Positions 1-64,000 are shown, numbered from the stretch's first letter. The stretch: DNA of 64,000 nucleotides from Deltaproteobacteria bacterium (GCA_013151835.1 JAADHK010000044.1:11447-75446); one strand, 5' to 3'. Notes: a model not told the origin generated them from the letters alone. Translations and numbers: made by a program.

Positions 1-199
1 CCTGCCGGCGGGTTTCTTCCCGGGTGGCGGTTACAACGATCGGCTCAAGGAGGTAAACCCCGTCCGGCTGATTGGTTTGAACCCCTGGTCGGCCATCGGC
101 AAGGTTGTCTTCGGCCGCGCGGACTCCGGAGCCCATGCCGAAGAGAAGTATCCATAAGAGAATAACGAAAAAAACTATGCACGGATTTATTTGCCGCAT
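1..199 (-). CDS. TonB-dependent receptor, N-terminal fragment (gene runs off the window start)
   Basis: ATG at 199 on the minus strand. Translation is MRQINPCIVFFVILLWILLFGMGSGVRAAEDN...LEPIVVTATREETRRQ: a signal peptide followed by a TonB-box/plug-type IVVTATR motif. The frame is open to position 1. Confidence 0.5.
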   Translation of the reverse strand, partial: MRQINPCIVFFVILLWILLFGMGSGVRAAEDNLADGRPGVQTNQPDGVYLLEPIVVTATREETRRQ

Positions 200-212
200 G
201 TTTGCGGGGCCT

Positions 213-1562
213 TCATTCATTAGGATCGTCAATCCGGTACTTCTTAACCTTATCAATCAACGTCTTGCGGCTGATGCCCAGAAGATCGGCGGCCCGGGTC
301 TTGTTAAACCCGGTCTGCCGCAGGGCGAGCCCGATAAAGAATTTTTCCATTTCCTTAAGATTGAAATTGGAGAGCGCATCTAATTGTTCCGTGTTGAAGG
401 GTAGGTCCCGGGTGGTGATCATACTGCCCTTGCAAGTGATCACGGCCCGCTCCATGACGTTGACGAGTTCCCGGACGTTTCCGGGCCAGTCATAGAGGCC
501 AAGGGAGATTATGGCCCTTTCGGAAATCCCCTCGAGTGGGCGGTTATAAGCCTTCCGGAACCGGTTGAGGTAGTAATCCGCCAGAAGGGGAATATCCTCT
601 TTACGTTTTCTTAAGGGCGGGATTTCGATGGCATACACGTTTAGCCTGTATAAGAGGTCGGCCCGGAAGCGGCCAGCCTCCACCTCGGCATCCAGGTCAG
701 TATTTGTGGCCGTGATAACCCGGAAGTCGGAATAAATCCGGGCAGTCCCCCCCACCCTTGAAAAATCATGGGTTTCAAGAACCCGCAAGAGCTTTGACTG
801 GAACGCAGGGGGGGCGCTGCTGATTTCATCAAGAAAAAGGGTTGCCTTGTCCGCGATTTCAAAAAGCCCTTTTTTCTGTGTGACAGCCCCGGTAAAAGCC
901 CCTCTCTCGTGACCGAAGAGTTCGCTTTCAAGAACACCGGATGAAAATTCATTGCAGTTTACCGCGAAAAAGGGCCTGTCGCATCTTTGCCCCAGATCGT
1001 GAACGGCCCGTGCCACCAGTTCCTTGCCCGTTCCGGTCTCTCCGTTAATAAGGACGGTAACCGGCAGGTCGGCAACTTCCCGGATGGACTCAAGCACCTT
1101 TTGCATCCCCTCCGAGCCGCCGATCATCGACGTGGGCATGGCCGACAGCGAGACTTCCTTTTGCAGTGATTCGATTTGCGCGAGCCTCCGGCGTTTGCCC
1201 AGGGCTTCACGGACCGTGACCCAGAACAGGTCGATCTTGTCGTTAATCGGTTTTTCAAAATAGTGAAAAGCCCCTTTACGGATCATCTGAATGGCCATTT
1301 CAGATGAACCATAGGCGGTAACCAGGATCACCGGGATATCGGGATACAGGTCCTGTACCCGGTCGAAAAAATCGGTCCCGCTCATCTCCGGCATCTCTAT
1401 ATCCGATATAATCAGGTCAACGGGTTCCTTTTCAAGGCTTTTCAATGCCTGGACGGGCGAGGAAAAAGGCAGGATCTTAAACTCTTCTGTTTCGGGCATT
1501 AAGAGAAATAACTCAATAAATGCTTCGTTGTTATCGATGATTTGTATCTTCGATTTTTTCAT
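213..1562 (-). CDS. sigma54-dependent response regulator (NtrC-family enhancer-binding protein)
   Basis: REC domain (DLIISDIEMPEMSG). AAA+ sigma54-interaction domain (GETGTGKELVARAVH, ESELFGHERGAFTGA). C-terminal Fis-type HTH (RAADLLGISRKTLIDKVKKY). The ORF opens at 1577; the ATG at 1562 (MKKSKIQII) is preferred because AAAGGG lies just upstream. Confidence 0.9.
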   Translation of the reverse strand: MKKSKIQIIDNNEAFIELFLLMPETEEFKILPFSSPVQALKSLEKEPVDLIISDIEMPEMSGTDFFDRVQDLYPDIPVILVTAYGSSEMAIQMIRKGAFHYFEKPINDKIDLFWVTVREALGKRRRLAQIESLQKEVSLSAMPTSMIGGSEGMQKVLESIREVADLPVTVLINGETGTGKELVARAVHDLGQRCDRPFFAVNCNEFSSGVLESELFGHERGAFTGAVTQKKGLFEIADKATLFLDEISSAPPAFQSKLLRVLETHDFSRVGGTARIYSDFRVITATNTDLDAEVEAGRFRADLLYRLNVYAIEIPPLRKRKEDIPLLADYYLNRFRKAYNRPLEGISERAIISLGLYDWPGNVRELVNVMERAVITCKGSMITTRDLPFNTEQLDALSNFNLKEMEKFFIGLALRQTGFNKTRAADLLGISRKTLIDKVKKYRIDDPNE

Positions 1563-1786
1563 ACGCCCTTTTAACATAATCGTTTTGAAATGTCGAATGT
1601 AATGGGAGGCGCCGGATCTTTAAATCCGGGGCGCCCGGGGCGCAAGAATGTGTAATTTCGTACCGCCAAACAGGGCGCAAAATCGCTGTGTTGTAAAAAA
1701 ATGTGACGCCCCGGGGCTTTGTGGGAAACTAATGATTAATTAAATAGAATTACAATTGGTTATAAAGCAGGAAAAAGACTGGTTGT

Positions 1787-1801
1787 TGGCATGGAAGTTG
1801 C
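1787..1801 (+). promoter_or_regulatory. sigma54 (-24/-12) promoter candidate
   Basis: TGGCAT-ggaag-TTGC, with GG and GC spaced as in the TGGCAC-N5-TTGC consensus. It lies about 230 nt upstream of the REC gene at 2032 and is divergent from the sigma54 activator gene. Confidence 0.6.
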
Positions 1802-1832
1802 CATGGATATTAATAACGAATTCATTAACCTG

Positions 1833-1994
1833 GATGGCGTCGTAAAAAGTCCCATCTACTGCGTTGTAGCGGGTCGCGAAATACTCGGAATACTATATGT
1901 ATGCCTCCGCTTTCGCGACACCAACTACGCCTTGTATATGGAACTTTCTACTTAGCCATCTTTAACGGCTTGACGGGCTTTTTACGAGTCCGTC
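1833..1994 (-). mobile_element. MITE-like element, subfamily A, copy A1 (162 bp)
   Basis: Imperfect terminal inverted repeats: GATGGCGTCGTAAAAAGT at the left end and revcomp GACGGACTCGTAAAAAGC at the right end. Flanked by direct AACCTG at 1827-1832 and 1995-2000. Over its central part it is near-identical, in reverse orientation, to 4131..4286. Confidence 0.8.
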
Positions 1995-2031
1995 AACCTG
2001 AAAAATTTATCAGAAAAAAGGAATAAAGCTC

Positions 2032-2715
2032 ATGGATCAAAAAGGAATTGTTCTAGTCGTGGATGACAACAGGAATTACAGTGACATGTGTAAGATATAT
2101 CTTGAACAAGAGGGGTATTCCGTCCGTTTTGCCGAAAACGGAAAGCAGGGTCTCAAGCTGGTGGAGCAAATAAGGCCCGATTTAATTGCACTCGATCTCA
2201 TGATGCCGGTAATGGATGGATACCAAGTGCTTACAAGGCTTAAAGCTGCGCCGGAGTTAATGAATATTCCGGTGATCGTCCTGACGGTAAGCCCGGATAC
2301 CCAAGATGTGGTAAAGGCTTTTAATCTGGGCGCCAGTGATTATTTAAGAAAACCCTTTGATGTGGATGAATTTATCGCAAGGGTGAATATGCTGATAAGG
2401 CTCAAGCATGCACAAGATTCTCCGGCAAAGGCTGTGGTCCGGGAAACTGTGAGCCGGACGGGTTCAAAAGAGCCGTTGTTTGAAAAGGAAGTGGCTGAAA
2501 AAGAATATTGCTTAAATCCGGAAAGCGGTTTTGTTCCGCTATCAGGCGAGAGCTCAAATGATCTTCCAAAAAGACTTCTGGGGATAATCGGATTTATAGA
2601 AAACAGTTTAGCGCGATTTTCCTGTGATTTATCTTCCGAAAGCGATCTGCAATTTGCCTTAAGTGCGGTAAAGCACGCAAAACACCTGATAAGACAGAAC
2701 CTGCCCGCCGGTTGA
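2032..2715 (+). CDS. response-regulator receiver protein with a C-terminal His-less DHp-like helix region
   Basis: CheY-like REC (VVDDN, DLIALDLMMPVMDG, KPF). The C-terminus LLGIIGFIENSL...LSAVKHAKHLIRQ resembles the H-box/DHp of the next gene (LSKGIAHDFNNLL...MRAAKRAKHLLGR), but Gly replaces the phospho-accepting His and there is no ATPase domain. AAGGA RBS upstream. Confidence 0.85.
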   Translation: MDQKGIVLVVDDNRNYSDMCKIYLEQEGYSVRFAENGKQGLKLVEQIRPDLIALDLMMPVMDGYQVLTRLKAAPELMNIPVIVLTVSPDTQDVVKAFNLGASDYLRKPFDVDEFIARVNMLIRLKHAQDSPAKAVVRETVSRTGSKEPLFEKEVAEKEYCLNPESGFVPLSGESSNDLPKRLLGIIGFIENSLARFSCDLSSESDLQFALSAVKHAKHLIRQNLPAG

Positions 2716-2775
2716 TTCATAAAACAAAAAATTGATGGCGGCAATTGCAGTGACACTAAGGGAGGATTCAGGGTA

Positions 2776-4029
2776 ATGGTGAAGGATCAAAGTGCTATGG
2801 AGGAAATCAGGCCCTTGGAAAAAGGGATTGTATTAATTGTTGACGATAACCAGAGCAACAGGGAGATGTGCGGGATAAACCTGGAAAGAGAGGGCTTTTC
2901 ACCCTTTTTCGCACGGGATGGCGGAGAATGTCTGGATGTCGCGAAGAAAATCATGCCGGATGTGATTTTGCTCGATGTGGTAATGCCGGTGATGGATGGG
3001 TTTGAGGTTTTAGAAAAGCTCCGGGAGGATTCTGCGACCAGTGAGATACCGGTTCTTATGCTGACTGTGAAATCCGAGACGAAAAACATTGTAAAAGCCC
3101 TTAAACTGGGAGCAAATGATTATCTTAAAAAACCTTTTGAGATGGATGAGCTCATCGCGAGGATTGAAAAGCTGGTGGGGCTGAAAAATATTATGTCGTC
3201 GCTCGGCGAGGTTTCGGAAAATCTGAGACTGCGGACAGGGCAGCTCGAATCTGAATTAAAAAAGGGACTTGCCGAAACAAGCGCATTAAAAAAATATTTG
3301 ACCCATAGTCAGAAAATGGAGGCCCTGGCAACCCTTTCTAAGGGTATCGCGCATGATTTTAACAACCTCCTTTTTCTTATCATGGGCTATATCGATATGA
3401 CGATGTTTGATTTTTCAGGAGATCCCGTTTCGGCTGACAACCTTGAAAAGGCCATGCGGGCGGCTAAACGCGCAAAACATCTTTTAGGCCGGATTGTTGC
3501 GTTTAACGCGCCGGAAAACCGGGAGCTGATGCCTGTAAAACTACAAACCATTGTTGTTGAAACACTTGAAATTATAACATCGACACTCCCGTCCGAAATA
3601 ACTATAACGACAGATATAAACATGGAATGCGCGTCGGTCATGTGCCTGCCGTCCCATATCTACCAGGTTATCATAACTCTCTGCATGAATGCCTGCCATG
3701 CAATGCAGGAAAAAAGCGGGCACATTGAAGTCGGCCTGAATGAATTGGAAATCAGCTCCGCGAAAGGGATGAAAAAATTAAATCTTCCACCCGGAAAATA
3801 TATAAAATTAACAGTTGCGGACACGGGGGCGGACACGGGAGGCGAAAAAGCGAATGTTCGGCTGGAAAAAGCGTGCGCGTCTTCTCCCGAAGCCACGCAA
3901 GCCCGGGACGGAACGGAGATAGGATTGATGCTTGTGTGTGATATAGTAAAAAAGCTTAACGGCGTGATGACAACAGAGGCGGGTGCGGATAGAACGACTT
4001 ATTGCATATATCTCCCGGTGGTCGGTTAG
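2776..4029 (+). CDS. hybrid sensor: N-terminal receiver + HisKA + HATPase_c histidine kinase
   Basis: REC domain paralogous to the preceding gene. H-box GIAHDFNNLL, N-box CMNACHAM, G1 DTG, and a degenerate G2 (GTEIGL). GGAGGA RBS at 2761. Confidence 0.85.
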   Translation: MVKDQSAMEEIRPLEKGIVLIVDDNQSNREMCGINLEREGFSPFFARDGGECLDVAKKIMPDVILLDVVMPVMDGFEVLEKLREDSATSEIPVLMLTVKSETKNIVKALKLGANDYLKKPFEMDELIARIEKLVGLKNIMSSLGEVSENLRLRTGQLESELKKGLAETSALKKYLTHSQKMEALATLSKGIAHDFNNLLFLIMGYIDMTMFDFSGDPVSADNLEKAMRAAKRAKHLLGRIVAFNAPENRELMPVKLQTIVVETLEIITSTLPSEITITTDINMECASVMCLPSHIYQVIITLCMNACHAMQEKSGHIEVGLNELEISSAKGMKKLNLPPGKYIKLTVADTGADTGGEKANVRLEKACASSPEATQARDGTEIGLMLVCDIVKKLNGVMTTEAGADRTTYCIYLPVVG

Positions 4030-4063
4030 GCGGTGAGTCGAATCGCAGATGTGGCCGAACAAT

Positions 4064-4347
4064 GGCTAAGTGAAAAGTTCCATATACAAGGCGTAGTTTT
4101 TTCAGGCACGATGGCATACATATAGTATTTGATGATCTCGTAAAAAGTCAGGCAACCCGGTAAAGATGGCTAAGTAGAAAGTTCCATATACAAGGCGTAG
4201 TGGTGTCGCGAAAGCGATACATATAGTATTCCGAGCATTTCGCGACCCGCTACAACGCAGTAGATGGGACTTTTTACGACGCCATCAGTATTTCGAGTGC
4301 CGGAAAAAAACTACAACGCAGTAGATGGGAGTTTTAACGACGCCATC
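4064..4347 (+). mobile_element. MITE-like element, subfamily A (inner-stem variant 2), interrupted by insertion of another copy
   Basis: The left half (4064..4130, GGCTAAGTGAAAAGTTCCATATACAAGGCGTAG...CATACATATAGTATTT) and the right half (4287..4347, AGTATTTCGAGTGCCGGAAAAAAACTACAACGCAGTAGATGGGAGTTTTAACGACGCCATC) together are collinear with the uninterrupted copy at 29180..29350. Confidence 0.8.
4131..4286 (+). mobile_element. MITE-like element, subfamily A, copy A2 (156 bp), nested inside another copy
   Basis: TIRs are GATGATCTCGTAAAAAGTC and revcomp GATGGCGTCGTAAAAAGTC. A perfect 7-bp direct duplication AGTATTT lies at 4124-4130 and 4287-4293. Confidence 0.85.
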
Positions 4348-6439
4348 AGCTTATCTTGATGACATTATCCTCCCTGGCCGGACGCTGAATAAAGCCTTTC
4401 CCTTTTTTTGCCGCAGCCATGGTCCGGTTCCTGCCTTTGTCCTTGGCCTCGTAAAGGGCTATGTCGGCAGCCCGCACAAGACGTTCCGGCGGCAAATTTG
4501 CTTCCGGGATCATGGAGGCGACCCCGATGCTCAGTGTTACATATTTTGATGCCCGGGATTTTTCGTGGATGATTTTCAGGCTTTCGACCCCGGCTCTGAC
4601 ATTTTCAGCCACCAGCATGGCGCCGTCGACATCGGTGTTGGGCATGATGATAACGAATTCCTCGCCGCCATACCGTGCGACCAGGTCCACTGAACGCTTG
4701 ATGGCCGTTTTAATGGCAGAGGCAACTGATCTGAGGCACTCGTCACCGGCCTGGTGACCATAAGTATCATTGTAAAGCTTGAAGCTGTCCACGTCAGACA
4801 TGATAATGCCAAGGGGGAGTCCTTCACGTTTGTGCCGATCCCATTCCTGGCGAAGGTACTCATCAAAGCGCCGTCTGTTTGCAACCTGGGTCAGCTCGTC
4901 GGAAACAGCCATGGCCTGTAATTTTTCATGGGCCTTTGCCAGCGCCGCCTCGGCCTCTTTTCTGGACGTGATGTCAAAAAACGAGACAATGGTGCTCTCC
5001 TGCCCGGGCGGCTTGTACGCCTTCATGACCACATGTTTGTTCATCCGGTGTCTGCCGATAAAAATAAGTTCGTATTCGCTGGGTGGCGGAAGTCCCCGGG
5101 ACGCCTGGATTGCATGATATCTGCGGATCCGCGCGAGATTCTGCCGTTCAATAAATTCGGTCAGGCGAATTCTGTCTTTTATTTCAAGCCGGGAATAGCC
5201 CGTCATCTCGCAGAACTGGCTGTTGGCCATGGTGATTCTCATATTTTTTTCCACGAGGATGGTTGCCGTACCGGTGTTTTCAAACAGACTCCTGTATCGA
5301 AGCTCGCTTTCCTTGAGTTTACGCGCAACCTGCTGCAGCCTTATATTGTATTGCTGCAAAGCGGCTTTTGCCTGTTTTCTCGATGTGATGTCAACCAGCG
5401 TGGCAATGATCCGTTCATGCCACTGGGCCACGCTCAGCCTGATAATGACGTGTTTGATTTTCTGGGACTTATCGATGAGCTGGCATTCATATTCGGTGGG
5501 AGCGGTGTCGCCCATGGCCCGGCGGCGTATGTGAAACCTCTTGATCCTTTCAAGATCGTCTTTGTGAATAAAATCAGTGAGCCTTTTTTTGTTGCACAAT
5601 TCCCCCTTGGCATACCCGGTCAGTTGCTCGAATTTCGAATTGACAATGGAGATCATCATGTTTTCTTCAAGCAGAATTGTCGGCGTTCCCGAATGTTCGA
5701 ACATGTTTTTATAACGGGATTCACTTTCCTGCAGGGCGTCCCCTATCTTTTGAAGGCTTTTATTTGACTCTTCGAATTCAGTTGCCTTTTCGCCCGCCCA
5801 TAATTGGAGGTGGTCGATGTGACGGATAAGAATGCAGGTATAGATAAGGAGAAATATCGATAATGCGAGAAAGAGAAGAGCCGTGGGAGAAAATTGGGTT
5901 TCAGCTAACCGTATCAGGTATATGGCAAGCACGACAGGTGCGATGATATTTAAAAGGGAACGGATGCATTTGTAACCGTAATTGGCGCCATTGCCTACGG
6001 CGGTGATCAGGATGAAAAGCATCATGGGAGCAGGTTCCCATGGATCGCACAGCCATGCCACGCTGCATGCGGCCACATCGAGCAGGGCCGCCAGGGGTAT
6101 GTTCCTGAAGAAAAATTCGCGCCTTTTTAAAAGAAAATGGAAGAGAAAAAATGTGACAAGGAGCGCCCCGGCCAGCCCTACAATGGCGAACAGGTTTAAA
6201 AACAGAGGCTCTTTTGTGTTGAAAAGAAAATAGCCTGTTGCAAGAAGTGTAAATATTGTGCGGAATAAAAGCTGCAGTCCCGGTTTAATGACTCGCGGCG
6301 GTCCTCCCTCTTCCTCCGGCCATGCAATGGAAGGCTTTTCCTCGGCAAAGGAGAGCATGCTCAGGTCAACTACCGCTTCACTTTCCCGGTGTGCGGACCC
6401 ACCTTTTATCACGGATTGTTGTGCAAGTGTTTTGCCCAT
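4346..6439 (-). CDS. membrane-anchored PAS-PAS-GGDEF diguanylate cyclase
   Basis: Hydrophobic N-terminal third, two PAS-like repeats (SESRYKNMFEHSGTPT and SELRYRSLFENTGTAT), and GGDEF active site RYGGEEFVIIM. The TGA stop (4346-4348) overlaps the last bases of the repeat element. Confidence 0.9.
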   Translation of the reverse strand: MGKTLAQQSVIKGGSAHRESEAVVDLSMLSFAEEKPSIAWPEEEGGPPRVIKPGLQLLFRTIFTLLATGYFLFNTKEPLFLNLFAIVGLAGALLVTFFLFHFLLKRREFFFRNIPLAALLDVAACSVAWLCDPWEPAPMMLFILITAVGNGANYGYKCIRSLLNIIAPVVLAIYLIRLAETQFSPTALLFLALSIFLLIYTCILIRHIDHLQLWAGEKATEFEESNKSLQKIGDALQESESRYKNMFEHSGTPTILLEENMMISIVNSKFEQLTGYAKGELCNKKRLTDFIHKDDLERIKRFHIRRRAMGDTAPTEYECQLIDKSQKIKHVIIRLSVAQWHERIIATLVDITSRKQAKAALQQYNIRLQQVARKLKESELRYRSLFENTGTATILVEKNMRITMANSQFCEMTGYSRLEIKDRIRLTEFIERQNLARIRRYHAIQASRGLPPPSEYELIFIGRHRMNKHVVMKAYKPPGQESTIVSFFDITSRKEAEAALAKAHEKLQAMAVSDELTQVANRRRFDEYLRQEWDRHKREGLPLGIIMSDVDSFKLYNDTYGHQAGDECLRSVASAIKTAIKRSVDLVARYGGEEFVIIMPNTDVDGAMLVAENVRAGVESLKIIHEKSRASKYVTLSIGVASMIPEANLPPERLVRAADIALYEAKDKGRNRTMAAAKKGKGFIQRPAREDNVIKIS

Positions 6440-6719
6440 GGGCAGGCACCGTGCGTGTAGATTAACTGCATAATTTATCTATTCTGCTGAAAGTACAATG
6501 GATTGTCAATAGAAAAATGTGTTTGTCGAATATCCGGGGATAAAGCCCGTCCTTGAAATCATACATTCGATGCGCTAAGGAATGGGTGAAATACAAAAAA
6601 GCAATTAATAAGAGAAGGAAGGACGTTTTTTGAATGTCGAAGGAACATGACGAATTTGATCTTGAGGAATGACTTATCGAGTTTGCAGCAATGTTATAAT
6701 CAGAAGGCAAAAGCATCTT

Positions 6720-7763
6720 ATGGAACGGATCGATTATTTTGTTAAACGGATATTGCTTGTGGTTCCCACGTTTTTAGGGATTACGCTCCTTTGTTTTTCC
6801 CTAATACAGTTTGTGCCGGGCGGGCCGGTGGAGCAGGCGATCATGAAGATGAAGGGGATCGGCGGCGCAGCGGGCGAAGGCCCTAAGGGGGTCGCCTCCT
6901 CAATCCCCGAAGAGCAGGTAAAGCAGATCGTATCCTATTATGGTTTTGACCGCCCCTTTTACAAACGGTACTGGACCTGGCTTGTCTCCGACCGGATGGG
7001 GATGCGCATGGCATCTTACAGGTATCCGGACAAAACAGCCTGGCAATTGATCTCGGGGCGTTTCAGGGTTTCTCTCATATTTGGAATAACGGGTTTCTTT
7101 CTATCCTATCTTGTCTGCATTCCGTTGGGGATATCAAAGGCGTTAACCCATGAAACGCGTTTTGATATTGTTTCGAGCATCATTGTTTTCACCGGTTACG
7201 CCATACCGCCGTTCGCCCTGGGAATGGTATTGAAAATGCTTTTGTGCGGCACCACGGAAGGATTCTGGAATTTTTTCCCCTTGTCCGGCTTTCATTCGGA
7301 TTTATATTATAGCCTGGGGTTTTATGGCCGGGTAAAAGATATTTTTGCGCACATGTTTCTGCCGGTCGTATGTTACATGATCGGAAATTTTGCGATTCTG
7401 ACCCTTTTGATGAAAAACTCCCTCATGGAACAGGTCAGCCAGGATTATGTGCGGACGGTTCTTGCAAAGGGCGGGACCTATCTTCACGCGGTGTTGAAAC
7501 ATGCGGTCAGAAACGCGATGATACCCATCGCAACCGGCATGGGAAGCATCCTTACGGTAATGTTCGCGGGCTCGGTCATCATAGAGCAGGTCTTTGAAAT
7601 TCCGGGCATGGGCCGGTTGAGCCTGGAAGCCATCGTTTCCAGAGATTACCCCGTTTTCATGGGTATTTTGGCTTTGACCGCCATGTGCGGGCTTTTCGGA
7701 AATATATTGTCCGATTTTCTCTATGTCCTGATCGATCCGAGGATTAATTTTGCGAAATCGTAA
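6720..7763 (+). CDS. ABC transporter permease, YejB/OppB-like
   Basis: MERIDYFVKRILLVVPTFLGITLLCFSLIQFVPGGPVEQ matches the typical N-terminus of this permease family. The ORF opens at 6669, but the ATG at 6720 fits family length. Confidence 0.85.
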   Translation: MERIDYFVKRILLVVPTFLGITLLCFSLIQFVPGGPVEQAIMKMKGIGGAAGEGPKGVASSIPEEQVKQIVSYYGFDRPFYKRYWTWLVSDRMGMRMASYRYPDKTAWQLISGRFRVSLIFGITGFFLSYLVCIPLGISKALTHETRFDIVSSIIVFTGYAIPPFALGMVLKMLLCGTTEGFWNFFPLSGFHSDLYYSLGFYGRVKDIFAHMFLPVVCYMIGNFAILTLLMKNSLMEQVSQDYVRTVLAKGGTYLHAVLKHAVRNAMIPIATGMGSILTVMFAGSVIIEQVFEIPGMGRLSLEAIVSRDYPVFMGILALTAMCGLFGNILSDFLYVLIDPRINFAKS

Positions 7764-9402
7764 AGCCGTTCAAAAACCGGCCCATACACAGGCCCGGAAG
7801 CAAGTATGGGTAAGCCGGTTTTTTTCAAACCCGGTTTCGAAAAAGCGTTTCCTGCGCTTTTACGCCATGAAACGCGCCTGGTTTTCCCTTATAATCCTTG
7901 TCCTGCTTTACGGCATCAGCCTGTGTTCGGAGCTGATCGCAAACACCGCCCCGCTTTATGTCCAATACCAGGGCCGTTCCTGTTTTCCGGTATTTATGTA
8001 TTATACGGAAGACGAATTTCTGCATAACGGCCGCATGACCCGACCCGATTACAAGGCAATAAACCGTTTGCCGGCATTTATGGACAATCCCGGCAATTTC
8101 ATGATTTTTCCTCCCTTTCCCTTTGGCCCCTATGAGAGCGTGGATGCCGATACAATGGACATGCCGGATACGGTTACCCTTGTGTTTAATCCCGTGCCGC
8201 GCGTTTGCTCCGTGGATATAAGGCCGGATTTTACCATGGCGCGTTTTTCCGGGGCGTTTTTCCCCGCAAAGCCTCCTGATCCTTCAGGTCAGAAGCTCGA
8301 CCGGTTTATCCGGCTTTCCGGTTCGTTTAAATCAGCCGTTGCCGGCCGGTTTGAAAACCGGGCTTCGCCCCGATTTTCCGTTGTGGTGCCGGGTCCGGGA
8401 AAAAACAGGATCGCCGTGGATATTCCTGCCTTTCGGCCGCGCCGGCGGGCGCCGGCGACCGTACGTCTGATATTGCGCGAAACTACGGCTCCACAAAACC
8501 CGGTATCCACTGTATCCATGGTGTTCGGACGAGACCTCGCGCCCGGGAAGAAGACACCCGCGCTCTGGAAGGAGCTTTCGCCGGGCGACAAAACAATCAT
8601 TTCCGAACTTGTTTCAAGCCGGTTTGAAAAATCGGTTGATGATTATCCGGCTGTTATCTCGGGGGTTCAATACAGGTTGTCCTTTAAAAGAGCGGATATC
8701 AGCTTCCCGTTTCACCCGGTTTCAGATCATTTGTTCGGTCTTGATGCAGCGGGAAGGGATGTATTTGCCCGGATACTCTACGGTCTTAGAATCTCCATGA
8801 GTTTCGGATTTCTTTTGGTATTTGCCTCCATGGGTCTTGGGGCTGCGGCCGGGGCAATTCAGGGATATTACGGGGGGCGGCTCGACATAACGGCCCAGAG
8901 GTTTACGGAAATATGGAGCGCAATTCCGTTTTTATATGTCATGATACTCATGGGATCCATTTACGGCAGGAGCTTTGCGCTTCTTCTGTTCTGCTACGGG
9001 CTTTTCAACTGGATCGGCATATCGTATTATATCAGGGCTGAATTCCTGAAGCTGCGCAAAAAGCCCTTTGTGGAAGCGGCAAAATGCATGGGCGTACCGG
9101 GACGCCGGATCATATTCAGGCATATCCTGCCCAATGCCCTGGTTCCGGTTATAACATTTTTTCCGTTTTCACTGGTAGGAGCCATCGGCTCGCTGGCGGC
9201 CCTTGATTACCTCGGGTTCGGGCTGCCTCCGCCGACCCCGAGCTGGGGGGAGCTTTTGTTTGAGGCCCAGCAATACCGCTGGGCATGGTGGCTGATTCTT
9301 TATCCCTCAATGGCCCTTTTTATCGTCATGCTTCTCGGCGTGTTTGTTGGTGAAGGGGTGAGGAATGCCTATGATCCAAGACAATATAGTCGCCTAAAAT
9401 AA
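7750..9402 (+). CDS. ABC transporter permease, YejE/OppC-like, with a large inserted periplasmic segment
   Basis: The N-terminus (NPVSKKRFLRFYAMKRAWFSLIILVLLYGISLCSELIAN) and the C-terminal permease core (GLDAAGRDVFARILYG...) are YejE-like. TTG start at 7750 with GAGGA upstream, overlapping the previous gene by 14 nt. An alternative ATG is at 7867. Confidence 0.8.
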   Translation: MRNRKAVQKPAHTQARKQVWVSRFFSNPVSKKRFLRFYAMKRAWFSLIILVLLYGISLCSELIANTAPLYVQYQGRSCFPVFMYYTEDEFLHNGRMTRPDYKAINRLPAFMDNPGNFMIFPPFPFGPYESVDADTMDMPDTVTLVFNPVPRVCSVDIRPDFTMARFSGAFFPAKPPDPSGQKLDRFIRLSGSFKSAVAGRFENRASPRFSVVVPGPGKNRIAVDIPAFRPRRRAPATVRLILRETTAPQNPVSTVSMVFGRDLAPGKKTPALWKELSPGDKTIISELVSSRFEKSVDDYPAVISGVQYRLSFKRADISFPFHPVSDHLFGLDAAGRDVFARILYGLRISMSFGFLLVFASMGLGAAAGAIQGYYGGRLDITAQRFTEIWSAIPFLYVMILMGSIYGRSFALLLFCYGLFNWIGISYYIRAEFLKLRKKPFVEAAKCMGVPGRRIIFRHILPNALVPVITFFPFSLVGAIGSLAALDYLGFGLPPPTPSWGELLFEAQQYRWAWWLILYPSMALFIVMLLGVFVGEGVRNAYDPRQYSRLK

Positions 9403-9411
9403 AGGTGTTGA

Positions 9412-10416
9412 ATGCCATTATTAAATGTTGAAAATCTGACTGTTCGGTTTGACACCGATGACGGACCGCTTACTGCGGTCGACGGGGTTACTTTTTGCCT
9501 GAACGCCGGCGAAAGCGTGGGCCTGGTGGGTGAGTCCGGGTGCGGAAAGTCGGTGACCGCCCTTGCGATTGCCCGGCTTATTCCCTGCCCGCCGGGGAGC
9601 ATCGAGAGCGGCCATGTTTATTTTAATGATCAGGACCTTTTGCGGACAGATATCCGGACGCTTAAGGATATTCGGGGAAACCAAATCAGCATGATCTTCC
9701 AGGAGCCGCTTTCGGCCCTTTCACCATTGTTGAGAATTGAAGACCAGATGATAGAGGCCGTTTTCTTTCACCGGGACATGTCGCGCGGCGATGCACGTCT
9801 GTTTGTCCTTGACTGGCTTTCGCGCGTGGGGATACCCGATCCCGAAGAAAGGCTTTCGGCCTATCCCTACCAGCTTTCCGGAGGCATGCAGCAGCGGGTC
9901 ATGATTGCCATGGCCCTGATGATGTCCCCGGACCTGGTAATTGCGGATGAACCGACGACCGCACTTGACGTTACCACCCAGGCCCAGATATTCGCCCTTC
10001 TTTCACGCATGGTAAAAAAACGGGCCGCGCTTTTATTAATTACCCACGACATGGGCGTGGTCTGGGAGACCTGCGACCGGGTGGTGGTCATGTATGCTTC
10101 CAGGGTTGTGGAAACAGGCGGGCTTAAAGATGTGTTTTTCCGGCCGGCCCATCCCTACACCCGGGGTCTTCTTGCGGCCATACCGAGCCTTTCACGCGGC
10201 AAGGCCAGGCTTTCCGAGATTCCCGGGCAGGTGCCTTCACCGCTTGCATATCCTGACGGCTGCCATTTTATGGACAGGTGCCGCTTTGCCTTTGATCGTT
10301 GCAAAAACGAAAAACCGGCGCTTTTCGAAGTCGGTGAAGAACACATGGCCGCCTGTTTTCTCGTGGACCAAAAAAGAGAAAAAAGCAGGGCGGTTCCACA
10401 GGGCAGGGGGGCGTAA
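9412..10416 (+). CDS. ABC transporter ATP-binding protein (Dpp/Opp D-type)
   Basis: Walker A GESGCGKS, signature LSGGMQQRV, Walker B LVIADEPT, and a C-terminal oligopeptide-type extension with Cys residues. Confidence 0.9.
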
Positions 10417-11408
10417 TGGAAAACACCTCAATTGCCCCCCTTTTAGATGTAAGGAATCTTGCGACCTGGTTTTACATGCCCAAAAACCTTTTCTCCCGGA
10501 AAAATGATCCCATACGTGCGGTTGACAGGGTAAGCTTTTTTATAAATCAAAAGGAGACCCTGGGCCTGGTGGGTGAGTCCGGGTGCGGGAAAACAACACT
10601 CGGCCGCACGATTCTCGGGCTTGAAACACCGGTTGACGGTGAGATAATTTTTTCGGGAAAAAAGATTGCGGGAGCGGGCACGGCATTGAAGGCAAAAGAC
10701 GAGAAAAACCTGCGAAAACGGATGCAGGTTGTCTTCCAGGACCCGCTTTCATCGTTGAATCCGCGCATGAACGTGATGGACATTGTTACCGAGGGGCTTT
10801 TGGAATTCAAGATGATCAAAAAAAAGGAAAGGGCCGATGCCGCAAGGCGGCTCATGGGGGTCGTGGGCCTTGATAAAGACGCCATCTACCGCTTTCCCCA
10901 CGAGTTTTCAGGAGGCCAGCGCCAGAGGATCAATGTCGCCCGTGCCATATCGCTTAATCCAAAACTTATCATATGCGACGAGGCGGTATCCGCACTCGAT
11001 GTATCGGTGCAGGCTCAGGTCATAAATCTCTTTTCCGATCTTCGTGAAAAATACGGGCTTTCATATCTTTTCATATCCCATGATTTAAGCGTGGTCAGCA
11101 ATATCGCCGACCGGATTGCGGTAATGTATCTCGGCCGGATCGTCGAGCAGGGCAGGTGCGAAGATGTTATTTTTTCGCCCATGCACCCTTATACAAGGGC
11201 GCTGATCGATGCGGTCCCTGTCGCGGGCAAGGAAAAACAGCAAAAAATGCCTTTGTCCGGGGATGTCCCGTCACCCTTAAGCCCGCCGCCCGGGTGCACA
11301 TTTCATCCCAGGTGCCCGAAAGCCATGGATGTATGCAGGAAAACGTTTCCTGATGTGGTTAGCTCGGGTGTTATTGGAGAACACCGGGTGGCGTGTCATC
11401 TGTATTGA
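10416..11408 (+). CDS. ABC transporter ATP-binding protein (Dpp/Opp F-type)
   Basis: Walker A GESGCGKT, signature FSGGQRQRI, Walker B LIICDEAVS. Its start overlaps the previous stop (TAATG). Confidence 0.9.
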   Translation: MENTSIAPLLDVRNLATWFYMPKNLFSRKNDPIRAVDRVSFFINQKETLGLVGESGCGKTTLGRTILGLETPVDGEIIFSGKKIAGAGTALKAKDEKNLRKRMQVVFQDPLSSLNPRMNVMDIVTEGLLEFKMIKKKERADAARRLMGVVGLDKDAIYRFPHEFSGGQRQRINVARAISLNPKLIICDEAVSALDVSVQAQVINLFSDLREKYGLSYLFISHDLSVVSNIADRIAVMYLGRIVEQGRCEDVIFSPMHPYTRALIDAVPVAGKEKQQKMPLSGDVPSPLSPPPGCTFHPRCPKAMDVCRKTFPDVVSSGVIGEHRVACHLY

Positions 11409-11412
11409 AATC

Positions 11413-11549
11413 GACGGACTCGTTAAAAGTCCATCTGCGGCGTTGCGCGAGCCGGGAAAGATCTCAACGTACAAAAAGTACGCCTTCGCTCTTTCCCGAC
11501 TCGTGCGCCTTGCATATGGAGCTTTTTACGAGCCCTCAGGCCCGAGTTT
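11413..11549 (-). mobile_element. MITE-like element, subfamily B, copy B1
   Basis: GACGGACTCGTTAAAAGTCCATCTGCGGCGTTGCGC...GCATATGGAGCTTTTTACGAGCCC. Its reverse complement is near-identical to 14037..14170. It has the same arm architecture as subfamily A and starts 5 nt after the ABC ATPase stop. The exact right boundary is uncertain and no clear TSD is seen. Confidence 0.7.
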
Positions 11550-11560
11550 TCTATTCATTA

Positions 11561-11590
11561 TTCGAAGTTGGACGTTCGATGTTCGACGTT
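11561..11590. repeat. short heptamer tract (GTTSGAY)n module
   Basis: TTCGAA GTTGGAC GTTCGAT GTTCGAC GTT. A two-heptamer version, TTCGAC GTTGGAT GTTCGAC GTT, recurs at 46572..46594. Confidence 0.5.
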
Positions 11591-12957
11591 TATTCTTTTC
11601 CCATTTTTTTCCCTGTGGCCGGAGCAATGGCTTTTATTTTTGCATTAATCCGGTTGAGTTGCGTTTTCACCCGGTCAAAATCCTCGGAAGAAAGCGCATA
11701 GGCCCTGGCATTGTCGATGTATTTTTTTGCGTTTTTCAGATCCGAAAGGTTGGTTGATCGGGCAAGTGCCCCGGCCTTTTTAATGTAATGCCAATAGATT
11801 ATGGCATATACTTCTGATTTGGTATATACATCCTTGATCTTTTCCGGGGCCTTGGCCAGGAGAAGAAATGCGATATCTTCCTTGCCCTTTGGCGTAAAAT
11901 CCCCCTTTGATATTTCTAATCCGGTCCTGGTGGGGACTATGTAATAATGGCGAATGTTTAGAAGACTTGCTATTACAATGAGTGATATGATTACAGCGGT
12001 GAAAGTGATTAATGCTTTTATGGGGCCGGGAATTGAACAAAGTCCGGAGGCTATGCATCCTCGTTGTGCCACTGGCTGCGGGATATTTGTTCCCATGACT
12101 TCCGCTTCCGGAACAGCCATGGTTTTCATCGCCTGTTCAGGTGCGGATTCAGGTTCCGGTTCCGGCTCGGTCCTTGTGTCCGGCGCAGTTTCGGGTTCTG
12201 TCGCAGGTTCCTTAATCGCTTCCGGTACAGACTCGGCCTCAGCCTGTGGCTCCGCCACTTCAGTCGCCGCCGTCTCCGGCTCGGGGAGGATATCTGCTTT
12301 TGTCTCTTCAACAACGGGAAATGGTTCAACCGGCGATTTAAAGTCGATCGTCTTTACCAGTAACGCCTTAAGCCCTTCGGCACGGTCTGGGTCGGCCTCT
12401 TCAATGGCAGGGGGCGCGGTGAAAAAGGCATTTTCATCCGGCCCGGTTCCGGGCGAGTCGGGCAGTTCGGGTGTCTCCGAATCAAATTTTTGCATCAATA
12501 GTGTCTTAATCGAAACCGCAGGCTTCTTTTTTGCGGCAGGCACAGTTTCTTTTTTTGCCTTTGCTTTCGCAGCAGGGGCCTTGGGAGATACTTTCTTCTT
12601 TACGACCGGCTTTTTGGGGGAGGGCGCTTTTTCAGCTTTTTTTTCTTCTACCGCTTCAAGGGTGGCGGGTTTAAGAAGAAGTCTTTTTAACCGTGCCGAA
12701 TCTTTTTTCTTTTTGGCAAAAACCGGAGGCGATGAAAAAACCTTTTCATGCTCAGTGTCCGGTTGCGGGACAAAAAGAGTTTTTGGAGCCCAGGCCTCAA
12801 ATTCGCGTTTCAGGATTTTTTTTATTGTTGGTTTACCCCCGCTTTTCTTTTTTAGAGTGGATTTTTTCGCGGCAGCCGCTATTTTTTTCCCGGCAGTCTT
12901 TTTTTTAGCCGCCCCTTTCTTTTTCGTACCTGTTTTTGCACTGCTTTTTTTTGCCAT
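11590..12957 (-). CDS. hypothetical bitopic membrane protein with a Lys/Ala-rich histone-H1-like N-terminus
   Basis: The N-terminal ~160 aa are KKK/AKK-rich, followed by an acidic Pro/Glu-rich linker (PEPETAATEVAEPQAEAE), one TM helix (IKALITFTAVIISLIVIASLLNI) and a ~135-aa helical C-terminal domain. I recognise no catalytic motif. Confidence 0.65.
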   Translation of the reverse strand: MAKKSSAKTGTKKKGAAKKKTAGKKIAAAAKKSTLKKKSGGKPTIKKILKREFEAWAPKTLFVPQPDTEHEKVFSSPPVFAKKKKDSARLKRLLLKPATLEAVEEKKAEKAPSPKKPVVKKKVSPKAPAAKAKAKKETVPAAKKKPAVSIKTLLMQKFDSETPELPDSPGTGPDENAFFTAPPAIEEADPDRAEGLKALLVKTIDFKSPVEPFPVVEETKADILPEPETAATEVAEPQAEAESVPEAIKEPATEPETAPDTRTEPEPEPESAPEQAMKTMAVPEAEVMGTNIPQPVAQRGCIASGLCSIPGPIKALITFTAVIISLIVIASLLNIRHYYIVPTRTGLEISKGDFTPKGKEDIAFLLLAKAPEKIKDVYTKSEVYAIIYWHYIKKAGALARSTNLSDLKNAKKYIDNARAYALSSEDFDRVKTQLNRINAKIKAIAPATGKKMGKE

Positions 12958-13118
12958 AACAATCCCTTTGTCCTTATTATAAAAATTATAAAAAGTTTGG
13001 CTTTTTACTCCATATCCTCTATTATAGTCCCTGACTGCGATATTCTATACATCAATGGCTCTTTTGTTGTAAATCTTTTTTTATCCGGGCGTTTTTGTAC
13101 ATGCCTTTTGGAGGACCG

Positions 13119-13991
13119 ATGGAAACCATATCAAAGAAAAATTCAGCTTCCCCTCCGCCCGGTGCCGCTACGGGCGGGAAAATGGTAAACCTGTTAAACT
13201 ATCTTAGCAGCCTTGACGGCCTTGCCGTTGCATTTTCCGGAGGCGTGGACAGCACGTTTTTGCTTGCCGCCGCAAAACAGGCTCTTTTGGATCGTGTTCT
13301 TGCAATAACCGTTTCATCGTCCCTGATCCCGGCAATTGAGATAAGGTGTGCAAAAGACGCGGCCGCAGATCTTGGCGTAAAGCATGTATGCATTGATCTC
13401 GGGGAAATCACCGATCCGGAGCTTCTGGCAAACCCATCGGATCGTTGTTATATCTGTAAAAATAACGTCTTTTCCGAGATTATCGGCGCAGCCCGTAAAC
13501 ACGGCATTTCAAATGTCGCGGACGGCACCAACACCGATGATCTAAAGGATTTCCGGCCCGGCATGAAGGCGATTGCCGAACTTAAGGTCATATCCCCGCT
13601 TGCCGAAACCGGCTGGAACAAGGCCGAAATCAGGGAACAATCCAGAATCATGGGTCTTGATACATGGAATAAACCGTCTTCTCCCTGCCTTGCAACCCGC
13701 ATCCCCTATGGTATGCCCATAACTACAGCCTCACTGTCTATGATAGAACAAGCGGAGGTCGTACTTGCCCAAAACGGCTTTGCCCAATGCAGGGTCCGCT
13801 ATTTCGGGCACACTGCCAAAATCGAGGTCCCGGAAAATGAAATTTCGCGCCTGGTGTCTTCCGAAATACGGGCACATATTATAGTCGAACTGAGAAAAAT
13901 CGGCTTTCTCTATGTAACTCTCGACCTGGAAGGGTACGGTTCCGGCCGATTAAACCGGGCCATTGCGGAAACCGGTTCGTTGGAAGTGTGA
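13119..13991 (+). CDS. larE: LarE-like PP-loop ATP-dependent sulfur transferase (TIGR00268-type)
   Basis: PP-loop AFSGGVDSTFLL and the LarE active-site context KPSSPCLATRIPYG. C-terminal FLYVTLDLEGYGSGRLN resembles LarE YVTLDLGGFRSGRMN. GGAGGA lies upstream of the ATG at 13119; the ORF opens at a TTG at 13095. Confidence 0.8.
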   Translation: METISKKNSASPPPGAATGGKMVNLLNYLSSLDGLAVAFSGGVDSTFLLAAAKQALLDRVLAITVSSSLIPAIEIRCAKDAAADLGVKHVCIDLGEITDPELLANPSDRCYICKNNVFSEIIGAARKHGISNVADGTNTDDLKDFRPGMKAIAELKVISPLAETGWNKAEIREQSRIMGLDTWNKPSSPCLATRIPYGMPITTASLSMIEQAEVVLAQNGFAQCRVRYFGHTAKIEVPENEISRLVSSEIRAHIIVELRKIGFLYVTLDLEGYGSGRLNRAIAETGSLEV

Positions 13992-14036
13992 TATTTTGTC
14001 GTTTTTCCGGCAAAGAGGTTATTTTTGTCCTAATTC

Positions 14037-14170
14037 AAACTCGGGCCAAGGGCTCGTAAAAAGCTCCATATGCAAGGCGTGCGAGCCGGGAAAGTGCGAG
14101 GCGTACTTTTTGTACGTTGAGCTCTTTCACGGCTTGCGCAACGCCGCAGATGGGCTTTTTACGAGTCCGT
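14037..14170 (+). mobile_element. MITE-like element, subfamily B, copy B2
   Basis: AAACTCGGGCCAAGGGCTCGTAAAAAGCTCCATATGCAAGGCG...CGCCGCAGATGGGCTTTTTACGAGTCCGT. It is inverted relative to B1 and ends 4 nt before the AAGGAG RBS of the glycyl-radical enzyme gene. Confidence 0.7.
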
Positions 14171-14186
14171 TAATAAGGAGAAGAAG

Positions 14187-17159
14187 ATGTTTGCTTCATA
14201 CGTTAATACCGTCATGCTGAACGCGCCTTTAAAACTCATGGCCGCGCTGTATACCCACGCACCATGGCTGAATCGGTATTTAAAAAGCGATCTCGGGTGG
14301 ATAGATTTCACCATCGGCCTTAAGACCGAGTCCGGATCAATCGAGGCTGCGGTCGTGTTCGACTCGGGCCGCGTTTTTGTGGAGAGTAAAATCCCGGATG
14401 ACGCAGACGTAACTATTATTTTCGCAACAGATGCAGCGGTAAAAAAGCTCCTTTCGGCCACGCCCACCGAGCAGCTCTACATGCTGCTGAAAAGCGAGTT
14501 CCGGACCGAGGGAAACTTTGCCTTTCTCCAGGCCTTTTTTTTCTATATCTCGATTTTGCTGTCTAAAAAACAGGTCCGAATGTTGAAAGCCGATATCCGA
14601 AAGGATAGAAAACGGCTGTTGAAAAAGAGCCCGTGCGCTGATCCGGACCTTTGCGATGAGATGGCAAAGAGACGTTCCGAGCGGATACGCGCAGAAGTCG
14701 CCGATCCGAACGTGCGTTTTCTGACCGATCCATATTTTTCGCAATACAGCCTTGAGGATTTTCCCCGGCTTGCGACCTTTCTTGATCTCCACTTTACCGT
14801 AAAACCCGCAGTCTGTCACGAGCTGCCCAAACTGGTGACCGACTGGTACAAAAAAAACGGGTATGAAACGGACAGGCACGGTAATCCCTGGTTTCCCGCC
14901 CTGCGCCAGGCCGGAGCGTACAGCTGTCTTCTGGAGAATAAAAAACCTGTTATCAGAAAAAATGATCTTATCGCGGGCACCACCACCACTCGGGATATCG
15001 GCCTTGTGGTCTATCCCGAGGCCCATGGCACAATGATCTGGAGTGAGCTTAAGACTGTTCCCCACAGGGCTTTAAACCCCTATGACGTGTCGGACGAAAC
15101 GCTTAAAATCCTTCATCACGAGGTCTTTCCGTTCTGGACCCGGCGTAATTTCAGGGAATGGGTCCGCGAAAAGTATAAAAGCCCTTTGTGCCAGCTTATT
15201 GATGAGCGCTACGCCGTTTATTTTATCTGGAAATCAGTTGCCCTGTCCCATACAATACCGGACTTTCCCAAAGTATTGAAGCTGGGAGTCTCCGGAATCA
15301 TAAAAGAGGCACGGCAATCCCTGGCTGAAAAAGCGCCGGAATCTGACCAGGCAAAGACCCTTCAGGCAATGATTCTATGCCTTGAAGGGGTGACGGCCTA
15401 TTCAAAACATCTTTCAGAAGAGGCGGAGCGGCTTGCCGGGCAAACGGCCGATCCGCGCCGCAAGATGGAGCTTATCCGGCTTTCCGTCATCTGCGATCAC
15501 GTCCCGGAAGGGCCTGCCACAACCTTAGCTGAGGCAATTAACTCCATCTGGATCACCTGGGTTTGCCTCCATATGGAGAACACCAATGCGGGACTGTCCT
15601 TGGGACGGCTGGATCAATGGCTTCAGCCTTATTTTGAGGCGGATATGGCGCGGCTCAGGACAGAATCGGACCGGACAGCCTACATCGAGCATGCTATTGA
15701 GCTTGTCGGGTGTTTCTATATGCGGTGCACGGATCATCTGCCTTTGACTCCCGATCTTGCCAATTATCTTTTTGGCGGAAGTTCATCCGATCAGGCCATC
15801 ACCCTGGGCGGAGTTACGCCGGAAGGGGAGGACGGGGTCTGTGACATGACCTATATTTTCTTGAAGGTTACCGAGATGCTCTCCATCCGGGACCCCAACG
15901 TGAACGCCCGCTTTCATCCGGAAAAGAACACCGATGCTTATTTGAAAAGGCTGTGCGACGTGAACAGGATAACCGCCGCGACTCCGTCTCTGCACAACGA
16001 TATTGCGGTCATGGAATCGCTGGCTGAGTTTGACTATGATATACGCGATCTTCGAAACTGGTCGGCCACGGGCTGTGTCGAGCCGACCCTTTCGGGCAAA
16101 CACATCGGGCACACCAATTTCATGATGATGTCCATGGTGGCTCCCCTTGAGATGGCCTTAAACAATGGCCGTCATCCCCTGATGAAATGGGACCTCGGGC
16201 CAAAGACCGGTGTTGTGGAGAACGGTGATTTTACGACATTCGATGATTTTTTAAAGGCGTACAAGACCCAGTTTGCGTTTCTGGTGGAAAAAGCCTGCGC
16301 CTACAACAATATGCTCGGCCATGCACACGCCTTTATCCGGCCTACGCCCCTGCTTTCCTCCCTCATCGACGGTTGCATTCAAAAGGGGAGGGACGTGACA
16401 GGGGGAGGGGCCAAATACAACAGCTCGGGTGCGGCATGTATCGGGCTTGCGGATGTGGTCGATTCGCTCATGGCCGTAAAAACCCTTGTGTTTGATGAAA
16501 AAAAGGTGACCTTTGAGGAATTAAAAGAGGCCGTGGACGAAAATTTTGAAAAGCATCCGGAATTATACGCCATGATCACAGGCGGTAAAGTCCCGTTTTT
16601 CGGGTCGGGAAGCGATAAGGCCCTAAAAATGGCCAACCAGTTGACCCGATTTGTCCACGATACCTATCTTGCCCAGCCCCATTACAGGGGCGGAAAATAC
16701 ACGGCCGGGTTCTGGTCCATGTCCAATCACGTGGCATATGGCACATTGAGCGGGGCGCTGCCTTCCGGCAAGCTTGCGGGCAAGGCCTTTACGCCGGGCC
16801 TTACCCCCCAGGCATCGGCCTCGTCAAACCTTCTCGACAATATCAGGGACGTGGCCCGGCTCGATCCGCATAATGTAAACAACAACATGGCCTTTAACGT
16901 CAAGGTCGTGCCTTCTGCAAATGATACGGCGGAAAAGATCGTCGCAAACATGTTTTCCTATGTAAAGACCTATTTCATGCTCGGCGGGATGCAGATGCAG
17001 ATGAACGTGGTGACCTCCGAAATGTTGAAAGATGCCATGGCCCATCCGGAAAACTACCGGAATCTCATCGTCCGCATCTCCGGCTATAACGCCTATTTTG
17101 TTACCCTGAACCAGGACATGCAGATGGAGCTTATCGAACGGGCCGAGTATGGGATATGA
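14187..17159 (+). CDS. glycyl-radical enzyme (PFL superfamily, Cys-x-Glu eliminase type) with an N-terminal SCP2-like extension
   Basis: C-terminal glycyl radical motif VRISGYNAYF. Active-site loop ATGCVEPTLSGK (thiyl Cys with Glu two residues later). 990 aa, against roughly 800-850 aa for typical members. Residues ~30-125 (GWIDFTIG...DADVTIIFATDAAVKKLL...LLKSEFRTEGNFAFLQAF) follow the SCP2 sterol-carrier pattern. AAGGAG RBS. Confidence 0.9.
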   Translation: MFASYVNTVMLNAPLKLMAALYTHAPWLNRYLKSDLGWIDFTIGLKTESGSIEAAVVFDSGRVFVESKIPDDADVTIIFATDAAVKKLLSATPTEQLYMLLKSEFRTEGNFAFLQAFFFYISILLSKKQVRMLKADIRKDRKRLLKKSPCADPDLCDEMAKRRSERIRAEVADPNVRFLTDPYFSQYSLEDFPRLATFLDLHFTVKPAVCHELPKLVTDWYKKNGYETDRHGNPWFPALRQAGAYSCLLENKKPVIRKNDLIAGTTTTRDIGLVVYPEAHGTMIWSELKTVPHRALNPYDVSDETLKILHHEVFPFWTRRNFREWVREKYKSPLCQLIDERYAVYFIWKSVALSHTIPDFPKVLKLGVSGIIKEARQSLAEKAPESDQAKTLQAMILCLEGVTAYSKHLSEEAERLAGQTADPRRKMELIRLSVICDHVPEGPATTLAEAINSIWITWVCLHMENTNAGLSLGRLDQWLQPYFEADMARLRTESDRTAYIEHAIELVGCFYMRCTDHLPLTPDLANYLFGGSSSDQAITLGGVTPEGEDGVCDMTYIFLKVTEMLSIRDPNVNARFHPEKNTDAYLKRLCDVNRITAATPSLHNDIAVMESLAEFDYDIRDLRNWSATGCVEPTLSGKHIGHTNFMMMSMVAPLEMALNNGRHPLMKWDLGPKTGVVENGDFTTFDDFLKAYKTQFAFLVEKACAYNNMLGHAHAFIRPTPLLSSLIDGCIQKGRDVTGGGAKYNSSGAACIGLADVVDSLMAVKTLVFDEKKVTFEELKEAVDENFEKHPELYAMITGGKVPFFGSGSDKALKMANQLTRFVHDTYLAQPHYRGGKYTAGFWSMSNHVAYGTLSGALPSGKLAGKAFTPGLTPQASASSNLLDNIRDVARLDPHNVNNNMAFNVKVVPSANDTAEKIVANMFSYVKTYFMLGGMQMQMNVVTSEMLKDAMAHPENYRNLIVRISGYNAYFVTLNQDMQMELIERAEYGI

Positions 17160-17171
17160 AATAAAACGGTT

Positions 17172-18326
17172 CTATTTTACAATTACCGATCCCGGAAGTG
17201 TGACGGACAGAATTTCAACCGTCTCCTCTACCAGTTCCTCCAATAGTTGACCCGCAGGTTTAATCTCTTTAATCAATCCGGAAACCTGTCCCGCAAGACC
17301 ACCTACGTAGTCTAGTTTGCCGGTTTCAATAAAGCCGGCCATCAGGGCCGAAGAAATCAGCACCTGCATGGGAAACGGAACGGGAGCAAGTCCGGCGCTG
17401 TCCCATAGGTCATGAAATTTATTGTAACTGGCTCTGAGTGTTTTGCCGGTATAGGCCTGGCTGACACGAGTACCTTCATCATTTGATTCTAAAATCCGCT
17501 GTTTGTTAATATCCAGCGCTCCGCCTTCCTTGGTGGCTAAAAAGCGGGTTCCCATCCAGACGCCCTGGCATCCCATGGCAAGGGCTGCCGCTATTCCACG
17601 GCCGTCCCCGATTCCGCCTGCCGCCAATACCGGTTTCGGGGCCGCAGCATCCATGGCCATGGGTAATAAAGCCATGGTTCCGATCCTGCCTGTATGCCCG
17701 CCGCCTTCATGTCCCTGGGCGACAATAATATCCACACCGGCATCCGCCATGCGTTTGGCGTTTTTTGAATTTCCCGTCACCCCGAGCACCTTCATGCCGA
17801 GCGAATGCGCTTCGGCAACCATGAATCCGGGGTTCCCCAGGCCAGCGCAAAAAAGCGGCACTTTTTCATCAAGACAGACTCTGACCGCTTCTTTTGGGCA
17901 CATGGTCGTGGTTTTCATTTGCACCATCAAATCGACATCCGGAAGACCCATTTCCGACTTGATTTTGTCTAACCAGTCCCTGTGTTCCTGGGGAATGAAT
18001 GCCAGTGCCTGGGAAAGAGGGATTTCTTCGGGGCCCGCACCCACTTCTCCGGGAACTTCCACGAGTTTATTGGGCAATAACAGATCAACACCAAAAGGTT
18101 TGTCCGTCATTTTTTTTATTTTACGTATCTCTTCGCGCAATTCATCAATAGTATACCCGGCTCCGCCTAAAACTCCGAGCCCGCCGGCTTCTGACACAGC
18201 GACCACCAATTGAACGGGCGCACCGGTTTTTTCACCAATTAATGTCGGTCCCATCCCGGCGCTTAGAATCGGATATTCAATATCCAGCATGTCACATAAT
18301 TTAGTCCTTAAGACTTTTCTGGCCAT
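17172..18326 (-). CDS. NAD(P)H-dependent flavin oxidoreductase, nitronate monooxygenase / FabK-like family
   Basis: TIM-barrel FMN family pattern: ILSAGMGP, VAQGHEGGGHTG, LAAGGIGDGRG. Confidence 0.8.
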   Translation of the reverse strand: MARKVLRTKLCDMLDIEYPILSAGMGPTLIGEKTGAPVQLVVAVSEAGGLGVLGGAGYTIDELREEIRKIKKMTDKPFGVDLLLPNKLVEVPGEVGAGPEEIPLSQALAFIPQEHRDWLDKIKSEMGLPDVDLMVQMKTTTMCPKEAVRVCLDEKVPLFCAGLGNPGFMVAEAHSLGMKVLGVTGNSKNAKRMADAGVDIIVAQGHEGGGHTGRIGTMALLPMAMDAAAPKPVLAAGGIGDGRGIAAALAMGCQGVWMGTRFLATKEGGALDINKQRILESNDEGTRVSQAYTGKTLRASYNKFHDLWDSAGLAPVPFPMQVLISSALMAGFIETGKLDYVGGLAGQVSGLIKEIKPAGQLLEELVEETVEILSVTLPGSVIVK

Positions 18327-18456
18327 TTTCGTCCCCTTTTTCGTGTAATTGTTTTGTGTATGAGGTCACCGGGCATTATCGTTCGCATGGCTATAATGCC
18401 TGTTGTATCGGATGGATGCAATATAAATTTGTATTGCATCCCCTGCTCCCTGCCGT

Positions 18457-21400
18457 CTACCCATGCACGTGATGCTCCGATTCCCATCGTTTATCAAGAA
18501 AATAGAGGATGGGCACCGTCATGCGGGAAAACAGGAGAGACGCCACTTCTCCGGCCATGAGCGATATGGCAAGCCCCTGGAATATGGGATCAAACAGGAT
18601 GACCGAAGCGCCCACAACAACTGCCGCCGCAGTGAGCATCATGGGCCGGAATCTCACAGCGCCCGCGTCGATCACTGCTTCGTCAAGAGGCATCCCCTCG
18701 GCCAGGCGCAACTCGATAAAATCGACCAGGATAATGGAGTTCCGCACAACAATCCCCGCGCCCGCGATAAAGCCGATCATGGAGGTTGCCGTGAAAAAGG
18801 CATTAAACATCCAGTGGGCCGGCAATATCCCTATGAGTGAAAACGGGATTGCCGCCATTATCACCAAAGGGGTTGTAAACGACTGAAACCATCCCACCAC
18901 GAGGATGAAAATCAATACCAGCACCACGGCAAAGGAGATGCCCAAGTCCCGGAAAACCTCGTAGGTGATCTGCCATTCCCCGTCCCATTTCATGGCAAAC
19001 CGGGTGTCGTCTTTTGGGAGCGATGCCGTTCGTTGCTCGATATGATATCCTTCGGGGATGTGGATTGCATCTATTTTTTTCCACATCTCGAGTATGGCGT
19101 AGACCGGGCTCTCCTTTGCACCGGCAACGTCTCCGGTCACATACACGACCGGCATGAGATTTTTGTGATAGATGCTTTTATCAATTCTTGTTTTTTTAAC
19201 ATGGACCAGCTCGGACAGGGGCACCTGTTTGCCGGAAGGGGATATAAGACGAATGGACGTAAGCCTGTCGATCCCCGCCCGGCCGGCCATGTCGGGCCGG
19301 ATGACGATATTTACGTCCTCGCGCTCGTCGGCCTTGTGGAGGAGCCCTGTCTTTTTCCCTCCAAGCCGGGTCGCAACGGCATCGATCACCCGGGCGGCGG
19401 GAATTCCGTTTAAGGCGGCCTTTTTTCTGTCTACTCTTATCATATAACGTGTTTCAGGGTCCTCCTGGTACCAGTCCGCGTCAACCACCCCCTCGGTATG
19501 ATCGAAGATATCCAGTATTTTTTTCGCAACATTTCGTTGCCCTTCATATTCCGGGCCGTAAACTTCCGCAACAAGAGTGGATAAAACCGGTGGGCCCGGC
19601 GGAACCTCGGCGACTTTTATGCGCGCATGATAGTGGTCCGCGATTTTTTTCAGGGCCGGCCTTACCCGCTTGGCAATAGCGTGGCTCTGGTCCTTGCGCT
19701 CGTGTTTGCCTGCAAGGTTGACCTGGATGTCGGCCACATTCGGGCCGCGCCTGAGATAGTAGTGGCGAACCATGCCGTTGAAGTTAAAGGGTGAGGACGT
19801 CCCTATATAAAGCTGGTAATTCATCACCTCGTTTACGGTGGCGAGGTATTCTCCCATTTCCATTGCAGCGTCGGCGGTCTCTTCTAAGGTAGCAGATTCA
19901 GGCATGTTCAAAATGACCTGAAATTCGCTTTTATTGTCAAACGGGAGCATCTTTACCTTCACGAGTCCGACACCCACGAGCCCGCATGCACCAAGGAGCA
20001 TGAGGGTTACCATGATGAGAAAAAACCATCTTGTGTGCTTATGGTGGATCAGAGGCCCCATGATGCGGCGGTAAAGGCGGATGCTCCAGTCTTCGATTTC
20101 TCCTTCAGGGCTGTCGCCGTGTCCCGCGCTGTTTTTTCGGATTACCCGGATCGTGGCCCATGGCGTTACGATAAAAGCCACCAGCAGGGAAAATATCATT
20201 GCCGCAGAAGAGCCCACCGGTATTGGCCTCATATACGGGCCCATGAGACCGCCAACAAAAGCCATGGGAAGAATGGCCGCAATCACGGCGAGCGTGGCCA
20301 GAATCGTTGGGTTTCCCACCTCGCCCACGGCCTCAATGGCCACAGTCCCGACGGGACGGCCCATGTTTTCCGGAAGGCGCAAATGCCTTGCGATGTTTTC
20401 CACCACCACTATTGCATCGTCCACCAGTATTCCTATGGAAAAGATCAGGGCAAAAAGGGTAATCCGGTTCAACGTATATCCGTGCAAATAGAAAACAGTG
20501 AGCGTAAGCGCCAGGGTCACGGGTATGGCCAGCGCCACAACAATCGATTCGCGGGCGCCCAGAACAAGCATTATGAGAATCGTCACGGAAAATACGGCAA
20601 TGGCCATATGAAAGAGTAGTTCATTTGACTTCTCGTTTGCGGTTTTCCCGTAATTGCGGGTAATCGTCATGTGGATGTCCGCGGGCATTTTATCGTCAAG
20701 CCCCTTATGGAGGCGTTCAATTACACTTTTTACCAGGGCGACCGCATTGGTCCCTTTACGCTTTGCAACGCTTAAGGTAACTGCCGGACTCACCCCGAAC
20801 CTGGTTTCCGTCTTTTGAATCCCTTTTTTCACCGAGGCGGGTCCGGTACCGAAGAATACGTAATTATCAGGTTCCGAAGGCCCGTCTGTAATCGTCGCAA
20901 CATCCGAAAGATAGACCGGACGTCCTTTCCATACGCCGACCACCACCTGTTTTACATCATCGATGGTTTCAAGAAATCCGCCCGCATCAACTATGACCTG
21001 GCCGTCCTTTCCCGGAAAAGATCCGGCGTGGGCGGCCATGTTCGCGCCGCAAATCATTGTTTGTATCCTCGATGCATCCAGGCCGTAGGCGGCAACTCGA
21101 ACAGGATCGATCCCGACGCGGACCTGCCGTGATGCACCGCCAATGATCTTTGTAATGGAAACCTTGGGCACTCTTTTTATAATCTCCCGGGCCTCGGCAA
21201 CCACGCGCCTCAGGTTGTACGGAGTTTCGGTTTCGCTCCAGAAGGTGAGAGAAAGGATCGGCACATCATCAATATATCTTGGCTTTATCAGGGGAGGGGA
21301 GACCATGTGCGGAATCCGGTCGTAATTGGCCATGAGTTTTGACTGGAGCCGGACAATGGCGTCTTCTTCGTTCTGGCCGACATAGAAACGGACGACGGCC

Positions 21401-21693
21401 ATGGAAAAGCCGGGGCTGGAAGTGGAATAGATATATTCAACCCCCGGGATTTCCCATAACAGTTTTTCCATGGGGCCTGTTACGCGCTGCTCCACTTCTT
21501 TTGCGGTTGCACCGGGCATGGAAACAAATATATCGACCATGGGAACAATGATCTGCGGCTCTTCCTCCCGGGGCAGGGCGATGACCGACGCGATGCCCAG
21601 CAGTATCCCCGCAATGATAAACAACGGCGTGAGTTTGGAGTTTATGAAGAACCCGGCAATGCTCCCGGCGGGTCCCAGCTTATGGGCCTTCAT
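18457..21693 (-). CDS. RND efflux transporter inner-membrane permease (AcrB/CzcA superfamily)
   Basis: 1078 aa with a 12-TM RND architecture and typical N-terminus ([19 protein letters not shown]...PREEEPQI). Its start overlaps the stop of the MFP gene. Confidence 0.9.
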
Positions 21694-22886
21694 AGCGCCT
21701 CCACCTTTACGCCGTTTTTAATGGCATAATCCGGTTTGACAATGATCTGTTCGCCTTCATTTAGCCCGGACAGTATCTCGACCAGGTCGCCAAAGCGTCT
21801 TCCCGGCCTGATCAGCCGGAACCGTGCCATGTGCTGCGGATCAACAATAAAGACGCCCCTGAGCTCCCCCTGGCTGACCATTGCGGTATCCGGGATCATT
21901 ATCATTCCCGACCGGCCCGCTATCACCCGGACCCTTGCGAAAAGGCCTGATTTAAGGCCGGAAAAGATGGGAAGGGATATTTTGATCGCAAAAGACCTGG
22001 TTGCCGGATCAGCCGAAGGTTCAATGGTGCGGATGGTCCCTGACACATGAGCGTCTCCCAGGGCGTCAATGATAATCGAAACCATATCCCCGGGCTGGAT
22101 GGAATTTATCTGAGATTCCGGAAGCACGGTACGAACCTCGAATGCTCCGGTTTTTTCAAGTGTTAAAAGCGGCCTGCCGGGCGTGGCCATGTCCCCGGGC
22201 TCGACCTTTTTGTCTAAAATGGTCGCATCGTAAGGCGCTTTGATAATGGTATCGGAAAATCGTGAATTTGCGGCGGCAAGGGCCGCTTGCGACTGTTTAA
22301 TTGCTCCTTTTGCCGCTTCTTCCATGGAACGGCTCTGGTCAAGGGCCGCGGATGACGCAAGATAAGCGGACTCGACCTCGTCAAACTCCTGCCGACTGAC
22401 TGAATCTGTTTTTAACAGGGCCTGGTATCGTTTGTAAGTCTGTTCGGATAGTTTTGCCCTGGCCGACGCCGCCTTTACCATGGAGCGGGCCGCCTCAAGG
22501 CCTTTTTTGGCCTGGTCGAGTCCGGCCTTTGCCTGGTCGACCTGTGCGGAAATCGTTTTTCCGTTAAGGACGATCAGTATGTTCCCTTTTTTTACGTGCT
22601 GCCCTTCATGGACTCGAACTTCCCTTACCTGTCCCATGACCCTGGCGGAAATAGCGGCGCCGGTCTCCGGGGCGACCGCGCCCACGGCTTCATAAATGAC
22701 CGGCCTGGCGGTGTTTTGAACAACAACAGTCTTAGCCTTTACCGTGGCGGAAGGTTTTTCGGGCGTATTTCCAGGCTGAATCTCATTTCCGCATCCAACG
22801 ATAAAAAGCGCGGCAAGCGCAAAAGACAGTCCCATCAATATGCTCTTTCCGGAAACCGGATAACGGTTTTTTCTTTTCACGATCAT
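21690..22886 (-). CDS. RND efflux periplasmic adaptor (membrane fusion protein)
   Basis: Lipoprotein-like N-terminus (ALFIVGCG), a coiled-coil hairpin region and beta-barrel domains typical of the HlyD/AcrA family. Confidence 0.88.
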
Positions 22887-22895
22887 ACTCCTTAT

Positions 22896-24257
22896 TTAAG
22901 GCTTATCCCCTATGATGCCCGCGGCCTTTTTCAGCTCGACCGCGGCAATGGTTTTTTCATAGAGTGAGCGGTTGTAATTGTTTATTGCCTCGTAGACCGC
23001 AACCTCGGCATCGAGCAGCGAGACAACCGGCAGGATTCCGGACTCGTACCTGTTTGAAACGATACGCATCGCTTCTTTTGCCTGGTCTATTGCTGTTTTT
23101 GCCGTATCAATCCTTTTTTGAGCGCTCATTACATCATAGTATGCCTGCCTTACCTCGAGTGTGATCCTGCTTTCAAGATCATCTTTCAAGTGGCGCACCT
23201 GGCGTGCCCTGAGCAAGGCTTCTTCTGTTTTTGCCGAGTACCCGAACCCTGAAAAAAGGTTCATGGTGACTGCGGCCCCTATGGTGTAATTGTCTTTTGA
23301 TGAATCAAAGTTCTCTGAATTAATCTCGTAGCTTCCATTAAGGCTCAATGAGGGCAGATTACGTGCCTTTGATTTTTTCAGTTCAGCATTGGCCATTTTT
23401 TCTTCAAGCACGGTTTGCATAAGTTCCGGCCGGTTTTTATGGGTCAAGGATATCCATTGGTCAAGGGGTGTGGCGGGAATTTTATTGTCTGAAAGCATGG
23501 TCACGGGTTTAAGCGGTTTTTCGTGCTTGTTTCCCATAACCGCGTTCAGGGTGGCCCGCGCCACATATACCCTGCTGTCCGCGATCGCAAGATCCTGGTC
23601 AAGGCTTGAGATATGGACCTTTGCCCTGAGTACGTCGCTTTTTACGGTGAGCCCGTTTTTGTAACGGTTTTCCATCATCTCAAGGTGTGCGTGTGCTGTT
23701 TTAAGGGCCTGTTGAACCACACCGATGTTTTCTTGAGCGAGAACCAGCCCGAAATATGCCTTTATTGTCTGAAAGATTATTTCCTGTTCGGTCTGTTTTA
23801 ACCTGGAGTCCTCGGCTTTTTGTGCGAACCCGGCCTGTTTTGTGCCGTACCATGTGCGGCCACCGTCAAAAAGATACCAGTTGAGCGAAAGGCGCGTGGC
23901 ATAGTTGTTCAGGGCAGGGGGGCTGTTTAAGGCATCCGGGCTGAAATCAGAGGCCGTTATTCCCCCCTGGTTGATCTTGGTGCCGAATGTCCACATGGGA
24001 TTATCTGTCCGTATGAAGGATTCAGACAGGTTAATCCTCGGGTAGAACCCGGATTCGGCCTGTCTTGCCCGCTGGTACGAAGCGGCAACCGACGCCTTTG
24101 CCGCAGAGATCCCTGGATTATGGGCAAGCGCGGATGAGATGGCTTCATCCATTGTAATGCATACAAAGTTATCCGGTTTCTGATTGGCAAGAGCCGATGA
24201 TAATGTAATAAATGTATAAATTAAAGTAATTATAATAGTAATTTTAAACCGACCCAT
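22896..24257 (-). CDS. outer-membrane efflux protein (TolC family)
   Basis: Signal peptide and two TolC-type repeats (…RLSLNWYLFDGG…, …AAVTMNLFSGFG…). Lies directly upstream of the MFP/RND genes. Confidence 0.88.
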   Translation of the reverse strand: MGRFKITIIITLIYTFITLSSALANQKPDNFVCITMDEAISSALAHNPGISAAKASVAASYQRARQAESGFYPRINLSESFIRTDNPMWTFGTKINQGGITASDFSPDALNSPPALNNYATRLSLNWYLFDGGRTWYGTKQAGFAQKAEDSRLKQTEQEIIFQTIKAYFGLVLAQENIGVVQQALKTAHAHLEMMENRYKNGLTVKSDVLRAKVHISSLDQDLAIADSRVYVARATLNAVMGNKHEKPLKPVTMLSDNKIPATPLDQWISLTHKNRPELMQTVLEEKMANAELKKSKARNLPSLSLNGSYEINSENFDSSKDNYTIGAAVTMNLFSGFGYSAKTEEALLRARQVRHLKDDLESRITLEVRQAYYDVMSAQKRIDTAKTAIDQAKEAMRIVSNRYESGILPVVSLLDAEVAVYEAINNYNRSLYEKTIAAVELKKAAGIIGDKP

Positions 24258-24284
24258 TAACTTTCTCCATAATGATATTAAATT

Positions 24285-25451
24285 TCAGAACATAAGCTCC
24301 AGCACCCACTGCAGCCTCCCACGTATTTTTTGAACCGCTGCCTCGGGACAGATTTCAAGACAGCAATAGCAGCGGATGCATTTTTTCGAATCATATTCGG
24401 GTGTGAGCCCGTTCTTTTTTGCAGGCCCGATGGCCTCGGCAGGGCAGATTTTCATACACTGGTAGCAGAGCGTGCATTTTTTCGGGTCGGGCGAAGGCCG
24501 CTCCACAACGAGGTTTTTAACCATGGGCGTGGTAAGGGGCCAGATAAACATGTTGGACATGATCGAAGACCCGGTGGCCGGGATAAAGTCCGAAAGTGCA
24601 AGAGATTCGATGGTATCCCCGACGACCTCGATTTCATCCTTGGAGGTTACCCCATATCCCCGTTTGAACCCCTCGGAAATGGTCGGGGCTTTTTTGATAT
24701 CAAGGCCGGCAACCTTTGTTGCCACATAATCCACGGCAATGCCATTTTTTCCGGCAAGCACGGCGTTCATGGTCCTTGGTTTTCCGGCGGGCCCGGGCCC
24801 TTCCCCTTCCTGAACGACTATCGCGTCCATGATATGAAGAATCGGTTTGGGCGGGTCAAACCCGTGGACAAAGGCCCCGTAAAGATCGAGCAGAAATTGA
24901 GAGAAGTCCTTATGGTCCGGGAGCCGGAAATGCATTTTTGATTTTCCGGGCCCGTAAATTCCGCCGAACAAAAGTTTTACCGCCCCGGTCATGTACGTAA
25001 TGCCGTGGGACTTGAATTTAGGCAGACAGACGATCATGTCAGCGTCAAAATAGGCGGATGAAATCTCGATGTGCTTGTATCTCTGGGCTTCTTCAAAATG
25101 GAGGGTTTTTGTTGTTGACGGGTCGGCCACTTCCAGGTTTTCGGATTCCACGATTTCGGCGTATCCACTCTTTTTGATCGCACGCGCAAGGGAATGTACG
25201 GCAGGCGATTCAATCAGAAAAGGCTTTCCTTTGTTTTCTTTTATTATCTGCACGACGGCCCTGAAAAATTCCGGGTGGGTCATGATGGCCTTTTCATTTT
25301 TTGCCGGCATGAGCATGTTCGGTTTCACGGCGATCCGCTTGTTTTTAAAGGTCGAAGGATCAAATCCGATATTTTCAAGGCTTTCGTAGATCACGTCCTT
25401 TAACTCGGCATTTGAATATGAATCGCATCTTGTCAGGGAAACCTTTGTCAT
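24285..25451 (-). CDS. DUF362-domain protein with a C-terminal 2x[4Fe-4S] ferredoxin domain
   Basis: CTLCYQCMKICP and CIRCYCCLEICP motifs. The N-terminal region is DUF362-like. The ATG at 25451 (MTKVSLTRCDSY) is preferred over the ORF opening at 25502. Confidence 0.75.
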   Translation of the reverse strand: MTKVSLTRCDSYSNAELKDVIYESLENIGFDPSTFKNKRIAVKPNMLMPAKNEKAIMTHPEFFRAVVQIIKENKGKPFLIESPAVHSLARAIKKSGYAEIVESENLEVADPSTTKTLHFEEAQRYKHIEISSAYFDADMIVCLPKFKSHGITYMTGAVKLLFGGIYGPGKSKMHFRLPDHKDFSQFLLDLYGAFVHGFDPPKPILHIMDAIVVQEGEGPGPAGKPRTMNAVLAGKNGIAVDYVATKVAGLDIKKAPTISEGFKRGYGVTSKDEIEVVGDTIESLALSDFIPATGSSIMSNMFIWPLTTPMVKNLVVERPSPDPKKCTLCYQCMKICPAEAIGPAKKNGLTPEYDSKKCIRCYCCLEICPEAAVQKIRGRLQWVLELMF

Positions 25452-25827
25452 AATTGCTCCGTATTTTATCGGATTATATGGGTCAACTGCCGGTGCAGGC
25501 AATACCTCTGCTGTATTCGGGAATTAATTATAGATAAGGTCGGGCGGATAAAAAGTCAACTCCTAGCACGATTTTCCTTTCATCGTGCCTAGTGGGTGAA
25601 ACCAACTTACAGAAAATCAACTTTCATTTGACAAGGTAAAAATGAATAACGATAATGTGTAAACATAAATTTTTATGAGCGTAACTATTCTATGGTGGTA
25701 CGGAATTTGATCAAAAACCATCGAATAGTAATACCATATTCCGCCTGCCAGGAAAGCGATCCGGGGCCATCTAAAAGGAAAGGTAAGTATGATGTTTCCG
25801 TATTTATCTCAATTTCCCAAGGAGACC

Positions 25828-28800
25828 ATGAAGATGCAGAAGACTATCTGCTTAAATATTTTCCGTAAGGTTCTGGCGCTGATTTTTATATTTTGTTTCA
25901 TTGCTCCGGCATATATCCAGGCAAAAGAGCGCTGCGGATTTGATCTTCTCCACAAAAAGTTGATGCAGACGGATCCTTCCTACCGGTCAAAAAGGCTCCA
26001 AAGTGAGCGTCATCTTCAAAAAATTCTTAACCGGAAAACGGTTAAAAGCACACCCGATATTTATAAAATTCCGGTTGTCGTACACGTTATGCATCTTGGA
26101 GAGGCCGTGGGGACAGGTTCAAATATTTCAGCTGCCCAGATTGACAGCGCCATTACCGTTTTGAATGAGGATTTCCGAAAGATGGCCGGGACAAATGGCG
26201 ACGGAAACGGTGAAGACGTACGAATCGAATTTGGCCTGGCCGTCCGTGACCCAAACAATCAGCCGTCCTCGGGAATTGTGCGCATCGATACCAGTAGCGC
26301 CGGTAGCGGGGATTCCAGTTATGCCGACTATGGGGTCAGGAACGAAGGCGCATTGGGTTTGGATGAATCAGATTTAAAAGACCTGAGCCGGTGGGATAAT
26401 GACCGGTTTTATAATATTTGGATCGTCACCGAGATCGATAATAATGACGGAGGCGATGGCACACAGGGATATGCTTATTTTCCCGGTGCACCCCCGACTT
26501 TAGACGGTGCGCTTATTATACATCCGGCTTTCGGCACGGTTGGTACAGCCGCCGGGGCGCATAATCGCACAGCGACCCATGAAATGGGCCATGCATTTAA
26601 TCTGTACCATACATTCCAGGGAGACGAGGCTGACACCCGGTGCCCTTTGGATCTTGTATGCGGCGAAAGCAGTGATTGTTGTGATGATACACCACCGCAT
26701 AGACGCTCCCATGGCAATTGTCCTGAAAATCTCGAAAACCCCTGTGCGGCGCCCGATCTTTTAGGTCTGGTGGTGCATAACTATATGGATTATTCCTCCG
26801 ACTTGTGCCAAAGCGAATTTACGCTTGATCAAAAAGACAGAATGCGGGCGATTTTCACACAAGGCGGTCTCAGGGAAAGCCTGAAGGACTCCAATGGCCT
26901 GACACCCGTTGGTGCGCCAATGAGTGATTTCTCCGCCACAACGCCCACTTGCGCCGGTGATGTCACATTTCAGGACAAATCCACTGACGGACCCACAAGC
27001 TGGGCATGGACCTTTACCGGGGGAACACCGTCGTCTTCCACGGACCGGAACCCCACCGTGACATACACAAAAGGACTGTATTCCGTTTCTCTGACCGCCA
27101 CAAATTCAGTGGGCGCCGGATATACGGAAACCAAAACCGACTATCTTTATGTCTATGATTCCCCGGTCCCCGCATGTGCGGTCACGACCACCGATCTGGC
27201 CAATAACTTCGGTATGGGCATATATAATGTCACTTTTGACGCGATTGACAACACCACCGGGGATGCTGTCGATGACACCGGGTACCTTGATTTTTCATGC
27301 AGCCAAATCGCCACCCTGGTGCCCGGGAACAGCTACCCCATATCGGTTACAACCGGTCCCATCAATAATGAAGATGTCCGTGTATATATTGATTATAATA
27401 ATAACGGGGTCTTTAACCTGCCGGAAGAGCTGGCGTTCTCCTCGGAGGATACCCTGCAAACCCATTTCGGAACCGTAAACACGCCCGACTGGGTCGTCAC
27501 CGGTTCAATTCTGCGAATGCGGGTGATTTCCGATTTTTCCGTAGAAACGATTGATCCGTGTACCAACCAGGACTCCGGGCAGACGGAAGATTACGGAGTT
27601 GTTTTTACCGCTGTCAGCGCGCCGGTGTCCGATTTTTCAGCAGATAACACCATACTGTGCACGGCAAACACGGTCAATTTCACGAACCTGAGCGCAAACG
27701 GATCATCCGGCTGGTCGTGGTCCTTTTCGGGCGGCGATCCGTCAACGTCCACGGCAAACGCGCCTTCCGTCGACTATGATACTGCCGGTGCCTATGATGT
27801 ATCATTGACGGTAACCAATGCTGCGGGCACGGGCAATACTGAAACCAAAACCGGCTATATAGCTGTGTATGATCCCCCGGTATCCGCATGTACGGTCACT
27901 ACCACCGACCTTACGAATAACTACGGTATGGGCATATATAATGTCAATTTTGAGTCTATTGATAACATAACCGGCGACGCTGTTACTGACGGCGGATATC
28001 AGGATTTTTCATGCAGCCGCATGGCCGGCCTGGAAATTGGCGGCAGTTACCCGATAACGGTAACCACCGGCCCGGCCAATGATGAAGATGTTCGTGTATA
28101 TATCGATTATAACAATAACGGTGTATTCGATCTGCCCGATGAGCTGGCATTTTCCTCTGATGATACCGGGCAAACCCATTCAGGAACCATTGTAATTCCA
28201 AGTGATGCCGCTGTCGGTTCCCTCCTGCGAATGCGTGTCATTTCCGATGCCGACTTTAATACCATTAATCCATGCACGGACCAGACATATGGACAGGCGG
28301 AAGATTACGCGGTTTTGATAAGGTTTGCGGCTGAAATGCCGGTGGTTTCAACCACCGCAGCCACTTCAATCACATATAACAGCGCCTCTTCCGGCGGGAA
28401 TGTAACTGATGATGGCGGCGCAAGTGTCACTGCTCGTGGTGTTTGCTGGAGTACAAATGTTGATCCGACAACAGACGATATGCATACAACGGATGCCGCT
28501 GGTACAGGCATGTTTACATCTTTTATTACCGACTTGGATCCGGATACACTTTACCATTACAGGGCGTATGCGACAAATTCGAGCGGGACAAGCTACGGTG
28601 CGGACATGACATTCACGACCGATCCGCAGGCACCCACCATAACCACCCAGGCAGCGTCCGACGTCACGCCCACCACCGCCACTGTAAGCGGTAATATTAC
28701 TGACCTCGGGGCGCCCAATCCCACCCAGCACGGCGTCTGCTGGAGTACATCGGTCAATCCCACCACGGCAGACAGCAAAACCGAGGAAGGTGCTGCCGGT

Positions 28801-29112
28801 TCCACTGGCGCATTTACCAGCATCATCACCGGCCTTTCGCCTGGTGCGATCTACCATTATCGGGCCTATGCGACGAACACAGCAGGGACATCATACGGTT
28901 TAGATGTGATCCTGGACCGCCCCTCCGCCGTTTATGGTGATATAAACAACGACAACATAGTGAATTTAGCAGACGCCATCTGTGCATTGCGCATCATGGT
29001 AAAGTTGCCGGTTCCAACGGTAAATAAGGAAAAAACCCTGGGCAATGAAAAAAAAATCAGACCGGCTGATGCTGTTTTTATCCTGCAGGTTTCGGCAATG
29101 CTTATTCCGTAA
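25828..29112 (+). CDS. secreted multidomain zinc metalloprotease (M43/pappalysin-like catalytic domain, PKD + GEVED repeats, dockerin-like C-terminus)
   Basis: AAGGAG RBS before the ATG at 25828. Signal peptide MKMQKTICLNIFRKVLALIFIFCFIAPAYIQA. Zinc site HEMGHAFNLYH. Two PKD-like + GEVED-like (GQTEDYGV / GQAEDYAV) units. Two ~98-aa repeats (GVCWS...YHYRAYATN). C-terminal GDINNDNIVNLADAICALRIM. Confidence 0.85.
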   Translation: MKMQKTICLNIFRKVLALIFIFCFIAPAYIQAKERCGFDLLHKKLMQTDPSYRSKRLQSERHLQKILNRKTVKSTPDIYKIPVVVHVMHLGEAVGTGSNISAAQIDSAITVLNEDFRKMAGTNGDGNGEDVRIEFGLAVRDPNNQPSSGIVRIDTSSAGSGDSSYADYGVRNEGALGLDESDLKDLSRWDNDRFYNIWIVTEIDNNDGGDGTQGYAYFPGAPPTLDGALIIHPAFGTVGTAAGAHNRTATHEMGHAFNLYHTFQGDEADTRCPLDLVCGESSDCCDDTPPHRRSHGNCPENLENPCAAPDLLGLVVHNYMDYSSDLCQSEFTLDQKDRMRAIFTQGGLRESLKDSNGLTPVGAPMSDFSATTPTCAGDVTFQDKSTDGPTSWAWTFTGGTPSSSTDRNPTVTYTKGLYSVSLTATNSVGAGYTETKTDYLYVYDSPVPACAVTTTDLANNFGMGIYNVTFDAIDNTTGDAVDDTGYLDFSCSQIATLVPGNSYPISVTTGPINNEDVRVYIDYNNNGVFNLPEELAFSSEDTLQTHFGTVNTPDWVVTGSILRMRVISDFSVETIDPCTNQDSGQTEDYGVVFTAVSAPVSDFSADNTILCTANTVNFTNLSANGSSGWSWSFSGGDPSTSTANAPSVDYDTAGAYDVSLTVTNAAGTGNTETKTGYIAVYDPPVSACTVTTTDLTNNYGMGIYNVNFESIDNITGDAVTDGGYQDFSCSRMAGLEIGGSYPITVTTGPANDEDVRVYIDYNNNGVFDLPDELAFSSDDTGQTHSGTIVIPSDAAVGSLLRMRVISDADFNTINPCTDQTYGQAEDYAVLIRFAAEMPVVSTTAATSITYNSASSGGNVTDDGGASVTARGVCWSTNVDPTTDDMHTTDAAGTGMFTSFITDLDPDTLYHYRAYATNSSGTSYGADMTFTTDPQAPTITTQAASDVTPTTATVSGNITDLGAPNPTQHGVCWSTSVNPTTADSKTEEGAAGSTGAFTSIITGLSPGAIYHYRAYATNTAGTSYGLDVILDRPSAVYGDINNDNIVNLADAICALRIMVKLPVPTVNKEKTLGNEKKIRPADAVFILQVSAMLIP
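26923..28332 (+). repeat. in-frame tandem duplication of a ~705-bp (235-aa) PKD+GEVED unit inside the protease gene
   Basis: SDFSATTPTCAGDVTFQDKS...RMRVISDF...GQTEDYGV is collinear with SDFSADNTILCTANTVNFTN...RMRVISDA...GQAEDYAV. The offset is 705 nt (26923 vs 27628). Confidence 0.8.
28345..28915 (+). repeat. in-frame tandem duplication of a ~98-aa unit inside the protease gene
   Basis: GGNVTDDGGASVTARGVCWSTNVDPT...LYHYRAYATNSSGTSYG is collinear with SGNITDLGAPNPTQHGVCWSTSVNPT...IYHYRAYATNTAGTSYG. Confidence 0.75.
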
Positions 29113-29179
29113 TTCCTGCCGGTGAATTCAAATTGCAAGTGCGCCACGCGCCTCTTGTAATGAATGTCCCCCATATTTT

Positions 29180-29350
29180 AATGCTCTCGTAAAAAGTCTC
29201 TCAACATGGAAAAGATGGCACAAGTTAAAAGTTTCATATACAAGGCGTAGTGGTTTTTCAGGAACAAAGGCATACATATAGTATTCCGAGTGACTGAAAA
29301 AACACTACAACGCAGTAGATGGGACAGATGGGACTTTTTACGACGCCATC
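29180..29350 (+). mobile_element. MITE-like element, subfamily A, copy A3 (171 bp, uninterrupted)
   Basis: TIRs are AATGCTCTCGTAAAAAGTC and revcomp GATGGCGTCGTAAAAAGTC. A 7-bp direct duplication ATATTTT lies at 29173-29179 and 29351-29357. There is a small internal duplication, GATGGGACAGATGGGAC. Confidence 0.85.
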
Positions 29351-29770
29351 ATATTTTATTATAGCTGCAGTTTTTTGCAAAAGGTTTCCACCGGCAGGAC
29401 CCGTACCCCGTTTTTCATATAATCTTCTGGATATTCGACACATAAATAAAATCGTGGCATATATTTTGAACTGAAAAGCAGATTCCTGTTCTGTATGAAA
29501 AATTCTTGGCGCCGCTCATTTCTATCATTGACAAAGGATGTTGGCTTTTACCGGGTGATCATCAGCAGATCCAAAATGAGCTTTCGGATGTTGTCAACCA
29601 ACTGCCGGCCCCGCCGGTCGTTCTGGCCCCCCCCATTTGATTCATTGTTGTGATCCATGAGGATTTATGTTAGCTGTTGCAATTATATCTTACAGGGTCA
29701 CCGGCTTACTGATGAGCAACGGCCGGAAACAGTTAACCGGTTCATTTTAAAGCAGGCAAAGGAAGAACTT

Positions 29771-30592
29771 ATGGGTGTCAGATCGATCCTGAAAAAAATG
29801 CTTGTCTCGCCGGAACTCGAAAAGCAGGTCGCAAATATTAAAAAACCCGTCGGTGTGTATGGATATGATCCCTGGGGATATCATACCGACACGTTTATGG
29901 TCGCCCTGTCGATTTTCAAAAAAATGTTTGATAATTATTTCCGGGTTGAGTCCCATGGCCTGGAAAATGTGCCTGATGAAGGCAGGGCCATGGTGATCGC
30001 AAACCACAGCGGGCAACTTCCCATGGACGGCATTATGATCGGTATTGCCATTGCCACCCGTGATCATGCCCCCCGTGCCGCAAGGGCCATGGTTGAACGG
30101 TTTTTCCCCACCGTCCCGTTTATCGGCAATTTTTTGAACCAGGTGGGCGCGGTAATCGGAGACCCCGTAAACTGTGTCAAGATGCTTCAGAATGATGAAG
30201 TTATCGTTGTCTTTCCCGAAGGTGTCCGCGGGTCGGGAAAGCCTTATAGGAAAAAGTATCAACTTCAGCGATTCGGCAATGGTTTTATGCATATTGCCAT
30301 TGCCAATAAAACCCCGATCATACCCGTCGGCGTTGTCGGCTGCGAGGAAACCATCCCTTCCCTGGGCGATATTAAGCCCCTGGCTAAATTAATAGGCATT
30401 CCCTATGTCCCGATCGCATTTCCATTGCCGCTGCCGGCAAAAGTAATCCTTAATTTCGGTGAACCCATGGTATTTGAGGGTGACATCGATAATGAAAAAA
30501 GTGTGACGGAAAAAGTCGAAACAGTTAAAAACGAGATAAGGCGACTTATAAAAAAAGGCCGCTCCGAACGGAAGGGGGTTTTTTATGGCTGA
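29771..30592 (+). CDS. phospholipid/glycerol acyltransferase family protein (PlsC-like)
   Basis: ANHSGQLPMDG (a His...Asp acyltransferase block, with longer spacing than the classic HX4D) and the VVFPEGVRGSGK block. AAGGAAG RBS before the ATG at 29771; the ORF opens at 29657. Confidence 0.75.
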   Translation: MGVRSILKKMLVSPELEKQVANIKKPVGVYGYDPWGYHTDTFMVALSIFKKMFDNYFRVESHGLENVPDEGRAMVIANHSGQLPMDGIMIGIAIATRDHAPRAARAMVERFFPTVPFIGNFLNQVGAVIGDPVNCVKMLQNDEVIVVFPEGVRGSGKPYRKKYQLQRFGNGFMHIAIANKTPIIPVGVVGCEETIPSLGDIKPLAKLIGIPYVPIAFPLPLPAKVILNFGEPMVFEGDIDNEKSVTEKVETVKNEIRRLIKKGRSERKGVFYG

Positions 30593-31541
30593 AGAAAAAA
30601 AGCCTAAAGTCTTAATCACCGGGGCCAGGGGAGCCCTGGCCCAGCAGGTGATCACACGCATGAAGAGTCACTTTCGGCTCGTCATTGTTGATTTCAGGCG
30701 CCGTGTCGTCATGGATGAAGACATCCCCAGCTATTTTGTGCATATAACAAAACGCGGGTTTGAAGATATTTTCCGGGAACATAAAATTGACGGCATTATC
30801 CATCTCGGGCGGATGGAGTCCGATGAATCCAATCGGTTCAGCCGTTATAACGCCAATGTGCTGGGCACCCAGAATATGCTGGACCTTTGCATTAAATATA
30901 ATGTCAGCCAGGTGTTGATTTTATCCACCTTTTTTGTATACGGAGCCAACGCATATAATCCGGTTCCCCTTGATGAGGGCGCCCCTTTAAAGGCCTCTGC
31001 GCTGACCAAAAATCTCGTGGATACTGTGGAGCTTGAAAATCTGGCACATATTTACATGTGGAAACACAGGGACCTGAACCTGACAATACTCAGGCCCTGC
31101 AATATTGTCGGCCCGGGTGTCAGAAACTCCATGAGCCTGTTGTTGTCACGAAAAACATCGCCCGTACTCATCGGCTTTAATCCCATGATGCAGTTTATAC
31201 ACATAGGAGATATCGCAAAGGCAATTGTAAAAGCCTATAAAAAAAATACACCTGGAATTTACAACGTGGCGCCCAATGACTGGGTGGGTTATCAGGATGC
31301 TCTGGTTGCAAGCGGATGCAGGCGTATTCCCATTCCTTCCATACCACCGGTTGTGCCCATGACCATCAGCAGGTTTTTAAATCTGAAATCATTTCCCAGC
31401 TACCTGATCAACTATTTCAAGTACCCGGCAATAATTGACGGCAGCCTGTTTGCCAAAACATTCAATTTCAAGCCGAGCCGAGGCCTTGATTATATTTTTC
31501 AGCATTACCGGCGGAAGAAATCGAAAAAACCCATTGACTAG
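30585..31541 (+). CDS. NAD-dependent epimerase/dehydratase family (extended SDR) protein
   Basis: N-terminal Rossmann motif VLITGARGALAQQV. Overlaps the acyltransferase gene by 8 nt. Confidence 0.75.
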   Translation: MAEEKKPKVLITGARGALAQQVITRMKSHFRLVIVDFRRRVVMDEDIPSYFVHITKRGFEDIFREHKIDGIIHLGRMESDESNRFSRYNANVLGTQNMLDLCIKYNVSQVLILSTFFVYGANAYNPVPLDEGAPLKASALTKNLVDTVELENLAHIYMWKHRDLNLTILRPCNIVGPGVRNSMSLLLSRKTSPVLIGFNPMMQFIHIGDIAKAIVKAYKKNTPGIYNVAPNDWVGYQDALVASGCRRIPIPSIPPVVPMTISRFLNLKSFPSYLINYFKYPAIIDGSLFAKTFNFKPSRGLDYIFQHYRRKKSKKPID

Positions 31542-31559
31542 GCATTTTGAAAAATGGGC

Positions 31560-31588
31560 TTGACAGTGGCCATGGCTCCCTTTATGAT
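31560..31588 (+). promoter_or_regulatory. sigma70-type promoter candidate for the Phe leader
   Basis: TTGACA (31560-31565), a 17-nt spacer, then TATGAT (31583-31588), about 20 nt upstream of the leader-peptide RBS GAGGA. Confidence 0.6.
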
Positions 31589-31608
31589 CGTGGAAAATTG
31601 AGGACAAA

Positions 31609-31695
31609 ATGAGTATGACAAACCACACCGTAAATTCGAGATTTTTTAGTTTCGGGCGCTTTTTTTTCTTTAGAAGCGTCCATCCGGCGGTGTAG
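31609..31695 (+). CDS. Phe-rich leader peptide (28 aa, attenuation-type)
   Basis: GAGGAcaaaATG, then MSMTNHTVNSRFFSFGRFFFFRSVHPAV-stop. Seven of the 28 codons are Phe (TTT/TTC). It is followed by two intrinsic terminators and then the DAHPS-prephenate dehydratase gene. Too short for the ORF track. Confidence 0.75.
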   Translation: MSMTNHTVNSRFFSFGRFFFFRSVHPAV

Positions 31696-31712
31696 TTTAA
31701 ATTAACGACATT

Positions 31713-31752
31713 GCCCCGGGTGGATCAAGGGTCCGCCCGGGGCTTTTTATTT
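31713..31752 (+). terminator. intrinsic terminator 1 of the Phe attenuator
   Basis: GCCCCGGG, a 15-nt loop, CCCGGGGC, then TTTTTATTT. Confidence 0.65.
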
Positions 31753-31760
31753 GTGAAAAG

Positions 31761-31790
31761 ACCCCGGGTTTTGGCCCGGGGTTTTTTATT
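31761..31790 (+). terminator. intrinsic terminator 2 of the Phe attenuator
   Basis: ACCCCGGG-ttttgg-CCCGGGGT followed by TTTTTTATTTT. Its 5' arm is also complementary to the 3' arm of terminator 1. Confidence 0.7.
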
Positions 31791-31826
31791 TTAATGAAAG
31801 TTGCATTGCAGCAGGGGAGGACCGCC

Positions 31827-33704
31827 ATGTTGATCGTCTTGGAACCAGAGATAACACCGGAACAGAAGAATCACATATTGAGTATCCTGCGCGGAGGAGG
31901 GTGCCTTTTCAGGGAAATTTCAGAAGGCGGGCGGTGTATCATAGGGGCGACCGGCAACGCCGGACACGGGGCGGATTATTTTGAAGGGCTTGCAGGTGTG
32001 GCAAAAGTCGTTCCGGTTTCCACGGCATTCAAGCTGGTCAGCCGGCAGATGCACGTGGCTGATTCGCAAATAAAGATCGGTGACGTGGTAGTGGGCGGTC
32101 CGCGGATCGTTGTGATTGCAGGTCCGTGCGCGGTCGAGAGCCGGGAGCAGATGCATGCCGTGGCAAGGGAGGTCCGTAAATACGGGGCTGTTATGTTTCG
32201 CGGCGGAGCCTTCAAGCCGCGCACGTCTCCATATTCTTTCCAGGGCATGGGCGAGGAAGGGTTAAAGCTCCTTGCCGAGATCAGGGAGACATACTCAATG
32301 CCGGTAGTAACCGAGATTACGACTCCGGCCCAGGCCGACCTGGTCATGAAATATATCGATGTAGTCCAGGTGGGGGCGCGAAACATGCAGAATTTTGAGC
32401 TCTTGAAATGCGTGGGCCGCCTGGGAAAGCCGGTGCTCTTAAAGCGGGGCCTTGCCGCCACCATAGAAGAATGGCTCATGTCCGCCGAGTATATTCTCTC
32501 CGAGGGAAACGACAACGTGATCCTGTGCGAACGGGGGATCCGGACATTTGAACCATATACCAGAAATACGCTCGACCTGTCGGCCATTCCGGTGATCAGG
32601 AACCTGACCCACCTGCCGATTATTATCGATCCGAGCCATGCTACCGGCATGAGGGAAAAGGTCAGTCCCATGGCGCGCGCCGCCATTGCAGCCGGAGCCG
32701 ACGGCCTGATGATTGAGGTTCACAATGATCCGGATCATGCCACATCCGACGGGGCGCAAAGTCTCTACCCAAAGCAGTTCGGCCAGCTCATGCGTGATAT
32801 TTACGTGATTGCGCCGGTCGTGGGAAAACAGCTCGATTATGGGTATCTCGACAAGGCAAGGGCTGTTTCTCGCATGGAAAGGGCCGATGACGGCAAGGGC
32901 AGAAAAGCGGCATTTTTAGGAGAGATTGGAAGCTTCAGCCACAAGGCCTGCCTACAGTATTTCGGAGACAGGGTCGCGCCCATGTCTGTTTCGTCCTTTA
33001 AGACTGTTTTTGATGCAATTGCGGACGGCCGGGCGGACTTCGGGATTGTGCCCATTGAAAACTCCCTTGCCGGCAGCATACACGAAAACTATGATCTTCT
33101 TCTTTCAAGCGGCCTTAAGATAATAGGCGAGATGACGCTTCGGATTAAGCATAACCTCATCGGACATCCGGGGGCTGAAATTGAAAAAATCCGCCGTGTG
33201 CTTTCAATTCCTCTGGTATTCCAGCAATGTCGCCAGTTTCTTGACAATTATCCCGAAATTGAGACGGTTCCGATGACCGATACGGCCCATGCGGTGCGGC
33301 AGGTAAAGGAATCGAAAAGCATGACCGATGCAGCCATAGCAGGTGAGCAGGCAGCGGAGATCTACGGTATGGAGGTGCTTGAGGAAGGGATTGAGACCAA
33401 CCCGAGAAATTTCACGCGTTTTGTGGTGATCGGCACAAAGCCGGTGGAAAAGGCCGAGAAAAAGAAATCATCGATCGTTTTTTCCACCGGTAACCAGCCG
33501 GGAGCCCTTTTTGAAACCCTTAAGGTGTTTGCCGAAAACGGGGTCAACATGGTCAAGCTCGAATCAAGGCCGATCCATGGAAAGCCTTGGGAATACATGT
33601 TCTACGTGGATGTCGAGGCCGACATCGAGGCCGATGAGCGCAGGGATTTTCTGGATCTGCTTAAGGAAAAAACCGAGTATTTGAGGGTGCTGGGGAGTTA
33701 TTGA
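31827..33704 (+). CDS. fused 3-deoxy-7-phosphoheptulonate (DAHP) synthase (type I-beta with N-terminal regulatory domain) / prephenate dehydratase + ACT domain
   Basis: The N-terminal half is collinear with Thermotoga-type DAHPS (IAGPCAVES, GGAFKPRTSPYSFQG, LLKRG, DPSHA). The C-terminal half carries PDT motifs (GSFSHKACLQYF, VPIENSLAGSI, TRFVVIG) and ACT (ESRPIHGKPWEYMFYVD). GGGGAGGA RBS before the ATG at 31827; the ORF opens at 31794, inside the terminator U-tract. Confidence 0.88.
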   Translation: MLIVLEPEITPEQKNHILSILRGGGCLFREISEGGRCIIGATGNAGHGADYFEGLAGVAKVVPVSTAFKLVSRQMHVADSQIKIGDVVVGGPRIVVIAGPCAVESREQMHAVAREVRKYGAVMFRGGAFKPRTSPYSFQGMGEEGLKLLAEIRETYSMPVVTEITTPAQADLVMKYIDVVQVGARNMQNFELLKCVGRLGKPVLLKRGLAATIEEWLMSAEYILSEGNDNVILCERGIRTFEPYTRNTLDLSAIPVIRNLTHLPIIIDPSHATGMREKVSPMARAAIAAGADGLMIEVHNDPDHATSDGAQSLYPKQFGQLMRDIYVIAPVVGKQLDYGYLDKARAVSRMERADDGKGRKAAFLGEIGSFSHKACLQYFGDRVAPMSVSSFKTVFDAIADGRADFGIVPIENSLAGSIHENYDLLLSSGLKIIGEMTLRIKHNLIGHPGAEIEKIRRVLSIPLVFQQCRQFLDNYPEIETVPMTDTAHAVRQVKESKSMTDAAIAGEQAAEIYGMEVLEEGIETNPRNFTRFVVIGTKPVEKAEKKKSSIVFSTGNQPGALFETLKVFAENGVNMVKLESRPIHGKPWEYMFYVDVEADIEADERRDFLDLLKEKTEYLRVLGSY

Positions 33705-35482
33705 TATTGAGGAGACGTCCCATCACCCAGCCTGTCCGCGCGCTTTTTGAGTTCGGACAGATCGTTTCGGATAGACGAGATCTCGGATATTCTGGAGGTG
33801 AGGGCGGCAAGGGTCTCATCCATTTCAAGTTCGCTTTTATCCTTTATGTCAACGGCGCGGTTTAATGCCTGGCGGATGGTCTCAAGGGTTAGCTCGATCT
33901 TGTTGTTCAAGGTGGTTTTAAATTTCCGGGTGGTGTCGTCTATGCGGCGGATAAGATCATAGCGCACCCTGCCGCAATGCCGCTCGAACCGCTCGGCCAC
34001 GGTGGCTTTTAGGCGTTTTAAAATTCGGCCTTTGGCAAGAACGGCGGGCAGGGCGTGGGCCACGGAAAGCCGGATCAGCTCGATTGCGCCGGGATCGTCT
34101 TTTAAGAGAAAATAGAAATCGCTTTTTGCGGAAAGCTTTTCAATGGTGGTAAAGGGCGAAAGCTCCACGGCAAAGAGATCCGCAGTCATGTTGATGATCT
34201 TTTCGATTATCCGGTTTGTGCGTCCGGCTATATCGATATAGATGCTTTCCAGCTCCAATGCAACAGCGTCGGCCTCGGTGAGCCGGAACCGGGAAAAAAC
34301 ATCCCGTATCCCCGCAAACACGAATTCTTCAAGGTTTTTTTCAAGATCATGGGCCGATGTTCTGGAATTTATGCGCTCTGAAAAGACCGCCTCAAGGTTT
34401 TTAAGAAGGGCAGGGAGATCCTCTTTTTTCAGCCTGCCCAGGTCCGCGTCAATCTTTGCGGCAAGATTTTTGACCCGGCCTTCCAGAATAAATCCCTGCT
34501 GTTCCCGGTCTTTTCGGGTGTCAGTCGCATATTGCTCAAAAGTCGCGATTTTACTTTTAAGCTCATCCACAGAGAGCCGTGCCGCCTCCTGTTCGAGCCT
34601 GCACGACATGGTTTCATCCGAGATTTTTTTTATCAGCCCTGAAATTATCGATTTTAAAAAAAACTTCCCTTTTTCACGCACCAGAAAACGGGAGAGCTCA
34701 ACCTCAAATTCAGGCAGCCCGGATTGCTCAAACATGTCCGTGTTATCTGTCTTTTTTCCTTCAAGCGCTTTTGCAGCCGAAATCGGGTGGATGACGACAT
34801 CGCCTTTAAGGTCATTTTCCAGAAGTTTTGCGGTAAACTCCATGGCCTCGGCAAGATCGTCGGCACTTACCTGATCAATCTTGTTTAACACAAAAAAAAG
34901 CTTGTCTAAGTGTTCACCTATCTCGTTTAGGAATTTGTGCTCGGATTCGCCCATTGGCGGATCGGGGGTTACAACAAATATGCCTGCATCGGCGTTGGGA
35001 AGATATGCATAGGCTACGTCTGTGTTATGTGAAAATACAGACCCAACTCCCGGGGTGTCAACGATCCGTACGCCTTCCTTTAAATAATCGGAAGGATAAA
35101 AAACTTCCACTTCCCTGACTTTGAGGCGGTTTTCGGGATTCTCTTTCTCGGTCACGTATTTTTGAATTTCGGAAAGTTTGATGTCGATGCTTTTGCCATC
35201 CAGAAAATCGACCCTTGCGCCGGCTTTTTCGCCATATCTGAGAATTGTGACCACTGAGGTGAGTGGAACGATTGATGTGGGCAGCACTTTTTCACCCAGC
35301 AGGGCGTTTATGAACGTGGATTTGCCCCGCTTAAACTCGCCCAGAACAACCAGATTAAAAGTCTCGGACTTAATTTTTTCCGCAAACGTGTCCATTTTTT
35401 CCGGGCCGCCCGAGACTCCCGCTTTTTTTAGCCCGGCAACGATCTTTGTAAGTTCTTCCCTGATTGTTGCGTACTCGCTCAT
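33698..35482 (-). CDS. bacterial dynamin-like GTPase
   Basis: G1 GEFKRGKSTFINALLG, G3 VDTPG, G4 LNKID, and a long helical stalk. Its 3' end overlaps the convergent gene by 7 nt. Confidence 0.85.
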   Translation of the reverse strand: MSEYATIREELTKIVAGLKKAGVSGGPEKMDTFAEKIKSETFNLVVLGEFKRGKSTFINALLGEKVLPTSIVPLTSVVTILRYGEKAGARVDFLDGKSIDIKLSEIQKYVTEKENPENRLKVREVEVFYPSDYLKEGVRIVDTPGVGSVFSHNTDVAYAYLPNADAGIFVVTPDPPMGESEHKFLNEIGEHLDKLFFVLNKIDQVSADDLAEAMEFTAKLLENDLKGDVVIHPISAAKALEGKKTDNTDMFEQSGLPEFEVELSRFLVREKGKFFLKSIISGLIKKISDETMSCRLEQEAARLSVDELKSKIATFEQYATDTRKDREQQGFILEGRVKNLAAKIDADLGRLKKEDLPALLKNLEAVFSERINSRTSAHDLEKNLEEFVFAGIRDVFSRFRLTEADAVALELESIYIDIAGRTNRIIEKIINMTADLFAVELSPFTTIEKLSAKSDFYFLLKDDPGAIELIRLSVAHALPAVLAKGRILKRLKATVAERFERHCGRVRYDLIRRIDDTTRKFKTTLNNKIELTLETIRQALNRAVDIKDKSELEMDETLAALTSRISEISSIRNDLSELKKRADRLGDGTSPQYQ

Positions 35483-35785
35483 ATAAAAAATCTCCTATGT
35501 CGCTGCCTGTTACCAGTCATAGACGATTTCAAAAAGGAGTAACAGCCACTCCTTTACGATAAAATCGGGCAATCCGGCTTGCATTTTTATCGTATCTCCG
35601 GCAACCGCAAACCCTTAGGGTTCACGAAAAAATAAATTTACATTTTTCAGGAGTCGAGGTGCCGGCATGGCAAGGCGCGAGAAGCGATAATACCGGGCGT
35701 ATTTGAGCGCCGAGCAACACCGCCAGGCCGGATACATCGGCTTATTAAAATGTGTTAAAATGTGAAGTTATTTTTGAGTGAGCCC

Positions 35786-37927
35786 TTACCACCAGATCTG
35801 TATCGCCAGTACAATCAACAAGCTCATTATCACGTACGCGGCATAGGCGTTTACACTGCCGGAATGCATTTTTGCCAGCAAGTCGGCTATGTAGCGTCCG
35901 CCCCGGAACAGGGGTTTGCCCAGGAGGCGGTCTACTAAATGAACTTCCTTTCGGTCCCTTTTTATCGCACTTCTGAAATGTTCCGATACAGTCTCGCGTG
36001 GATCGGAAATCGTTATAGGTCTGAAAATCGTGGCAAATATTACCCGAACCGGATTGGAAAATCCGGTGGCCGTATAGGTGATATCCGGAATGAGCTTTCG
36101 TATCCCTCCGCTCCAGGCCGGTTTACGCACTAATGCGCGGCCCTTTGTAAATAAACGAACCACAACAAAAGCGCCTGACAAAAGTAAAATCAGCATGACC
36201 ACACTGTATGATGGTGACATGGCAAAAATGACGGGATTTCTTGCAGCGCCCCTGTGCATGATCACAAGGCCTCTTCCGGGAAGTTCGTTTGCGCCGATTT
36301 GTGCGCCGAGCGCATGAAAATCTGAAACAAAGGCTTTGGGGAATTTATTATTCCCGGTTCCCACCGTAAAAAATGGAGGCACCAGCTCGTCTGTTACACT
36401 TTGGTGTACATAGGGCTGAGTTACATGATCCATTACAGGAATTACATAGGTAGGGAGTATGCCGAGCAAAAGGCAGAGCGCGGCAAGTATCCCCATGGAA
36501 ACGGTCATGGTTTTGTCCGCTTCAACGGCATTTTCCGCTTGTTTTGATCTTGCCATCCCGAGAAAGCTCATGCCGAACGCCTTAACAAAACATGTGACCG
36601 CAAGGGCCGCTGTAAGCGCAAGCCCGGCTCCGCACAATACGAACACGATTTTTATTGCCTTGGATGACAAAACAGAACATTGAAGCAGGCTCTGGAGGGT
36701 CAGCCATTCACTCACAAAACCGTTGAAAGGCGGCATGCCCGCAATGGAGAGCGCTCCTGTCAGGAAAAAAAGGGATGTCCAGGGCATCTTTTTAATCAGC
36801 CCGCCGAGGCGGTCCATATTATGGCACCCTCCTGCCCGGCAATCAATCGCCCCTGCTCCGAGGAAAAGAAGACCCTTATAAATCGAATGGTTGGCCATAT
36901 GATAAAAGGCCGCTATAAAGGCGATCCCCGCAAGCGCGGGTTGACCGGAAGAGGCGAATATAAAACCCGCGCCAAGGCCGGCGATGGTTATTCCCATGTT
37001 TTCAATCGAGCTGTGGGCCAGCATTTTTTTCATATCCCTTTCCGGGGTGGCGTAAAGGATGCCAACCAGCGCGGACACTGTTCCCATGATCAGCATGATC
37101 AAACCCGGGCCGACAAAACTGATTGGAAGGATGTCCATGTTTATCCTTACGATCCCGTATATGCCGAGATTGAGGATCACACCGGAAAGAATGGCGGATA
37201 TATTCCTGGGTGATGCAGGGTCGGCAAAGGGAATCCAACTGCTTACGGGTATAAGACCGGCCTTGACTCCAAAACCGAAAAAGGAAAGCAGAAATACCGC
37301 CCAGCGGGCAATATGCCCCAGGGCGGACGCATCGGACCGGAGCGCGGCAAAGGCAATATCGCCGTGGCCGTTTGCAATTGTGATAAACGCAAGGAGTGCG
37401 GCAATGGTTCCAGCCTCGCTCATGGCGAGCATCAGGAAGCCGGAACGGGTTTTCTCATCATCTTCATGTTCATAGTTTACAAGCAGGTAACAGAGAATGG
37501 ACATGGCCTCCCATGCAATGAAGAACAGAAAAATATCACCTGCAATAAGAATCAGGACAACAGAGGCAAAGAGAAGGTGAAAAAACAGGTTAAACGATTT
37601 TAAGCTGTATTTCCCTATATATTGTTTCATGTATCCTGCCGAAAAGATAGAAACAGGGAAGAAGACCAGCCCGCAGATGAAAAGAAAGAGCGCTGAGATC
37701 CGGTCTATTTCTATAACCAGCTTGCCGAATGGAGCAAGATACCACAGGGGCTCAACAAATGTCCGGCCTGATAAAAGCAGGCTTCCGCTAAGCCATAACA
37801 GGATAAGAGAGGAAACAGCCCCGGTAAATGCAATGACAGCGGGGTTTTTTTTGTCGGGTAGTATCGCCCCGATAAGCGGACCTGCCATGCAGGTTATAAA
37901 AAAAAGAGGGAGGAGTTTTACCATCAT
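35786..37927 (-). CDS. NuoL/HyfB-like Mrp-antiporter-type membrane subunit of an Ehr/Hyf-like complex
   Basis: ~713 aa and polytopic, with the typical proton-pumping-subunit pattern (…WEAMSILCYLLV…, …AHSSIENMG…). The ATG at 37927 overlaps the upstream stop (ATGA); the ORF opens at 38011. Confidence 0.85.
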   Translation of the reverse strand: MMVKLLPLFFITCMAGPLIGAILPDKKNPAVIAFTGAVSSLILLWLSGSLLLSGRTFVEPLWYLAPFGKLVIEIDRISALFLFICGLVFFPVSIFSAGYMKQYIGKYSLKSFNLFFHLLFASVVLILIAGDIFLFFIAWEAMSILCYLLVNYEHEDDEKTRSGFLMLAMSEAGTIAALLAFITIANGHGDIAFAALRSDASALGHIARWAVFLLSFFGFGVKAGLIPVSSWIPFADPASPRNISAILSGVILNLGIYGIVRINMDILPISFVGPGLIMLIMGTVSALVGILYATPERDMKKMLAHSSIENMGITIAGLGAGFIFASSGQPALAGIAFIAAFYHMANHSIYKGLLFLGAGAIDCRAGGCHNMDRLGGLIKKMPWTSLFFLTGALSIAGMPPFNGFVSEWLTLQSLLQCSVLSSKAIKIVFVLCGAGLALTAALAVTCFVKAFGMSFLGMARSKQAENAVEADKTMTVSMGILAALCLLLGILPTYVIPVMDHVTQPYVHQSVTDELVPPFFTVGTGNNKFPKAFVSDFHALGAQIGANELPGRGLVIMHRGAARNPVIFAMSPSYSVVMLILLLSGAFVVVRLFTKGRALVRKPAWSGGIRKLIPDITYTATGFSNPVRVIFATIFRPITISDPRETVSEHFRSAIKRDRKEVHLVDRLLGKPLFRGGRYIADLLAKMHSGSVNAYAAYVIMSLLIVLAIQIWW

Positions 37928-38658
37928 AGTGCACCTCCGTCTTTCTGCTTTCGGAATTTTCCGGATGCCAGAAGGAGCCCGTGGATAATCGCAAGGGGCG
38001 GAGGCGGGCATCCGGGAATCTCCACATCCACGGGCATAGTTTTGCCGATGCCCCCTTGTGCGGCAAAACTCGGTCCGAAGACGCCGCCCGAAAGCGCACA
38101 GGTGCCCACGGCAATTACAACCTTTGGCGTGGGCATGGCTTCAAAGGTTTTTTCAAGTGAAAGGCGCATGTGCTCTGTCAGGGGGCCTGCGACCATCAAC
38201 ACGTCAGCCATCCTGGGAGTGGGGGTGATAAATAGGCCGAGCCGGTGGACGTTGTAATAAGGGCTTGCCATGAGTTTTATCTCGCTTAAGCAGGCCGCAC
38301 ATGCCCCGGCATCCACAATTCTGATATGGACAGAACGTGTAAATGCAGGGCCAAGAGGCTTACCTGCCGCAGTAAAGTCCGCCCATTCATAGCCATCATC
38401 CCGGGTGATGCGGTTTTGAGCTAAACGGCTGCACCTGAAGCAGTCGATGCAGCGCCTCTGCTCCAGCGATATCCCGTCTTTTGTAGAGGTCAGCGCATCC
38501 GCGGGGCATGATTCCGCAATCGATTTAAAATCTTCTGTCCCCTCAATGCCGCTTACCCCCGGCCTGCCGGGTGAAACACCTTCGGCGGTTTCATGAATCC
38601 CGGGATAACCCGTTGTCTTTATGCCGGTCTTAAGACCCTTTACCACCCATTTTGTCAT
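37924..38658 (-). CDS. NuoB/HycG-like small subunit with an N-terminal ferredoxin-like extension
   Basis: The core carries DAGACAAC...GTCALSGG...PGCPPPP (NuoB / hydrogenase small-subunit cluster ligands). The N-terminal ~95 aa carry SCPADA and CIDCFRC. GGAG RBS. Confidence 0.85.
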   Translation of the reverse strand: MTKWVVKGLKTGIKTTGYPGIHETAEGVSPGRPGVSGIEGTEDFKSIAESCPADALTSTKDGISLEQRRCIDCFRCSRLAQNRITRDDGYEWADFTAAGKPLGPAFTRSVHIRIVDAGACAACLSEIKLMASPYYNVHRLGLFITPTPRMADVLMVAGPLTEHMRLSLEKTFEAMPTPKVVIAVGTCALSGGVFGPSFAAQGGIGKTMPVDVEIPGCPPPPLAIIHGLLLASGKFRKQKDGGAL

Positions 38659-38728
38659 ATTTATTTACTCCGTGTCCGGTTTTTGATTATGCCGGAACAA
38701 ATTGTTTCCATTGACTATATTTACATCG

Positions 38729-40333
38729 CTATCGATCAGATTCGGCAATACAGAGCCCGAATGTGGCCATGATTATGGGGAAATCCTGGAATGCGAAGTT
38801 TTCAGCCGCAAGATGGAAACCATGCCAGTTTACAAACGACGGCGTCATAACCCTGTAGCGGAGGACTTCTCCGTTTTCTCCAAGACGCACCCAGTGAAAG
38901 GCGGCACCCAGAGGCGCCTCCACACGGCCCAGGGCATAGCCGGGTTTCAGGTCAATATCGACATTAACCGGTCCGGAAGACAGGGACGACGCCACCTGGG
39001 AAATCAGGTTTACGGATTGTTCCGCCTCGGCGAACAGGACCCGGAGGCGGGCATACCCGTCCCCTTCCTGCTCCCTGGGCACGTGAAACCTCAGGCCGTT
39101 GCCATAGCCTGCGTACGGCCATATTTCACGAAGATCACGTGAAAGCCCGGATGCCCTTGCGACCGGACCCACGAGCCCGTATGACACGGCATTGTCGGCT
39201 GAAACCATTCCCACCTGCTCAAGCCGGTCCAAAAAGGAGCTGGTAAACATGAGCATCTCTTTAAGCTCTTTCAGCTTATCTGTGATATCCCAGGCCGCCG
39301 TGCTTATTTTTCCGCATTCTTCATCGGTCAGATCAAACGAAAGGCCGCCTATGGTATTTGCCCCGAACAGATACCTGTGCCCGGTGAACCGGCATGTCAG
39401 CCGCAAGAGCTTTTCCTCTGAAATTTGCGCCTGGCTTGCTGCAACCGCCAGCCCGGTTGAGGCGCAAATCCCTGCAATGGCCGTGACATGATGCCGGAAT
39501 CGTTCAAGCTCTGCAAGAAGCGCCCTCAAAGCCTTTGCCCGTTCAGGCGCCTCAACTCCGCATATTTCCTCCACCGCCTGGCAAAAGGCAAGGGAGTGGG
39601 CAAACGCACAAGTCCCTGAAAACCGTTCCGCAATGAGCAAAACGTCATCAACCGTTTTCCCCTCGGATATCTTTTCTATTCCGCGATATTTGTAAAAAAA
39701 TCTTAAAATAGTCCGGATCACGTCTTCGCCCACGGTTTCCAAAAGAAAATGGGCTGACTCGGCGTAATCCGAATAGACCGGCCCGACGGGCATCATAAAA
39801 GCACCCTGTGATTCCACAAGCGCCATTGGTCGCCAGTCGGGATCGGGCTCCCTGTTGGGATAAGGCATTGCGGCGTTAAATGATTTTCGCATGGGGTTTA
39901 CGCCCTCGGGCCATTCTTCGTGAAGGACAAAATCACCCAGGCGAGGATGGCCTTCAAAAACAAGACCGAACAGATCTTCGGCTTCCCTTTCCTGCCAGTC
40001 CGCGGCATGGACATGGTGGCTGATACTTGGAACTATGGTCTGCGATAAGGGTAAATTAACCAGGACATTTACCTGCCCGGCCCCGGGCTCGCCATAAAAA
40101 ATATAGGTAAGTTGCAGGGATGAAGCGTTTTCCTCCACCACGATGGTGGCAAAGCTCAACTCCAGTTCTGAAAAGAGCCATTCGCAGACATCCTGCAAAC
40201 AGGCTGTATCCGATTCCAGGTATGCGCAAAGCCCGACAGTATCGAGATTTACCCTGACTCTTCCCTGCCAGCGGGAATCGACTTCATCTGGAATCTCAAT
40301 AAATTTTACAATATTATTTAACGGAAGTCCCAT
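38729..40333 (-). CDS. fused NuoC-NuoD / HycE-like large subunit lacking two of the four NiFe cysteine ligands
   Basis: NuoC-like FGLVFEGHPRL. NuoD/HycE-like core with ERFSGTCAFAHS in place of RxCGxCxxxH, and C-terminal FGLCIAESDR-stop in place of DPCxxCxx[HR]. Confidence 0.85.
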   Translation of the reverse strand: MGLPLNNIVKFIEIPDEVDSRWQGRVRVNLDTVGLCAYLESDTACLQDVCEWLFSELELSFATIVVEENASSLQLTYIFYGEPGAGQVNVLVNLPLSQTIVPSISHHVHAADWQEREAEDLFGLVFEGHPRLGDFVLHEEWPEGVNPMRKSFNAAMPYPNREPDPDWRPMALVESQGAFMMPVGPVYSDYAESAHFLLETVGEDVIRTILRFFYKYRGIEKISEGKTVDDVLLIAERFSGTCAFAHSLAFCQAVEEICGVEAPERAKALRALLAELERFRHHVTAIAGICASTGLAVAASQAQISEEKLLRLTCRFTGHRYLFGANTIGGLSFDLTDEECGKISTAAWDITDKLKELKEMLMFTSSFLDRLEQVGMVSADNAVSYGLVGPVARASGLSRDLREIWPYAGYGNGLRFHVPREQEGDGYARLRVLFAEAEQSVNLISQVASSLSSGPVNVDIDLKPGYALGRVEAPLGAAFHWVRLGENGEVLRYRVMTPSFVNWHGFHLAAENFAFQDFPIIMATFGLCIAESDR

Positions 40334-40335
40334 TT

Positions 40336-41793
40336 TTATCTCCCGAGAGAAAGCGCGGCAAGGCGCAAAAGGTTATGGAGATGGCCGGGGATATAAAGCC
40401 CGAACAATATGACCGGAACTATTGCAAGCAGCAGGGTCAGCCTGCATGTAAACGGCAGACTCAGGCCTTGCGGGCAGCAGCCTGACGGCCGACCGAAAAC
40501 CATTTTATTGACTCTGTACATGATCCCGCAAAAGGCGATTACGATAAAGAGCGCAAGAAGGGCGATAACCAGATAATGGCCCCCTGCCAATCCTGCGCTG
40601 ATGATGGAAAATTCACTTAAAAAAACCGCAAAAGGAGGAGCGCCGGCAATGGCCAGGCCACCGATAAGCAAACAAACCCCCGCCAGCGGGGAGGTCCGGA
40701 TCATACCCTTTACCGAAGATATATCGCGGGTGCCTGAAAGCAGCAGGACCGCGCCTGCGGCAAAAAAGCAAAATGATTTTGTAAAGGCATGGGCCATGAT
40801 TTGATAAACAACACCGAGGTGAGCCGCTTGCCCCCCGAGTCCTGCGGCAACGAGTATTATCCCCATGTGTTCAATCGTGGAAAAGGCAAAAAGCCTTTTA
40901 TAATCCGTGACCTGAAGCAGGAGAAAAGCCGCTGTCCCAACGGAGACAAGTCCGAAAATCATGAGCCACATGGAGGCATAATCGTTCGGTATAACCTTAA
41001 TGACAGGCAGAAGCCTTATGATGACATATAGGGCCGTTGTGGTTTCAACACCGGAAAGCAGGGCGCATACAGGCGACGGGGCCTGACTGTGAGCATCCGG
41101 AAGCCAGGTATGAAGAGGCACGAGCCCGGCTTTTGTCCCGAACCCGATGAGAATAAATAAAAAAGCAACGGCAAGAAATAATGGCGGAATATTTGGAGAG
41201 ACGGCGATCAGTTCCGACCAGGTAAATGCGCTGCCCCCGGCAATAGTCAACCCACGATAAAGAATTAAAATACCGATGAGTGCAAAGGCGGCTCCCATAC
41301 ATGTAAGAATCACATACTTCCATGCCGCCTCAAGCGACTCGGCTGTTTCTTCAAAACTGACCAGAAAAACTGAAAAGAGCGTTGTAAGCTCCACGGCGAT
41401 CCATACCATGGCCAATTGCGAAAGCATCGGGACCGCAAGCATGGAAAGCAAAAAAAGGTTATAGCGGGCATAATAACGCCGTACCCCGCCGGAGCCGACC
41501 TTCTTTGCCGCATCTCCAATATATCCAAAGGAAAAAATGGATGCCGTAAGACCCACAAAGGAAATCAGCAGAAGGATCAACGCGCTCAAGGGATTACACG
41601 ATAGCCATCCCTTTATCCCCGGTGTATTTTGCGCCATACCCGAATGAGGGTAAATGGCAATGTGAAGCGAAAGGATAAAGACCGAAAATGCGGCTATGAT
41701 TGTCATTGCGGCCGCAAATTTGCCCTTTTTTGTGTGAATAAGGGAAAGAACAGCGGCAACAAGGGGTATCAGCAGTATGATTAAAAGCTCCAT
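40336..41793 (-). CDS. NuoN/HyfF-like antiporter-type membrane subunit
   Basis: 485 aa and polytopic, with …LPDAHSQAPSPVCALLSG… and …FSTIEHMG… motifs typical of NuoM/N/HyfF proteins. Confidence 0.85.
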   Translation of the reverse strand: MELLIILLIPLVAAVLSLIHTKKGKFAAAMTIIAAFSVFILSLHIAIYPHSGMAQNTPGIKGWLSCNPLSALILLLISFVGLTASIFSFGYIGDAAKKVGSGGVRRYYARYNLFLLSMLAVPMLSQLAMVWIAVELTTLFSVFLVSFEETAESLEAAWKYVILTCMGAAFALIGILILYRGLTIAGGSAFTWSELIAVSPNIPPLFLAVAFLFILIGFGTKAGLVPLHTWLPDAHSQAPSPVCALLSGVETTTALYVIIRLLPVIKVIPNDYASMWLMIFGLVSVGTAAFLLLQVTDYKRLFAFSTIEHMGIILVAAGLGGQAAHLGVVYQIMAHAFTKSFCFFAAGAVLLLSGTRDISSVKGMIRTSPLAGVCLLIGGLAIAGAPPFAVFLSEFSIISAGLAGGHYLVIALLALFIVIAFCGIMYRVNKMVFGRPSGCCPQGLSLPFTCRLTLLLAIVPVILFGLYIPGHLHNLLRLAALSLGR

Positions 41794-41799
41794 AACTCT

Positions 41800-42453
41800 T
41801 TATTTCTCCTTCAGGCTTACCATCTTCCCCACCATTGTGGTTCCGACACGCTTATGTATCTTCCTGGTAAGAATCCCGATGACAAGGGCGATGATCAATA
41901 CATCAAAGGCCGCTGCCAGTTCGGAAATAAGCGGCATGTTCGGGGCTATGGATATGCCTGCGAAAAACGCCCCGTTTTCCATGGTTAAAATTCCGATAAG
42001 CTGGGGCAGGGCCTCTCTTCTGACCGTTATAGCATAGGCGCCCAGAAGCACACCGGCAAGGCCGATGGGAAGGTTGACCTTTATAAACGGCGTGGAATCT
42101 ATACCCAGGAGGGGATGTACGACAAAATAGGCAAAAATCGTCAGCCCGGCCGCTATGAGCAGGGATGAGGGGATGTTGATGACATGGGTGATCTCCCTGC
42201 GCGCATGGATTTCATGGCTGAACATATTGTAAAGCAGCCAGGGAATCAGCAGCCCCTTGGCGCCGATGGTTATGCCCGCGACAACAAACAGGTGGATGGA
42301 ACCATGCACAACGCCCAGGATACAAGCGGATATTGCAAGCAGGATTGATTGAAGAACAAAGAGCCTGATTCCCCCAAGCATCTGGCGTACGGATATGATG
42401 CCAAAAACAGTAATGATAAACAGCCCGCCCACAAGTGCGTTTAATTGCGCCAT
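41800..42453 (-). CDS. HyfE-like small membrane subunit (NuoK-related)
   Basis: 217 aa and entirely hydrophobic. Its position and size match hydrogenase-4 component E. GGAGA RBS. Confidence 0.75.
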   Translation of the reverse strand: MAQLNALVGGLFIITVFGIISVRQMLGGIRLFVLQSILLAISACILGVVHGSIHLFVVAGITIGAKGLLIPWLLYNMFSHEIHARREITHVINIPSSLLIAAGLTIFAYFVVHPLLGIDSTPFIKVNLPIGLAGVLLGAYAITVRREALPQLIGILTMENGAFFAGISIAPNMPLISELAAAFDVLIIALVIGILTRKIHKRVGTTMVGKMVSLKEK

Positions 42454-42468
42454 TTTTTCTCCTATCTC

Positions 42469-43419
42469 CTACAACTCAAGAATCTGAATAATGACCGCAA
42501 CCACAGAGGTAACAAAGGCAAAGCCCAGAAATTCAGTGATGCGAAACAATCGTAATTTAGAAAGTGATGATTCGATGAATGCCAAAATCAGTATAAAACA
42601 GAACATCTTCAATAGAATAAGCGGAATTGCGCAAAAAAGTCCCCACAGGCTGCTTCCGGTGGCAAGCCCCCATGGAGATACAAGCACGTTTAAAAATATA
42701 CAAAGCAGCACGAAAAACTTCATACATCCACCCCATTTCATCAGCGCAGCGCCCCGGCCGGAATATTCAAGCCCTTTTGATTCATCAATCATGGCCAGCT
42801 CGAAATGGCCCGAAGGGTTGTCCACCGGGATACGGCCGTTTTCCGCGATGATGAGCATCACAAAAGCAAGTATTACCAGGATATGTGCCGGAGAAAAAAA
42901 GTTTGCAAAGGGTGTGATCCATGCCTGCTGAACGATGTAGGGAATTGTAGAACCGGCAACAAATGAAACGGTAAAGAACACGATCATAAAAACCGGTTCG
43001 GCAAGGAAGCCGACCATGCGCGTTCGGCTTGCCCCCATGGGCCCATACGGATTTGCCGTATCAATAGCGGCAAGGGTCGCGAAGAATCCCCCGAGGGCAA
43101 GCACGGAACCACCGGCCAGCATGTCGCCCATGAATGCAAAAAAGAGTGGATAATCCGTGAGCACCGGAATCAAAAGGGTCACAAAGATGGGGGCGATAAA
43201 AACCACATAGGGGGTGATACGAAATATCCATGAGCTTTCATCCGATATCACTTCGTCTTTATGAAACAGTTTCCAGATATCAAAGTACGGCTGGAAAATG
43301 CTTGGCCCTTTTTTGGATTGAATCCGTTCCTTCAGACGGTCCAGTATGCCTTTAATTAACGGCGAAAAGAGCATTACAACAACAACCTGAATGACGTTAA
43401 ATAATATTTTTTCAGGCAT
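42469..43419 (-). CDS. NuoH/HycD/HyfC-like membrane subunit
   Basis: 316 aa and polytopic, with an N-terminus typical of the family (…LKERIQSKKGPSIFQPYFDIWKLF…). AAGGAGG RBS. Confidence 0.85.
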   Translation of the reverse strand: MPEKILFNVIQVVVVMLFSPLIKGILDRLKERIQSKKGPSIFQPYFDIWKLFHKDEVISDESSWIFRITPYVVFIAPIFVTLLIPVLTDYPLFFAFMGDMLAGGSVLALGGFFATLAAIDTANPYGPMGASRTRMVGFLAEPVFMIVFFTVSFVAGSTIPYIVQQAWITPFANFFSPAHILVILAFVMLIIAENGRIPVDNPSGHFELAMIDESKGLEYSGRGAALMKWGGCMKFFVLLCIFLNVLVSPWGLATGSSLWGLFCAIPLILLKMFCFILILAFIESSLSKLRLFRITEFLGFAFVTSVVAVIIQILEL

Positions 43420-43615
43420 TTATATGCCTCCTTTTCTTTGACTACACTTGACGGCAAATGGTTGCTAAATGCGTCTCATCCGGCAAATTGGCATAGATTT
43501 GACCAAAGGAAGTGGCGCGGATAATTAAAATGTCACAGTGGCGCATGACCGGGGATATACCGGGAAGGATTGCCGGTATGGGGTGTCGAAACAGCTTATG
43601 CTCCGGTAGTATCAT

Positions 43616-43652
43616 AAAAAAAACTCCCACCAAGGGGTTGTCATGGCAGGAG
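43616..43652 (-). terminator. intrinsic terminator / attenuator hairpin in the region upstream of the Ehr-like operon
   Basis: On the minus strand: CUCCUGCCA, an 11-nt loop, UGGUGGGAG (9 bp including two G-U pairs), followed by eight U residues. It lies about 195 nt upstream of the operon start codon. Confidence 0.55.
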
Positions 43653-43815
43653 TCATTAGCAGTTATATGCAGTTATAGGTGAACTCCATCACCTTACATT
43701 TTATGTATTAAGCGAATTTATTTATCAAATTTTTAAATTTTGTCAAGCTTTTTTGGCTTTTGCAATAACCTAACCGGCAACGCTGAAGCTTTTTGGAAAA
43801 ATTTACTAAAAATTC

Positions 43816-43863
43816 TTGACACAAACTTTTATCGGGTCTACATATTAATAAGTGATAATATGT
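43816..43863 (+). promoter_or_regulatory. promoter candidate with an overlapping ArsR-type operator palindrome
   Basis: TTGACA (43816-43821), a 17-nt spacer, then TACATA. A perfect inverted repeat ACATATTA-N8-TAATATGT (43840-43863) overlaps the -10 element. Confidence 0.55.
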
Positions 43864-43926
43864 TCATACTTTCATGCGTTCGTCCCGCCGAAGGCGGGTT
43901 CGGCGTTTACAAAAAAGGAGAAAAGG

Positions 43927-44343
43927 ATGGAGCGGATATTGAATAAAAAGAACGAGGCATCTGTAAGTTCCGGCGAAGCCTGCTCAGTAAAAACAGTTCA
44001 TGAAGATGTTGTGGAATCGGTTAGGCAAAACATGCCGTCCCAGGTTTCGCGTTTTGAGCTTGCCGATTTTTTCAAGCTTTTTTCAGACAGCACCCGTATT
44101 TCAATCCTGTGCGCCTTGTCTGAATCCGAAATGTGCGTTTGTGATCTTTGTGCGCTTTTAAACATGAAGCAGTCAGCTATTTCGCACCAGTTACGGACTT
44201 TAAAGCAGGTTAGGATCGTGCGCAACAGGCGCGAAGGCAAGAGTGTTTATTACGCTCTTGATGATGATCATATTCGGGAGGTTATGAAAGTCGGCATGGC
44301 CCATGTAACGGAACCGCAAAAATTAAAGGGGGAGCCGGCATGA
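43927..44343 (+). CDS. ArsR/SmtB-family metal-responsive repressor (CadC/CzrA-like)
   Basis: Winged-helix region with the metal-site motif SEMCVCDLCALL. AAAGGAG RBS before the ATG at 43927; the ORF opens at 43852. Overlaps the ATPase start. Confidence 0.85.
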   Translation: MERILNKKNEASVSSGEACSVKTVHEDVVESVRQNMPSQVSRFELADFFKLFSDSTRISILCALSESEMCVCDLCALLNMKQSAISHQLRTLKQVRIVRNRREGKSVYYALDDDHIREVMKVGMAHVTEPQKLKGEPA

Positions 44344-46499
44344 CCATTCAATACCGTATCGAAAATCTTGACTGCCCCTCGTGCGCAGCAAAAATAGAAA
44401 ACGCCGTAAATCGGATTCCAGGGGTAGAAACTGCTTCAATCGATTTTATTTCAAGAGTGATTCATATCAGGGCATCTGACAATGCGGCCTCTCTTAAAAC
44501 AGTGCAGAACGCCATCGGGGCGGTAGATTCCGTGGTGTCGGTCATTGACGAAGGCGGGAAGGTTTTGTCCCGTGACAACGGGGATGAAAAAAGAGGCGGT
44601 GCCGTACGCGAATTTCAGGTCATGGGTCTTGCAATGATCCTCTTTGGTTTTGTCCTGTTTGTAGAATATTATGCAAAGGAGCCCATGATTTTAAACGCCG
44701 GGCTGGCTGTGGGAATAATTGCCTGGCTTCTTTCCGGGGCAGGCGTGATAAAAAAAGCGGTGGGCACGCTTTTTCGCGGCCGTTTTTTTGATGAAAACGT
44801 ACTTATGATGATTGCAACCCTGGGCGCTTTTTACATAGGGGCCGTATCAGAGGCCGTGGGCGTCATGATTTTTTACAGAACAGGCGAACTGCTCCAGAAC
44901 CTTGCGGTGGGCCGTTCTAAAAAAGCCATAACTTCGCTTCTGGCCACAAGACCCGATACGGCTAATATCTGCGAGGGCAACGGCACAAAACAGGTCCCGG
45001 CCCGGGAGTTAAAACCCGGAGACATGATCATGGTAAGGCCGGGTGAAAGGGTGCCTGCTGACGGACAAGTGGTGTCCGGCCAGTCTTTTCTTGACACAGC
45101 AGCCCTTACCGGTGAACCGGTGCCGAAAAATGTCCATGAGGGCGAATCGGTTCTTGCCGGCATGATCAACAGGGACGGGTTGTTGACAGTGAGCGTGACC
45201 CGGCCGTTTTCCGAATCCACAATCTCGAAAATGATTGCCCTGGTTGAAAGTTCCGGGGCGAAAAAGGCAAAAACAGAACGTTTCATCACAACCTTTGCCG
45301 GGTATTACACGCCGGTCGTGGTGCTTGGTGCAGCGGCAATCGCGATTGTGCCGCCGCTTTTTGTTCCCGGCGCTCTTTTTTCCGACTGGCTGTACCGTGC
45401 CCTCGTCCTGCTTGTGATTTCCTGTCCCTGTGCTTTGATGATAAGCATTCCCCTGGGATATTTCGGCGGAATAGGGCGCGCATCCAAGATGGGGATACTC
45501 GTAAAAGGGGCGGAATTCATTGATACGCTATCAAATCTTAAAACCGTGGTCTTTGATAAGACAGGGACCCTTACGCTCGGCGTGTTCACGGTTAAGAATA
45601 TTATGGCCTCAAACGGATTTTCAAAAAACGACGTGCTTAAATACGCAGCGGCAGCAGAGCGGCATTCCAATCATCCGATTGCGAAATCGATCATAGCGGC
45701 TGCGGTTGACCGTGGATTTACGATTGATTCAGGGCAGGTCGGAAACGTCGATGACTACGAAGAACTTCCCGGAAAAGGTGTTCGAACGTTTGTTGATGGT
45801 CAAAGGGTCATTGCCGGTACCCGGAAATTTCTTGAATCCCAAGGTATTGATGTCGCACATTTTTCTGAAAAGGATGGCACCATGGTTTTTGTAGCCGTGG
45901 ACGAAAAATGTGCCGGGGCTGTTGTCATAGGAGATGAGATTCACCCCAAGGCGCAAACCGCTGTCCTGCGCCTGCGAAAAATGGGAGTTGAAACCATAAT
46001 GATGCTCACCGGAGACAACCAGAGCGCAGCCAAAAGCGTAGCTGAGCGCCTCGGGCTTGACGGGTATTTGGCGGGCCTCCTCCCTGATCAAAAGGTAGAG
46101 GCGTTTGAGCGGATCATGGAAAACGCAAAAAGTTCCGGACGTCAAACCGGGCGCACCGCCTTTGTGGGCGACGGCGTAAACGATGCGCCGGTAATCGCCC
46201 GGGCCGATGTGGGCGCGGCCATGGGCGCGCTTGGTTCCGATGCGGCAATAGAATCGGCCGATGTCGTTTTGATGTCAGATTCCCCGGAGCGCATGGCCGA
46301 CGCCGTGGCCATGTCAAAACATACCCGCGTTATTGTGTGGGAAAATATCATATTTGCGCTGGTGGTAAAAGTGGCTTTTATCAGCCTCGGTGTTTTCGGG
46401 ATGGCAACCATGTGGATGGCTGTGTTCGCGGATGTAGGGACGGCCCTGCTTGCGGTGGTAAATTCCATGCGCGTGATGGGCGGGGTTCCCGATGCATGA
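44340..46499 (+). CDS. heavy-metal (Cd/Zn/Co-type) translocating P1B-type ATPase
   Basis: N-terminal HMA domain CPSCAAK, TM6 SCPCALMIS, phosphorylation site FDKTGTLT, hinge GDGVNDAP. Confidence 0.92.
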   Translation: MTIQYRIENLDCPSCAAKIENAVNRIPGVETASIDFISRVIHIRASDNAASLKTVQNAIGAVDSVVSVIDEGGKVLSRDNGDEKRGGAVREFQVMGLAMILFGFVLFVEYYAKEPMILNAGLAVGIIAWLLSGAGVIKKAVGTLFRGRFFDENVLMMIATLGAFYIGAVSEAVGVMIFYRTGELLQNLAVGRSKKAITSLLATRPDTANICEGNGTKQVPARELKPGDMIMVRPGERVPADGQVVSGQSFLDTAALTGEPVPKNVHEGESVLAGMINRDGLLTVSVTRPFSESTISKMIALVESSGAKKAKTERFITTFAGYYTPVVVLGAAAIAIVPPLFVPGALFSDWLYRALVLLVISCPCALMISIPLGYFGGIGRASKMGILVKGAEFIDTLSNLKTVVFDKTGTLTLGVFTVKNIMASNGFSKNDVLKYAAAAERHSNHPIAKSIIAAAVDRGFTIDSGQVGNVDDYEELPGKGVRTFVDGQRVIAGTRKFLESQGIDVAHFSEKDGTMVFVAVDEKCAGAVVIGDEIHPKAQTAVLRLRKMGVETIMMLTGDNQSAAKSVAERLGLDGYLAGLLPDQKVEAFERIMENAKSSGRQTGRTAFVGDGVNDAPVIARADVGAAMGALGSDAAIESADVVLMSDSPERMADAVAMSKHTRVIVWENIIFALVVKVAFISLGVFGMATMWMAVFADVGTALLAVVNSMRVMGGVPDA

Positions 46500-46502
46500 T
46501 TT

Positions 46503-46653
46503 GTAGGGGCGGCCCCCTGTGGCCGTCCTTTTTGCCGCACAAACGGTACAGGCAGAATGTCATATTCAAAATTCGACGTTGGATGTTCGACGTTCATGGT
46601 AAATTCGGGCAGGCACGGGGGCAAAAAGGGCAGGCACGGGGGCCTGCCCCTAC
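46503..46653. repeat. REP/REPIN-like inverted doublet C1
   Basis: The left unit is GTAG-GGGCGGCC-CCCTGT-GGCCGTCC (46503-46528). The right unit is GGGCAGGC-ACGGGG-GCCTGCCC-CTAC (46628-46653), preceded by a partial duplicate at 46607-46621. The interior carries the heptamer module at 46572-46594. Confidence 0.75.
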
Positions 46654-47450
46654 GGGTGACCGGTTTGAGCCTTGTATGCCCGGGTCTGCTCGGCAATCAA
46701 AGCCGGCAAATCCGGGTTTTTTATGTTTGTTTCGATTGTTCGTTCAAAGGCGCTTCCGATAACAACCCCATCGGCCATTTTTGACATCCGCGCCACGTCA
46801 TCCGGCGTTGAAATCCCGAAGCCCACGCAAATTGGAAGCGTTGTAACGGATTTGAGCATGTCCGTATGAACCCGGATATCGGTTGTATCGAGCCCGTCGC
46901 TTCCCGTGACACCGGTCTTTGAAACAAGGTAAATAAATCCTGACGCATTTTCGGCAATATTTTTCATCCTTTGTTTCGGCGTGGTCGGAGCCACCAGGCG
47001 GATAAGCGAAAAATCCGTATCATCAAATATGTCCGTTAATTCATCTGATTCCTCGGGCGGAAGATCGACTACCAGAACTCCGTCCGCGCCAACGGCAACG
47101 GCGTCTTTGTAAAACCTGCGGTTCCCATACGCGAGTATCGGGTTGTAATAGGAAAATACAATCACCGGGATTTCATGTTTTTTACGCAGCCCGGCGATCA
47201 TTTCAAGCACGCCCGCAAGGGTCATGCCCTGCCTGATCGCACGAGAAGATGATCTTTGGATTACGGGTCCGTCTGCCGTGGGGTCCGAAAACGGAACGCC
47301 GAGTTCAAGGATATCGATCCCGCCTTCGCACATGGCAGTGATGATTTTTTCGGAAGTCCCGCGGTCGGGATCACCTGCTGTGACAAAACCCACAAGCGCG
47401 GTTTCCCCTTTTTCATTCAGTTTTTTAAATGTATTTTCTATCCGGCCCAT
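46650..47450 (-). CDS. trpA: tryptophan synthase alpha chain
   Basis: Typical TrpA pattern (LELGVPFSDPTADGPVIQ) and position after trpB. Confidence 0.93.
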   Translation of the reverse strand: MGRIENTFKKLNEKGETALVGFVTAGDPDRGTSEKIITAMCEGGIDILELGVPFSDPTADGPVIQRSSSRAIRQGMTLAGVLEMIAGLRKKHEIPVIVFSYYNPILAYGNRRFYKDAVAVGADGVLVVDLPPEESDELTDIFDDTDFSLIRLVAPTTPKQRMKNIAENASGFIYLVSKTGVTGSDGLDTTDIRVHTDMLKSVTTLPICVGFGISTPDDVARMSKMADGVVIGSAFERTIETNIKNPDLPALIAEQTRAYKAQTGHP

Positions 47451-47461
47451 TATTTTTCCTT

Positions 47462-48673
47462 TTATTTTAAGGTTGCAGGAAAGGATGTGACTATCCCAAG
47501 GTCTTTGTCCCCCCGGCCGGACAGATTGACCACTATGATTTCGTTTTCCGGCCGTTTTTCAGCCTCCTTCATTGCAGCGGCAAGGGCGTGGGAGCTTTCA
47601 AGGGCCGGGATTATCCCTTCGGTGCGGCACAAGACGTGGAATGCGTTTAATGCTTCGGCGTCAGTGATGGCAGTGTAGGAGATTCGGCCGAGGTCTTTTA
47701 AAAGAGAGTGTTCCGGTCCCACGCCCGGGTAATCGAGACCTGCCGAGATGGAATGGGCCTCTTTTATCTGGCCGTTTTCATCCTGAAGGAGATACGATTT
47801 AGAGCCGTGAAGCACGCCCACGCTCCCTGCGCAAAGGGTTGCCGCGTGTTTTTTTGTTTCGATTCCCATGCCTGCCGCTTCAACGCCAAGAATTTCGCAA
47901 TCGTCTTGCAAAAAGGGGTAAAAAAGACCCATGGCGTTGCTTCCTCCGCCTACACAGGCGACCAGAAGATCAGGCAGGCGGCCTGCTTGTTTGATAACCT
48001 GATCCCGGGTTTCTTCTCCTATAATTTTCTGGAAATCACGTACCATGGCCGGGTAGGGGTGGGGGCCCGCAACCGACCCTATGACGTAAAAGGTGTCATT
48101 TACAGCCGACACCCAGAAGCGCAATGCCTCGTTCATGGCGTCTTTCAGGGTTCCGGTGCCTGTGGATACCGGGATTACCTCGGCCCCGAGCAATTCCATC
48201 CGTTTCACGTTGGGCGCCTGGCGCACGATATCCTCGGTCCCCATGAATATCCTGCATTCCATGCCGAAAAACGCAGCCGCAGTGGCTGTGGCAACCCCGT
48301 GCTGGCCGGCCCCGGTTTCCGCGATCACCTTTTTTTTGCCCATGAACCGGGCTAAAAGGGCCTGGCCGAGAGTATTGTTGAGCTTGTGAGCACCCGAGTG
48401 GAGCAGGTCTTCACGTTTCAACCAGATGGCCGCGCCTCCAATCTTCCGGGTAAGTCTCTGTGCAAAATAGAGCGGCGTGGGTCTTCCTGCGTAATCTGCA
48501 AGCATGGCCGAAAGCTCTTTTTGAAATTTCGGCATAATCGAAAATTTCTTGTAGGCGTCTTCGAGCTCGAGTACTGCGGGCATGAGCGTTTCTGCGATAT
48601 AACGTCCGCCATAAGGGCCGAAATGTCCTTTTTCATCCGGCATTGGACCTGATTTGCGATTTTCCGGGTTCAT
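47462..48673 (-). CDS. trpB: tryptophan synthase beta chain
   Basis: PLP-lysine context HSGAHKLNN and GGGSNAMG. Confidence 0.95.
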
Positions 48674-49354
48674 CTAAAAAATCCTCCTGCATCCGTTATC
48701 TATTTTCGTCCTGTGTACGAGATGAATAAGTTTGGAAACGCGGCTAAGGTTCTTTTTGCCCGCCATTTCTTCTACGCCTGAACTTACATCAATCGCGCCC
48801 GGGCTGGTTTTTTGCATCGCCTCGACTACATTTTCAGGTTTGATTCCGCCGGCAAGGACCAGCGGATACTTTTCGGAAAAGGCACGGGCGGTCTCCCAGT
48901 TCCACGAAAGGGCGTTGCCGCCCGGAAGTCTTCCCCCCGCGCATTCCAGCAGATATGCGGAGGCCCCGTAACGGTGGGCCTTGTTCATATTCGGCTCGGC
49001 GTTGATATAAAGCGATTTAATCACCTTGATGCCGTTTTTTACCAGTCGTTTCACAAGGGCGGGCGTCTCTTTTCCGTGAAGCTGGACCCCGGAAAGGCCG
49101 CATTCATTGATGGCGCTTATAATTGTGTTATAGGAAGCGTCCACGAAAACGCCGATCTTCGCGACGCTGTCCCCCACGGCATCACAGATGGCGGATGCCT
49201 GCTCCCGGGTGACATTTCGGGGGCTTTCTTCAAAAAATACGAGTCCGATGGCGTCAACTCCAAGCCGGGCGCACAAAAGCGCCTGCTTCGGGATCGTGAG
49301 ACCGCAAACCTTCACCTGCGGACAGGTTTGTCGGATAATAGTTTTCTTTGTCAT
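48674..49354 (-). CDS. trpF: phosphoribosylanthranilate isomerase
   Basis: VKVCGLT N-terminal motif, ~226 aa, located between trpC and trpB. Confidence 0.9.
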   Translation of the reverse strand: MTKKTIIRQTCPQVKVCGLTIPKQALLCARLGVDAIGLVFFEESPRNVTREQASAICDAVGDSVAKIGVFVDASYNTIISAINECGLSGVQLHGKETPALVKRLVKNGIKVIKSLYINAEPNMNKAHRYGASAYLLECAGGRLPGGNALSWNWETARAFSEKYPLVLAGGIKPENVVEAMQKTSPGAIDVSSGVEEMAGKKNLSRVSKLIHLVHRTKIDNGCRRIF

Positions 49355-49368
49355 GGGCTGTTCTCCAA

Positions 49369-50157
49369 TTATATCGTTGTCAAGTGTCGCAGCATTGCCG
49401 CAGGATCTTCACTTCTTACCAATGCCTCGCCGATAAGGAAATTGTTGATTCCGTTTTTCATATTATCCGTGATATCGGTCTTAAATCGGATGCCGCTTGC
49501 GCATACAACAATACGGCCTTCCGAAAGCCTGGCCGTGAGCTTTCGGGCATGGTTTACATCCGTTTCAAATGTGTTCAGATTTCGATTGTTGATCCCTATG
49601 ATACCGGCATCGGTTTTACAGGCCTTTTCCATGTCTTCTTCTGTGTAGACCTCCACCAGTGCATCCATGCCGAGCTTTCGGGCAAGGCGAAGCAGGGATT
49701 TTAATTTGGAAAGCGTCAGGATGCACGTGATCAGCAGCACGGCATCCGCACCGATTGCAGCCGACTCATAAATCTGGTATTCTGATATGATAAAATCCTT
49801 TCGAAGCACCGGAAGGGCGGTCGCAAGCCTGGCTTGGGTAAGGTCGAAGAGATTGCCGGAAAAAAAACGGGTGTCCGTAAGCACGGAAAGGGCCATGGCT
49901 CCTCCCCGTTCGTATGCAACGGCCTGTTTCGCGGCATCGAGGTCTGGGGCAATTGATCCCGCTGATGGTGATGCCCGCTTTATTTCGGCTATAATATTGA
50001 TCCTGTTGGCGCTATTTTTGAGGCTTTGACCGAGAGGGCGGAAATCCCTGCGTTTCTCGGCCTCCTGTCGCATTTTTTTTTCGGGTATGTGCTTTTTTGA
50101 ATTTTTTATAACCTGTTTTTTATGAACAACAATTTTATCCAGGATATTTTGTTTCAT
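49369..50157 (-). CDS. trpC: indole-3-glycerol-phosphate synthase
   Basis: EIKRASPSAG and LSVLTD motifs. Confidence 0.93.
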   Translation of the reverse strand: MKQNILDKIVVHKKQVIKNSKKHIPEKKMRQEAEKRRDFRPLGQSLKNSANRINIIAEIKRASPSAGSIAPDLDAAKQAVAYERGGAMALSVLTDTRFFSGNLFDLTQARLATALPVLRKDFIISEYQIYESAAIGADAVLLITCILTLSKLKSLLRLARKLGMDALVEVYTEEDMEKACKTDAGIIGINNRNLNTFETDVNHARKLTARLSEGRIVVCASGIRFKTDITDNMKNGINNFLIGEALVRSEDPAAMLRHLTTI

Positions 50158-51173
50158 TATCCGTTCTCCTGTGTAAAACGGATCAGGGCATCGAGTTTTT
50201 CCGCAGCCGTTCCGGAATCGATCGCCTCGGCGGCAAGTTCGATCCCGGAGCCCATGTCATCGACTTTTTGGGCCACCTTGAGCGCTCCGGCTGCATTGAT
50301 TAAAACTATGTCCCGACAGGGGCCTTTATCGCCATTAAGGATACTTTTTGTTATAAGGGCGTTTTCCTGGGCGCTTCCGCCCCGGATATCATCGGGAAAA
50401 GCACATTTCCCGAAAAATCGTTCTGGCGTGATATCATAGGTTAAAATCTTTTGCCCATCATATTCGCAGACCCGTGTGGGCGCGCAAACAGATATTTCAT
50501 CAAGCCCGTCATGGCCGTGGACCACCATAGCCCGTTTTGCACCAAGAAGTTTAAGGGCATTGGCGAACATTTCGGTTAAATGCGGCGCATAAACCCCAAC
50601 GAGCTGGCAGTTTGCCGCAGCCGGGTTGGTGAGCGGGCCGAGCATGTTGAAGATGCTCCGAAGGCCGATTTCCCGCCTGGCGGAGGCGGCATGGCGCATG
50701 GCGGAGTGGTAAAGAGGCGCAAACAAAAAACCGATCCCGATATCGGATATGGCTTCTTCAACGACCTCCGGGTCAACGTCGAGCTTGACGCCGAGTGTTT
50801 CAAGCACATCGGCGCTTCCGCACTTGCTCGATATCGACCGGTTACCGTGCTTGGCAACGGTAACCCCGCAACCCGCCACAACAAATGCAGTGGTTGTTGA
50901 AATGTTGAAAGTCGAGGAAGCATCCCCGCCAGTGCCGCATGTATCAACGATCTGCGTGGACGAGACCTCGATTTTTTGCGCCATTTTTCGCATGGCGCGG
51001 GCCGCACCCGCAAGCTCGGAAAATGTCTCACCCTTGGTGGCAAGGGCTGCCATGAAGGCGCCGATCTGGGAGTCCGCAAGATTTCCCGAAAAAATCAGCC
51101 CCATCATTTCGGCCATTTCGGATTCCGTGAGATCATTTCGTTCGTAAATTTGTGACAGGTGTTTTTGAAACAT
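50157..51173 (-). CDS. trpD: anthranilate phosphoribosyltransferase
   Basis: DTCGTGGD and GNRS motifs. GGAGGG RBS before the ATG at 51173. The ORF-track extension to 51281 runs through the REP-like element and is rejected. Confidence 0.9.
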   Translation of the reverse strand: MFQKHLSQIYERNDLTESEMAEMMGLIFSGNLADSQIGAFMAALATKGETFSELAGAARAMRKMAQKIEVSSTQIVDTCGTGGDASSTFNISTTTAFVVAGCGVTVAKHGNRSISSKCGSADVLETLGVKLDVDPEVVEEAISDIGIGFLFAPLYHSAMRHAASARREIGLRSIFNMLGPLTNPAAANCQLVGVYAPHLTEMFANALKLLGAKRAMVVHGHDGLDEISVCAPTRVCEYDGQKILTYDITPERFFGKCAFPDDIRGGSAQENALITKSILNGDKGPCRDIVLINAAGALKVAQKVDDMGSGIELAAEAIDSGTAAEKLDALIRFTQENG

Positions 51174-51204
51174 AAAGTTCCCTCCTTTCCTGCGTTTCAT
51201 TTTC

Positions 51205-51297
51205 GTAGGGGCGGCCCCCCGTGGCCGCCTGATTTCCGAGGGTGTATCAGCCTTATGAAAAATTTCAGAGAGGGCAGGCACAGGGGCCTGCCCCTAC
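51205..51297. repeat. REP/REPIN-like inverted doublet C2 (intercistronic, trpG-trpD)
   Basis: GTAG-GGGCGGCC-CCCCGT-GGCCGCC (51205-51229) and GGGCAGGC-ACAGGG-GCCTGCCC-CTAC (51272-51297). Confidence 0.8.
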
Positions 51298-51866
51298 ATT
51301 CCGGCCTGTTTGCAGAAATTTCTCAATATCCTCTTTCCCGTGGGCGTCATGATAGATTCGGGATGAAATTGAATCCCTTCGGTCAGGTGCTTTTTGTGGC
51401 GGATGCCCATGATTTCGCCGTCATCGGACTCGGCCGATATTTCCAGGCAATCGGGCAAAGACTCGCGTGATACGGCGAGAGAATGGTATCTCATGGCGGA
51501 AAGGGGATTTTTTATACGTGCAAATATTGTTTTGCCATCTGTCGTTATTTCCGATGTCTTTCCGTGCATGATTTTTTTTGCGGAAACGATTTTTGCCCCG
51601 AATGCCTCGGCAATTGCCTGGTGACCAAGACATACGCCCAGGATGGGGATTTTTCCGGAATATTTACGGATAACCTCGAGGCTGCGTCCCGCAGATTCGG
51701 GTTTCCCCGGGCCGGGTGATATCAAAATGGCCCGCACGCCGTCGCCGCCGGGCTCATCGATTGCAAAGTCATCGTTTCTCTTTACGCTTACATGTTTCCC
51801 GAGGCCGAGAAGATATTGTACAAGGTTGTAGGTAAAGGAATCGTAGTTGTCGATTACAAATATCAT
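51294..51866 (-). CDS. trpG: anthranilate synthase component II (glutamine amidotransferase)
   Basis: Class-I GATase motifs (GVCLGHQ, HPES). The TAG stop lies within the CTAC end of the REP-like element. Confidence 0.93.
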   Translation of the reverse strand: MIFVIDNYDSFTYNLVQYLLGLGKHVSVKRNDDFAIDEPGGDGVRAILISPGPGKPESAGRSLEVIRKYSGKIPILGVCLGHQAIAEAFGAKIVSAKKIMHGKTSEITTDGKTIFARIKNPLSAMRYHSLAVSRESLPDCLEISAESDDGEIMGIRHKKHLTEGIQFHPESIMTPTGKRILRNFCKQAGM

Positions 51867-53368
51867 CCTCTCCTCCCTGTGACCCTTTGGGCCGTCATTT
51901 CTATTGCTTTTTGTACTGACATGGCCTTGTTTATGGTTTCAATCCGCTCCGACTCCGGGTCTGAATCATAGACGATACCGGCTCCGGCGCGGACCATAAG
52001 CCTTTTGTTTTCAATGCAGGCCGTGCGTATGGTGATGGCAAGGTCCATGTTGCCGTCAAATGAAACATAGCCCACGGCGCCTCCATATGGCCCTCGGGGA
52101 AACTCCTCAAGGCCCGCTATTATCTCCATGGCCCTGACTTTTGGCGCGCCTGAAAGTGTCCCTGCCGGAAATGTTGCCGCAAGCAGATCCCAGGCGTCGA
52201 GCCCGGTTTTGATGTCACATCGAATATTTGAAACAAGGTGCATGACATGGGAATAACGTTCTACCACCATCAGGTCGGTGACTTGGACCGTACCTGTTTC
52301 GGCCACGCGGCCCAGGTCGTTTCTTCCGAGATCCACCAGCATAAGGTGTTCGGCCCTTTCCTTTTCATCCGCCAGAAGATCGTTTGCAAGGTGCAGGTCT
52401 TTTTGTTCGGAATCCCCCCTGGGCCGGGTGCCGGCAATGGGCCTGAGAGTCGCGGTTCCGTGTTCGAGCCTCACCATTGTTTCAGGCGATGATCCCACGA
52501 GCACCATGTCGTCGATGTGCATGAAAAACATGTAGGGAGAAGGATTAATATAGCGCTGTGCCCGGTAGAGGGTGAGCGGGTCGATCGGCGCGTCGCAGAC
52601 AAACGGCTGGGATATGACCGCCTGGATCACATCACCCGCGATTATGTGTTTTTTCACGGTTTCGACTTTTTTGCGAAAATTGTCCGGCGTTGTGAGCGGC
52701 GTCAGTTCAAGCCCTGTGTTGACGCCTTTTTTAAAGGACGGCTCATCAATTTTGACCGGCTCACGGATGCGGCGGGTCATCTTCCGTATTCTCTCAACGG
52801 CATTCTCATAGGCCAAGAGTGCGTCGGGCTCGTCTTTTTTAAAACAGATGGCGACCATCATCAGCGTGTTTCTAATATTGTCAAATATCATGATCGAGTC
52901 GGGAAGGATCAGGCGGATGATCGGAGACTTTTTATCGAGCCTGTTTTCAATCCTTTCAAAAAAGGATATTGTCTCATAGGTGAAATATCCAACGAGCCCG
53001 CCCCAGAACCGGGGAAGGCCGGGCAGCTCCGGTGCGTTAAATCCGGACATAAAGGCGCGGATAACATCGAGCGGTTTATTGTCATGCTCTATTTTTTCAG
53101 TTTCTCCGTTTGTAACTATTTCAACATGAGTTTGAAAAACGCTGATGTGCGATCGCGCCGATGTTGAGACAAAGCTGTATCTTCCCCACCTTTCGCCGCC
53201 TTCCACGCTTTCAAAAAGAAACGCAGGGCCTTTTTGCGGGTATGTTTTAAACAGCACGGAGACAGGGGTTTCCATGTCGGCCAGAATTTCGTGACAGACC
53301 GGAACTACGCTGTGCGTTTCATATAACCGCATAAATTCTTTTTTGTCCGGAAAGTTTCGGATCAGCAT
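51863..53368 (-). CDS. trpE: anthranilate synthase component I
   Basis: Chorismate-binding family motifs (GGAVGYVSFDGNMDLAITIRT, GAGIVYDSDPESE). Overlaps the trpG start. Confidence 0.93.
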   Translation of the reverse strand: MLIRNFPDKKEFMRLYETHSVVPVCHEILADMETPVSVLFKTYPQKGPAFLFESVEGGERWGRYSFVSTSARSHISVFQTHVEIVTNGETEKIEHDNKPLDVIRAFMSGFNAPELPGLPRFWGGLVGYFTYETISFFERIENRLDKKSPIIRLILPDSIMIFDNIRNTLMMVAICFKKDEPDALLAYENAVERIRKMTRRIREPVKIDEPSFKKGVNTGLELTPLTTPDNFRKKVETVKKHIIAGDVIQAVISQPFVCDAPIDPLTLYRAQRYINPSPYMFFMHIDDMVLVGSSPETMVRLEHGTATLRPIAGTRPRGDSEQKDLHLANDLLADEKERAEHLMLVDLGRNDLGRVAETGTVQVTDLMVVERYSHVMHLVSNIRCDIKTGLDAWDLLAATFPAGTLSGAPKVRAMEIIAGLEEFPRGPYGGAVGYVSFDGNMDLAITIRTACIENKRLMVRAGAGIVYDSDPESERIETINKAMSVQKAIEMTAQRVTGRRG

Positions 53369-53395
53369 TTTTATGTTCCTTTTAATGACGCCATC

Positions 53396-53428
53396 AATAA
53401 AAAAGGCCCCGGGATAACTCCCGCGGCC
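53396..53428 (-). terminator. intrinsic terminator 2 of the trp attenuator
   Basis: On the minus strand: GGCCGCGGG-agttat-CCCGGGGCC (one mismatch) followed by UUUUUUAUU. It lies 28 nt upstream of the trpE ATG. Confidence 0.65.
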
Positions 53429-53442
53429 TTTTAATGTATGGT

Positions 53443-53477
53443 AAAAAAAAGACCGTGGGTTTTGCCCGCCCGCGGTC
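53443..53477 (-). terminator. intrinsic terminator 1 of the trp attenuator
   Basis: On the minus strand: GACCGCGGG, a 9-nt loop, CCCACGGUC (one mismatch) followed by eight U residues. Confidence 0.7.
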
Positions 53478-53506
53478 TTTATATCAGCAAGTTTTACAAC
53501 TGGCTG

Positions 53507-53590
53507 TTATCCGTCGGCAGACCCGGATTTGCGGCTCTGCCACCACCAGTTTTGAAGTTTTGTCTTAGTTTGTATGCTCAAAGTTTTCAT
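53507..53590 (-). CDS. Trp leader peptide (27 aa, three consecutive Trp codons)
   Basis: Minus strand ATG at 53590. Translation is MKTLSIQTKTKLQNWWWQSRKSGSADG-stop, with TGGTGGTGG at 53540-53548. It lies directly upstream of two terminators and trpE. Too short for the ORF track. Confidence 0.75.
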   Translation of the reverse strand: MKTLSIQTKTKLQNWWWQSRKSGSADG

Positions 53591-53639
53591 ATTTTGCCTT
53601 TATTGCCTTTACAAATTCTTATCGCCAATCGCTTGCAAA

Positions 53640-53645
53640 TGTCAA
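53640..53645 (-). promoter_or_regulatory. -35 element candidate (TTGACA) for the trp leader transcript
   Basis: A perfect TTGACA on the minus strand, about 45 nt upstream of the leader ATG. Only a weak -10 (ATAAGA/TAAGAA) follows at 17-18 nt. Confidence 0.35.
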
Positions 53646-53668
53646 GATGTTTTTACGAGTTCTGACAT

Positions 53669-53811
53669 CCGACATACTGCAATGTGGCCTTGATTATCGT
53701 TTCGGCCAATATCCGGTTTTTGTAGGGGCAACCCCCTGTGGTTGCCCTATGATCAGGGTAAGCTTACCCCTACAGGATGGCCGAAACGATGATCAAGGCC
53801 TGCAATGTCGG
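53669..53811. repeat. composite palindromic element: ~35-bp inverted arms flanking REP-like doublet C3
   Basis: The arms are CCGACATACTGCAATGTGGCCTTGATTATCGTTTCGGCC (53669-53707) and GGCCGAAACGATGATCAAGGCCTGCAATGTCGG (53779-53811). The interior holds GTAG-GGGCAACC-CCCTGT-GGTTGCCC (53722-53747) and GGGTAAGCTTACCC-CTAC (53756-53773). Confidence 0.75.
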
Positions 53812-54005
53812 TATTAATGAATGAACGAAAAAAGAAGTGTGCAGAATATGCGTTGATCAAAAGATTAATTGTCATTATCCTATGTTCCGTGTTAACCCTG
53901 ATTGCACCGATTCAGGCCAGCGCCGGACCCGGTTTTTTTGTGCGGTGTGCTTGGGCCTTCTTTTATCAGGTTAACCATAAAATCAAAACAGGGAATAAGC
54001 AGACA

Positions 54006-54317
54006 ATGAACGATGACCTGTTGGCCGATATAATTTTGCAAGACAGAATAGAATGGTCTGTACATGCTCTAAAGAGAATGCTGGAAAAGGGGATCAGCAG
54101 AGCATCTGTGAAACATATCATTTGTACGGGAGAGATAATTGAGAATTATCCTGATGACAAGCCTTTTCCGAGCGGATTATTTCACGGAATATGGCAAAAT
54201 CAGCCATTGCATGCAGTTATTGCCTATGATCTTGTCGGGCGAAAGATATTCCTAATCACAGCTTATTGGCCGGATGGAGAACACTTTGAAAAAGACTTTA
54301 AAACCAGGAGGGGATAA
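54006..54317 (+). CDS. DUF4258-family toxin-like protein
   Basis: WSVHALKRMLEKGISRASVKHIICTGEIIENYPDDKPFPSGLF...PLHAVIAY...IFLITAYWPD matches the DUF4258 pattern. The ATG at 54006 is preferred; the ORF opens at 53805, inside the palindromic repeat. Confidence 0.7.
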   Translation: MNDDLLADIILQDRIEWSVHALKRMLEKGISRASVKHIICTGEIIENYPDDKPFPSGLFHGIWQNQPLHAVIAYDLVGRKIFLITAYWPDGEHFEKDFKTRRG

Positions 54318-54559
54318 TGAGTTCATCCAAGAATATTTGTCCACTGTGTGGAGGCCTTAAAAAAAATGGAACCACAACATTCACGGCAGATATGGAAGAT
54401 ACTCTGGTGGTAATCAGGAATGTGCCGGCAACACTTTGCTCATTATGCGGGAATGAGTGGCTTTCTGACGAAGTAGCCGCAAATGTTGAACGTATAGTGG
54501 AAGAAGCTAAAAGTATACATCGTCAGGTGGAAGTAACCCGATATCGCAAAGTGGCATAA
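54317..54559 (+). CDS. YgiT-type zinc-finger antitoxin-like protein (MqsA N-domain type, no HTH)
   Basis: CPLCGG...(31 aa)...CSLCGNEW. 80 aa. Its start overlaps the toxin stop (TAATG). Confidence 0.7.
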   Translation: MSSSKNICPLCGGLKKNGTTTFTADMEDTLVVIRNVPATLCSLCGNEWLSDEVAANVERIVEEAKSIHRQVEVTRYRKVA

Positions 54560-54560
54560 G

Positions 54561-54610
54561 CCCCCGGATGACCCCCGGATGACCCCCTTATGACCAGGGA
54601 TGACCAGAGC
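54561..54610 (+). repeat. four to five tandem ~11-bp repeats (CCCGGATGACC-like)
   Basis: CCCCCGGATGA CCCCCGGATGA CCCCCTTATGA CCAGGGATGA CCAGAGC, located between the antitoxin stop and the cinA start. Confidence 0.7.
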
Positions 54611-54677
54611 TGAATTAACAAAGGCGGGGTTTCTCCCCGACCTTATCCATATGCGTTTCAAGGAAGGGGGCTGTAAC

Positions 54678-55943
54678 ATGATCGCAGAAATTCTTTCAAC
54701 AGGAGATGAGGTTTGCTCGGGCGCGGTGATTGACAGCAACGCCGCGTTTATCGCCGATCATCTGGCACGGGCAGGTGTGCGCGTGGCCCGGCATACCTGC
54801 GTTGGAGACGATTTAAAAGAGATTTGCGATGCGGTTTCACAAATCGCTGGCAGGGCGGATATCGTTGTGGCAACCGGGGGTCTCGGCCCCACCATGGATG
54901 ATCTTACCTCAGAGGCTGTGGCCATGGCAGCCGGAGCGCCTCTTGTGGAAGACCAAAAGGCCCTCGAATCGATCAAGGCTATTTTTACCCGATTTTCAAA
55001 GAGTATGACCGAATCCGACGCAAAGCAGGCCATGCTCCCCAAAGGCGCGCGTCCCATCATAAACGACGCGGGCACGGCCCCGGGATTTTTACTTAAAATT
55101 TCTAAATGCTCTTTTTTCTTCCTCCCCGGAGTGCCCCGTGAAATGGAGAGGATGTTGATCCGGTCGGTAATTCCCATGATCGAATCGGAATGCCTTTCCG
55201 ATTTTTCACGACAGGTTTCGATGCAGAGGATTTTTTCGCTGTTCGGCATCCCGGAAGCCGAGGTGAACGGCCGGATTAAAGACCTTGAAAATAAATTTAA
55301 AGGCATTAAGATCGGCATGATCGCGCGCTTTCCTGTAATCTATGTCAAGCTGACCGGATCGGGTGAGGATGAAAGGGCGACAAACCAGGCACTTGAAGAG
55401 TCCGGCAGGGCCGTGCTCGAAAGGCTTGGCAAATGGATATTTTCGGAAAAAGGCGAGACCATGGAAGCCGTTGTCGGCCGACTGCTTCGAAAATCAGGTG
55501 CAACGCTCGGCGTGGCTGAAAGCTGTACCGGCGGGCTTATCGCCGACCGGGTTACCAATATCGCCGGAAGCTCGGACTATTTTCTTTTTTCCGCCGTAAC
55601 CTATGCCAATAGCGCAAAAACAGGTATACTCGGAGTCGATCCTGGCATAATAGAAAAATACGGTGCCGTTTCAGAAGAGACGACCCGGGCAATGGCATCC
55701 GGCGTGCTGAGTATTTGCAATGCTGATTTCGGCATAGCCGTAAGTGGTATTGCCGGGCCCGGCGGAGGATCGGACGATAAACCGGTGGGCACATTGTGTG
55801 TTGGGCTTGCAACATCTGAAAAGACAATCTCAAAAAAATTCTGGTTTCCATTTCCAGCCCGCCTTGCTAATAAACGGATTTTTTCGGAAACGGCGCTCGA
55901 TATGTTGAGGCGGGAGCTTTTACACTCTGATCCAGGGAATTAA
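54678..55943 (+). CDS. cinA: CinA-family protein (MoCF-binding domain + nicotinamide-nucleotide amidase PncC domain)
   Basis: MIAEILSTGDEV N-terminus and the C-terminal ESCTGGL motif. AAGGAAGGGGG RBS before the ATG at 54678; the ORF opens at 54600. Confidence 0.88.
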   Translation: MIAEILSTGDEVCSGAVIDSNAAFIADHLARAGVRVARHTCVGDDLKEICDAVSQIAGRADIVVATGGLGPTMDDLTSEAVAMAAGAPLVEDQKALESIKAIFTRFSKSMTESDAKQAMLPKGARPIINDAGTAPGFLLKISKCSFFFLPGVPREMERMLIRSVIPMIESECLSDFSRQVSMQRIFSLFGIPEAEVNGRIKDLENKFKGIKIGMIARFPVIYVKLTGSGEDERATNQALEESGRAVLERLGKWIFSEKGETMEAVVGRLLRKSGATLGVAESCTGGLIADRVTNIAGSSDYFLFSAVTYANSAKTGILGVDPGIIEKYGAVSEETTRAMASGVLSICNADFGIAVSGIAGPGGGSDDKPVGTLCVGLATSEKTISKKFWFPFPARLANKRIFSETALDMLRRELLHSDPGN

Positions 55944-55944
55944 C

Positions 55945-56877
55945 ATGCATTTTGTGGTGGCCGACATAGATGTTGCGATTTGGGTGCCCCCGGTGACGGC
56001 GTTCTGCATTTCTTTTTTCACGTCAATGGGAGGAGTATCGGGAGCCTTTCTCCTGCTCCCTTTTCAGGTAAGCGTCCTAGGCTTTTCCTCGCCGTCAGTG
56101 AGCGCAACCAACCAGCTTTACAATATTGTTGCCATACCCGGCGGGGTTTTTCGGTATTTCAGGGAAGGAAGGATGGTATGGCCCCTCACGGCCGCAGTGG
56201 TCGTGGGCACTTTGCCGGGTGTGGTCACCGGCACGCTGATTCGGGTGAAATATCTGCCTGATCCCCGTAGTTTCAAGCTTTTTGTGGCTGTTGTATTGTT
56301 TTATATCGGCGGCACTTTGGTCAAAGACCTGGTCTGGCCTAAGAGCAAGGGCGCAGGGCCGGTTTTCAAAAAACAGGGCCGCCCGGATTTATCAAAATCG
56401 GATTTATCAAAAAAGGAGGCTTGCACAGGCGCAGGGCTGATCATGCGGAATTGCGGTTTGTTTCATATCAGTTTTGATTTTAACGGCAAAACTTTTGATG
56501 TCCGCACGCCGACAATTATGCTATTGTGCCTGATCGTTGGAATCATAGGGGGGATATACGGTATCGGCGGCGGTTCCATCGTGGCCCCGTTTTTTGTGAC
56601 GATTTTCGGACTTCCGGTTTATGTTATCGCAGGCCCGGCATTGATGGGCACTTTTGTGACATCCGTGGCAAGCGTTATCACGTACCAGGTTATAGCGCCA
56701 TATTACCCCGGCATGGCCGTGGCGCCCGACTGGCTGCTGGGCCTGCTGTTTGGTGTGGGAGGGTTTGCCGGTATTTACTGCGGTGCGCGCATGCAGAAGT
56801 TTGTGCCTGCAAAAGCAATTAAGTGGGTTCTCGCATTTTGCGTTTTCGTGCCGGCAATCCGGTACGTCCTCGGGTAA
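55945..56877 (+). CDS. TauE/SafE (DUF81) family anion exporter-like membrane protein
   Basis: Polytopic membrane protein with duplicated halves and GGxxG-rich helices (IIGGIYGIGGGSIVAP). Confidence 0.75.
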   Translation: MHFVVADIDVAIWVPPVTAFCISFFTSMGGVSGAFLLLPFQVSVLGFSSPSVSATNQLYNIVAIPGGVFRYFREGRMVWPLTAAVVVGTLPGVVTGTLIRVKYLPDPRSFKLFVAVVLFYIGGTLVKDLVWPKSKGAGPVFKKQGRPDLSKSDLSKKEACTGAGLIMRNCGLFHISFDFNGKTFDVRTPTIMLLCLIVGIIGGIYGIGGGSIVAPFFVTIFGLPVYVIAGPALMGTFVTSVASVITYQVIAPYYPGMAVAPDWLLGLLFGVGGFAGIYCGARMQKFVPAKAIKWVLAFCVFVPAIRYVLG

Positions 56878-56931
56878 AGGCGAGCCTTGTGTGGGTGTTT
56901 AGTTGCATTTCATCATTTCAGGAGGAGAAAC

Positions 56932-58398
56932 ATGCTTAAAATCAGCAGAAAAGATATTGCAGCCGTAAAAACCGACATGGCTGTTTTATTCGTGAGTGAG
57001 AATAAATCGCTATATAAGGGCTCCGCGACTGCGGACCTTGTTAAGCGGGCAAAGACCTATCCGGAATTTGACGGCAAGGCCGGATCGGAACTTCTCTTTT
57101 ATGATATTTCCGGGGTCGCGGCCGGACGCGTGCTTTTTTGCGGTCTTGGCAAGGCAAAAGATATTAACTCGGAAAGCCTCCGGGCCGCAGCGGGCCGTGC
57201 GGTTAAAAAAGGGATCGGGATGAAGCTTTCAAGCATCGCCCTCTGCGTGCCCGAAGTCGATCTACCTGATCCCGAAGAACTGCCTTCCGCCGGGCCGGTC
57301 ATGGAAGGCGCCTGTCTTGCGAACCATTGCTTTGATCATTATCGTGGAAAAAAGGAACAAAAGCCCTTTAAGAAAATAGTGATTTGCGGGGATTCCGGGG
57401 CAGGTGTTATTGACGATCTTGCAAGCCGGATTTCACTGATCTGCAAGGGAACGCTTCTTGCCCGCGAATGGGTCTCCATGCCTTCAAACGACAAGAGACC
57501 GGACCTGTTCGCACGTTCCATCGTCAAGGCATCCGCAAAAGAAGAGCTTAAAGCCGTGGTGATGGACGACCGGGACATGAAGAAAAACGGCATGCATGCG
57601 ATCCTGGCCGTGGGTGCCGGAAGCAGCCGGAGACCTAAAATGGTGGTGCTCGAATATAGCCCCAAGTCCTGGAATAAGAGCGTCGTACTCGTGGGTAAGG
57701 GGGTGACCTTTGATTCCGGGGGAATTAACCTGAAACCCTCGTCGGGCATATCAGAGATGAAAATGGATATGGCCGGAGCCGCAGCGGTGGCGGCAACCGT
57801 AATCACTGCGGCCCGGCTCAATTACGGGTGCAGGATAACCGGAGTTATGCCCATAGTTGAAAACATGCCCTCCGGCGATGCCACCCGGCCGGGAGATATT
57901 GTAAAAACTTACAGTAAAAAGACAGTGGAGATCGACAACACGGACGCCGAGGGCCGCCTCATACTTGCAGATGCATTGAGCTATGCGGAAAAAGAGTATA
58001 AACCGGATATGATCATCGATATGGCGACCCTTACGGGGGCCTGCGTGGTGGCCCTGGGTGAAAAGTTAGCCGGTGTCTTTTCCCCGGATGAAGACTTGTC
58101 CGCCGGTATTGTCGATTCATCCAAAAGGACCCATGAACGCTGCTGGAACATGCCGCTTCCCGAAGACTATAAAAAACTCTTGAAAAGCGATTTTGCGGAC
58201 ATTAAAAACGTAAGCAGCACCCGCTGGGGCGGGGCCATAACCGCCGCGCTCTTTTTGTCCGAGTTCGTGAAGACAAAAAAATGGTGCCATATTGATATCG
58301 CCGGTCCCGCATATGCCGCAAAAGGCGGAGATTATGCAGGCCCCGGGGGAACCGGGTTCGGGGTCAGGCTGCTGCTGGATTTTCTTGAGGGGGTATAA
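56932..58398 (+). CDS. pepA: leucyl aminopeptidase (M17)
   Basis: [11 protein letters not shown] and NTDAEGRL motifs. GGAGGAG RBS before the ATG at 56932. Confidence 0.92.
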
Positions 58399-58399
58399 A

Positions 58400-59410
58400 T
58401 TGAAAAACATACTTATCACCGGCGCGGCCGGATTTATCGGGTTTCATCTTGCGCGCCGGCTATCGGGCAATGGATGCAATGTGGTCGGGATAGATAATTT
58501 AAACCCTTATTATGACGTGAATCTGAAAAAAAACCGCCTGAAAATTCTTGAAACCATGCCCGGGTTTTCTTTTGTTAATCTGGACATCAGCGACCGGCAG
58601 GCCCTTCCCGCCCTTTTTGAAGATCACAGGTTTGATGCGGTCGTGAACCTTGCGGCCCAGGCCGGAGTGAGATATTCCCTGAAAAACCCCCATGCCTATG
58701 TGGATTCCAACCTTGTGGGGTTTGTGAACATCCTGGAATGCTGCCGTCACAATGATGTGCGGCACCTGGTGTTTGCATCTTCAAGTTCGGTTTACGGCGC
58801 CAACACGAAAATGCCCTTTTCAGTTCACCACAACGTGGATCACCCGGTATCGCTTTACGCCGCCAGCAAAAAGGCCAATGAACTCATGGCCCATAGCTAT
58901 AGTCACCTGTATGGCCTTCCCTGCACAGGACTGCGCTTTTTTACGGTCTACGGTCCCTGGGGCAGACCGGACATGGCCCTTTTCCTGTTTGCGAAAGCCA
59001 TTCTTGAAGGAAAGCCCATAAGCATCTTTAATAATGGTGATATGCTGCGTGATTTTACGTATATCGACGACATCGTTGAAGGGGTATGCCGGGTGATCGA
59101 AAAGATACCCGAGCCCGATCCGGACTGGTCCGGCGATACTCCTGATTCCGGCACTTCCTATGCGCCTTACCGGATATACAACATCGGCAATAACAACCCG
59201 GTCCCTTTGATGGATTTCATAGGGGCCATCGAGGATGCATTAGGAAAAAAAGCGGAAAAAGAGTTTTTGCCGCTCCAGCCCGGGGATGTGAAAGCAACCT
59301 ATGCCGACATCGACGCCCTGTATGACGCTGTTGGCTTCAGGCCGGAAACGCCCATTTCCGAGGGGATAAAAAGATTCATCAAATGGTATCGGGATTATTT
59401 CAAGTGCTGA
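58400..59410 (+). CDS. NAD-dependent epimerase (UDP-glucuronate 4-epimerase-like extended SDR)
   Basis: [14 protein letters not shown] and YAASK catalytic motifs. TTG start at 58400 with GAGGGGG upstream. The ORF-track opening at 58292 overlaps pepA and is rejected. Confidence 0.85.
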
Positions 59411-59482
59411 AGGGGAGGGCAATGGTCCATGGCCTATTCAAAATCCTTTTCTCAGCATAACAGACCAGGGTGGTTTTTGTGC

Positions 59483-60052
59483 ATGGAGCGGATTGCGTTT
59501 ATAATTCCGGTCTTTTTTCTCTTTGCATCAGGATGTTCGGTGAATGAGAAGCCCGTTTTAAGGGTGATAAATGAAAACACCCTTATCCAGTGCCCGGATT
59601 CCAAGCGCCTTGCCGAGGACATGCTATCCGCGGTGAACCGGGCCAGGCAAGGAATCCACAGATGCGGCAACAGGCTTTTTTCACCTCCCGGACCGGTGAT
59701 ATGGAGCGATCGTTTGTCTCAAGCTGCACTCAGACACGCCCGGGATATGGCGAAAAACGATTTTTTTGATCACCTCGGATCAGACGGGTCGGATGTGGGC
59801 GTGCGGGCAAATGCAGCCGGGTTTTCCTGGCGTATTGTTTCTGAAAATATATCAGCCGGGTTTGAAAGCCCCGAAGCGGTTGTGGAAGACTGGCTCCAAA
59901 GCCCTCCCCATTGCGCAAACCTCATGAACCCCACGATAACAGCCATCGGCGCTGCCTGCGCAAGGAATCGCAAATCCTTCTACGGCACGTATTGGGTGCT
60001 GATTATGGCCCTGCCGCATACTAAAGGTGATCGGCGATCCCGGAGCCAGTGA
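59483..60052 (+). CDS. CAP/SCP/PR1-like domain lipoprotein
   Basis: Lipobox FFLFASGCS and a CAP domain pattern (HARDMAKNDFFDHLGSDG, ENISAG, WLQSPPHCANLMNP). Confidence 0.8.
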   Translation: MERIAFIIPVFFLFASGCSVNEKPVLRVINENTLIQCPDSKRLAEDMLSAVNRARQGIHRCGNRLFSPPGPVIWSDRLSQAALRHARDMAKNDFFDHLGSDGSDVGVRANAAGFSWRIVSENISAGFESPEAVVEDWLQSPPHCANLMNPTITAIGAACARNRKSFYGTYWVLIMALPHTKGDRRSRSQ

Positions 60053-60414
60053 TTTTCGAGAATGCTTTTGGGTGGCTTGCCGCTTATAAGTCAAGAATGT
60101 AACAGATATTCAGCAGCCTAGCGGTAAAAATGAGGCGTGTACATAGATGGCCGGAGTGTTCAATGAGTTCTATGAAGTAAAAACCAAAATTGACGAGTCG
60201 GCTTGAAGTGTATGAATTAGGGCGAAAAAAGAGTGTTTGAACGTTGTTAAATTTTTCGTTTTAAATCTATAGTTTTATAAATTATTGATAATACATAATT
60301 TATGTATATTTTGATTGTTTTGCCCATTTTTGATAATATCCATCAACATCTCGATTTCCGGAACAAAAAAAGTCGGCTATTGAATAACCAATTTATGCAT
60401 CATCCTGAAGCGAT

Positions 60415-60798
60415 ATGAACAAAATAGTTAAGTACATAGGATATTCTGTAGGTACCGCCTTTCTTGTATTCTTGCTTCTTTTGTTCTTTAATCCATTGCG
60501 TCGCCCAGATGCTATGGTGAAGAGCTGGCTCCTTGATATGACCCCAGTCGGGAATAGCATTTCACAAGTTGAAAATATAATCCGGGATAATGGTTGGGAG
60601 AGTCAGGGAATTGACAGAACAACGGGGTATCCATCAGAAGTCGACTATCTGAACAAAGTCGGTAGCTCGTCGATTCGAGCTAGTCTTGGAGACTACCAAG
60701 GAATTCCATTAAAATGCAATGTAACTGCCTTTTGGGGATTTGACGAGAACGGCACGCTGGTGGATATCCGGGTGTGGAGAACTCGAGACGGAATATGA
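60415..60798 (+). CDS. hypothetical N-terminally anchored small protein (orphan, in a low-GC segment)
   Basis: 127-aa ORF with one N-terminal TM helix (VGTAFLVFLLLLFF). I recognise no family. Confidence 0.45.
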   Translation: MNKIVKYIGYSVGTAFLVFLLLLFFNPLRRPDAMVKSWLLDMTPVGNSISQVENIIRDNGWESQGIDRTTGYPSEVDYLNKVGSSSIRASLGDYQGIPLKCNVTAFWGFDENGTLVDIRVWRTRDGI

Positions 60799-60886
60799 TG
60801 CATAACCCTGCTAATTCTCGTGCCGACGCAAAAAGCAGCGCGGCTGATTAGCAACGTTCTTAGAAGAAACAAACGGGGAGTTTCAT

Positions 60887-61087
60887 GTGCAAGGACTGAA
60901 TTTACGATATGTGGTTGCCATAATTACCATTTTCTTCACCCTACCCGGTATTGCCGGAATCTCCTCGACTGAGGGAACCAAAGTCGGAGAGGCACCTCTG
61001 TCGCAAAGGATTGAGGTTACTGGCATTGACATCAAAGAGGCGCGACAGTTTTGCGACAAACTTAATGTAATGGGTGTCAAATCTTGA
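60887..61087 (+). CDS. hypothetical small secreted protein (orphan)
   Basis: 66-aa ORF with a GTG start after GGGGAG and a signal-like N-terminus (VVAIITIFFTLPGIAG). Weak support. Confidence 0.3.
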   Translation: MQGLNLRYVVAIITIFFTLPGIAGISSTEGTKVGEAPLSQRIEVTGIDIKEARQFCDKLNVMGVKS

Positions 61088-61485
61088 ATTAAATCATTGA
61101 GTGGCAGGGCAAGGTCATATTTTTTAGCGGGTGCGAAACCCGCCCCGGAAAGCTGGTCAGCCACCGGTAGGTTAAAACAGGGCCTCAAAAAATGTGCCAA
61201 ACCGGTTCAGCAGGTCGCTGACATCATTAACCAACCTTTAAATATCATAGTGATTTTCTACCATTATATGTAATCTTGATTAGAAATCGGATTGGTGTAT
61301 GCAGACAATCCACTGCTTATGTTAACAGTTTGATATAAAACTGTTTTCTTGCCACTTGGATTCGCTCTTCTTGGCCCCCCATTACCGCTATGGCGGTATA
61401 TCTGGAAGGTATCCGGAGCCAGTATTCCGATTTACTCAAAATGCTGAAAAATGATGAAACATCCCCTCCGTAATTTTTCCCGTTT

Positions 61486-61517
61486 GTTTCAGTTGCAACG
61501 CGCGTTGCAACTGAAAC
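61486..61517. repeat. perfect 32-bp palindrome
   Basis: GTTTCA GTTGCAAC GCGC GTTGCAAC TGAAAC. It contains two copies of the 8-bp palindrome GTTGCAAC and is followed on the plus strand by ATTCTTTTTC. Confidence 0.9.
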
Positions 61518-61840
61518 ATTCTTTTTCAATGCCGTGAAAACAACCACTTACATTAAGCCTCATTCCGGGCCTGTGAAAATTATATCTCCTGTTGATTATC
61601 AATAGGAGGTATTGCCATGGAATTCTTAAGGGCATTGGCTGTTTTATTAAAAAATGTCGAATATTGAACAAGGAATGTTGAACCGCAGAAGTAAAAAAAC
61701 TTCGACATTCTGCGGTTGGTTTTTAAAATAATCGCTTAAGTTACGACATTGTGTCTGATGTAAAATCTTACCCTTGACACACCATCCTGGTTTCGGCATA
61801 CTCCCGCATCCACAGGCAAATTTAAACAACAGGATGTAAA

Positions 61841-63424
61841 TTGAGCAATAAATTGAAAAAAGAAATCCAGCGACGGCGAACCTTCGGTATTATCAGCCAT
61901 CCGGATGCGGGCAAGACGACCCTTACCGAAAAGCTGTTGCTGTTTGGTGGCGCAATCCAGATGGCCGGAGCGGTGAAATCGCGTAAAACCTCCAGGCATG
62001 CAGTCAGCGACTGGATGGCCATTGAGCAGGATCGTGGTATCTCGGTTACGACATCGGTGCTGAAATTCAATTACCGGGATTTTGAGATTAACCTGCTCGA
62101 TACCCCGGGTCACCAGGATTTTTCCGAAGACACCTACCGGGTGCTGACGGCCGTGGACAGTTCGCTCATGGTCATCGACTCCGCCAAGGGTGTGGAGACA
62201 CAGACCGAAAAACTCATGGAAGTCTGCCGAATGCGCAACACGCCAATCATGACCTTTATAAACAAGCTTGACCGCGAGGGCATGGACCCCCTGGAAATTC
62301 TCGCGGATATAGAAGATAAGCTCCAGATTGAGTGTTCTCCGCTTTCATGGCCCATCGGCATGGGCAAAAATTTCAGGGGCGTTTACAATATTTATTGCCG
62401 GCAATTGCATATTTTTACCCCGGGCGGTAACACCCGCAAGCAGGAGGGCCTTGTGGTCAAAGACCTTGCCGACCCCATGCTCGACAAATTGCTCGGCAGC
62501 CAGGCGGATAAACTCCGGGAGGATATCGAACTCCTTGAAGGGGCGGCCAATCCCTTTGACCATGAACAATATTTAAATGCGGGCCAGACCCCGGTCTTTT
62601 TCGGGTCCGCCATTAACAATTTCGGGGTAAAGGAGCTGCTTGACGCCTTTGTCGAGCTTGCGCCTCCGCCCGGCCCCCGTTTCACCACCAGCCGGCCTGT
62701 CCTTCCGGAAGAAAGTGCATTTTCGGGCTTTGCCTTTAAGATCCAGGCCAATATGAATCCGGCACACCGGGACCGGATCGCGTTTTTTCGTATCTGCTCC
62801 GGAAAATTCACGCGCGGCATGAAGGTTCGTCACCACAGGCTCGGCAAGGAAATGACCCTGGCCAATGCCACGATTTTCATGGCCCAGGATCGCAATAATG
62901 TTGAAGAGGCCTATCCGGGCGATATTATCGGCATCCATAATCACGGCACCATCAAGATCGGCGACACCTTTACCGACAAGGAGCCGCTCCGGTTCACGGG
63001 TATTCCCAATTTTGCGCCCGAGCATTTCCGCCGGGTTCTGCTTAAAAATCCGTTAAGGGCCAAGCAGCTTAAAAAAGGCCTGATGCAGATGGCGGAAGAG
63101 GGTTGTATTCAGATTTTCCGGCCGCTCGCAGGCAGTGAATATATTCTGGGAGCGGTTGGTGTGCTTCAGTTTGATGTGACCATGGCGCGGCTCAAGGCGG
63201 AATACGGGGTGGATGCGGTTTACGAAGCAGTGGATTATGCCACGGCCCGGTGGATAAGCTGTGATAACCGCAGGAAGCTCCAGGAGTTCAAGGACAAGAA
63301 TGAGGCCAATCTCGCCCTGGACGCCGAGGGGAATCTATCATATATGGCGGCCAGTGAGTGGCGTTTATCCAACACCATGGAAGTATTTCCCGATATTGTT
63401 TTTCACAAGACGTGCGGCTTATGA
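61841..63424 (+). CDS. prfC: peptide chain release factor 3
   Basis: [44 protein letters not shown] start with AGGA upstream and a TTGACA-17-CATACT promoter-like sequence at about 61774-61802. Confidence 0.93.
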
Positions 63425-63444
63425 GCATCATATGCCGGATTTTG

Positions 63445-64000
63445 TCATCCCCGCGCAAGCCACATCCTTTCATACGGTTCAAGTTTTAACTCAAAAACCT
63501 TTTCCATTATAAAATGCCTGCCGGTGAAACGATCCGCAAGTTCATCGGCTGCCTCGAGGCCGAGGGTTTTCGGGTCGAGTAAAACTTCCTGGTGCCGATC
63601 CGAGAGGTTTATGGCAACAAGAGTGCGAAAGCGTCCGCAATGGTTTAAAACAAGGGCTACGCACGGGCTGCCGGAACCAATGTATTCGGCCTCGTTTCCA
63701 GTAAAATGGAGGGCCGGGTCTGAATCGACGATTTCAATCAGCCCGTTTATCCCTCGCGCGATCAGGCTGCGGAGAGAATTTTTATCGCAAAGCTCCTTTT
63801 CAAGCGCGTCCAGCTCGGAGCGGGTTCGTTTGATATCTCGCAGTTCCCCGGTCTTTTCCATCCGCACGTAGTCGTTTTCAAGCCCCAAAAGATCGTTGAA
63901 ATAGATTGACTTTACATTTCTGCCCATCATGGCAAAGGCTAACGTGTAAAACGAAAGAAAGCGTGCGGCGTCTGATTTCGGATCATCCAGCGCCGCAAGG
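63445..64000 (-). CDS. GH13 sucrose-phosphorylase-like glycoside phosphorylase, C-terminal part (gene continues beyond window end)
   Basis: The frame is open from 64000. …YFNDLLGLENDYVRMEKTGELRDIKRTR… resembles the conserved C-terminal region of sucrose/glucosylglycerate phosphorylases. Confidence 0.6.
   Translation of the reverse strand, partial: LAALDDPKSDAARFLSFYTLAFAMMGRNVKSIYFNDLLGLENDYVRMEKTGELRDIKRTRSELDALEKELCDKNSLRSLIARGINGLIEIVDSDPALHFTGNEAEYIGSGSPCVALVLNHCGRFRTLVAINLSDRHQEVLLDPKTLGLEAADELADRFTGRHFIMEKVFELKLEPYERMWLARG

Follow-up and report, generated by a model that had tools for sequence, protein, structure and literature searches.

A mobile element nested in the loop of an older member of its family in a Desulfobacterales genome, and its probable IS1182-like partner

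The DNA analysed here, referred to as the window, is a 64-kb stretch on contig C32 of a Desulfobacterales MAG, a 3.33-Mb draft in 147 contigs with no contig under 3 kb. Near its beginning, directly 3′ of the stop codon of an ORF at 2776-4029, starts (A)ATGGCTAAGTGAAAAGTTCC, the TIR-like beginning of a repeat element whose two halves lie on either side of a second element of the same family. The features of this locus, in window coordinates, are the following.

4062..4130, plus strand: left half of the older family-A copy, a hairpin core form without the outer left terminal inverted repeat (TIR); repeat families D2 and D11; aligned after removal of the insert in silico
4124..4130, no strand: left target-site duplication AGTATTT, the original loop sequence of the outer element
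4131..4286, plus strand: inner MITE, 156 bp, a long form of family A, inside the older copy
4131..4149, plus strand: left TIR of the inner MITE, GATGATCTCGTAAAAAGTC, matching the TIR consensus GATGNNNTCGTAAAAAGTC of the partner insertion sequence (IS) described below
4268..4286, plus strand: right TIR of the inner MITE (reverse complement GATGGCGTCGTAAAAAGTC)
4287..4293, no strand: right target-site duplication AGTATTT
4294..4347, plus strand: right half of the older copy, closed by that copy's TIR GAGTTTTAACGACGCCATC; repeat family D4

Read directly from the window sequence, the inner element starts with GATGATCTCGTAAAAAGTC and ends with GACTTTTTACGACGCCATC, and its 19-bp TIRs are identical at 15/19 positions. 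AGTATTT stands immediately before it and again immediately after it. When the insert and one AGTATTT are deleted, 4062-4130 and 4294-4347 rejoin into an older element of 123 bp, which aligns from end to end with the uninterrupted copy at 29215-29350. The two are identical at 113/123 bases, and the alignment has no sizeable gap except where the uninterrupted copy carries a 9-bp internal duplication. The rejoined site is also spanned by the family HMM (E 7e-28). An earlier note on this DNA had described just such a nested element, with TIRs, AGTATTT on both sides and outer halves that rejoin collinear with an uninterrupted copy, and the sequence bears out each of these points. It had also placed the insertion in the central loop of the older copy; the insertion point is indeed the AT-rich apical loop CATACATATAGTATTYCGAG, common to the outer copy and to the one at 29215-29350. 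Its picture of the outer element holds as far as the rejoining halves go, but this copy is not complete on the left: it has no outer left TIR, and its sequence starts at 4061/4062 with the internal TIR-like repeat (A)ATGGCTAAG. What the locus records is the jump of a 156-base non-coding mobile element into the loop of an older member of the family.

Could the nesting have arisen in another way, as an artefact of assembly or by recombination or tandem duplication between repeat copies? The draft is a short-read MAG and many of its contigs break inside these repeats, so the family does trouble the assembler. However, the nested junctions do not lie at shared sequence. Complete element ends meet the loop and are bracketed by a 7-bp duplication of that loop, an arrangement that neither a collapse nor a homologous crossover can produce. 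The same geometry is seen at three other loci with other duplications, and again in long contigs of other genomes. We consider an artefact or a rearrangement of this kind extremely improbable, and keep to the insertion of one copy into another.

The nested pair is not the only trace of the family in the window, where four further elements were found.

1833..1994, minus strand: full family-A copy with a 6-bp duplication, CAGGTT in the minus-strand reading, at 1995-2000 and 1827-1832
11413..11549, plus strand: family-B element, with ends of the same type and another interior; no flanking duplication seen
14037..14170, minus strand: second family-B element, inverted relative to the one at 11413..11549
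29180..29350, plus strand: uninterrupted family-A copy, with a 7-bp duplication, ATATTTT, at 29173-29179 and 29351-29357

The copy at 29180..29350 is our reference for the 'empty site', and such uninterrupted copies of the host element are paralogous 'empty sites'. The inverted family-B pair (11413..14170) brackets two genes; the two elements have no common flanking duplication, and so nothing indicates that they have moved as a composite transposon. Two other features of the window are a fluoride riboswitch at 43640-43702 on the minus strand (Rfam RF01734, 55.2 bits, E 1.4e-12) and a GC-rich hairpin repeat of the GTAG type, ending in CTAC, at 46622-46653 and 51266-51297. The latter (repeat family D6) looks like a separate REP-type family, unrelated to the MITEs. 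As the earlier note had stated, the window holds no transposase gene: searches of contig C32 with the transposase profile, with rve and with DDE_Tnp_1 gave no match.

How abundant is the family in the genome? An iterated nhmmer search of the draft gave 272 non-overlapping matches, on most contigs of the MAG, of which 105 are full length, and the inner element of the nested locus, which has 96.3% identity to the family consensus, scores among the best of the full-length matches. Elements scoring at least 50 bits number 250 and make up 1.03% of the genome, a density of about one per 13 kb, and many contig ends fall inside copies. Full copies are 156-171 bp long and non-coding, and one long hairpin dominates them. 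The consensus TIRs are 19 bp long, GAtGntCTCGTAAAAAGTC on the left and GATGGCGTCGTAAAAAGTC on the right. On the left, family-A elements carry the outer TIR followed by a second, degenerate internal TIR-like repeat, which is the point where the outer copy of the nested locus begins.

A single AGTATTT pair could be dismissed as chance or as part of the element itself. Among the 101 full copies with usable flanks, an exact flanking repeat of 6 bp was found at 63, of 7 bp at 16 (the AGTATTT locus being one of these) and of 8 bp at one; five more have a flanking repeat with one mismatch, and 16 have no recognisable repeat. Exact repeats of 6-8 bp are thus present at 80/101 copies, against about 0.8 matches when the left flank of each copy is paired with the right flank of a different one, which excludes chance genome-wide. 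The duplicated words vary from copy to copy (AAGTTT, AATAAGT, AGTCTT, TTTATT, CAGGTT and others), and hence they are target duplications that lie outside the element consensus. The earlier note had named two findings that would speak against it, namely that copies generally lack duplications or that AGTATTT belongs to the element; the survey found the opposite in both cases. The note's coupling of TIRs with a target duplication of fixed length needs adjusting, in that TIRs and duplications are real but the length is 6-7 bp, usually 6, and not fixed. Might a 7-bp repeat simply be a 6-bp duplication next to an element with an extra T? This was rejected: no copy shows a 6-bp repeat in the register shifted by one base, so the 7-bp duplications are real.

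Shorter related elements behave differently in this respect. TIR pairs of the 120-129-bp class, which are the 126-bp cores of family B, carry an exact duplication in 1/49 cases genome-wide. Some long family-B forms of 193-206 bp, with an extra outer TIR, do carry a flanking duplication, and the cores may be long forms that have decayed or may have spread by another route. There are also palindromes of 34-64 bp that contain little beyond two facing TIRs and have no duplication (C108:6944-6977, C4:26637-26696 and C50:34811-34874).

The family-B cores, together with the folding of the elements, bring to mind a different mode of movement, by a hairpin-recognising, single-strand HUH (Y1) transposase, as for REP/REPIN-like or IS200/IS605-type elements. 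From position 35 to 156 the element folds as a single long, imperfect hairpin (-60.9 kcal/mol), some end variants exist as small hairpins such as GACGGACT-CGTAAAA-AGTCCGTC, and the D6 family in the same window is REP-like. HUH transposition, however, is not known to duplicate its target, and the finding that 80/101 copies have exact duplications of 6-8 bp, in unrelated sequence, contradicts it. The same ends moreover bound an IS with a DDE transposase in related genomes (see below), and the searches made here, which used other transposase profiles than that of Y1, turned up no Y1 gene linked to the elements. HUH movement is therefore an explanation to which we give next to no weight, and movement by a transposase that makes staggered cuts is the one followed here.

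The duplications also tell where the elements prefer to land. In the 63 six-bp cases the two bases preceding the duplication are T (37) and C (36), the duplication itself reads A (58), A (42), N, N, T (43), T (58), and it is followed by R (53) and A (34). The preferred target is a 10-bp palindrome, TCAANNTTGA, as expected of a symmetric transposase complex with a 6-bp stagger. On a larger scale, the elements avoid genes: 12% of element bases fall within a crude ORF-based gene set, compared with 87.5% for random 160-bp windows. Copies lie between convergent genes in 26% of cases, against 15% of all intergenic gaps, and no orientation bias relative to the neighbouring genes was seen among the elements of the genome.

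This placement, and the folding, raise the question of whether the hairpin core does something beyond carrying the element. In addition to being part of a MITE, it might act as a folded RNA or DNA signal needed by the host or by the element, such as a terminator or a protein-binding hairpin. Two types of central stem are found, GGTGTCGCGAAAGCG/CATTTCGCGACC and GGTTTTTCAG/CTGAAAAAAC; both pair and both surround the loop CATACATATAGTATTCCGAG (examples in the family-A copies of the window are 4098-4109 with 4299-4310, and 4202-4216 with 4235-4248). This pairing would suit such a signal, as would the enrichment between convergent genes. On the other side, Rfam gave no relevant match at the gathering threshold for the elements in the window (in 3950-4450 only chance-level miRNA/lncRNA matches with E above 2), and there is no orientation bias to support such a role. 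Complementarity of the arms can also be kept by templated repair between them, or reflect descent from different founders. A second role of the hairpin is, for these reasons, unlikely but worth keeping beside the MITE reading, to which it would add.

Is the nesting at 4131..4286 a single event of its kind? Each duplication-bearing copy was removed in silico and the rejoined site searched for family sequence, and four further cases came to light besides the window locus.

C108:3061-3223: copy nested inside another A-like copy, duplication AAGAAAT
C1:10992-11146: copy nested in the loop of a family-B copy, duplication AAAAAG
C80: copy abutting, directly beside the end of a family-B copy
C137: copy abutting, directly beside the end of a family-B copy

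The abutting arrangement shows a regular spacing. Genome-wide, a spacer of exactly 6 bp separates 14 pairs of facing element ends, and one of 7 bp a further pair (examples of such spacings are C137:13160-13167, C41:36724-36731 and C101:24787-24794). Other spacings from 0 to 40 bp are absent, except in a single pair, 40 bp apart, with another element end in between. Elements seem to insert exactly beside existing ends. Why should they do so? The element ends are GA...TC, which gives ..TC/AANNTT/(GA) at the right junction and (TC)/AANNTT/GA.. at the left, so that with every insertion most of the preferred target is restored at both junctions. This rebuilding would explain the 14 pairs at exactly 6 bp.

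Which transposase recognises these ends? The earlier note had suggested a search for an IS with ends GATGNNNTCGTAAAAAGTC, and such an IS, of about 1.9 kb and with an IS1182-like DDE transposase, was found in related genomes by a DDE_Tnp_1 search of MITE-rich relatives. The first case (G017:C1) is 1906 bp long, with TIRs GATGGCACTGTAAAAAGTC and GATGGACTCGTAAAAAGTC (the second in reverse complement) and an open frame of 611 codons that encodes a 580-aa protein from its first ATG. Pfam places DUF772 (E 2e-06), DDE_Tnp_1 (E 1.2e-06) and DDE_Tnp_1_6 (E 7.5e-16) on this protein. The best NCBIfam model is that of IS1182 (NF033551), which aligns over its positions 30-487 of 488 and scores 151.8 bits against a cut-off of 270. 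The ISNCY_1 model (NF033593) reaches 79.1 bits against a cut-off of 325, and on a C-terminal stretch only. Annotated plasmid-borne relatives with about 25% identity are named IS1182 family transposase. On these best matches the partner is called IS1182-like here, and is not filed as a member of the family because its score does not reach the curated cut-off. Catalysis would be of the DDE type, and D152, D359 and E484 (numbering of the G017 copy) are candidates for the DDE residues by analogy with IS5/IS1182 motifs.

Of 58 genomes from the same taxonomic family, 12 contain relatives of the partner IS. Among named MAGs there are 59 such loci, in Desulfobacterales, Desulfobacteraceae, Desulfatitalea (seven full copies), Nitrospirota, Geobacteraceae and Desulfobulbaceae. 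In a large protein collection more than 4,700 relatives of the transposase were found at E 1e-20 or better; most come from contigs 1.8-2.3 kb long and bear no more specific name than 'transposase' or 'hypothetical protein'. The IS copies measure 1.87-1.92 kb and their end consensus is GATGNNNTCGTAAAAAGTC. Candidate TIR pairs around them show 27 six-bp and 6 seven-bp duplications at AANNTT-type sites, a tally in which some IS copies count more than once where abutting MITE ends share the duplication, and these sites are often bordered by TC and GA. The ends, the duplication length and the target of the IS all agree with those of the MITEs. In Desulfatitalea the two kinds of element even stand side by side, with 133-bp MITEs in tandem against an IS end and the same six bases between units, as in the abutting pairs of the present MAG. 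One such locus (L111, in the MAG sequence CAXXCO010000002.1, positions 1091-3269) has two 133-bp MITEs and a full IS head-to-tail, with AAACTT before each unit and again after the IS.

The likeness between MITE and IS is limited to their termini, 18-27 bp (24-27 bp between the left end and some IS ends), and the interiors are unrelated. A MITE that arose by internal deletion of one of the sampled ISs would share more than these 18-27 bp, and this origin was rejected. Two other candidates for the partner, transposases matching ISNCY_2 (NF033594) and rve (PF00665), were also set aside, as they showed no link to the presence of MITEs and no matching TIR pair at their loci. Isolated and highly conserved 38-bp ends in relatives, at one time candidates for IS ends, proved to belong to other MITE variants.

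What is left of the partner in the organism itself? Both tblastn and profile searches of the MAG found no intact transposase of the partner family. A search for TIR pairs with a common duplication and a distance of 260 bp to 12 kb between them gave only two AT-rich coincidences, so that the assembly contains no intact IS and no composite transposon. A profile built from five full transposases, run against the six-frame translation of the MAG, gave one match. The minus strand of C78 encodes LRAAAVWIVINPEP...KELL, which matches transposase residues 520-571 and lies just inside a TIR, GATGGCGTTGTAAAAAGTC (C78:77-95), with three DNA matches to IS ends that are collinear. C78:77-~300 runs from the TIR into the 3′ end of the transposase gene and then into unrelated DNA. 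It is the fossil right end of the partner IS, which the lineage therefore once hosted. That an intact IS is missing from the MAG says little, because no contig is shorter than 3 kb and the relatives mostly assemble as contigs of 1.8-2.3 kb; an intact copy may still be in the organism, as a multi-copy IS of 1.9 kb would assemble below the 3-kb floor. Given that the MAG has no intact transposase of the family, we infer, rather than observe, that mobilisation in trans took place in this organism and that the partner transposase moved these particular copies.

The assembly does contain other transposases. An IS21-like element at C83:91-3836 has a 53-bp TIR, an 887-aa first ORF and an IstB-like second ORF, and a relative of it, 78% identical, is present on C97. 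An IS4-like element at C120:1-2090 has a 632-aa DDE_Tnp_1 protein between inverted TTAACCCAAGTTCGACAA ends; a family-B MITE lies about 400 bp downstream of it. Could one of these residents move the MITEs? They are the only transposase-like genes seen in the assembly, and IS21-family elements make duplications of 4-8 bp and have several subterminal repeats. But the 53-bp TIR of the C83 element is of a different sequence and the C120 ends are TTAACCCAAGTTCGACAA, both unrelated to the MITE ends, and neither C83 nor C97 has a TIR-like site. We therefore rate the residents as very unlikely movers of the family; an IS of about 1.9 kb, like that of the related bacteria, is probably what moves the MITE.

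Taken together, we are confident that the locus is a non-coding MITE whose 19-bp ends should be recognised by the DDE transposase, of about 580 aa, of an IS1182-like IS of about 1.9 kb. In the mechanism proposed here, the transposase would be supplied in trans and bind both ends of the element. It would cut the target with a stagger of 6 bp, less often 7 bp, at AT-rich palindromic sites of the form TC/AANNTT/GA; the element would then be joined in, and repair of the gaps would duplicate the 6-7 bp. At the locus in the window the target would have been the AGTATTT of the AT-rich loop at the apex of an older copy shaped like a hairpin, and the product would be the nested pair. The GA...TC ends would rebuild most of the 10-bp target at both junctions, letting new copies land beside old ones.

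When did the family spread? About half of the copies (49/101) are at least 95% identical to the consensus. The median identity to the nearest neighbour is 96.3% and no two copies are identical, which argues that the burst is not very recent. At 72-80% identity the family is also found in 12/29 genera searched, and the terminal ~37 bp are 95-100% conserved in other genera although the interiors differ. The family is therefore old, and its amplification in this lineage dates back some time. 'Is, or was, mobile', the phrase used in the earlier note, turns out to be apt wording for a family of this age.

The principle at work, a MITE with TIRs, a target duplication and a partner IS, is textbook. 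The elements, which occupy about 1% of the genome and a far larger fraction of the DNA between genes, are found in promoters, leaders and gene ends, and at many contig ends they interrupt the assembly, so that recognising them aids the annotation and assembly of Desulfobacterales MAGs. The link to the MITEs also gives a very abundant, so far generically annotated clade of transposases defined ends, a duplication length and a target motif. We hold it possible, though on balance doubtful, that this clade is undescribed and that the IS/MITE system renews its own target TCAANNTTGA, with two new preferred sites per insertion. If true, a self-renewing target would yield nested copies and arrays spaced by exactly one duplication length, and would account for the nested and abutting repeats in these genomes.

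How does the system compare with those already known? One candidate for a registered name of the partner IS is the ISDol1 group of ISNCY. This ISfinder group, discovered in Desulfococcus oleovorans, comprises elements of 1.6-1.9 kb that make 6-7-bp duplications, and the partner would agree with it in size, in the length of the duplication and in the clade of its hosts. A Desulfosudis oleivorans MAG contains a partial relative of the transposase (L149). This group may be the name under which the partner is filed. Against this stands the model comparison, in which NF033593, taken here as the ISDol1-group model, gives only the C-terminal 79 bits (cut-off 325), and ISNCY_2 is unrelated. Searches of the literature on ISDol1, on MITEs in Desulfobacter* and on IS1182 MITEs found no description of this MITE family.

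The likeness to the IS1182 family (NF033551) consists of a transposase of DUF772 and DDE_Tnp_1_6 type and a full-length model alignment, as against a score below the curated cut-off and about 25% identity to annotated members. The partner IS, at about 1.9 kb, is also similar in size to IS1272, a studied member of the family with 1,934 bp (PMC5678879). Its target is a palindrome, as for some IS1182-family members, which target palindromic sequences according to Siguier et al. as cited in PMC5678879. In contrast to the partner IS, with its regular duplications of 6-7 bp, IS1272 leaves its target unduplicated and takes the place of stem-loops (PMC5678879).

As for the MITEs themselves, it is well supported that they combine most of what defines the class: short non-coding elements with TIRs and target duplications, in many dispersed copies, and with an autonomous IS that has the same ends and duplication in relatives. 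Correia elements, RUP and ERIC are other bacterial MITEs. The family resembles those bacterial MITEs that are moved in trans by an IS, being small, non-coding, bounded by TIRs, numerous and intergenic, with target duplications and with ends in common with the IS; MITEAba12 is a bacterial MITE mobilised in trans by its cognate IS (PMC6382973). What sets the present family apart from known bacterial MITEs is that its ends, its 6-7-bp duplication and its TCAANNTTGA target belong to an IS1182-like transposase lineage, together with its high density, its internal TIR-like left repeat and the frequency with which its copies abut at one duplication length.

Follow-up and report, generated by a model that had tools for sequence, protein, structure and literature searches.

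A predicted fluoride riboswitch precedes a six-gene Ehr-type operon derived from group-4 [NiFe]-hydrogenases

What might a complex built from group-4 [NiFe]-hydrogenase subunits do when its large subunit no longer carries the NiFe site? The question is raised by positions 35786-43419 of the stretch of DNA analysed here (64 kb in full; hereafter the window), which hold six closely spaced minus-strand ORFs in the order H-E-F-L-S-B (Table 1), separated from H to B by 15, 6, 2, 70, and -4 nt (S and B overlap in ATGA) and each preceded by a GGAG-type ribosome-binding site. An earlier note on this DNA had listed these genes as one module; all six ORFs were present where it placed them and matched the families it named, and none of the six subunits reached an NCBIfam equivalog cut-off. 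A Pfam scan of the 44 ORFs of at least 150 aa in the window revealed no hyp, hycI, FDH, CODH, or NuoEFG genes, in agreement with that note, and tblastn revealed no CrcB, DUF190, MutS-like, or enolase genes, so the window contains no fluoride exporter. The module has six genes only, without NuoA/J/K/I, and its flanks are unrelated.

Table 1. Features of the operon and its surroundings (positions are those of the window).
Feature	Coordinates	Strand	Evidence
Candidate promoter	43719..43746	-	TTGACA (43746-43741), 16-nt spacer, TGn-TAAATA (43727-43719); by eye
Predicted fluoride riboswitch aptamer (crcB motif, RF01734)	43640..43702	-	55.2 bits against a gathering score of 34; E=1.4e-12 over the whole window
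Predicted intrinsic terminator	43616..43654	-	11-bp stem GACUCCUGCCA / UGGUGGGAGU(U), then U8; MFE fold
H: HycD/NuoH-like membrane anchor subunit, 316 aa	42469..43419	-	PF00146, E=3e-31
E: HyfE-like small membrane subunit, 217 aa	41800..42453	-	NCBIfam hydrogenase-4 membrane subunit, 73.5 bits against a cut-off of 136
F: HyfF/NuoN-type antiporter-like subunit, 485 aa	40336..41793	-	PF00361; HyfF models, up to 366 bits
L: fused NuoC-NuoD/HycE-like large subunit, 534 aa	38729..40333	-	PF00329 + PF00346 + N-terminal part of PF00374
S: HycG/NuoB-like small subunit, 244 aa	37924..38658	-	PF01058
B: HyfB/NuoL-type antiporter-like subunit, 713 aa	35786..37927	-	PF00361; HyfB model, 572 bits; start overlaps S stop (ATGA)
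Bacterial dynamin-like GTPase (BDLP), 594 aa	33698..35482	-	Dynamin_N, E=4e-30; Nostoc BDLP 2j68, E=1e-25

Alignment of L to E. coli HycE (7z0s_E, E=5e-66) and P. furiosus MbhL fixed the cysteine register and revealed that the NiFe ligand positions are occupied by S239, C242, C528, and E531, i.e., the first cysteine is replaced by Ser, the second and third are kept, and the fourth is replaced by Glu. Between HycE and L, the N-terminal metal motif reads DRVCGICGFAHS versus ERFSGTCAFAHS, the C-terminal motif DPCYSCTDR versus GLCIAESDR-stop, and a third compared stretch GPLHVTSDEPGHF versus GPVYSDYAESAHF. Both CxxC motifs are broken in L (S..C and C..E), and since L stops at the Arg beyond which HycE has 32 more residues, it has no cleavable tail. 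This register is the one that had earlier been read by eye (first Cys to Ser, last Cys to Glu, no tail). The accompanying claim that two of the four NiFe cysteines have been lost held for L itself but not as a trait of the family: in a sample of ~170 close homologues (50-72% identity) plus cluster representatives from many phyla, none of the four ligand cysteines was present in any of the 119 closest database homologues, the ~38 genome loci, or the representatives of at least 40% identity, and all four were present in relatives at 30-33% identity (loci L038, L040-L045, L047). C242 and C528 were found in L alone, which a neighbor-joining tree, built without a curated Ehr reference set, placed within a clade of Cys-less sequences, one of them from a Nitrospira MAG; unique and nested in this way, the two cysteines appear to be secondary gains of one protein and therefore not a conserved partial metal site.

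The second sphere of the old active site (E192, R237, H246, H480, D533) is invariant in the family, and the cavity retains conserved polar residues (S/T242, S528, E531, E192). An AlphaFold monomer of L (pTM 0.82; nearest fold HycE 7z0s_E, TM 0.76) was poor precisely at this pocket (residues 166-214 and 499-534, pLDDT <50). The positions aligned with Nqo4 Tyr87 and His38, the quinone head-group ligands of complex I, are Gly240 and Ala191 in L, with neither Tyr nor His there family-wide, which gives no support to a quinone pocket of complex-I type; the earlier note had suggested a quinone-like or other acceptor. Identity as a NiFe hydrogenase was rejected, the four-Cys ligand set RxCGxCxxxH plus DPCxxCxx(H/R) and the maturation tail being absent, as was identity as complex I, Fpo, or NDH-1, given only six genes and quinone ligands that are not conserved. 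The alignment did not recover all four cysteines, and the assignment as Ehr-type, neither a NiFe hydrogenase nor a standard Nuo/Fpo complex, stands. We conclude that the locus is predicted to encode a six-subunit Ehr-type complex derived from group-4 [NiFe]-hydrogenases of the Hyf/FHL type, with a large subunit that has no NiFe site.

Conservation in the small subunit suggests that electrons still pass through the complex. The N-terminus of S is a ferredoxin-like extension with a predicted single [4Fe-4S] cluster (C51-P, C70xxC73xxC76; Fer4_15, 23.1 bits), in which C51, C70, and C76 were found in 38 of 38 sequences and C73 in 36. The proximal-cluster ligands C120, C123, C187, and C217 align with those of HycG (the best PDB match, E=2e-29) and MbhJ, and the motif is CxxC, whereas NuoB has a tandem CC. 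Every sequence has C120 and C187, 36 of 38 have C123, and all 19 sequences without C217 (about half of the family) carry Asp119. Judged from this ligand conservation, the predicted Fe-S redox wire is under selection, and ferredoxin is a plausible electron source because S carries the extra single-cluster domain. On the membrane side, H (best PDB match HycD 7z0s_D, E=1.6e-41) is the most conserved subunit (63-86% identity over complete loci), and no solved homologue of E was found (MbsG reached only E=0.21). The pump residues are invariant in H, as they are in F (K221, H228, K339, E394) and B (K222, H347, K351, E407).

Transcription of the operon is predicted to be gated by a fluoride riboswitch that lies ~220 nt upstream of H and matches RF01734 over its full length (model positions 1-64 of 64). 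The conserved core GGUGAUGGAGUUCACC...AAUGACUCCUGC agrees with the consensus, and the pseudoknot pairs covary among 30 operon-linked aptamers. The 5' arm of the terminator overlaps the 3' end of the aptamer, an expression platform consistent with an ON switch, in which the pseudoknot of the fluoride-bound aptamer would hold the 3' strand, block the terminator, and allow read-through into the operon; a GGGAG-U7 terminator element is kept in loci L001-L003, L023, and L048. The promoter just upstream of the aptamer is a candidate read by eye; the consensus scan did not list it because its -10 hexamer matches at only 3/6 positions. The riboswitch is absent from the earlier note and was found only in the follow-up.

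Related loci with upstream DNA number 31, and in all of them the same aptamer stands ahead of the six-gene operon; 28 of these aptamers score at or above the Rfam gathering score and three just below it (32.6-33.8 bits), exactly where expected. These loci span Desulfobacterota, Nitrospirota, Acidobacteriota, Actinomycetota, Planctomycetota, Bacillota, Spirochaetota, and Proteobacteria; in the Nitrospira MAG (locus L012), gene order and riboswitch are the same and the large subunit is 56% identical. Neighbours in related loci are classic fluoride-regulon genes (CrcB, DUF190, MutS-like pairs, enolase, phosphoesterase), with CrcB beside the operon in eight, and RF01734 had no match in 142 kb surrounding seven Cys-containing (NiFe) relatives. 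This constant linkage suggests that the complex helps cells to withstand fluoride.

Complexes of this kind are named Ehr, "function unknown", in hydrogenase papers, which describe them for Nitrospira/Nitrospirales, Margulisbacteria, and others (PMC10284858, PMC12342949, PMC6349859). They share with the window complex group-4-hydrogenase-like subunits, a large subunit without CxxC NiFe motifs, and antiporter-like subunits, but Cys occurs at former ligand positions in L alone (two of the four), fluoride regulation goes unmentioned in these papers, and some Ehr are proposed to partner an FDH (PMC6349859), a gene that the window lacks. The fluoride riboswitch regulon, for its part, includes crcB/Fluc, CLC-F, Na+/H+ antiporters, enolase, MutS-like, and "formate hydrogen lyase" genes, the last a common class and an operon type listed in 2010 and 2012 (PMC2864571, PMC11139923). 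The window fits this regulon in its canonical aptamer and overlapping terminator, and related loci hold other regulon genes; whereas the fluoride literature took the genes as a true FHL oxidising formate, their sequences show NiFe-free Ehr complexes. No paper joining Ehr complexes to fluoride riboswitches was found; such a link gives Ehr a testable role.

Among solved structures, L, S, and H come closest to subunits of the E. coli formate hydrogenlyase (Hyc, PDB 7Z0S), and likeness to Hyf/Hyc extends to HyfB/E/F-type membrane subunits and CxxC-type proximal-cluster ligands, but the window complex lacks the NiFe ligand set, the C-terminal maturation tail, and HycB/HycF/FdhF, its S has a fused ferredoxin-like domain, and its operon is under a predicted fluoride riboswitch. 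The P. furiosus sulfane reductase MBS/Mbx (PDB 6U8Y) is likewise hydrogenase-derived, respiratory, and without NiFe; MbsL keeps two of four cysteines, which are dispensable for catalysis, and one iron of its proximal [4Fe-4S] cluster lacks Cys coordination, a site that is catalytic in MBS (PMC7684303) and recalls the Cys217/Asp119 swap seen in half the family of the window complex. MBS is larger, its 13 subunits including a whole Mrp module (MbsA-E, G, H, H') where the operon has six genes, and its pocket is hydrophobic rather than polar; L scores 94 bits to MbsL and 227 to HycE, the MbsJ and MbsM matches are also far below those to Hyc, and no sulfur link is evident here. With complex I (Nuo/Nqo) the window complex shares the NuoB-D-H-L/N core, the family lacks all four NiFe cysteines as NuoD does, and the fourth position is acidic in both (Glu in L, Asp in Nqo4), whereas NuoA/J/K/I/E/F/G, the Tyr87/His38 pair, and the tandem CC are missing, and complex I, Fpo, and NDH-1 have at least 11 core subunits, three of them antiporter-like, against six genes here. 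The Mrp antiporter has seven subunits (MrpA-G) and no redox cap; only MrpA/D-like subunits are found here, plus conserved L/S with Fe-S ligands.

Judged from these features, an Fe-S-fed ion pump is the most plausible machine. Fluoride does harm as HF enters the cell, acidifies the cytoplasm, and dissipates the proton-motive force (PMC11139923), and we give about an even chance to a fluoride-induced, Fe-S-driven H+/cation pump that would oppose the acidification and uncoupling caused by HF. A soluble low-potential donor, of which ferredoxin is the likeliest, would supply electrons that enter through the extra [4Fe-4S] domain of S and reach the proximal cluster adjoining the remodelled polar pocket, where the change in redox and protonation state would be passed through the HycD-like H to the two antiporter-like subunits and drive H+ (or Na+) out. 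Such pumping would offset the protons brought in by HF and uphold the membrane potential and pH gradient that power Fluc/CLC-F fluoride export when ATP-dependent routes are poisoned. The model names no electron acceptor because the canonical complex I quinone ligands are absent. Inhibition of enolase by fluoride counts against such a pump, as the supply of reduced ferredoxin could fall rather than rise, and so do the lack of a fluoride exporter in the window and of a conserved redox partner gene in the neighbourhoods of related loci.

We regard it as unlikely that the complex is instead a redox-independent, Mrp-like cation/proton antiporter acting under fluoride stress, its L/S cap and Fe-S clusters being structural or regulatory relics. 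The membrane subunits do fall in the Mrp/antiporter family, Na+/H+ antiporters are the next-commonest fluoride-riboswitch class after exporters (PMC2864571; PMC11139923), and neither an acceptor site in the L alignment nor a conserved redox partner gene in the neighbourhoods of related loci was found. Yet seven Fe-S ligand cysteines of S are retained over eight phyla, the eighth is swapped only where an Asp adjoins the first ligand, a pattern typical of a functional cluster, and the second-sphere residues of L are invariant.

The earlier note's view of a general bioenergetic ferredoxin:acceptor oxidoreductase, which would make the fluoride switch incidental, fits an architecture suited to an energy-converting enzyme and the suggestion in hydrogenase papers that Ehr may conserve energy (PMC6349859; PMC10284858). 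It now seems improbable to us, for the riboswitch stands before every operon with upstream DNA, across phyla, and is absent around the NiFe-containing relatives, and a conserved, dedicated ON switch argues against constitutive respiratory use. More doubtful again is a primary redox-driven fluoride defence, in which the former NiFe cavity (Ser/Thr, Ser, Glu) would bind fluoride, HF, or a metal-fluoride and electron input would be coupled directly to its expulsion, not to proton pumping alone. Such a machine would account for the complete riboswitch linkage and would use the hard, polar, conserved cavity, with its retained Glu/Arg/His second sphere, next to a proximal [4Fe-4S] cluster that half of the family has in site-differentiated form, as at the catalytic site of MBS. 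No anion pathway is known for proteins of this superfamily, however, the AlphaFold monomer is poor at the pocket, and with CrcB alongside in eight loci, export appears to be covered by Fluc. A true H2-evolving formate hydrogenlyase or hydrogenase, or a new two-cysteine metal site limited to L, is scarcely credible. In its favour are the name "formate hydrogenlyase subunit 5" in source annotations, the E. coli FHL subunits as best solved homologues, and the placement of C242 and C528 at two Ni-ligating positions. Against it, neither CxxC motif is intact, no other member of the family has any of the four cysteines, the two in L are unique and derived (and their like dispensable in MbsL), hyp, hycI, and FDH genes are absent from the window, and the Ehr of N. 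moscoviensis is not induced by H2 (PMC12342949).

The unit that the predicted switch controls may extend beyond the six genes. The BDLP gene lies 303 nt downstream of the operon on the same strand and may belong to the fluoride-induced unit as a seventh gene. Its homologues adjoin the operon in 10 related loci, standing between riboswitch and operon in L017, L048, and L014 and after the operon in L008.

The locus is an Ehr (energy-converting hydrogenase-related) complex behind a known riboswitch class, and we hold the identification and the regulation of the operon jointly with very high confidence. Six co-directional ORFs, each preceded by a GGAG-type ribosome-binding site, are separated from H to B by gaps of 15, 6, 2, and 70 nt and then by a 4-nt ATGA overlap, which recovers the six-gene module, its coordinates, and the overlap described in an earlier note made from the sequence alone. 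Although Pfam and NCBIfam models assigned every subunit, the NCBIfam equivalog cut-off was reached by 0/6. The closest solved structures for the large subunit L, the small subunit S, and the membrane subunit H come from E. coli formate hydrogenlyase (HycE, E=5e-66; HycG, E=2e-29; HycD, E=1.6e-41, respectively). The AlphaFold model of L has a confident overall fold (pTM 0.82), again nearest to HycE (TM 0.76), but says nothing on the pocket since pLDDT is <50 both at the beta1-beta2 loop (residues 166-214) and at the C-terminal end (499-534). No hyp, hycI, FDH, CODH, or NuoEFG genes turned up when the remaining large ORFs of the window were scanned with Pfam, in agreement with the earlier note, which was also right on the family: the complex is Ehr-type, NiFe-free, and Hyf-derived.

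What that note overlooked is the regulatory element that makes sense of the locus, a fluoride riboswitch (RF01734, crcB motif), the sole Rfam family in the whole window. The match scores 55.2 bits (gathering score, 34; E=1.4e-12), covers all 64 model positions, and contains the consensus core nucleotides. Folding revealed a terminator consisting of an 11-bp stem and U8, which a consensus terminator scan had missed because the loop is >8 nt. The 5' arm of the terminator stem is the aptamer 3' strand, and overlap of aptamer and terminator is the usual fluoride ON-switch design (PMC2864571). Our analysis shows that the operon stands behind a predicted fluoride ON switch. The first gene starts ~200 nt past the U-tract, and comparison with sister loci revealed no conserved ORF in this leader; a 57-aa ORF in the window, considered as a hidden small gene, was rejected for want of conservation there.

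Features of the window and of related loci (L numbers, other genomes)
Feature	Location	Strand	Remark
Operon	window 35786-43419	-	six ORFs
H		-	NuoH/HycD-like (Pfam + NCBIfam)
E		-	HyfE-like (Pfam + NCBIfam)
F		-	HyfF-like (Pfam + NCBIfam)
L		-	NuoC+NuoD/HycE-like, incl. N-terminal part of NiFeSe_Hases model (Pfam + NCBIfam)
S	window 37924-38658	-	NuoB/HycG-like (Pfam + NCBIfam)
B		-	HyfB-like (Pfam + NCBIfam)
Fluoride riboswitch	window 43640-43702	-	RF01734
Terminator	window 43654-43616	-	folding
Leader	window 43419-43616	-	
Candidate promoter	just upstream of aptamer		TTGACA/TGn-TAAATA; putative, read by eye
Dynamin-like GTPase	window 33698-35482	-	
ArsR-family regulator, P-type ATPase	window 43852-46499	+	
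Aromatic amino-acid genes	window 31794-33704	+	
Aromatic amino-acid genes	window 46650-53368	-	
Glycyl radical enzyme	window 14187-17159	+	
Dynamin-like GTPase	L008 10057-10665; L017 5011-6789; L048 4516-6369; L014 3640-5463		
Dynamin-like GTPase	L012, L019, L031, L037, L034, L002		
Lipid synthase	L034 11991-13585		
First paralogous cluster	L032 0-6357	-	
Riboswitch of first cluster	L032 6405-6476	-	
Riboswitch of second cluster	L032 6586-6655	+	
Second paralogous cluster	L032 6743-14276	+	
Second HyfB-like gene	L013 4995-7142; L019 14659-16806; L020 8856-11003; L026 14702-16843; L036 3723-5756		Terriglobia-type loci
Large subunit	L046 9938-11844		Syntrophus MAG

With L as query we recovered 50 loci from species-representative genomes, spanning Desulfobacterota, Nitrospirota (including a Nitrospira MAG), Acidobacteriota, Thermoleophilia, Phycisphaerae, Bacillota, Spirochaetia, and Proteobacteria. 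The H-E-F-L-S-B order is the same in 30 of the 50 and broken in none. RF01734 lies directly upstream on the operon strand, at gathering score, in 28 loci; the riboswitch is followed by a dynamin-like gene abutting the operon in L017, and by phosphoesterase and enolase genes abutting it in L029 and L030. Three apparent exceptions have sub-gathering matches (32.6-33.8 bits) exactly at the expected position, one of them (L014) upstream of a dynamin-like gene that is itself upstream of the operon, indicating that all 31 loci with upstream DNA carry the element (31/31; 28 at gathering score and 3 below). The pseudoknot pairs covary among 30 operon-linked aptamers, and RF01734 was absent around Cys-containing relatives (seven loci, 142 kb).

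The leader is 187-213 nt long in Desulfobacterota loci, whereas the aptamer lies 19-38 nt from the start codon in Terriglobia-type loci, suggesting that control is transcriptional in the former and translational in the latter. In several Terriglobia-type loci the HyfB-like gene is immediately followed by another, which would bring the antiporter-like subunits to three. In L032, a Bacillota MAG, two divergent paralogous clusters each stand behind their own fluoride riboswitch, and the second large subunit (L032m) is of a deeper Cys-less type in which Gly fills ligand position four. L046 encodes a 43%-identical Cys-less large subunit together with a small subunit; homologues of H, E, F, and B were absent from the 10 kb upstream, and this may be a different architecture.

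Alignment of window L with HycE placed DRVCGICGFAHS opposite ERFSGTCAFAHS, GPLHVTSDEPGHF opposite GPVYSDYAESAHF, and the C-terminal GLCIAESDR-stop of window L opposite DPCYSCTDR; window L stops at the Arg from which HycE continues with a 32-residue maturation tail. The cysteine register read by eye in the earlier note, with the four ligand Cys not all conserved, is borne out by these alignments, as is the lack of a cleavable tail. Its claim that two of the four ligand Cys are lost holds for window L (S239, C242, C528, E531) but not as a family trait, all four being lost family-wide. Window L is identical to a database "hypothetical protein" of a Deltaproteobacteria MAG, and the 119 homologues nearest to it in the database (59-72% identity) carry the motifs ERFSGTSAFAHS and GLSNAE[S/C]DR, with Ser at both positions held by Cys in window L. 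The ~38 species-representative loci show ERF[S/A][G/A]T[S/T]AFAH and GLS[N/V]AE[N/C/S]DR, and full CGIC and DPCxxC motifs are found in ~30%-identity relatives (L038, L040-L045, L047). Across the family the ligand positions are now S/A, S/T, S, and E/D, and the residues that made up the second sphere of the former active site (E192, R237, H246, H480, D533/R534) are invariant.

We searched 1.8 billion cluster representatives; 109 of those recovered span the four ligand positions (BLAST-based column mapping). The CCCC pattern of true hydrogenases occurs in 32/109, all ≤39% identical to window L, and every representative at ≥40% identity is Cys-less; in all of these except one (ASVS), the fourth residue is Glu or Asp. 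The window pattern S-C-C-E occurs in 0/109. A neighbour-joining tree nests window L in a Cys-less Desulfobacterota subclade, indicating that its two Cys, both encoded by TGT codons, are secondary Ser-to-Cys gains and no conserved half-site. By homology their side chains should be neighbours in space; a partial NiFe site was rejected, as neither Cys is conserved in any relative, and the weight previously placed on the two remaining cysteines was misdirected, both being derived in window L alone. MbsL of P. furiosus MBS also retains two Cys, and catalysis does not require them (PMC7684303). A second Cys-less group among the 109 representatives, with Gly as the fourth residue, is a large SxSG clade (within P0151-P0270) that is 30-39% identical to window L, as distant from it as the true CCCC hydrogenases, and includes L032m, already known with a fluoride riboswitch; CCCA, CCCD, AQCD, and CESG are rare partial patterns. 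Nqo4 Tyr87 and His38, which we take to be the quinone ligands of complex I, align with Gly240 and Ala191 of L. Because these canonical ligands are absent, a complex-I-type quinone site, one version of the acceptor pocket proposed earlier, was rejected as unsupported.

Our comparison shows the Fe-S ligands and pump residues of the complex to be under selection. Three proximal [4Fe-4S] ligands of S (C120, C123, C187) are kept in 36-38 of 38 sequences, and the fourth, C217 (PGCPP), is present in 19/38, the other 19 having A, S, N, Q, or F in its place. An Asp right before C120 (GDCGAC, not GACGAC) accompanies the loss of C217 in 19/19 sequences, and C217 and Asp119 occur together in three (L011, L017, L032); this one-way covariation points to a Cys ligand having been exchanged for Asp while the proximal cluster was retained. 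As judged from sequence, the swap looks like one that makes a site-differentiated cluster, and brings to mind MBS, in which the proximal cluster is catalytic and non-Cys-coordinated (PMC7684303). An extension of S (~115 residues, invariant C-P...CxxCxxC) matches the single-cluster ferredoxin domain Fer4_15 (23.1 bits) and takes the place of a separate HycF/NuoI subunit. In the membrane arm, F and B keep the TM7 Lys, the His/Lys relay, and the TM12 Glu, and H is the most conserved subunit, with its long acidic loop kept.

All flanking ORFs of 39 loci were clustered to seek a redox partner; no conserved FDH, NuoEFG, or CODH emerged, only fluoride-regulon genes. The recurrent neighbours (CrcB, DUF190, paired MutS-domain-V proteins, enolase, and metallophosphoesterase) are the textbook fluoride regulon. 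We propose, giving the model an even chance, that the operon encodes a fluoride-stress pump. Fluoride would enter as HF, acidifying the cytoplasm and dissipating the proton-motive force, on which fluoride export by Fluc/CLC-F depends (PMC11139923); an inducible pump powered by low-potential electrons and not ATP would restore it. The operon would stand functionally beside the Na+/H+ antiporters of the fluoride regulon, and it is related by descent to those of the Mrp type. That kinship and the missing redox partner would also suit a redox-independent antiporter with relic Fe-S clusters, which we consider unlikely with the Fe-S ligands under selection. A general respiratory enzyme with an incidental switch is improbable, the riboswitch being present at every locus that has upstream DNA. 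Direct handling of fluoride or HF at the remodelled pocket would draw on the exchanged ligand positions and is slightly more doubtful still. A true hydrogenase or a two-cysteine metal site is highly improbable, both window Cys being private gains in a Cys-less family.

In the paper on the crcB motif, "formate hydrogen lyase" appears in the list of genes downstream (PMC2864571), and this operon class was noted as early as 2010 under a misleading name. A passage of a 2024 review, citing Baker et al., reads the riboswitch-linked "formate hydrogen lyase" as a shift to formate fermentation (PMC11139923). About half of Nitrospirales genomes encode an Ehr complex (PMC12342949). H2 does not induce Ehr in N. 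moscoviensis (PMC12342949), and the complex is called "function unknown" in hydrogenase and comparative-genomics papers (PMC12342949, PMC10284858, PMC6349859), which leave fluoride unmentioned; no paper joining Ehr and fluoride was found among open-access full texts. Our results show that the fluoride-linked "formate hydrogen lyase" genes and the Ehr genes are the same genes, and these cannot be hydrogenases. This joins two literatures, makes the function of Ehr complexes, which are widespread and regularly left as "function unknown", directly testable, and corrects a "formate hydrogenlyase" label propagated in databases onto non-hydrogenase genes. An unrecognised energy-coupling component may form part of fluoride tolerance and would then bear on nitrifiers, soil Acidobacteriota, and organofluorine bioremediation.

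A bacterial dynamin-like GTPase is encoded in the window (best PDB match, Nostoc BDLP; E=1e-25) and adjoins the operon in 10 related loci, often with its own fluoride riboswitch or between riboswitch and operon. Its recurrence at riboswitch loci suggests that the fluoride response includes remodelling or repair of the membrane; we found no mention of it in the fluoride and Ehr literature examined. Beside the operon of L034, a cyclopropane-fatty-acyl-phospholipid synthase gene lies right behind its own fluoride riboswitch, consistent with lower membrane permeability to protons or HF. Divergent from the riboswitch promoter region of the window are genes for an ArsR-family regulator and a heavy-metal P-type ATPase (HMA domain), with no riboswitch on their strand. 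The Ehr operon is flanked by aromatic amino-acid genes, with a DAHP synthase/prephenate dehydratase fusion on one side and a trpEGDCFBA-like operon on the other. The 2024 review describes chorismate mutase as a frequent neighbour of fluoride exporters (PMC11139923); the adjacency in the window may be coincidental. The window also encodes a 990-aa pyruvate-formate-lyase-like glycyl radical enzyme, unrelated to the operon finding.
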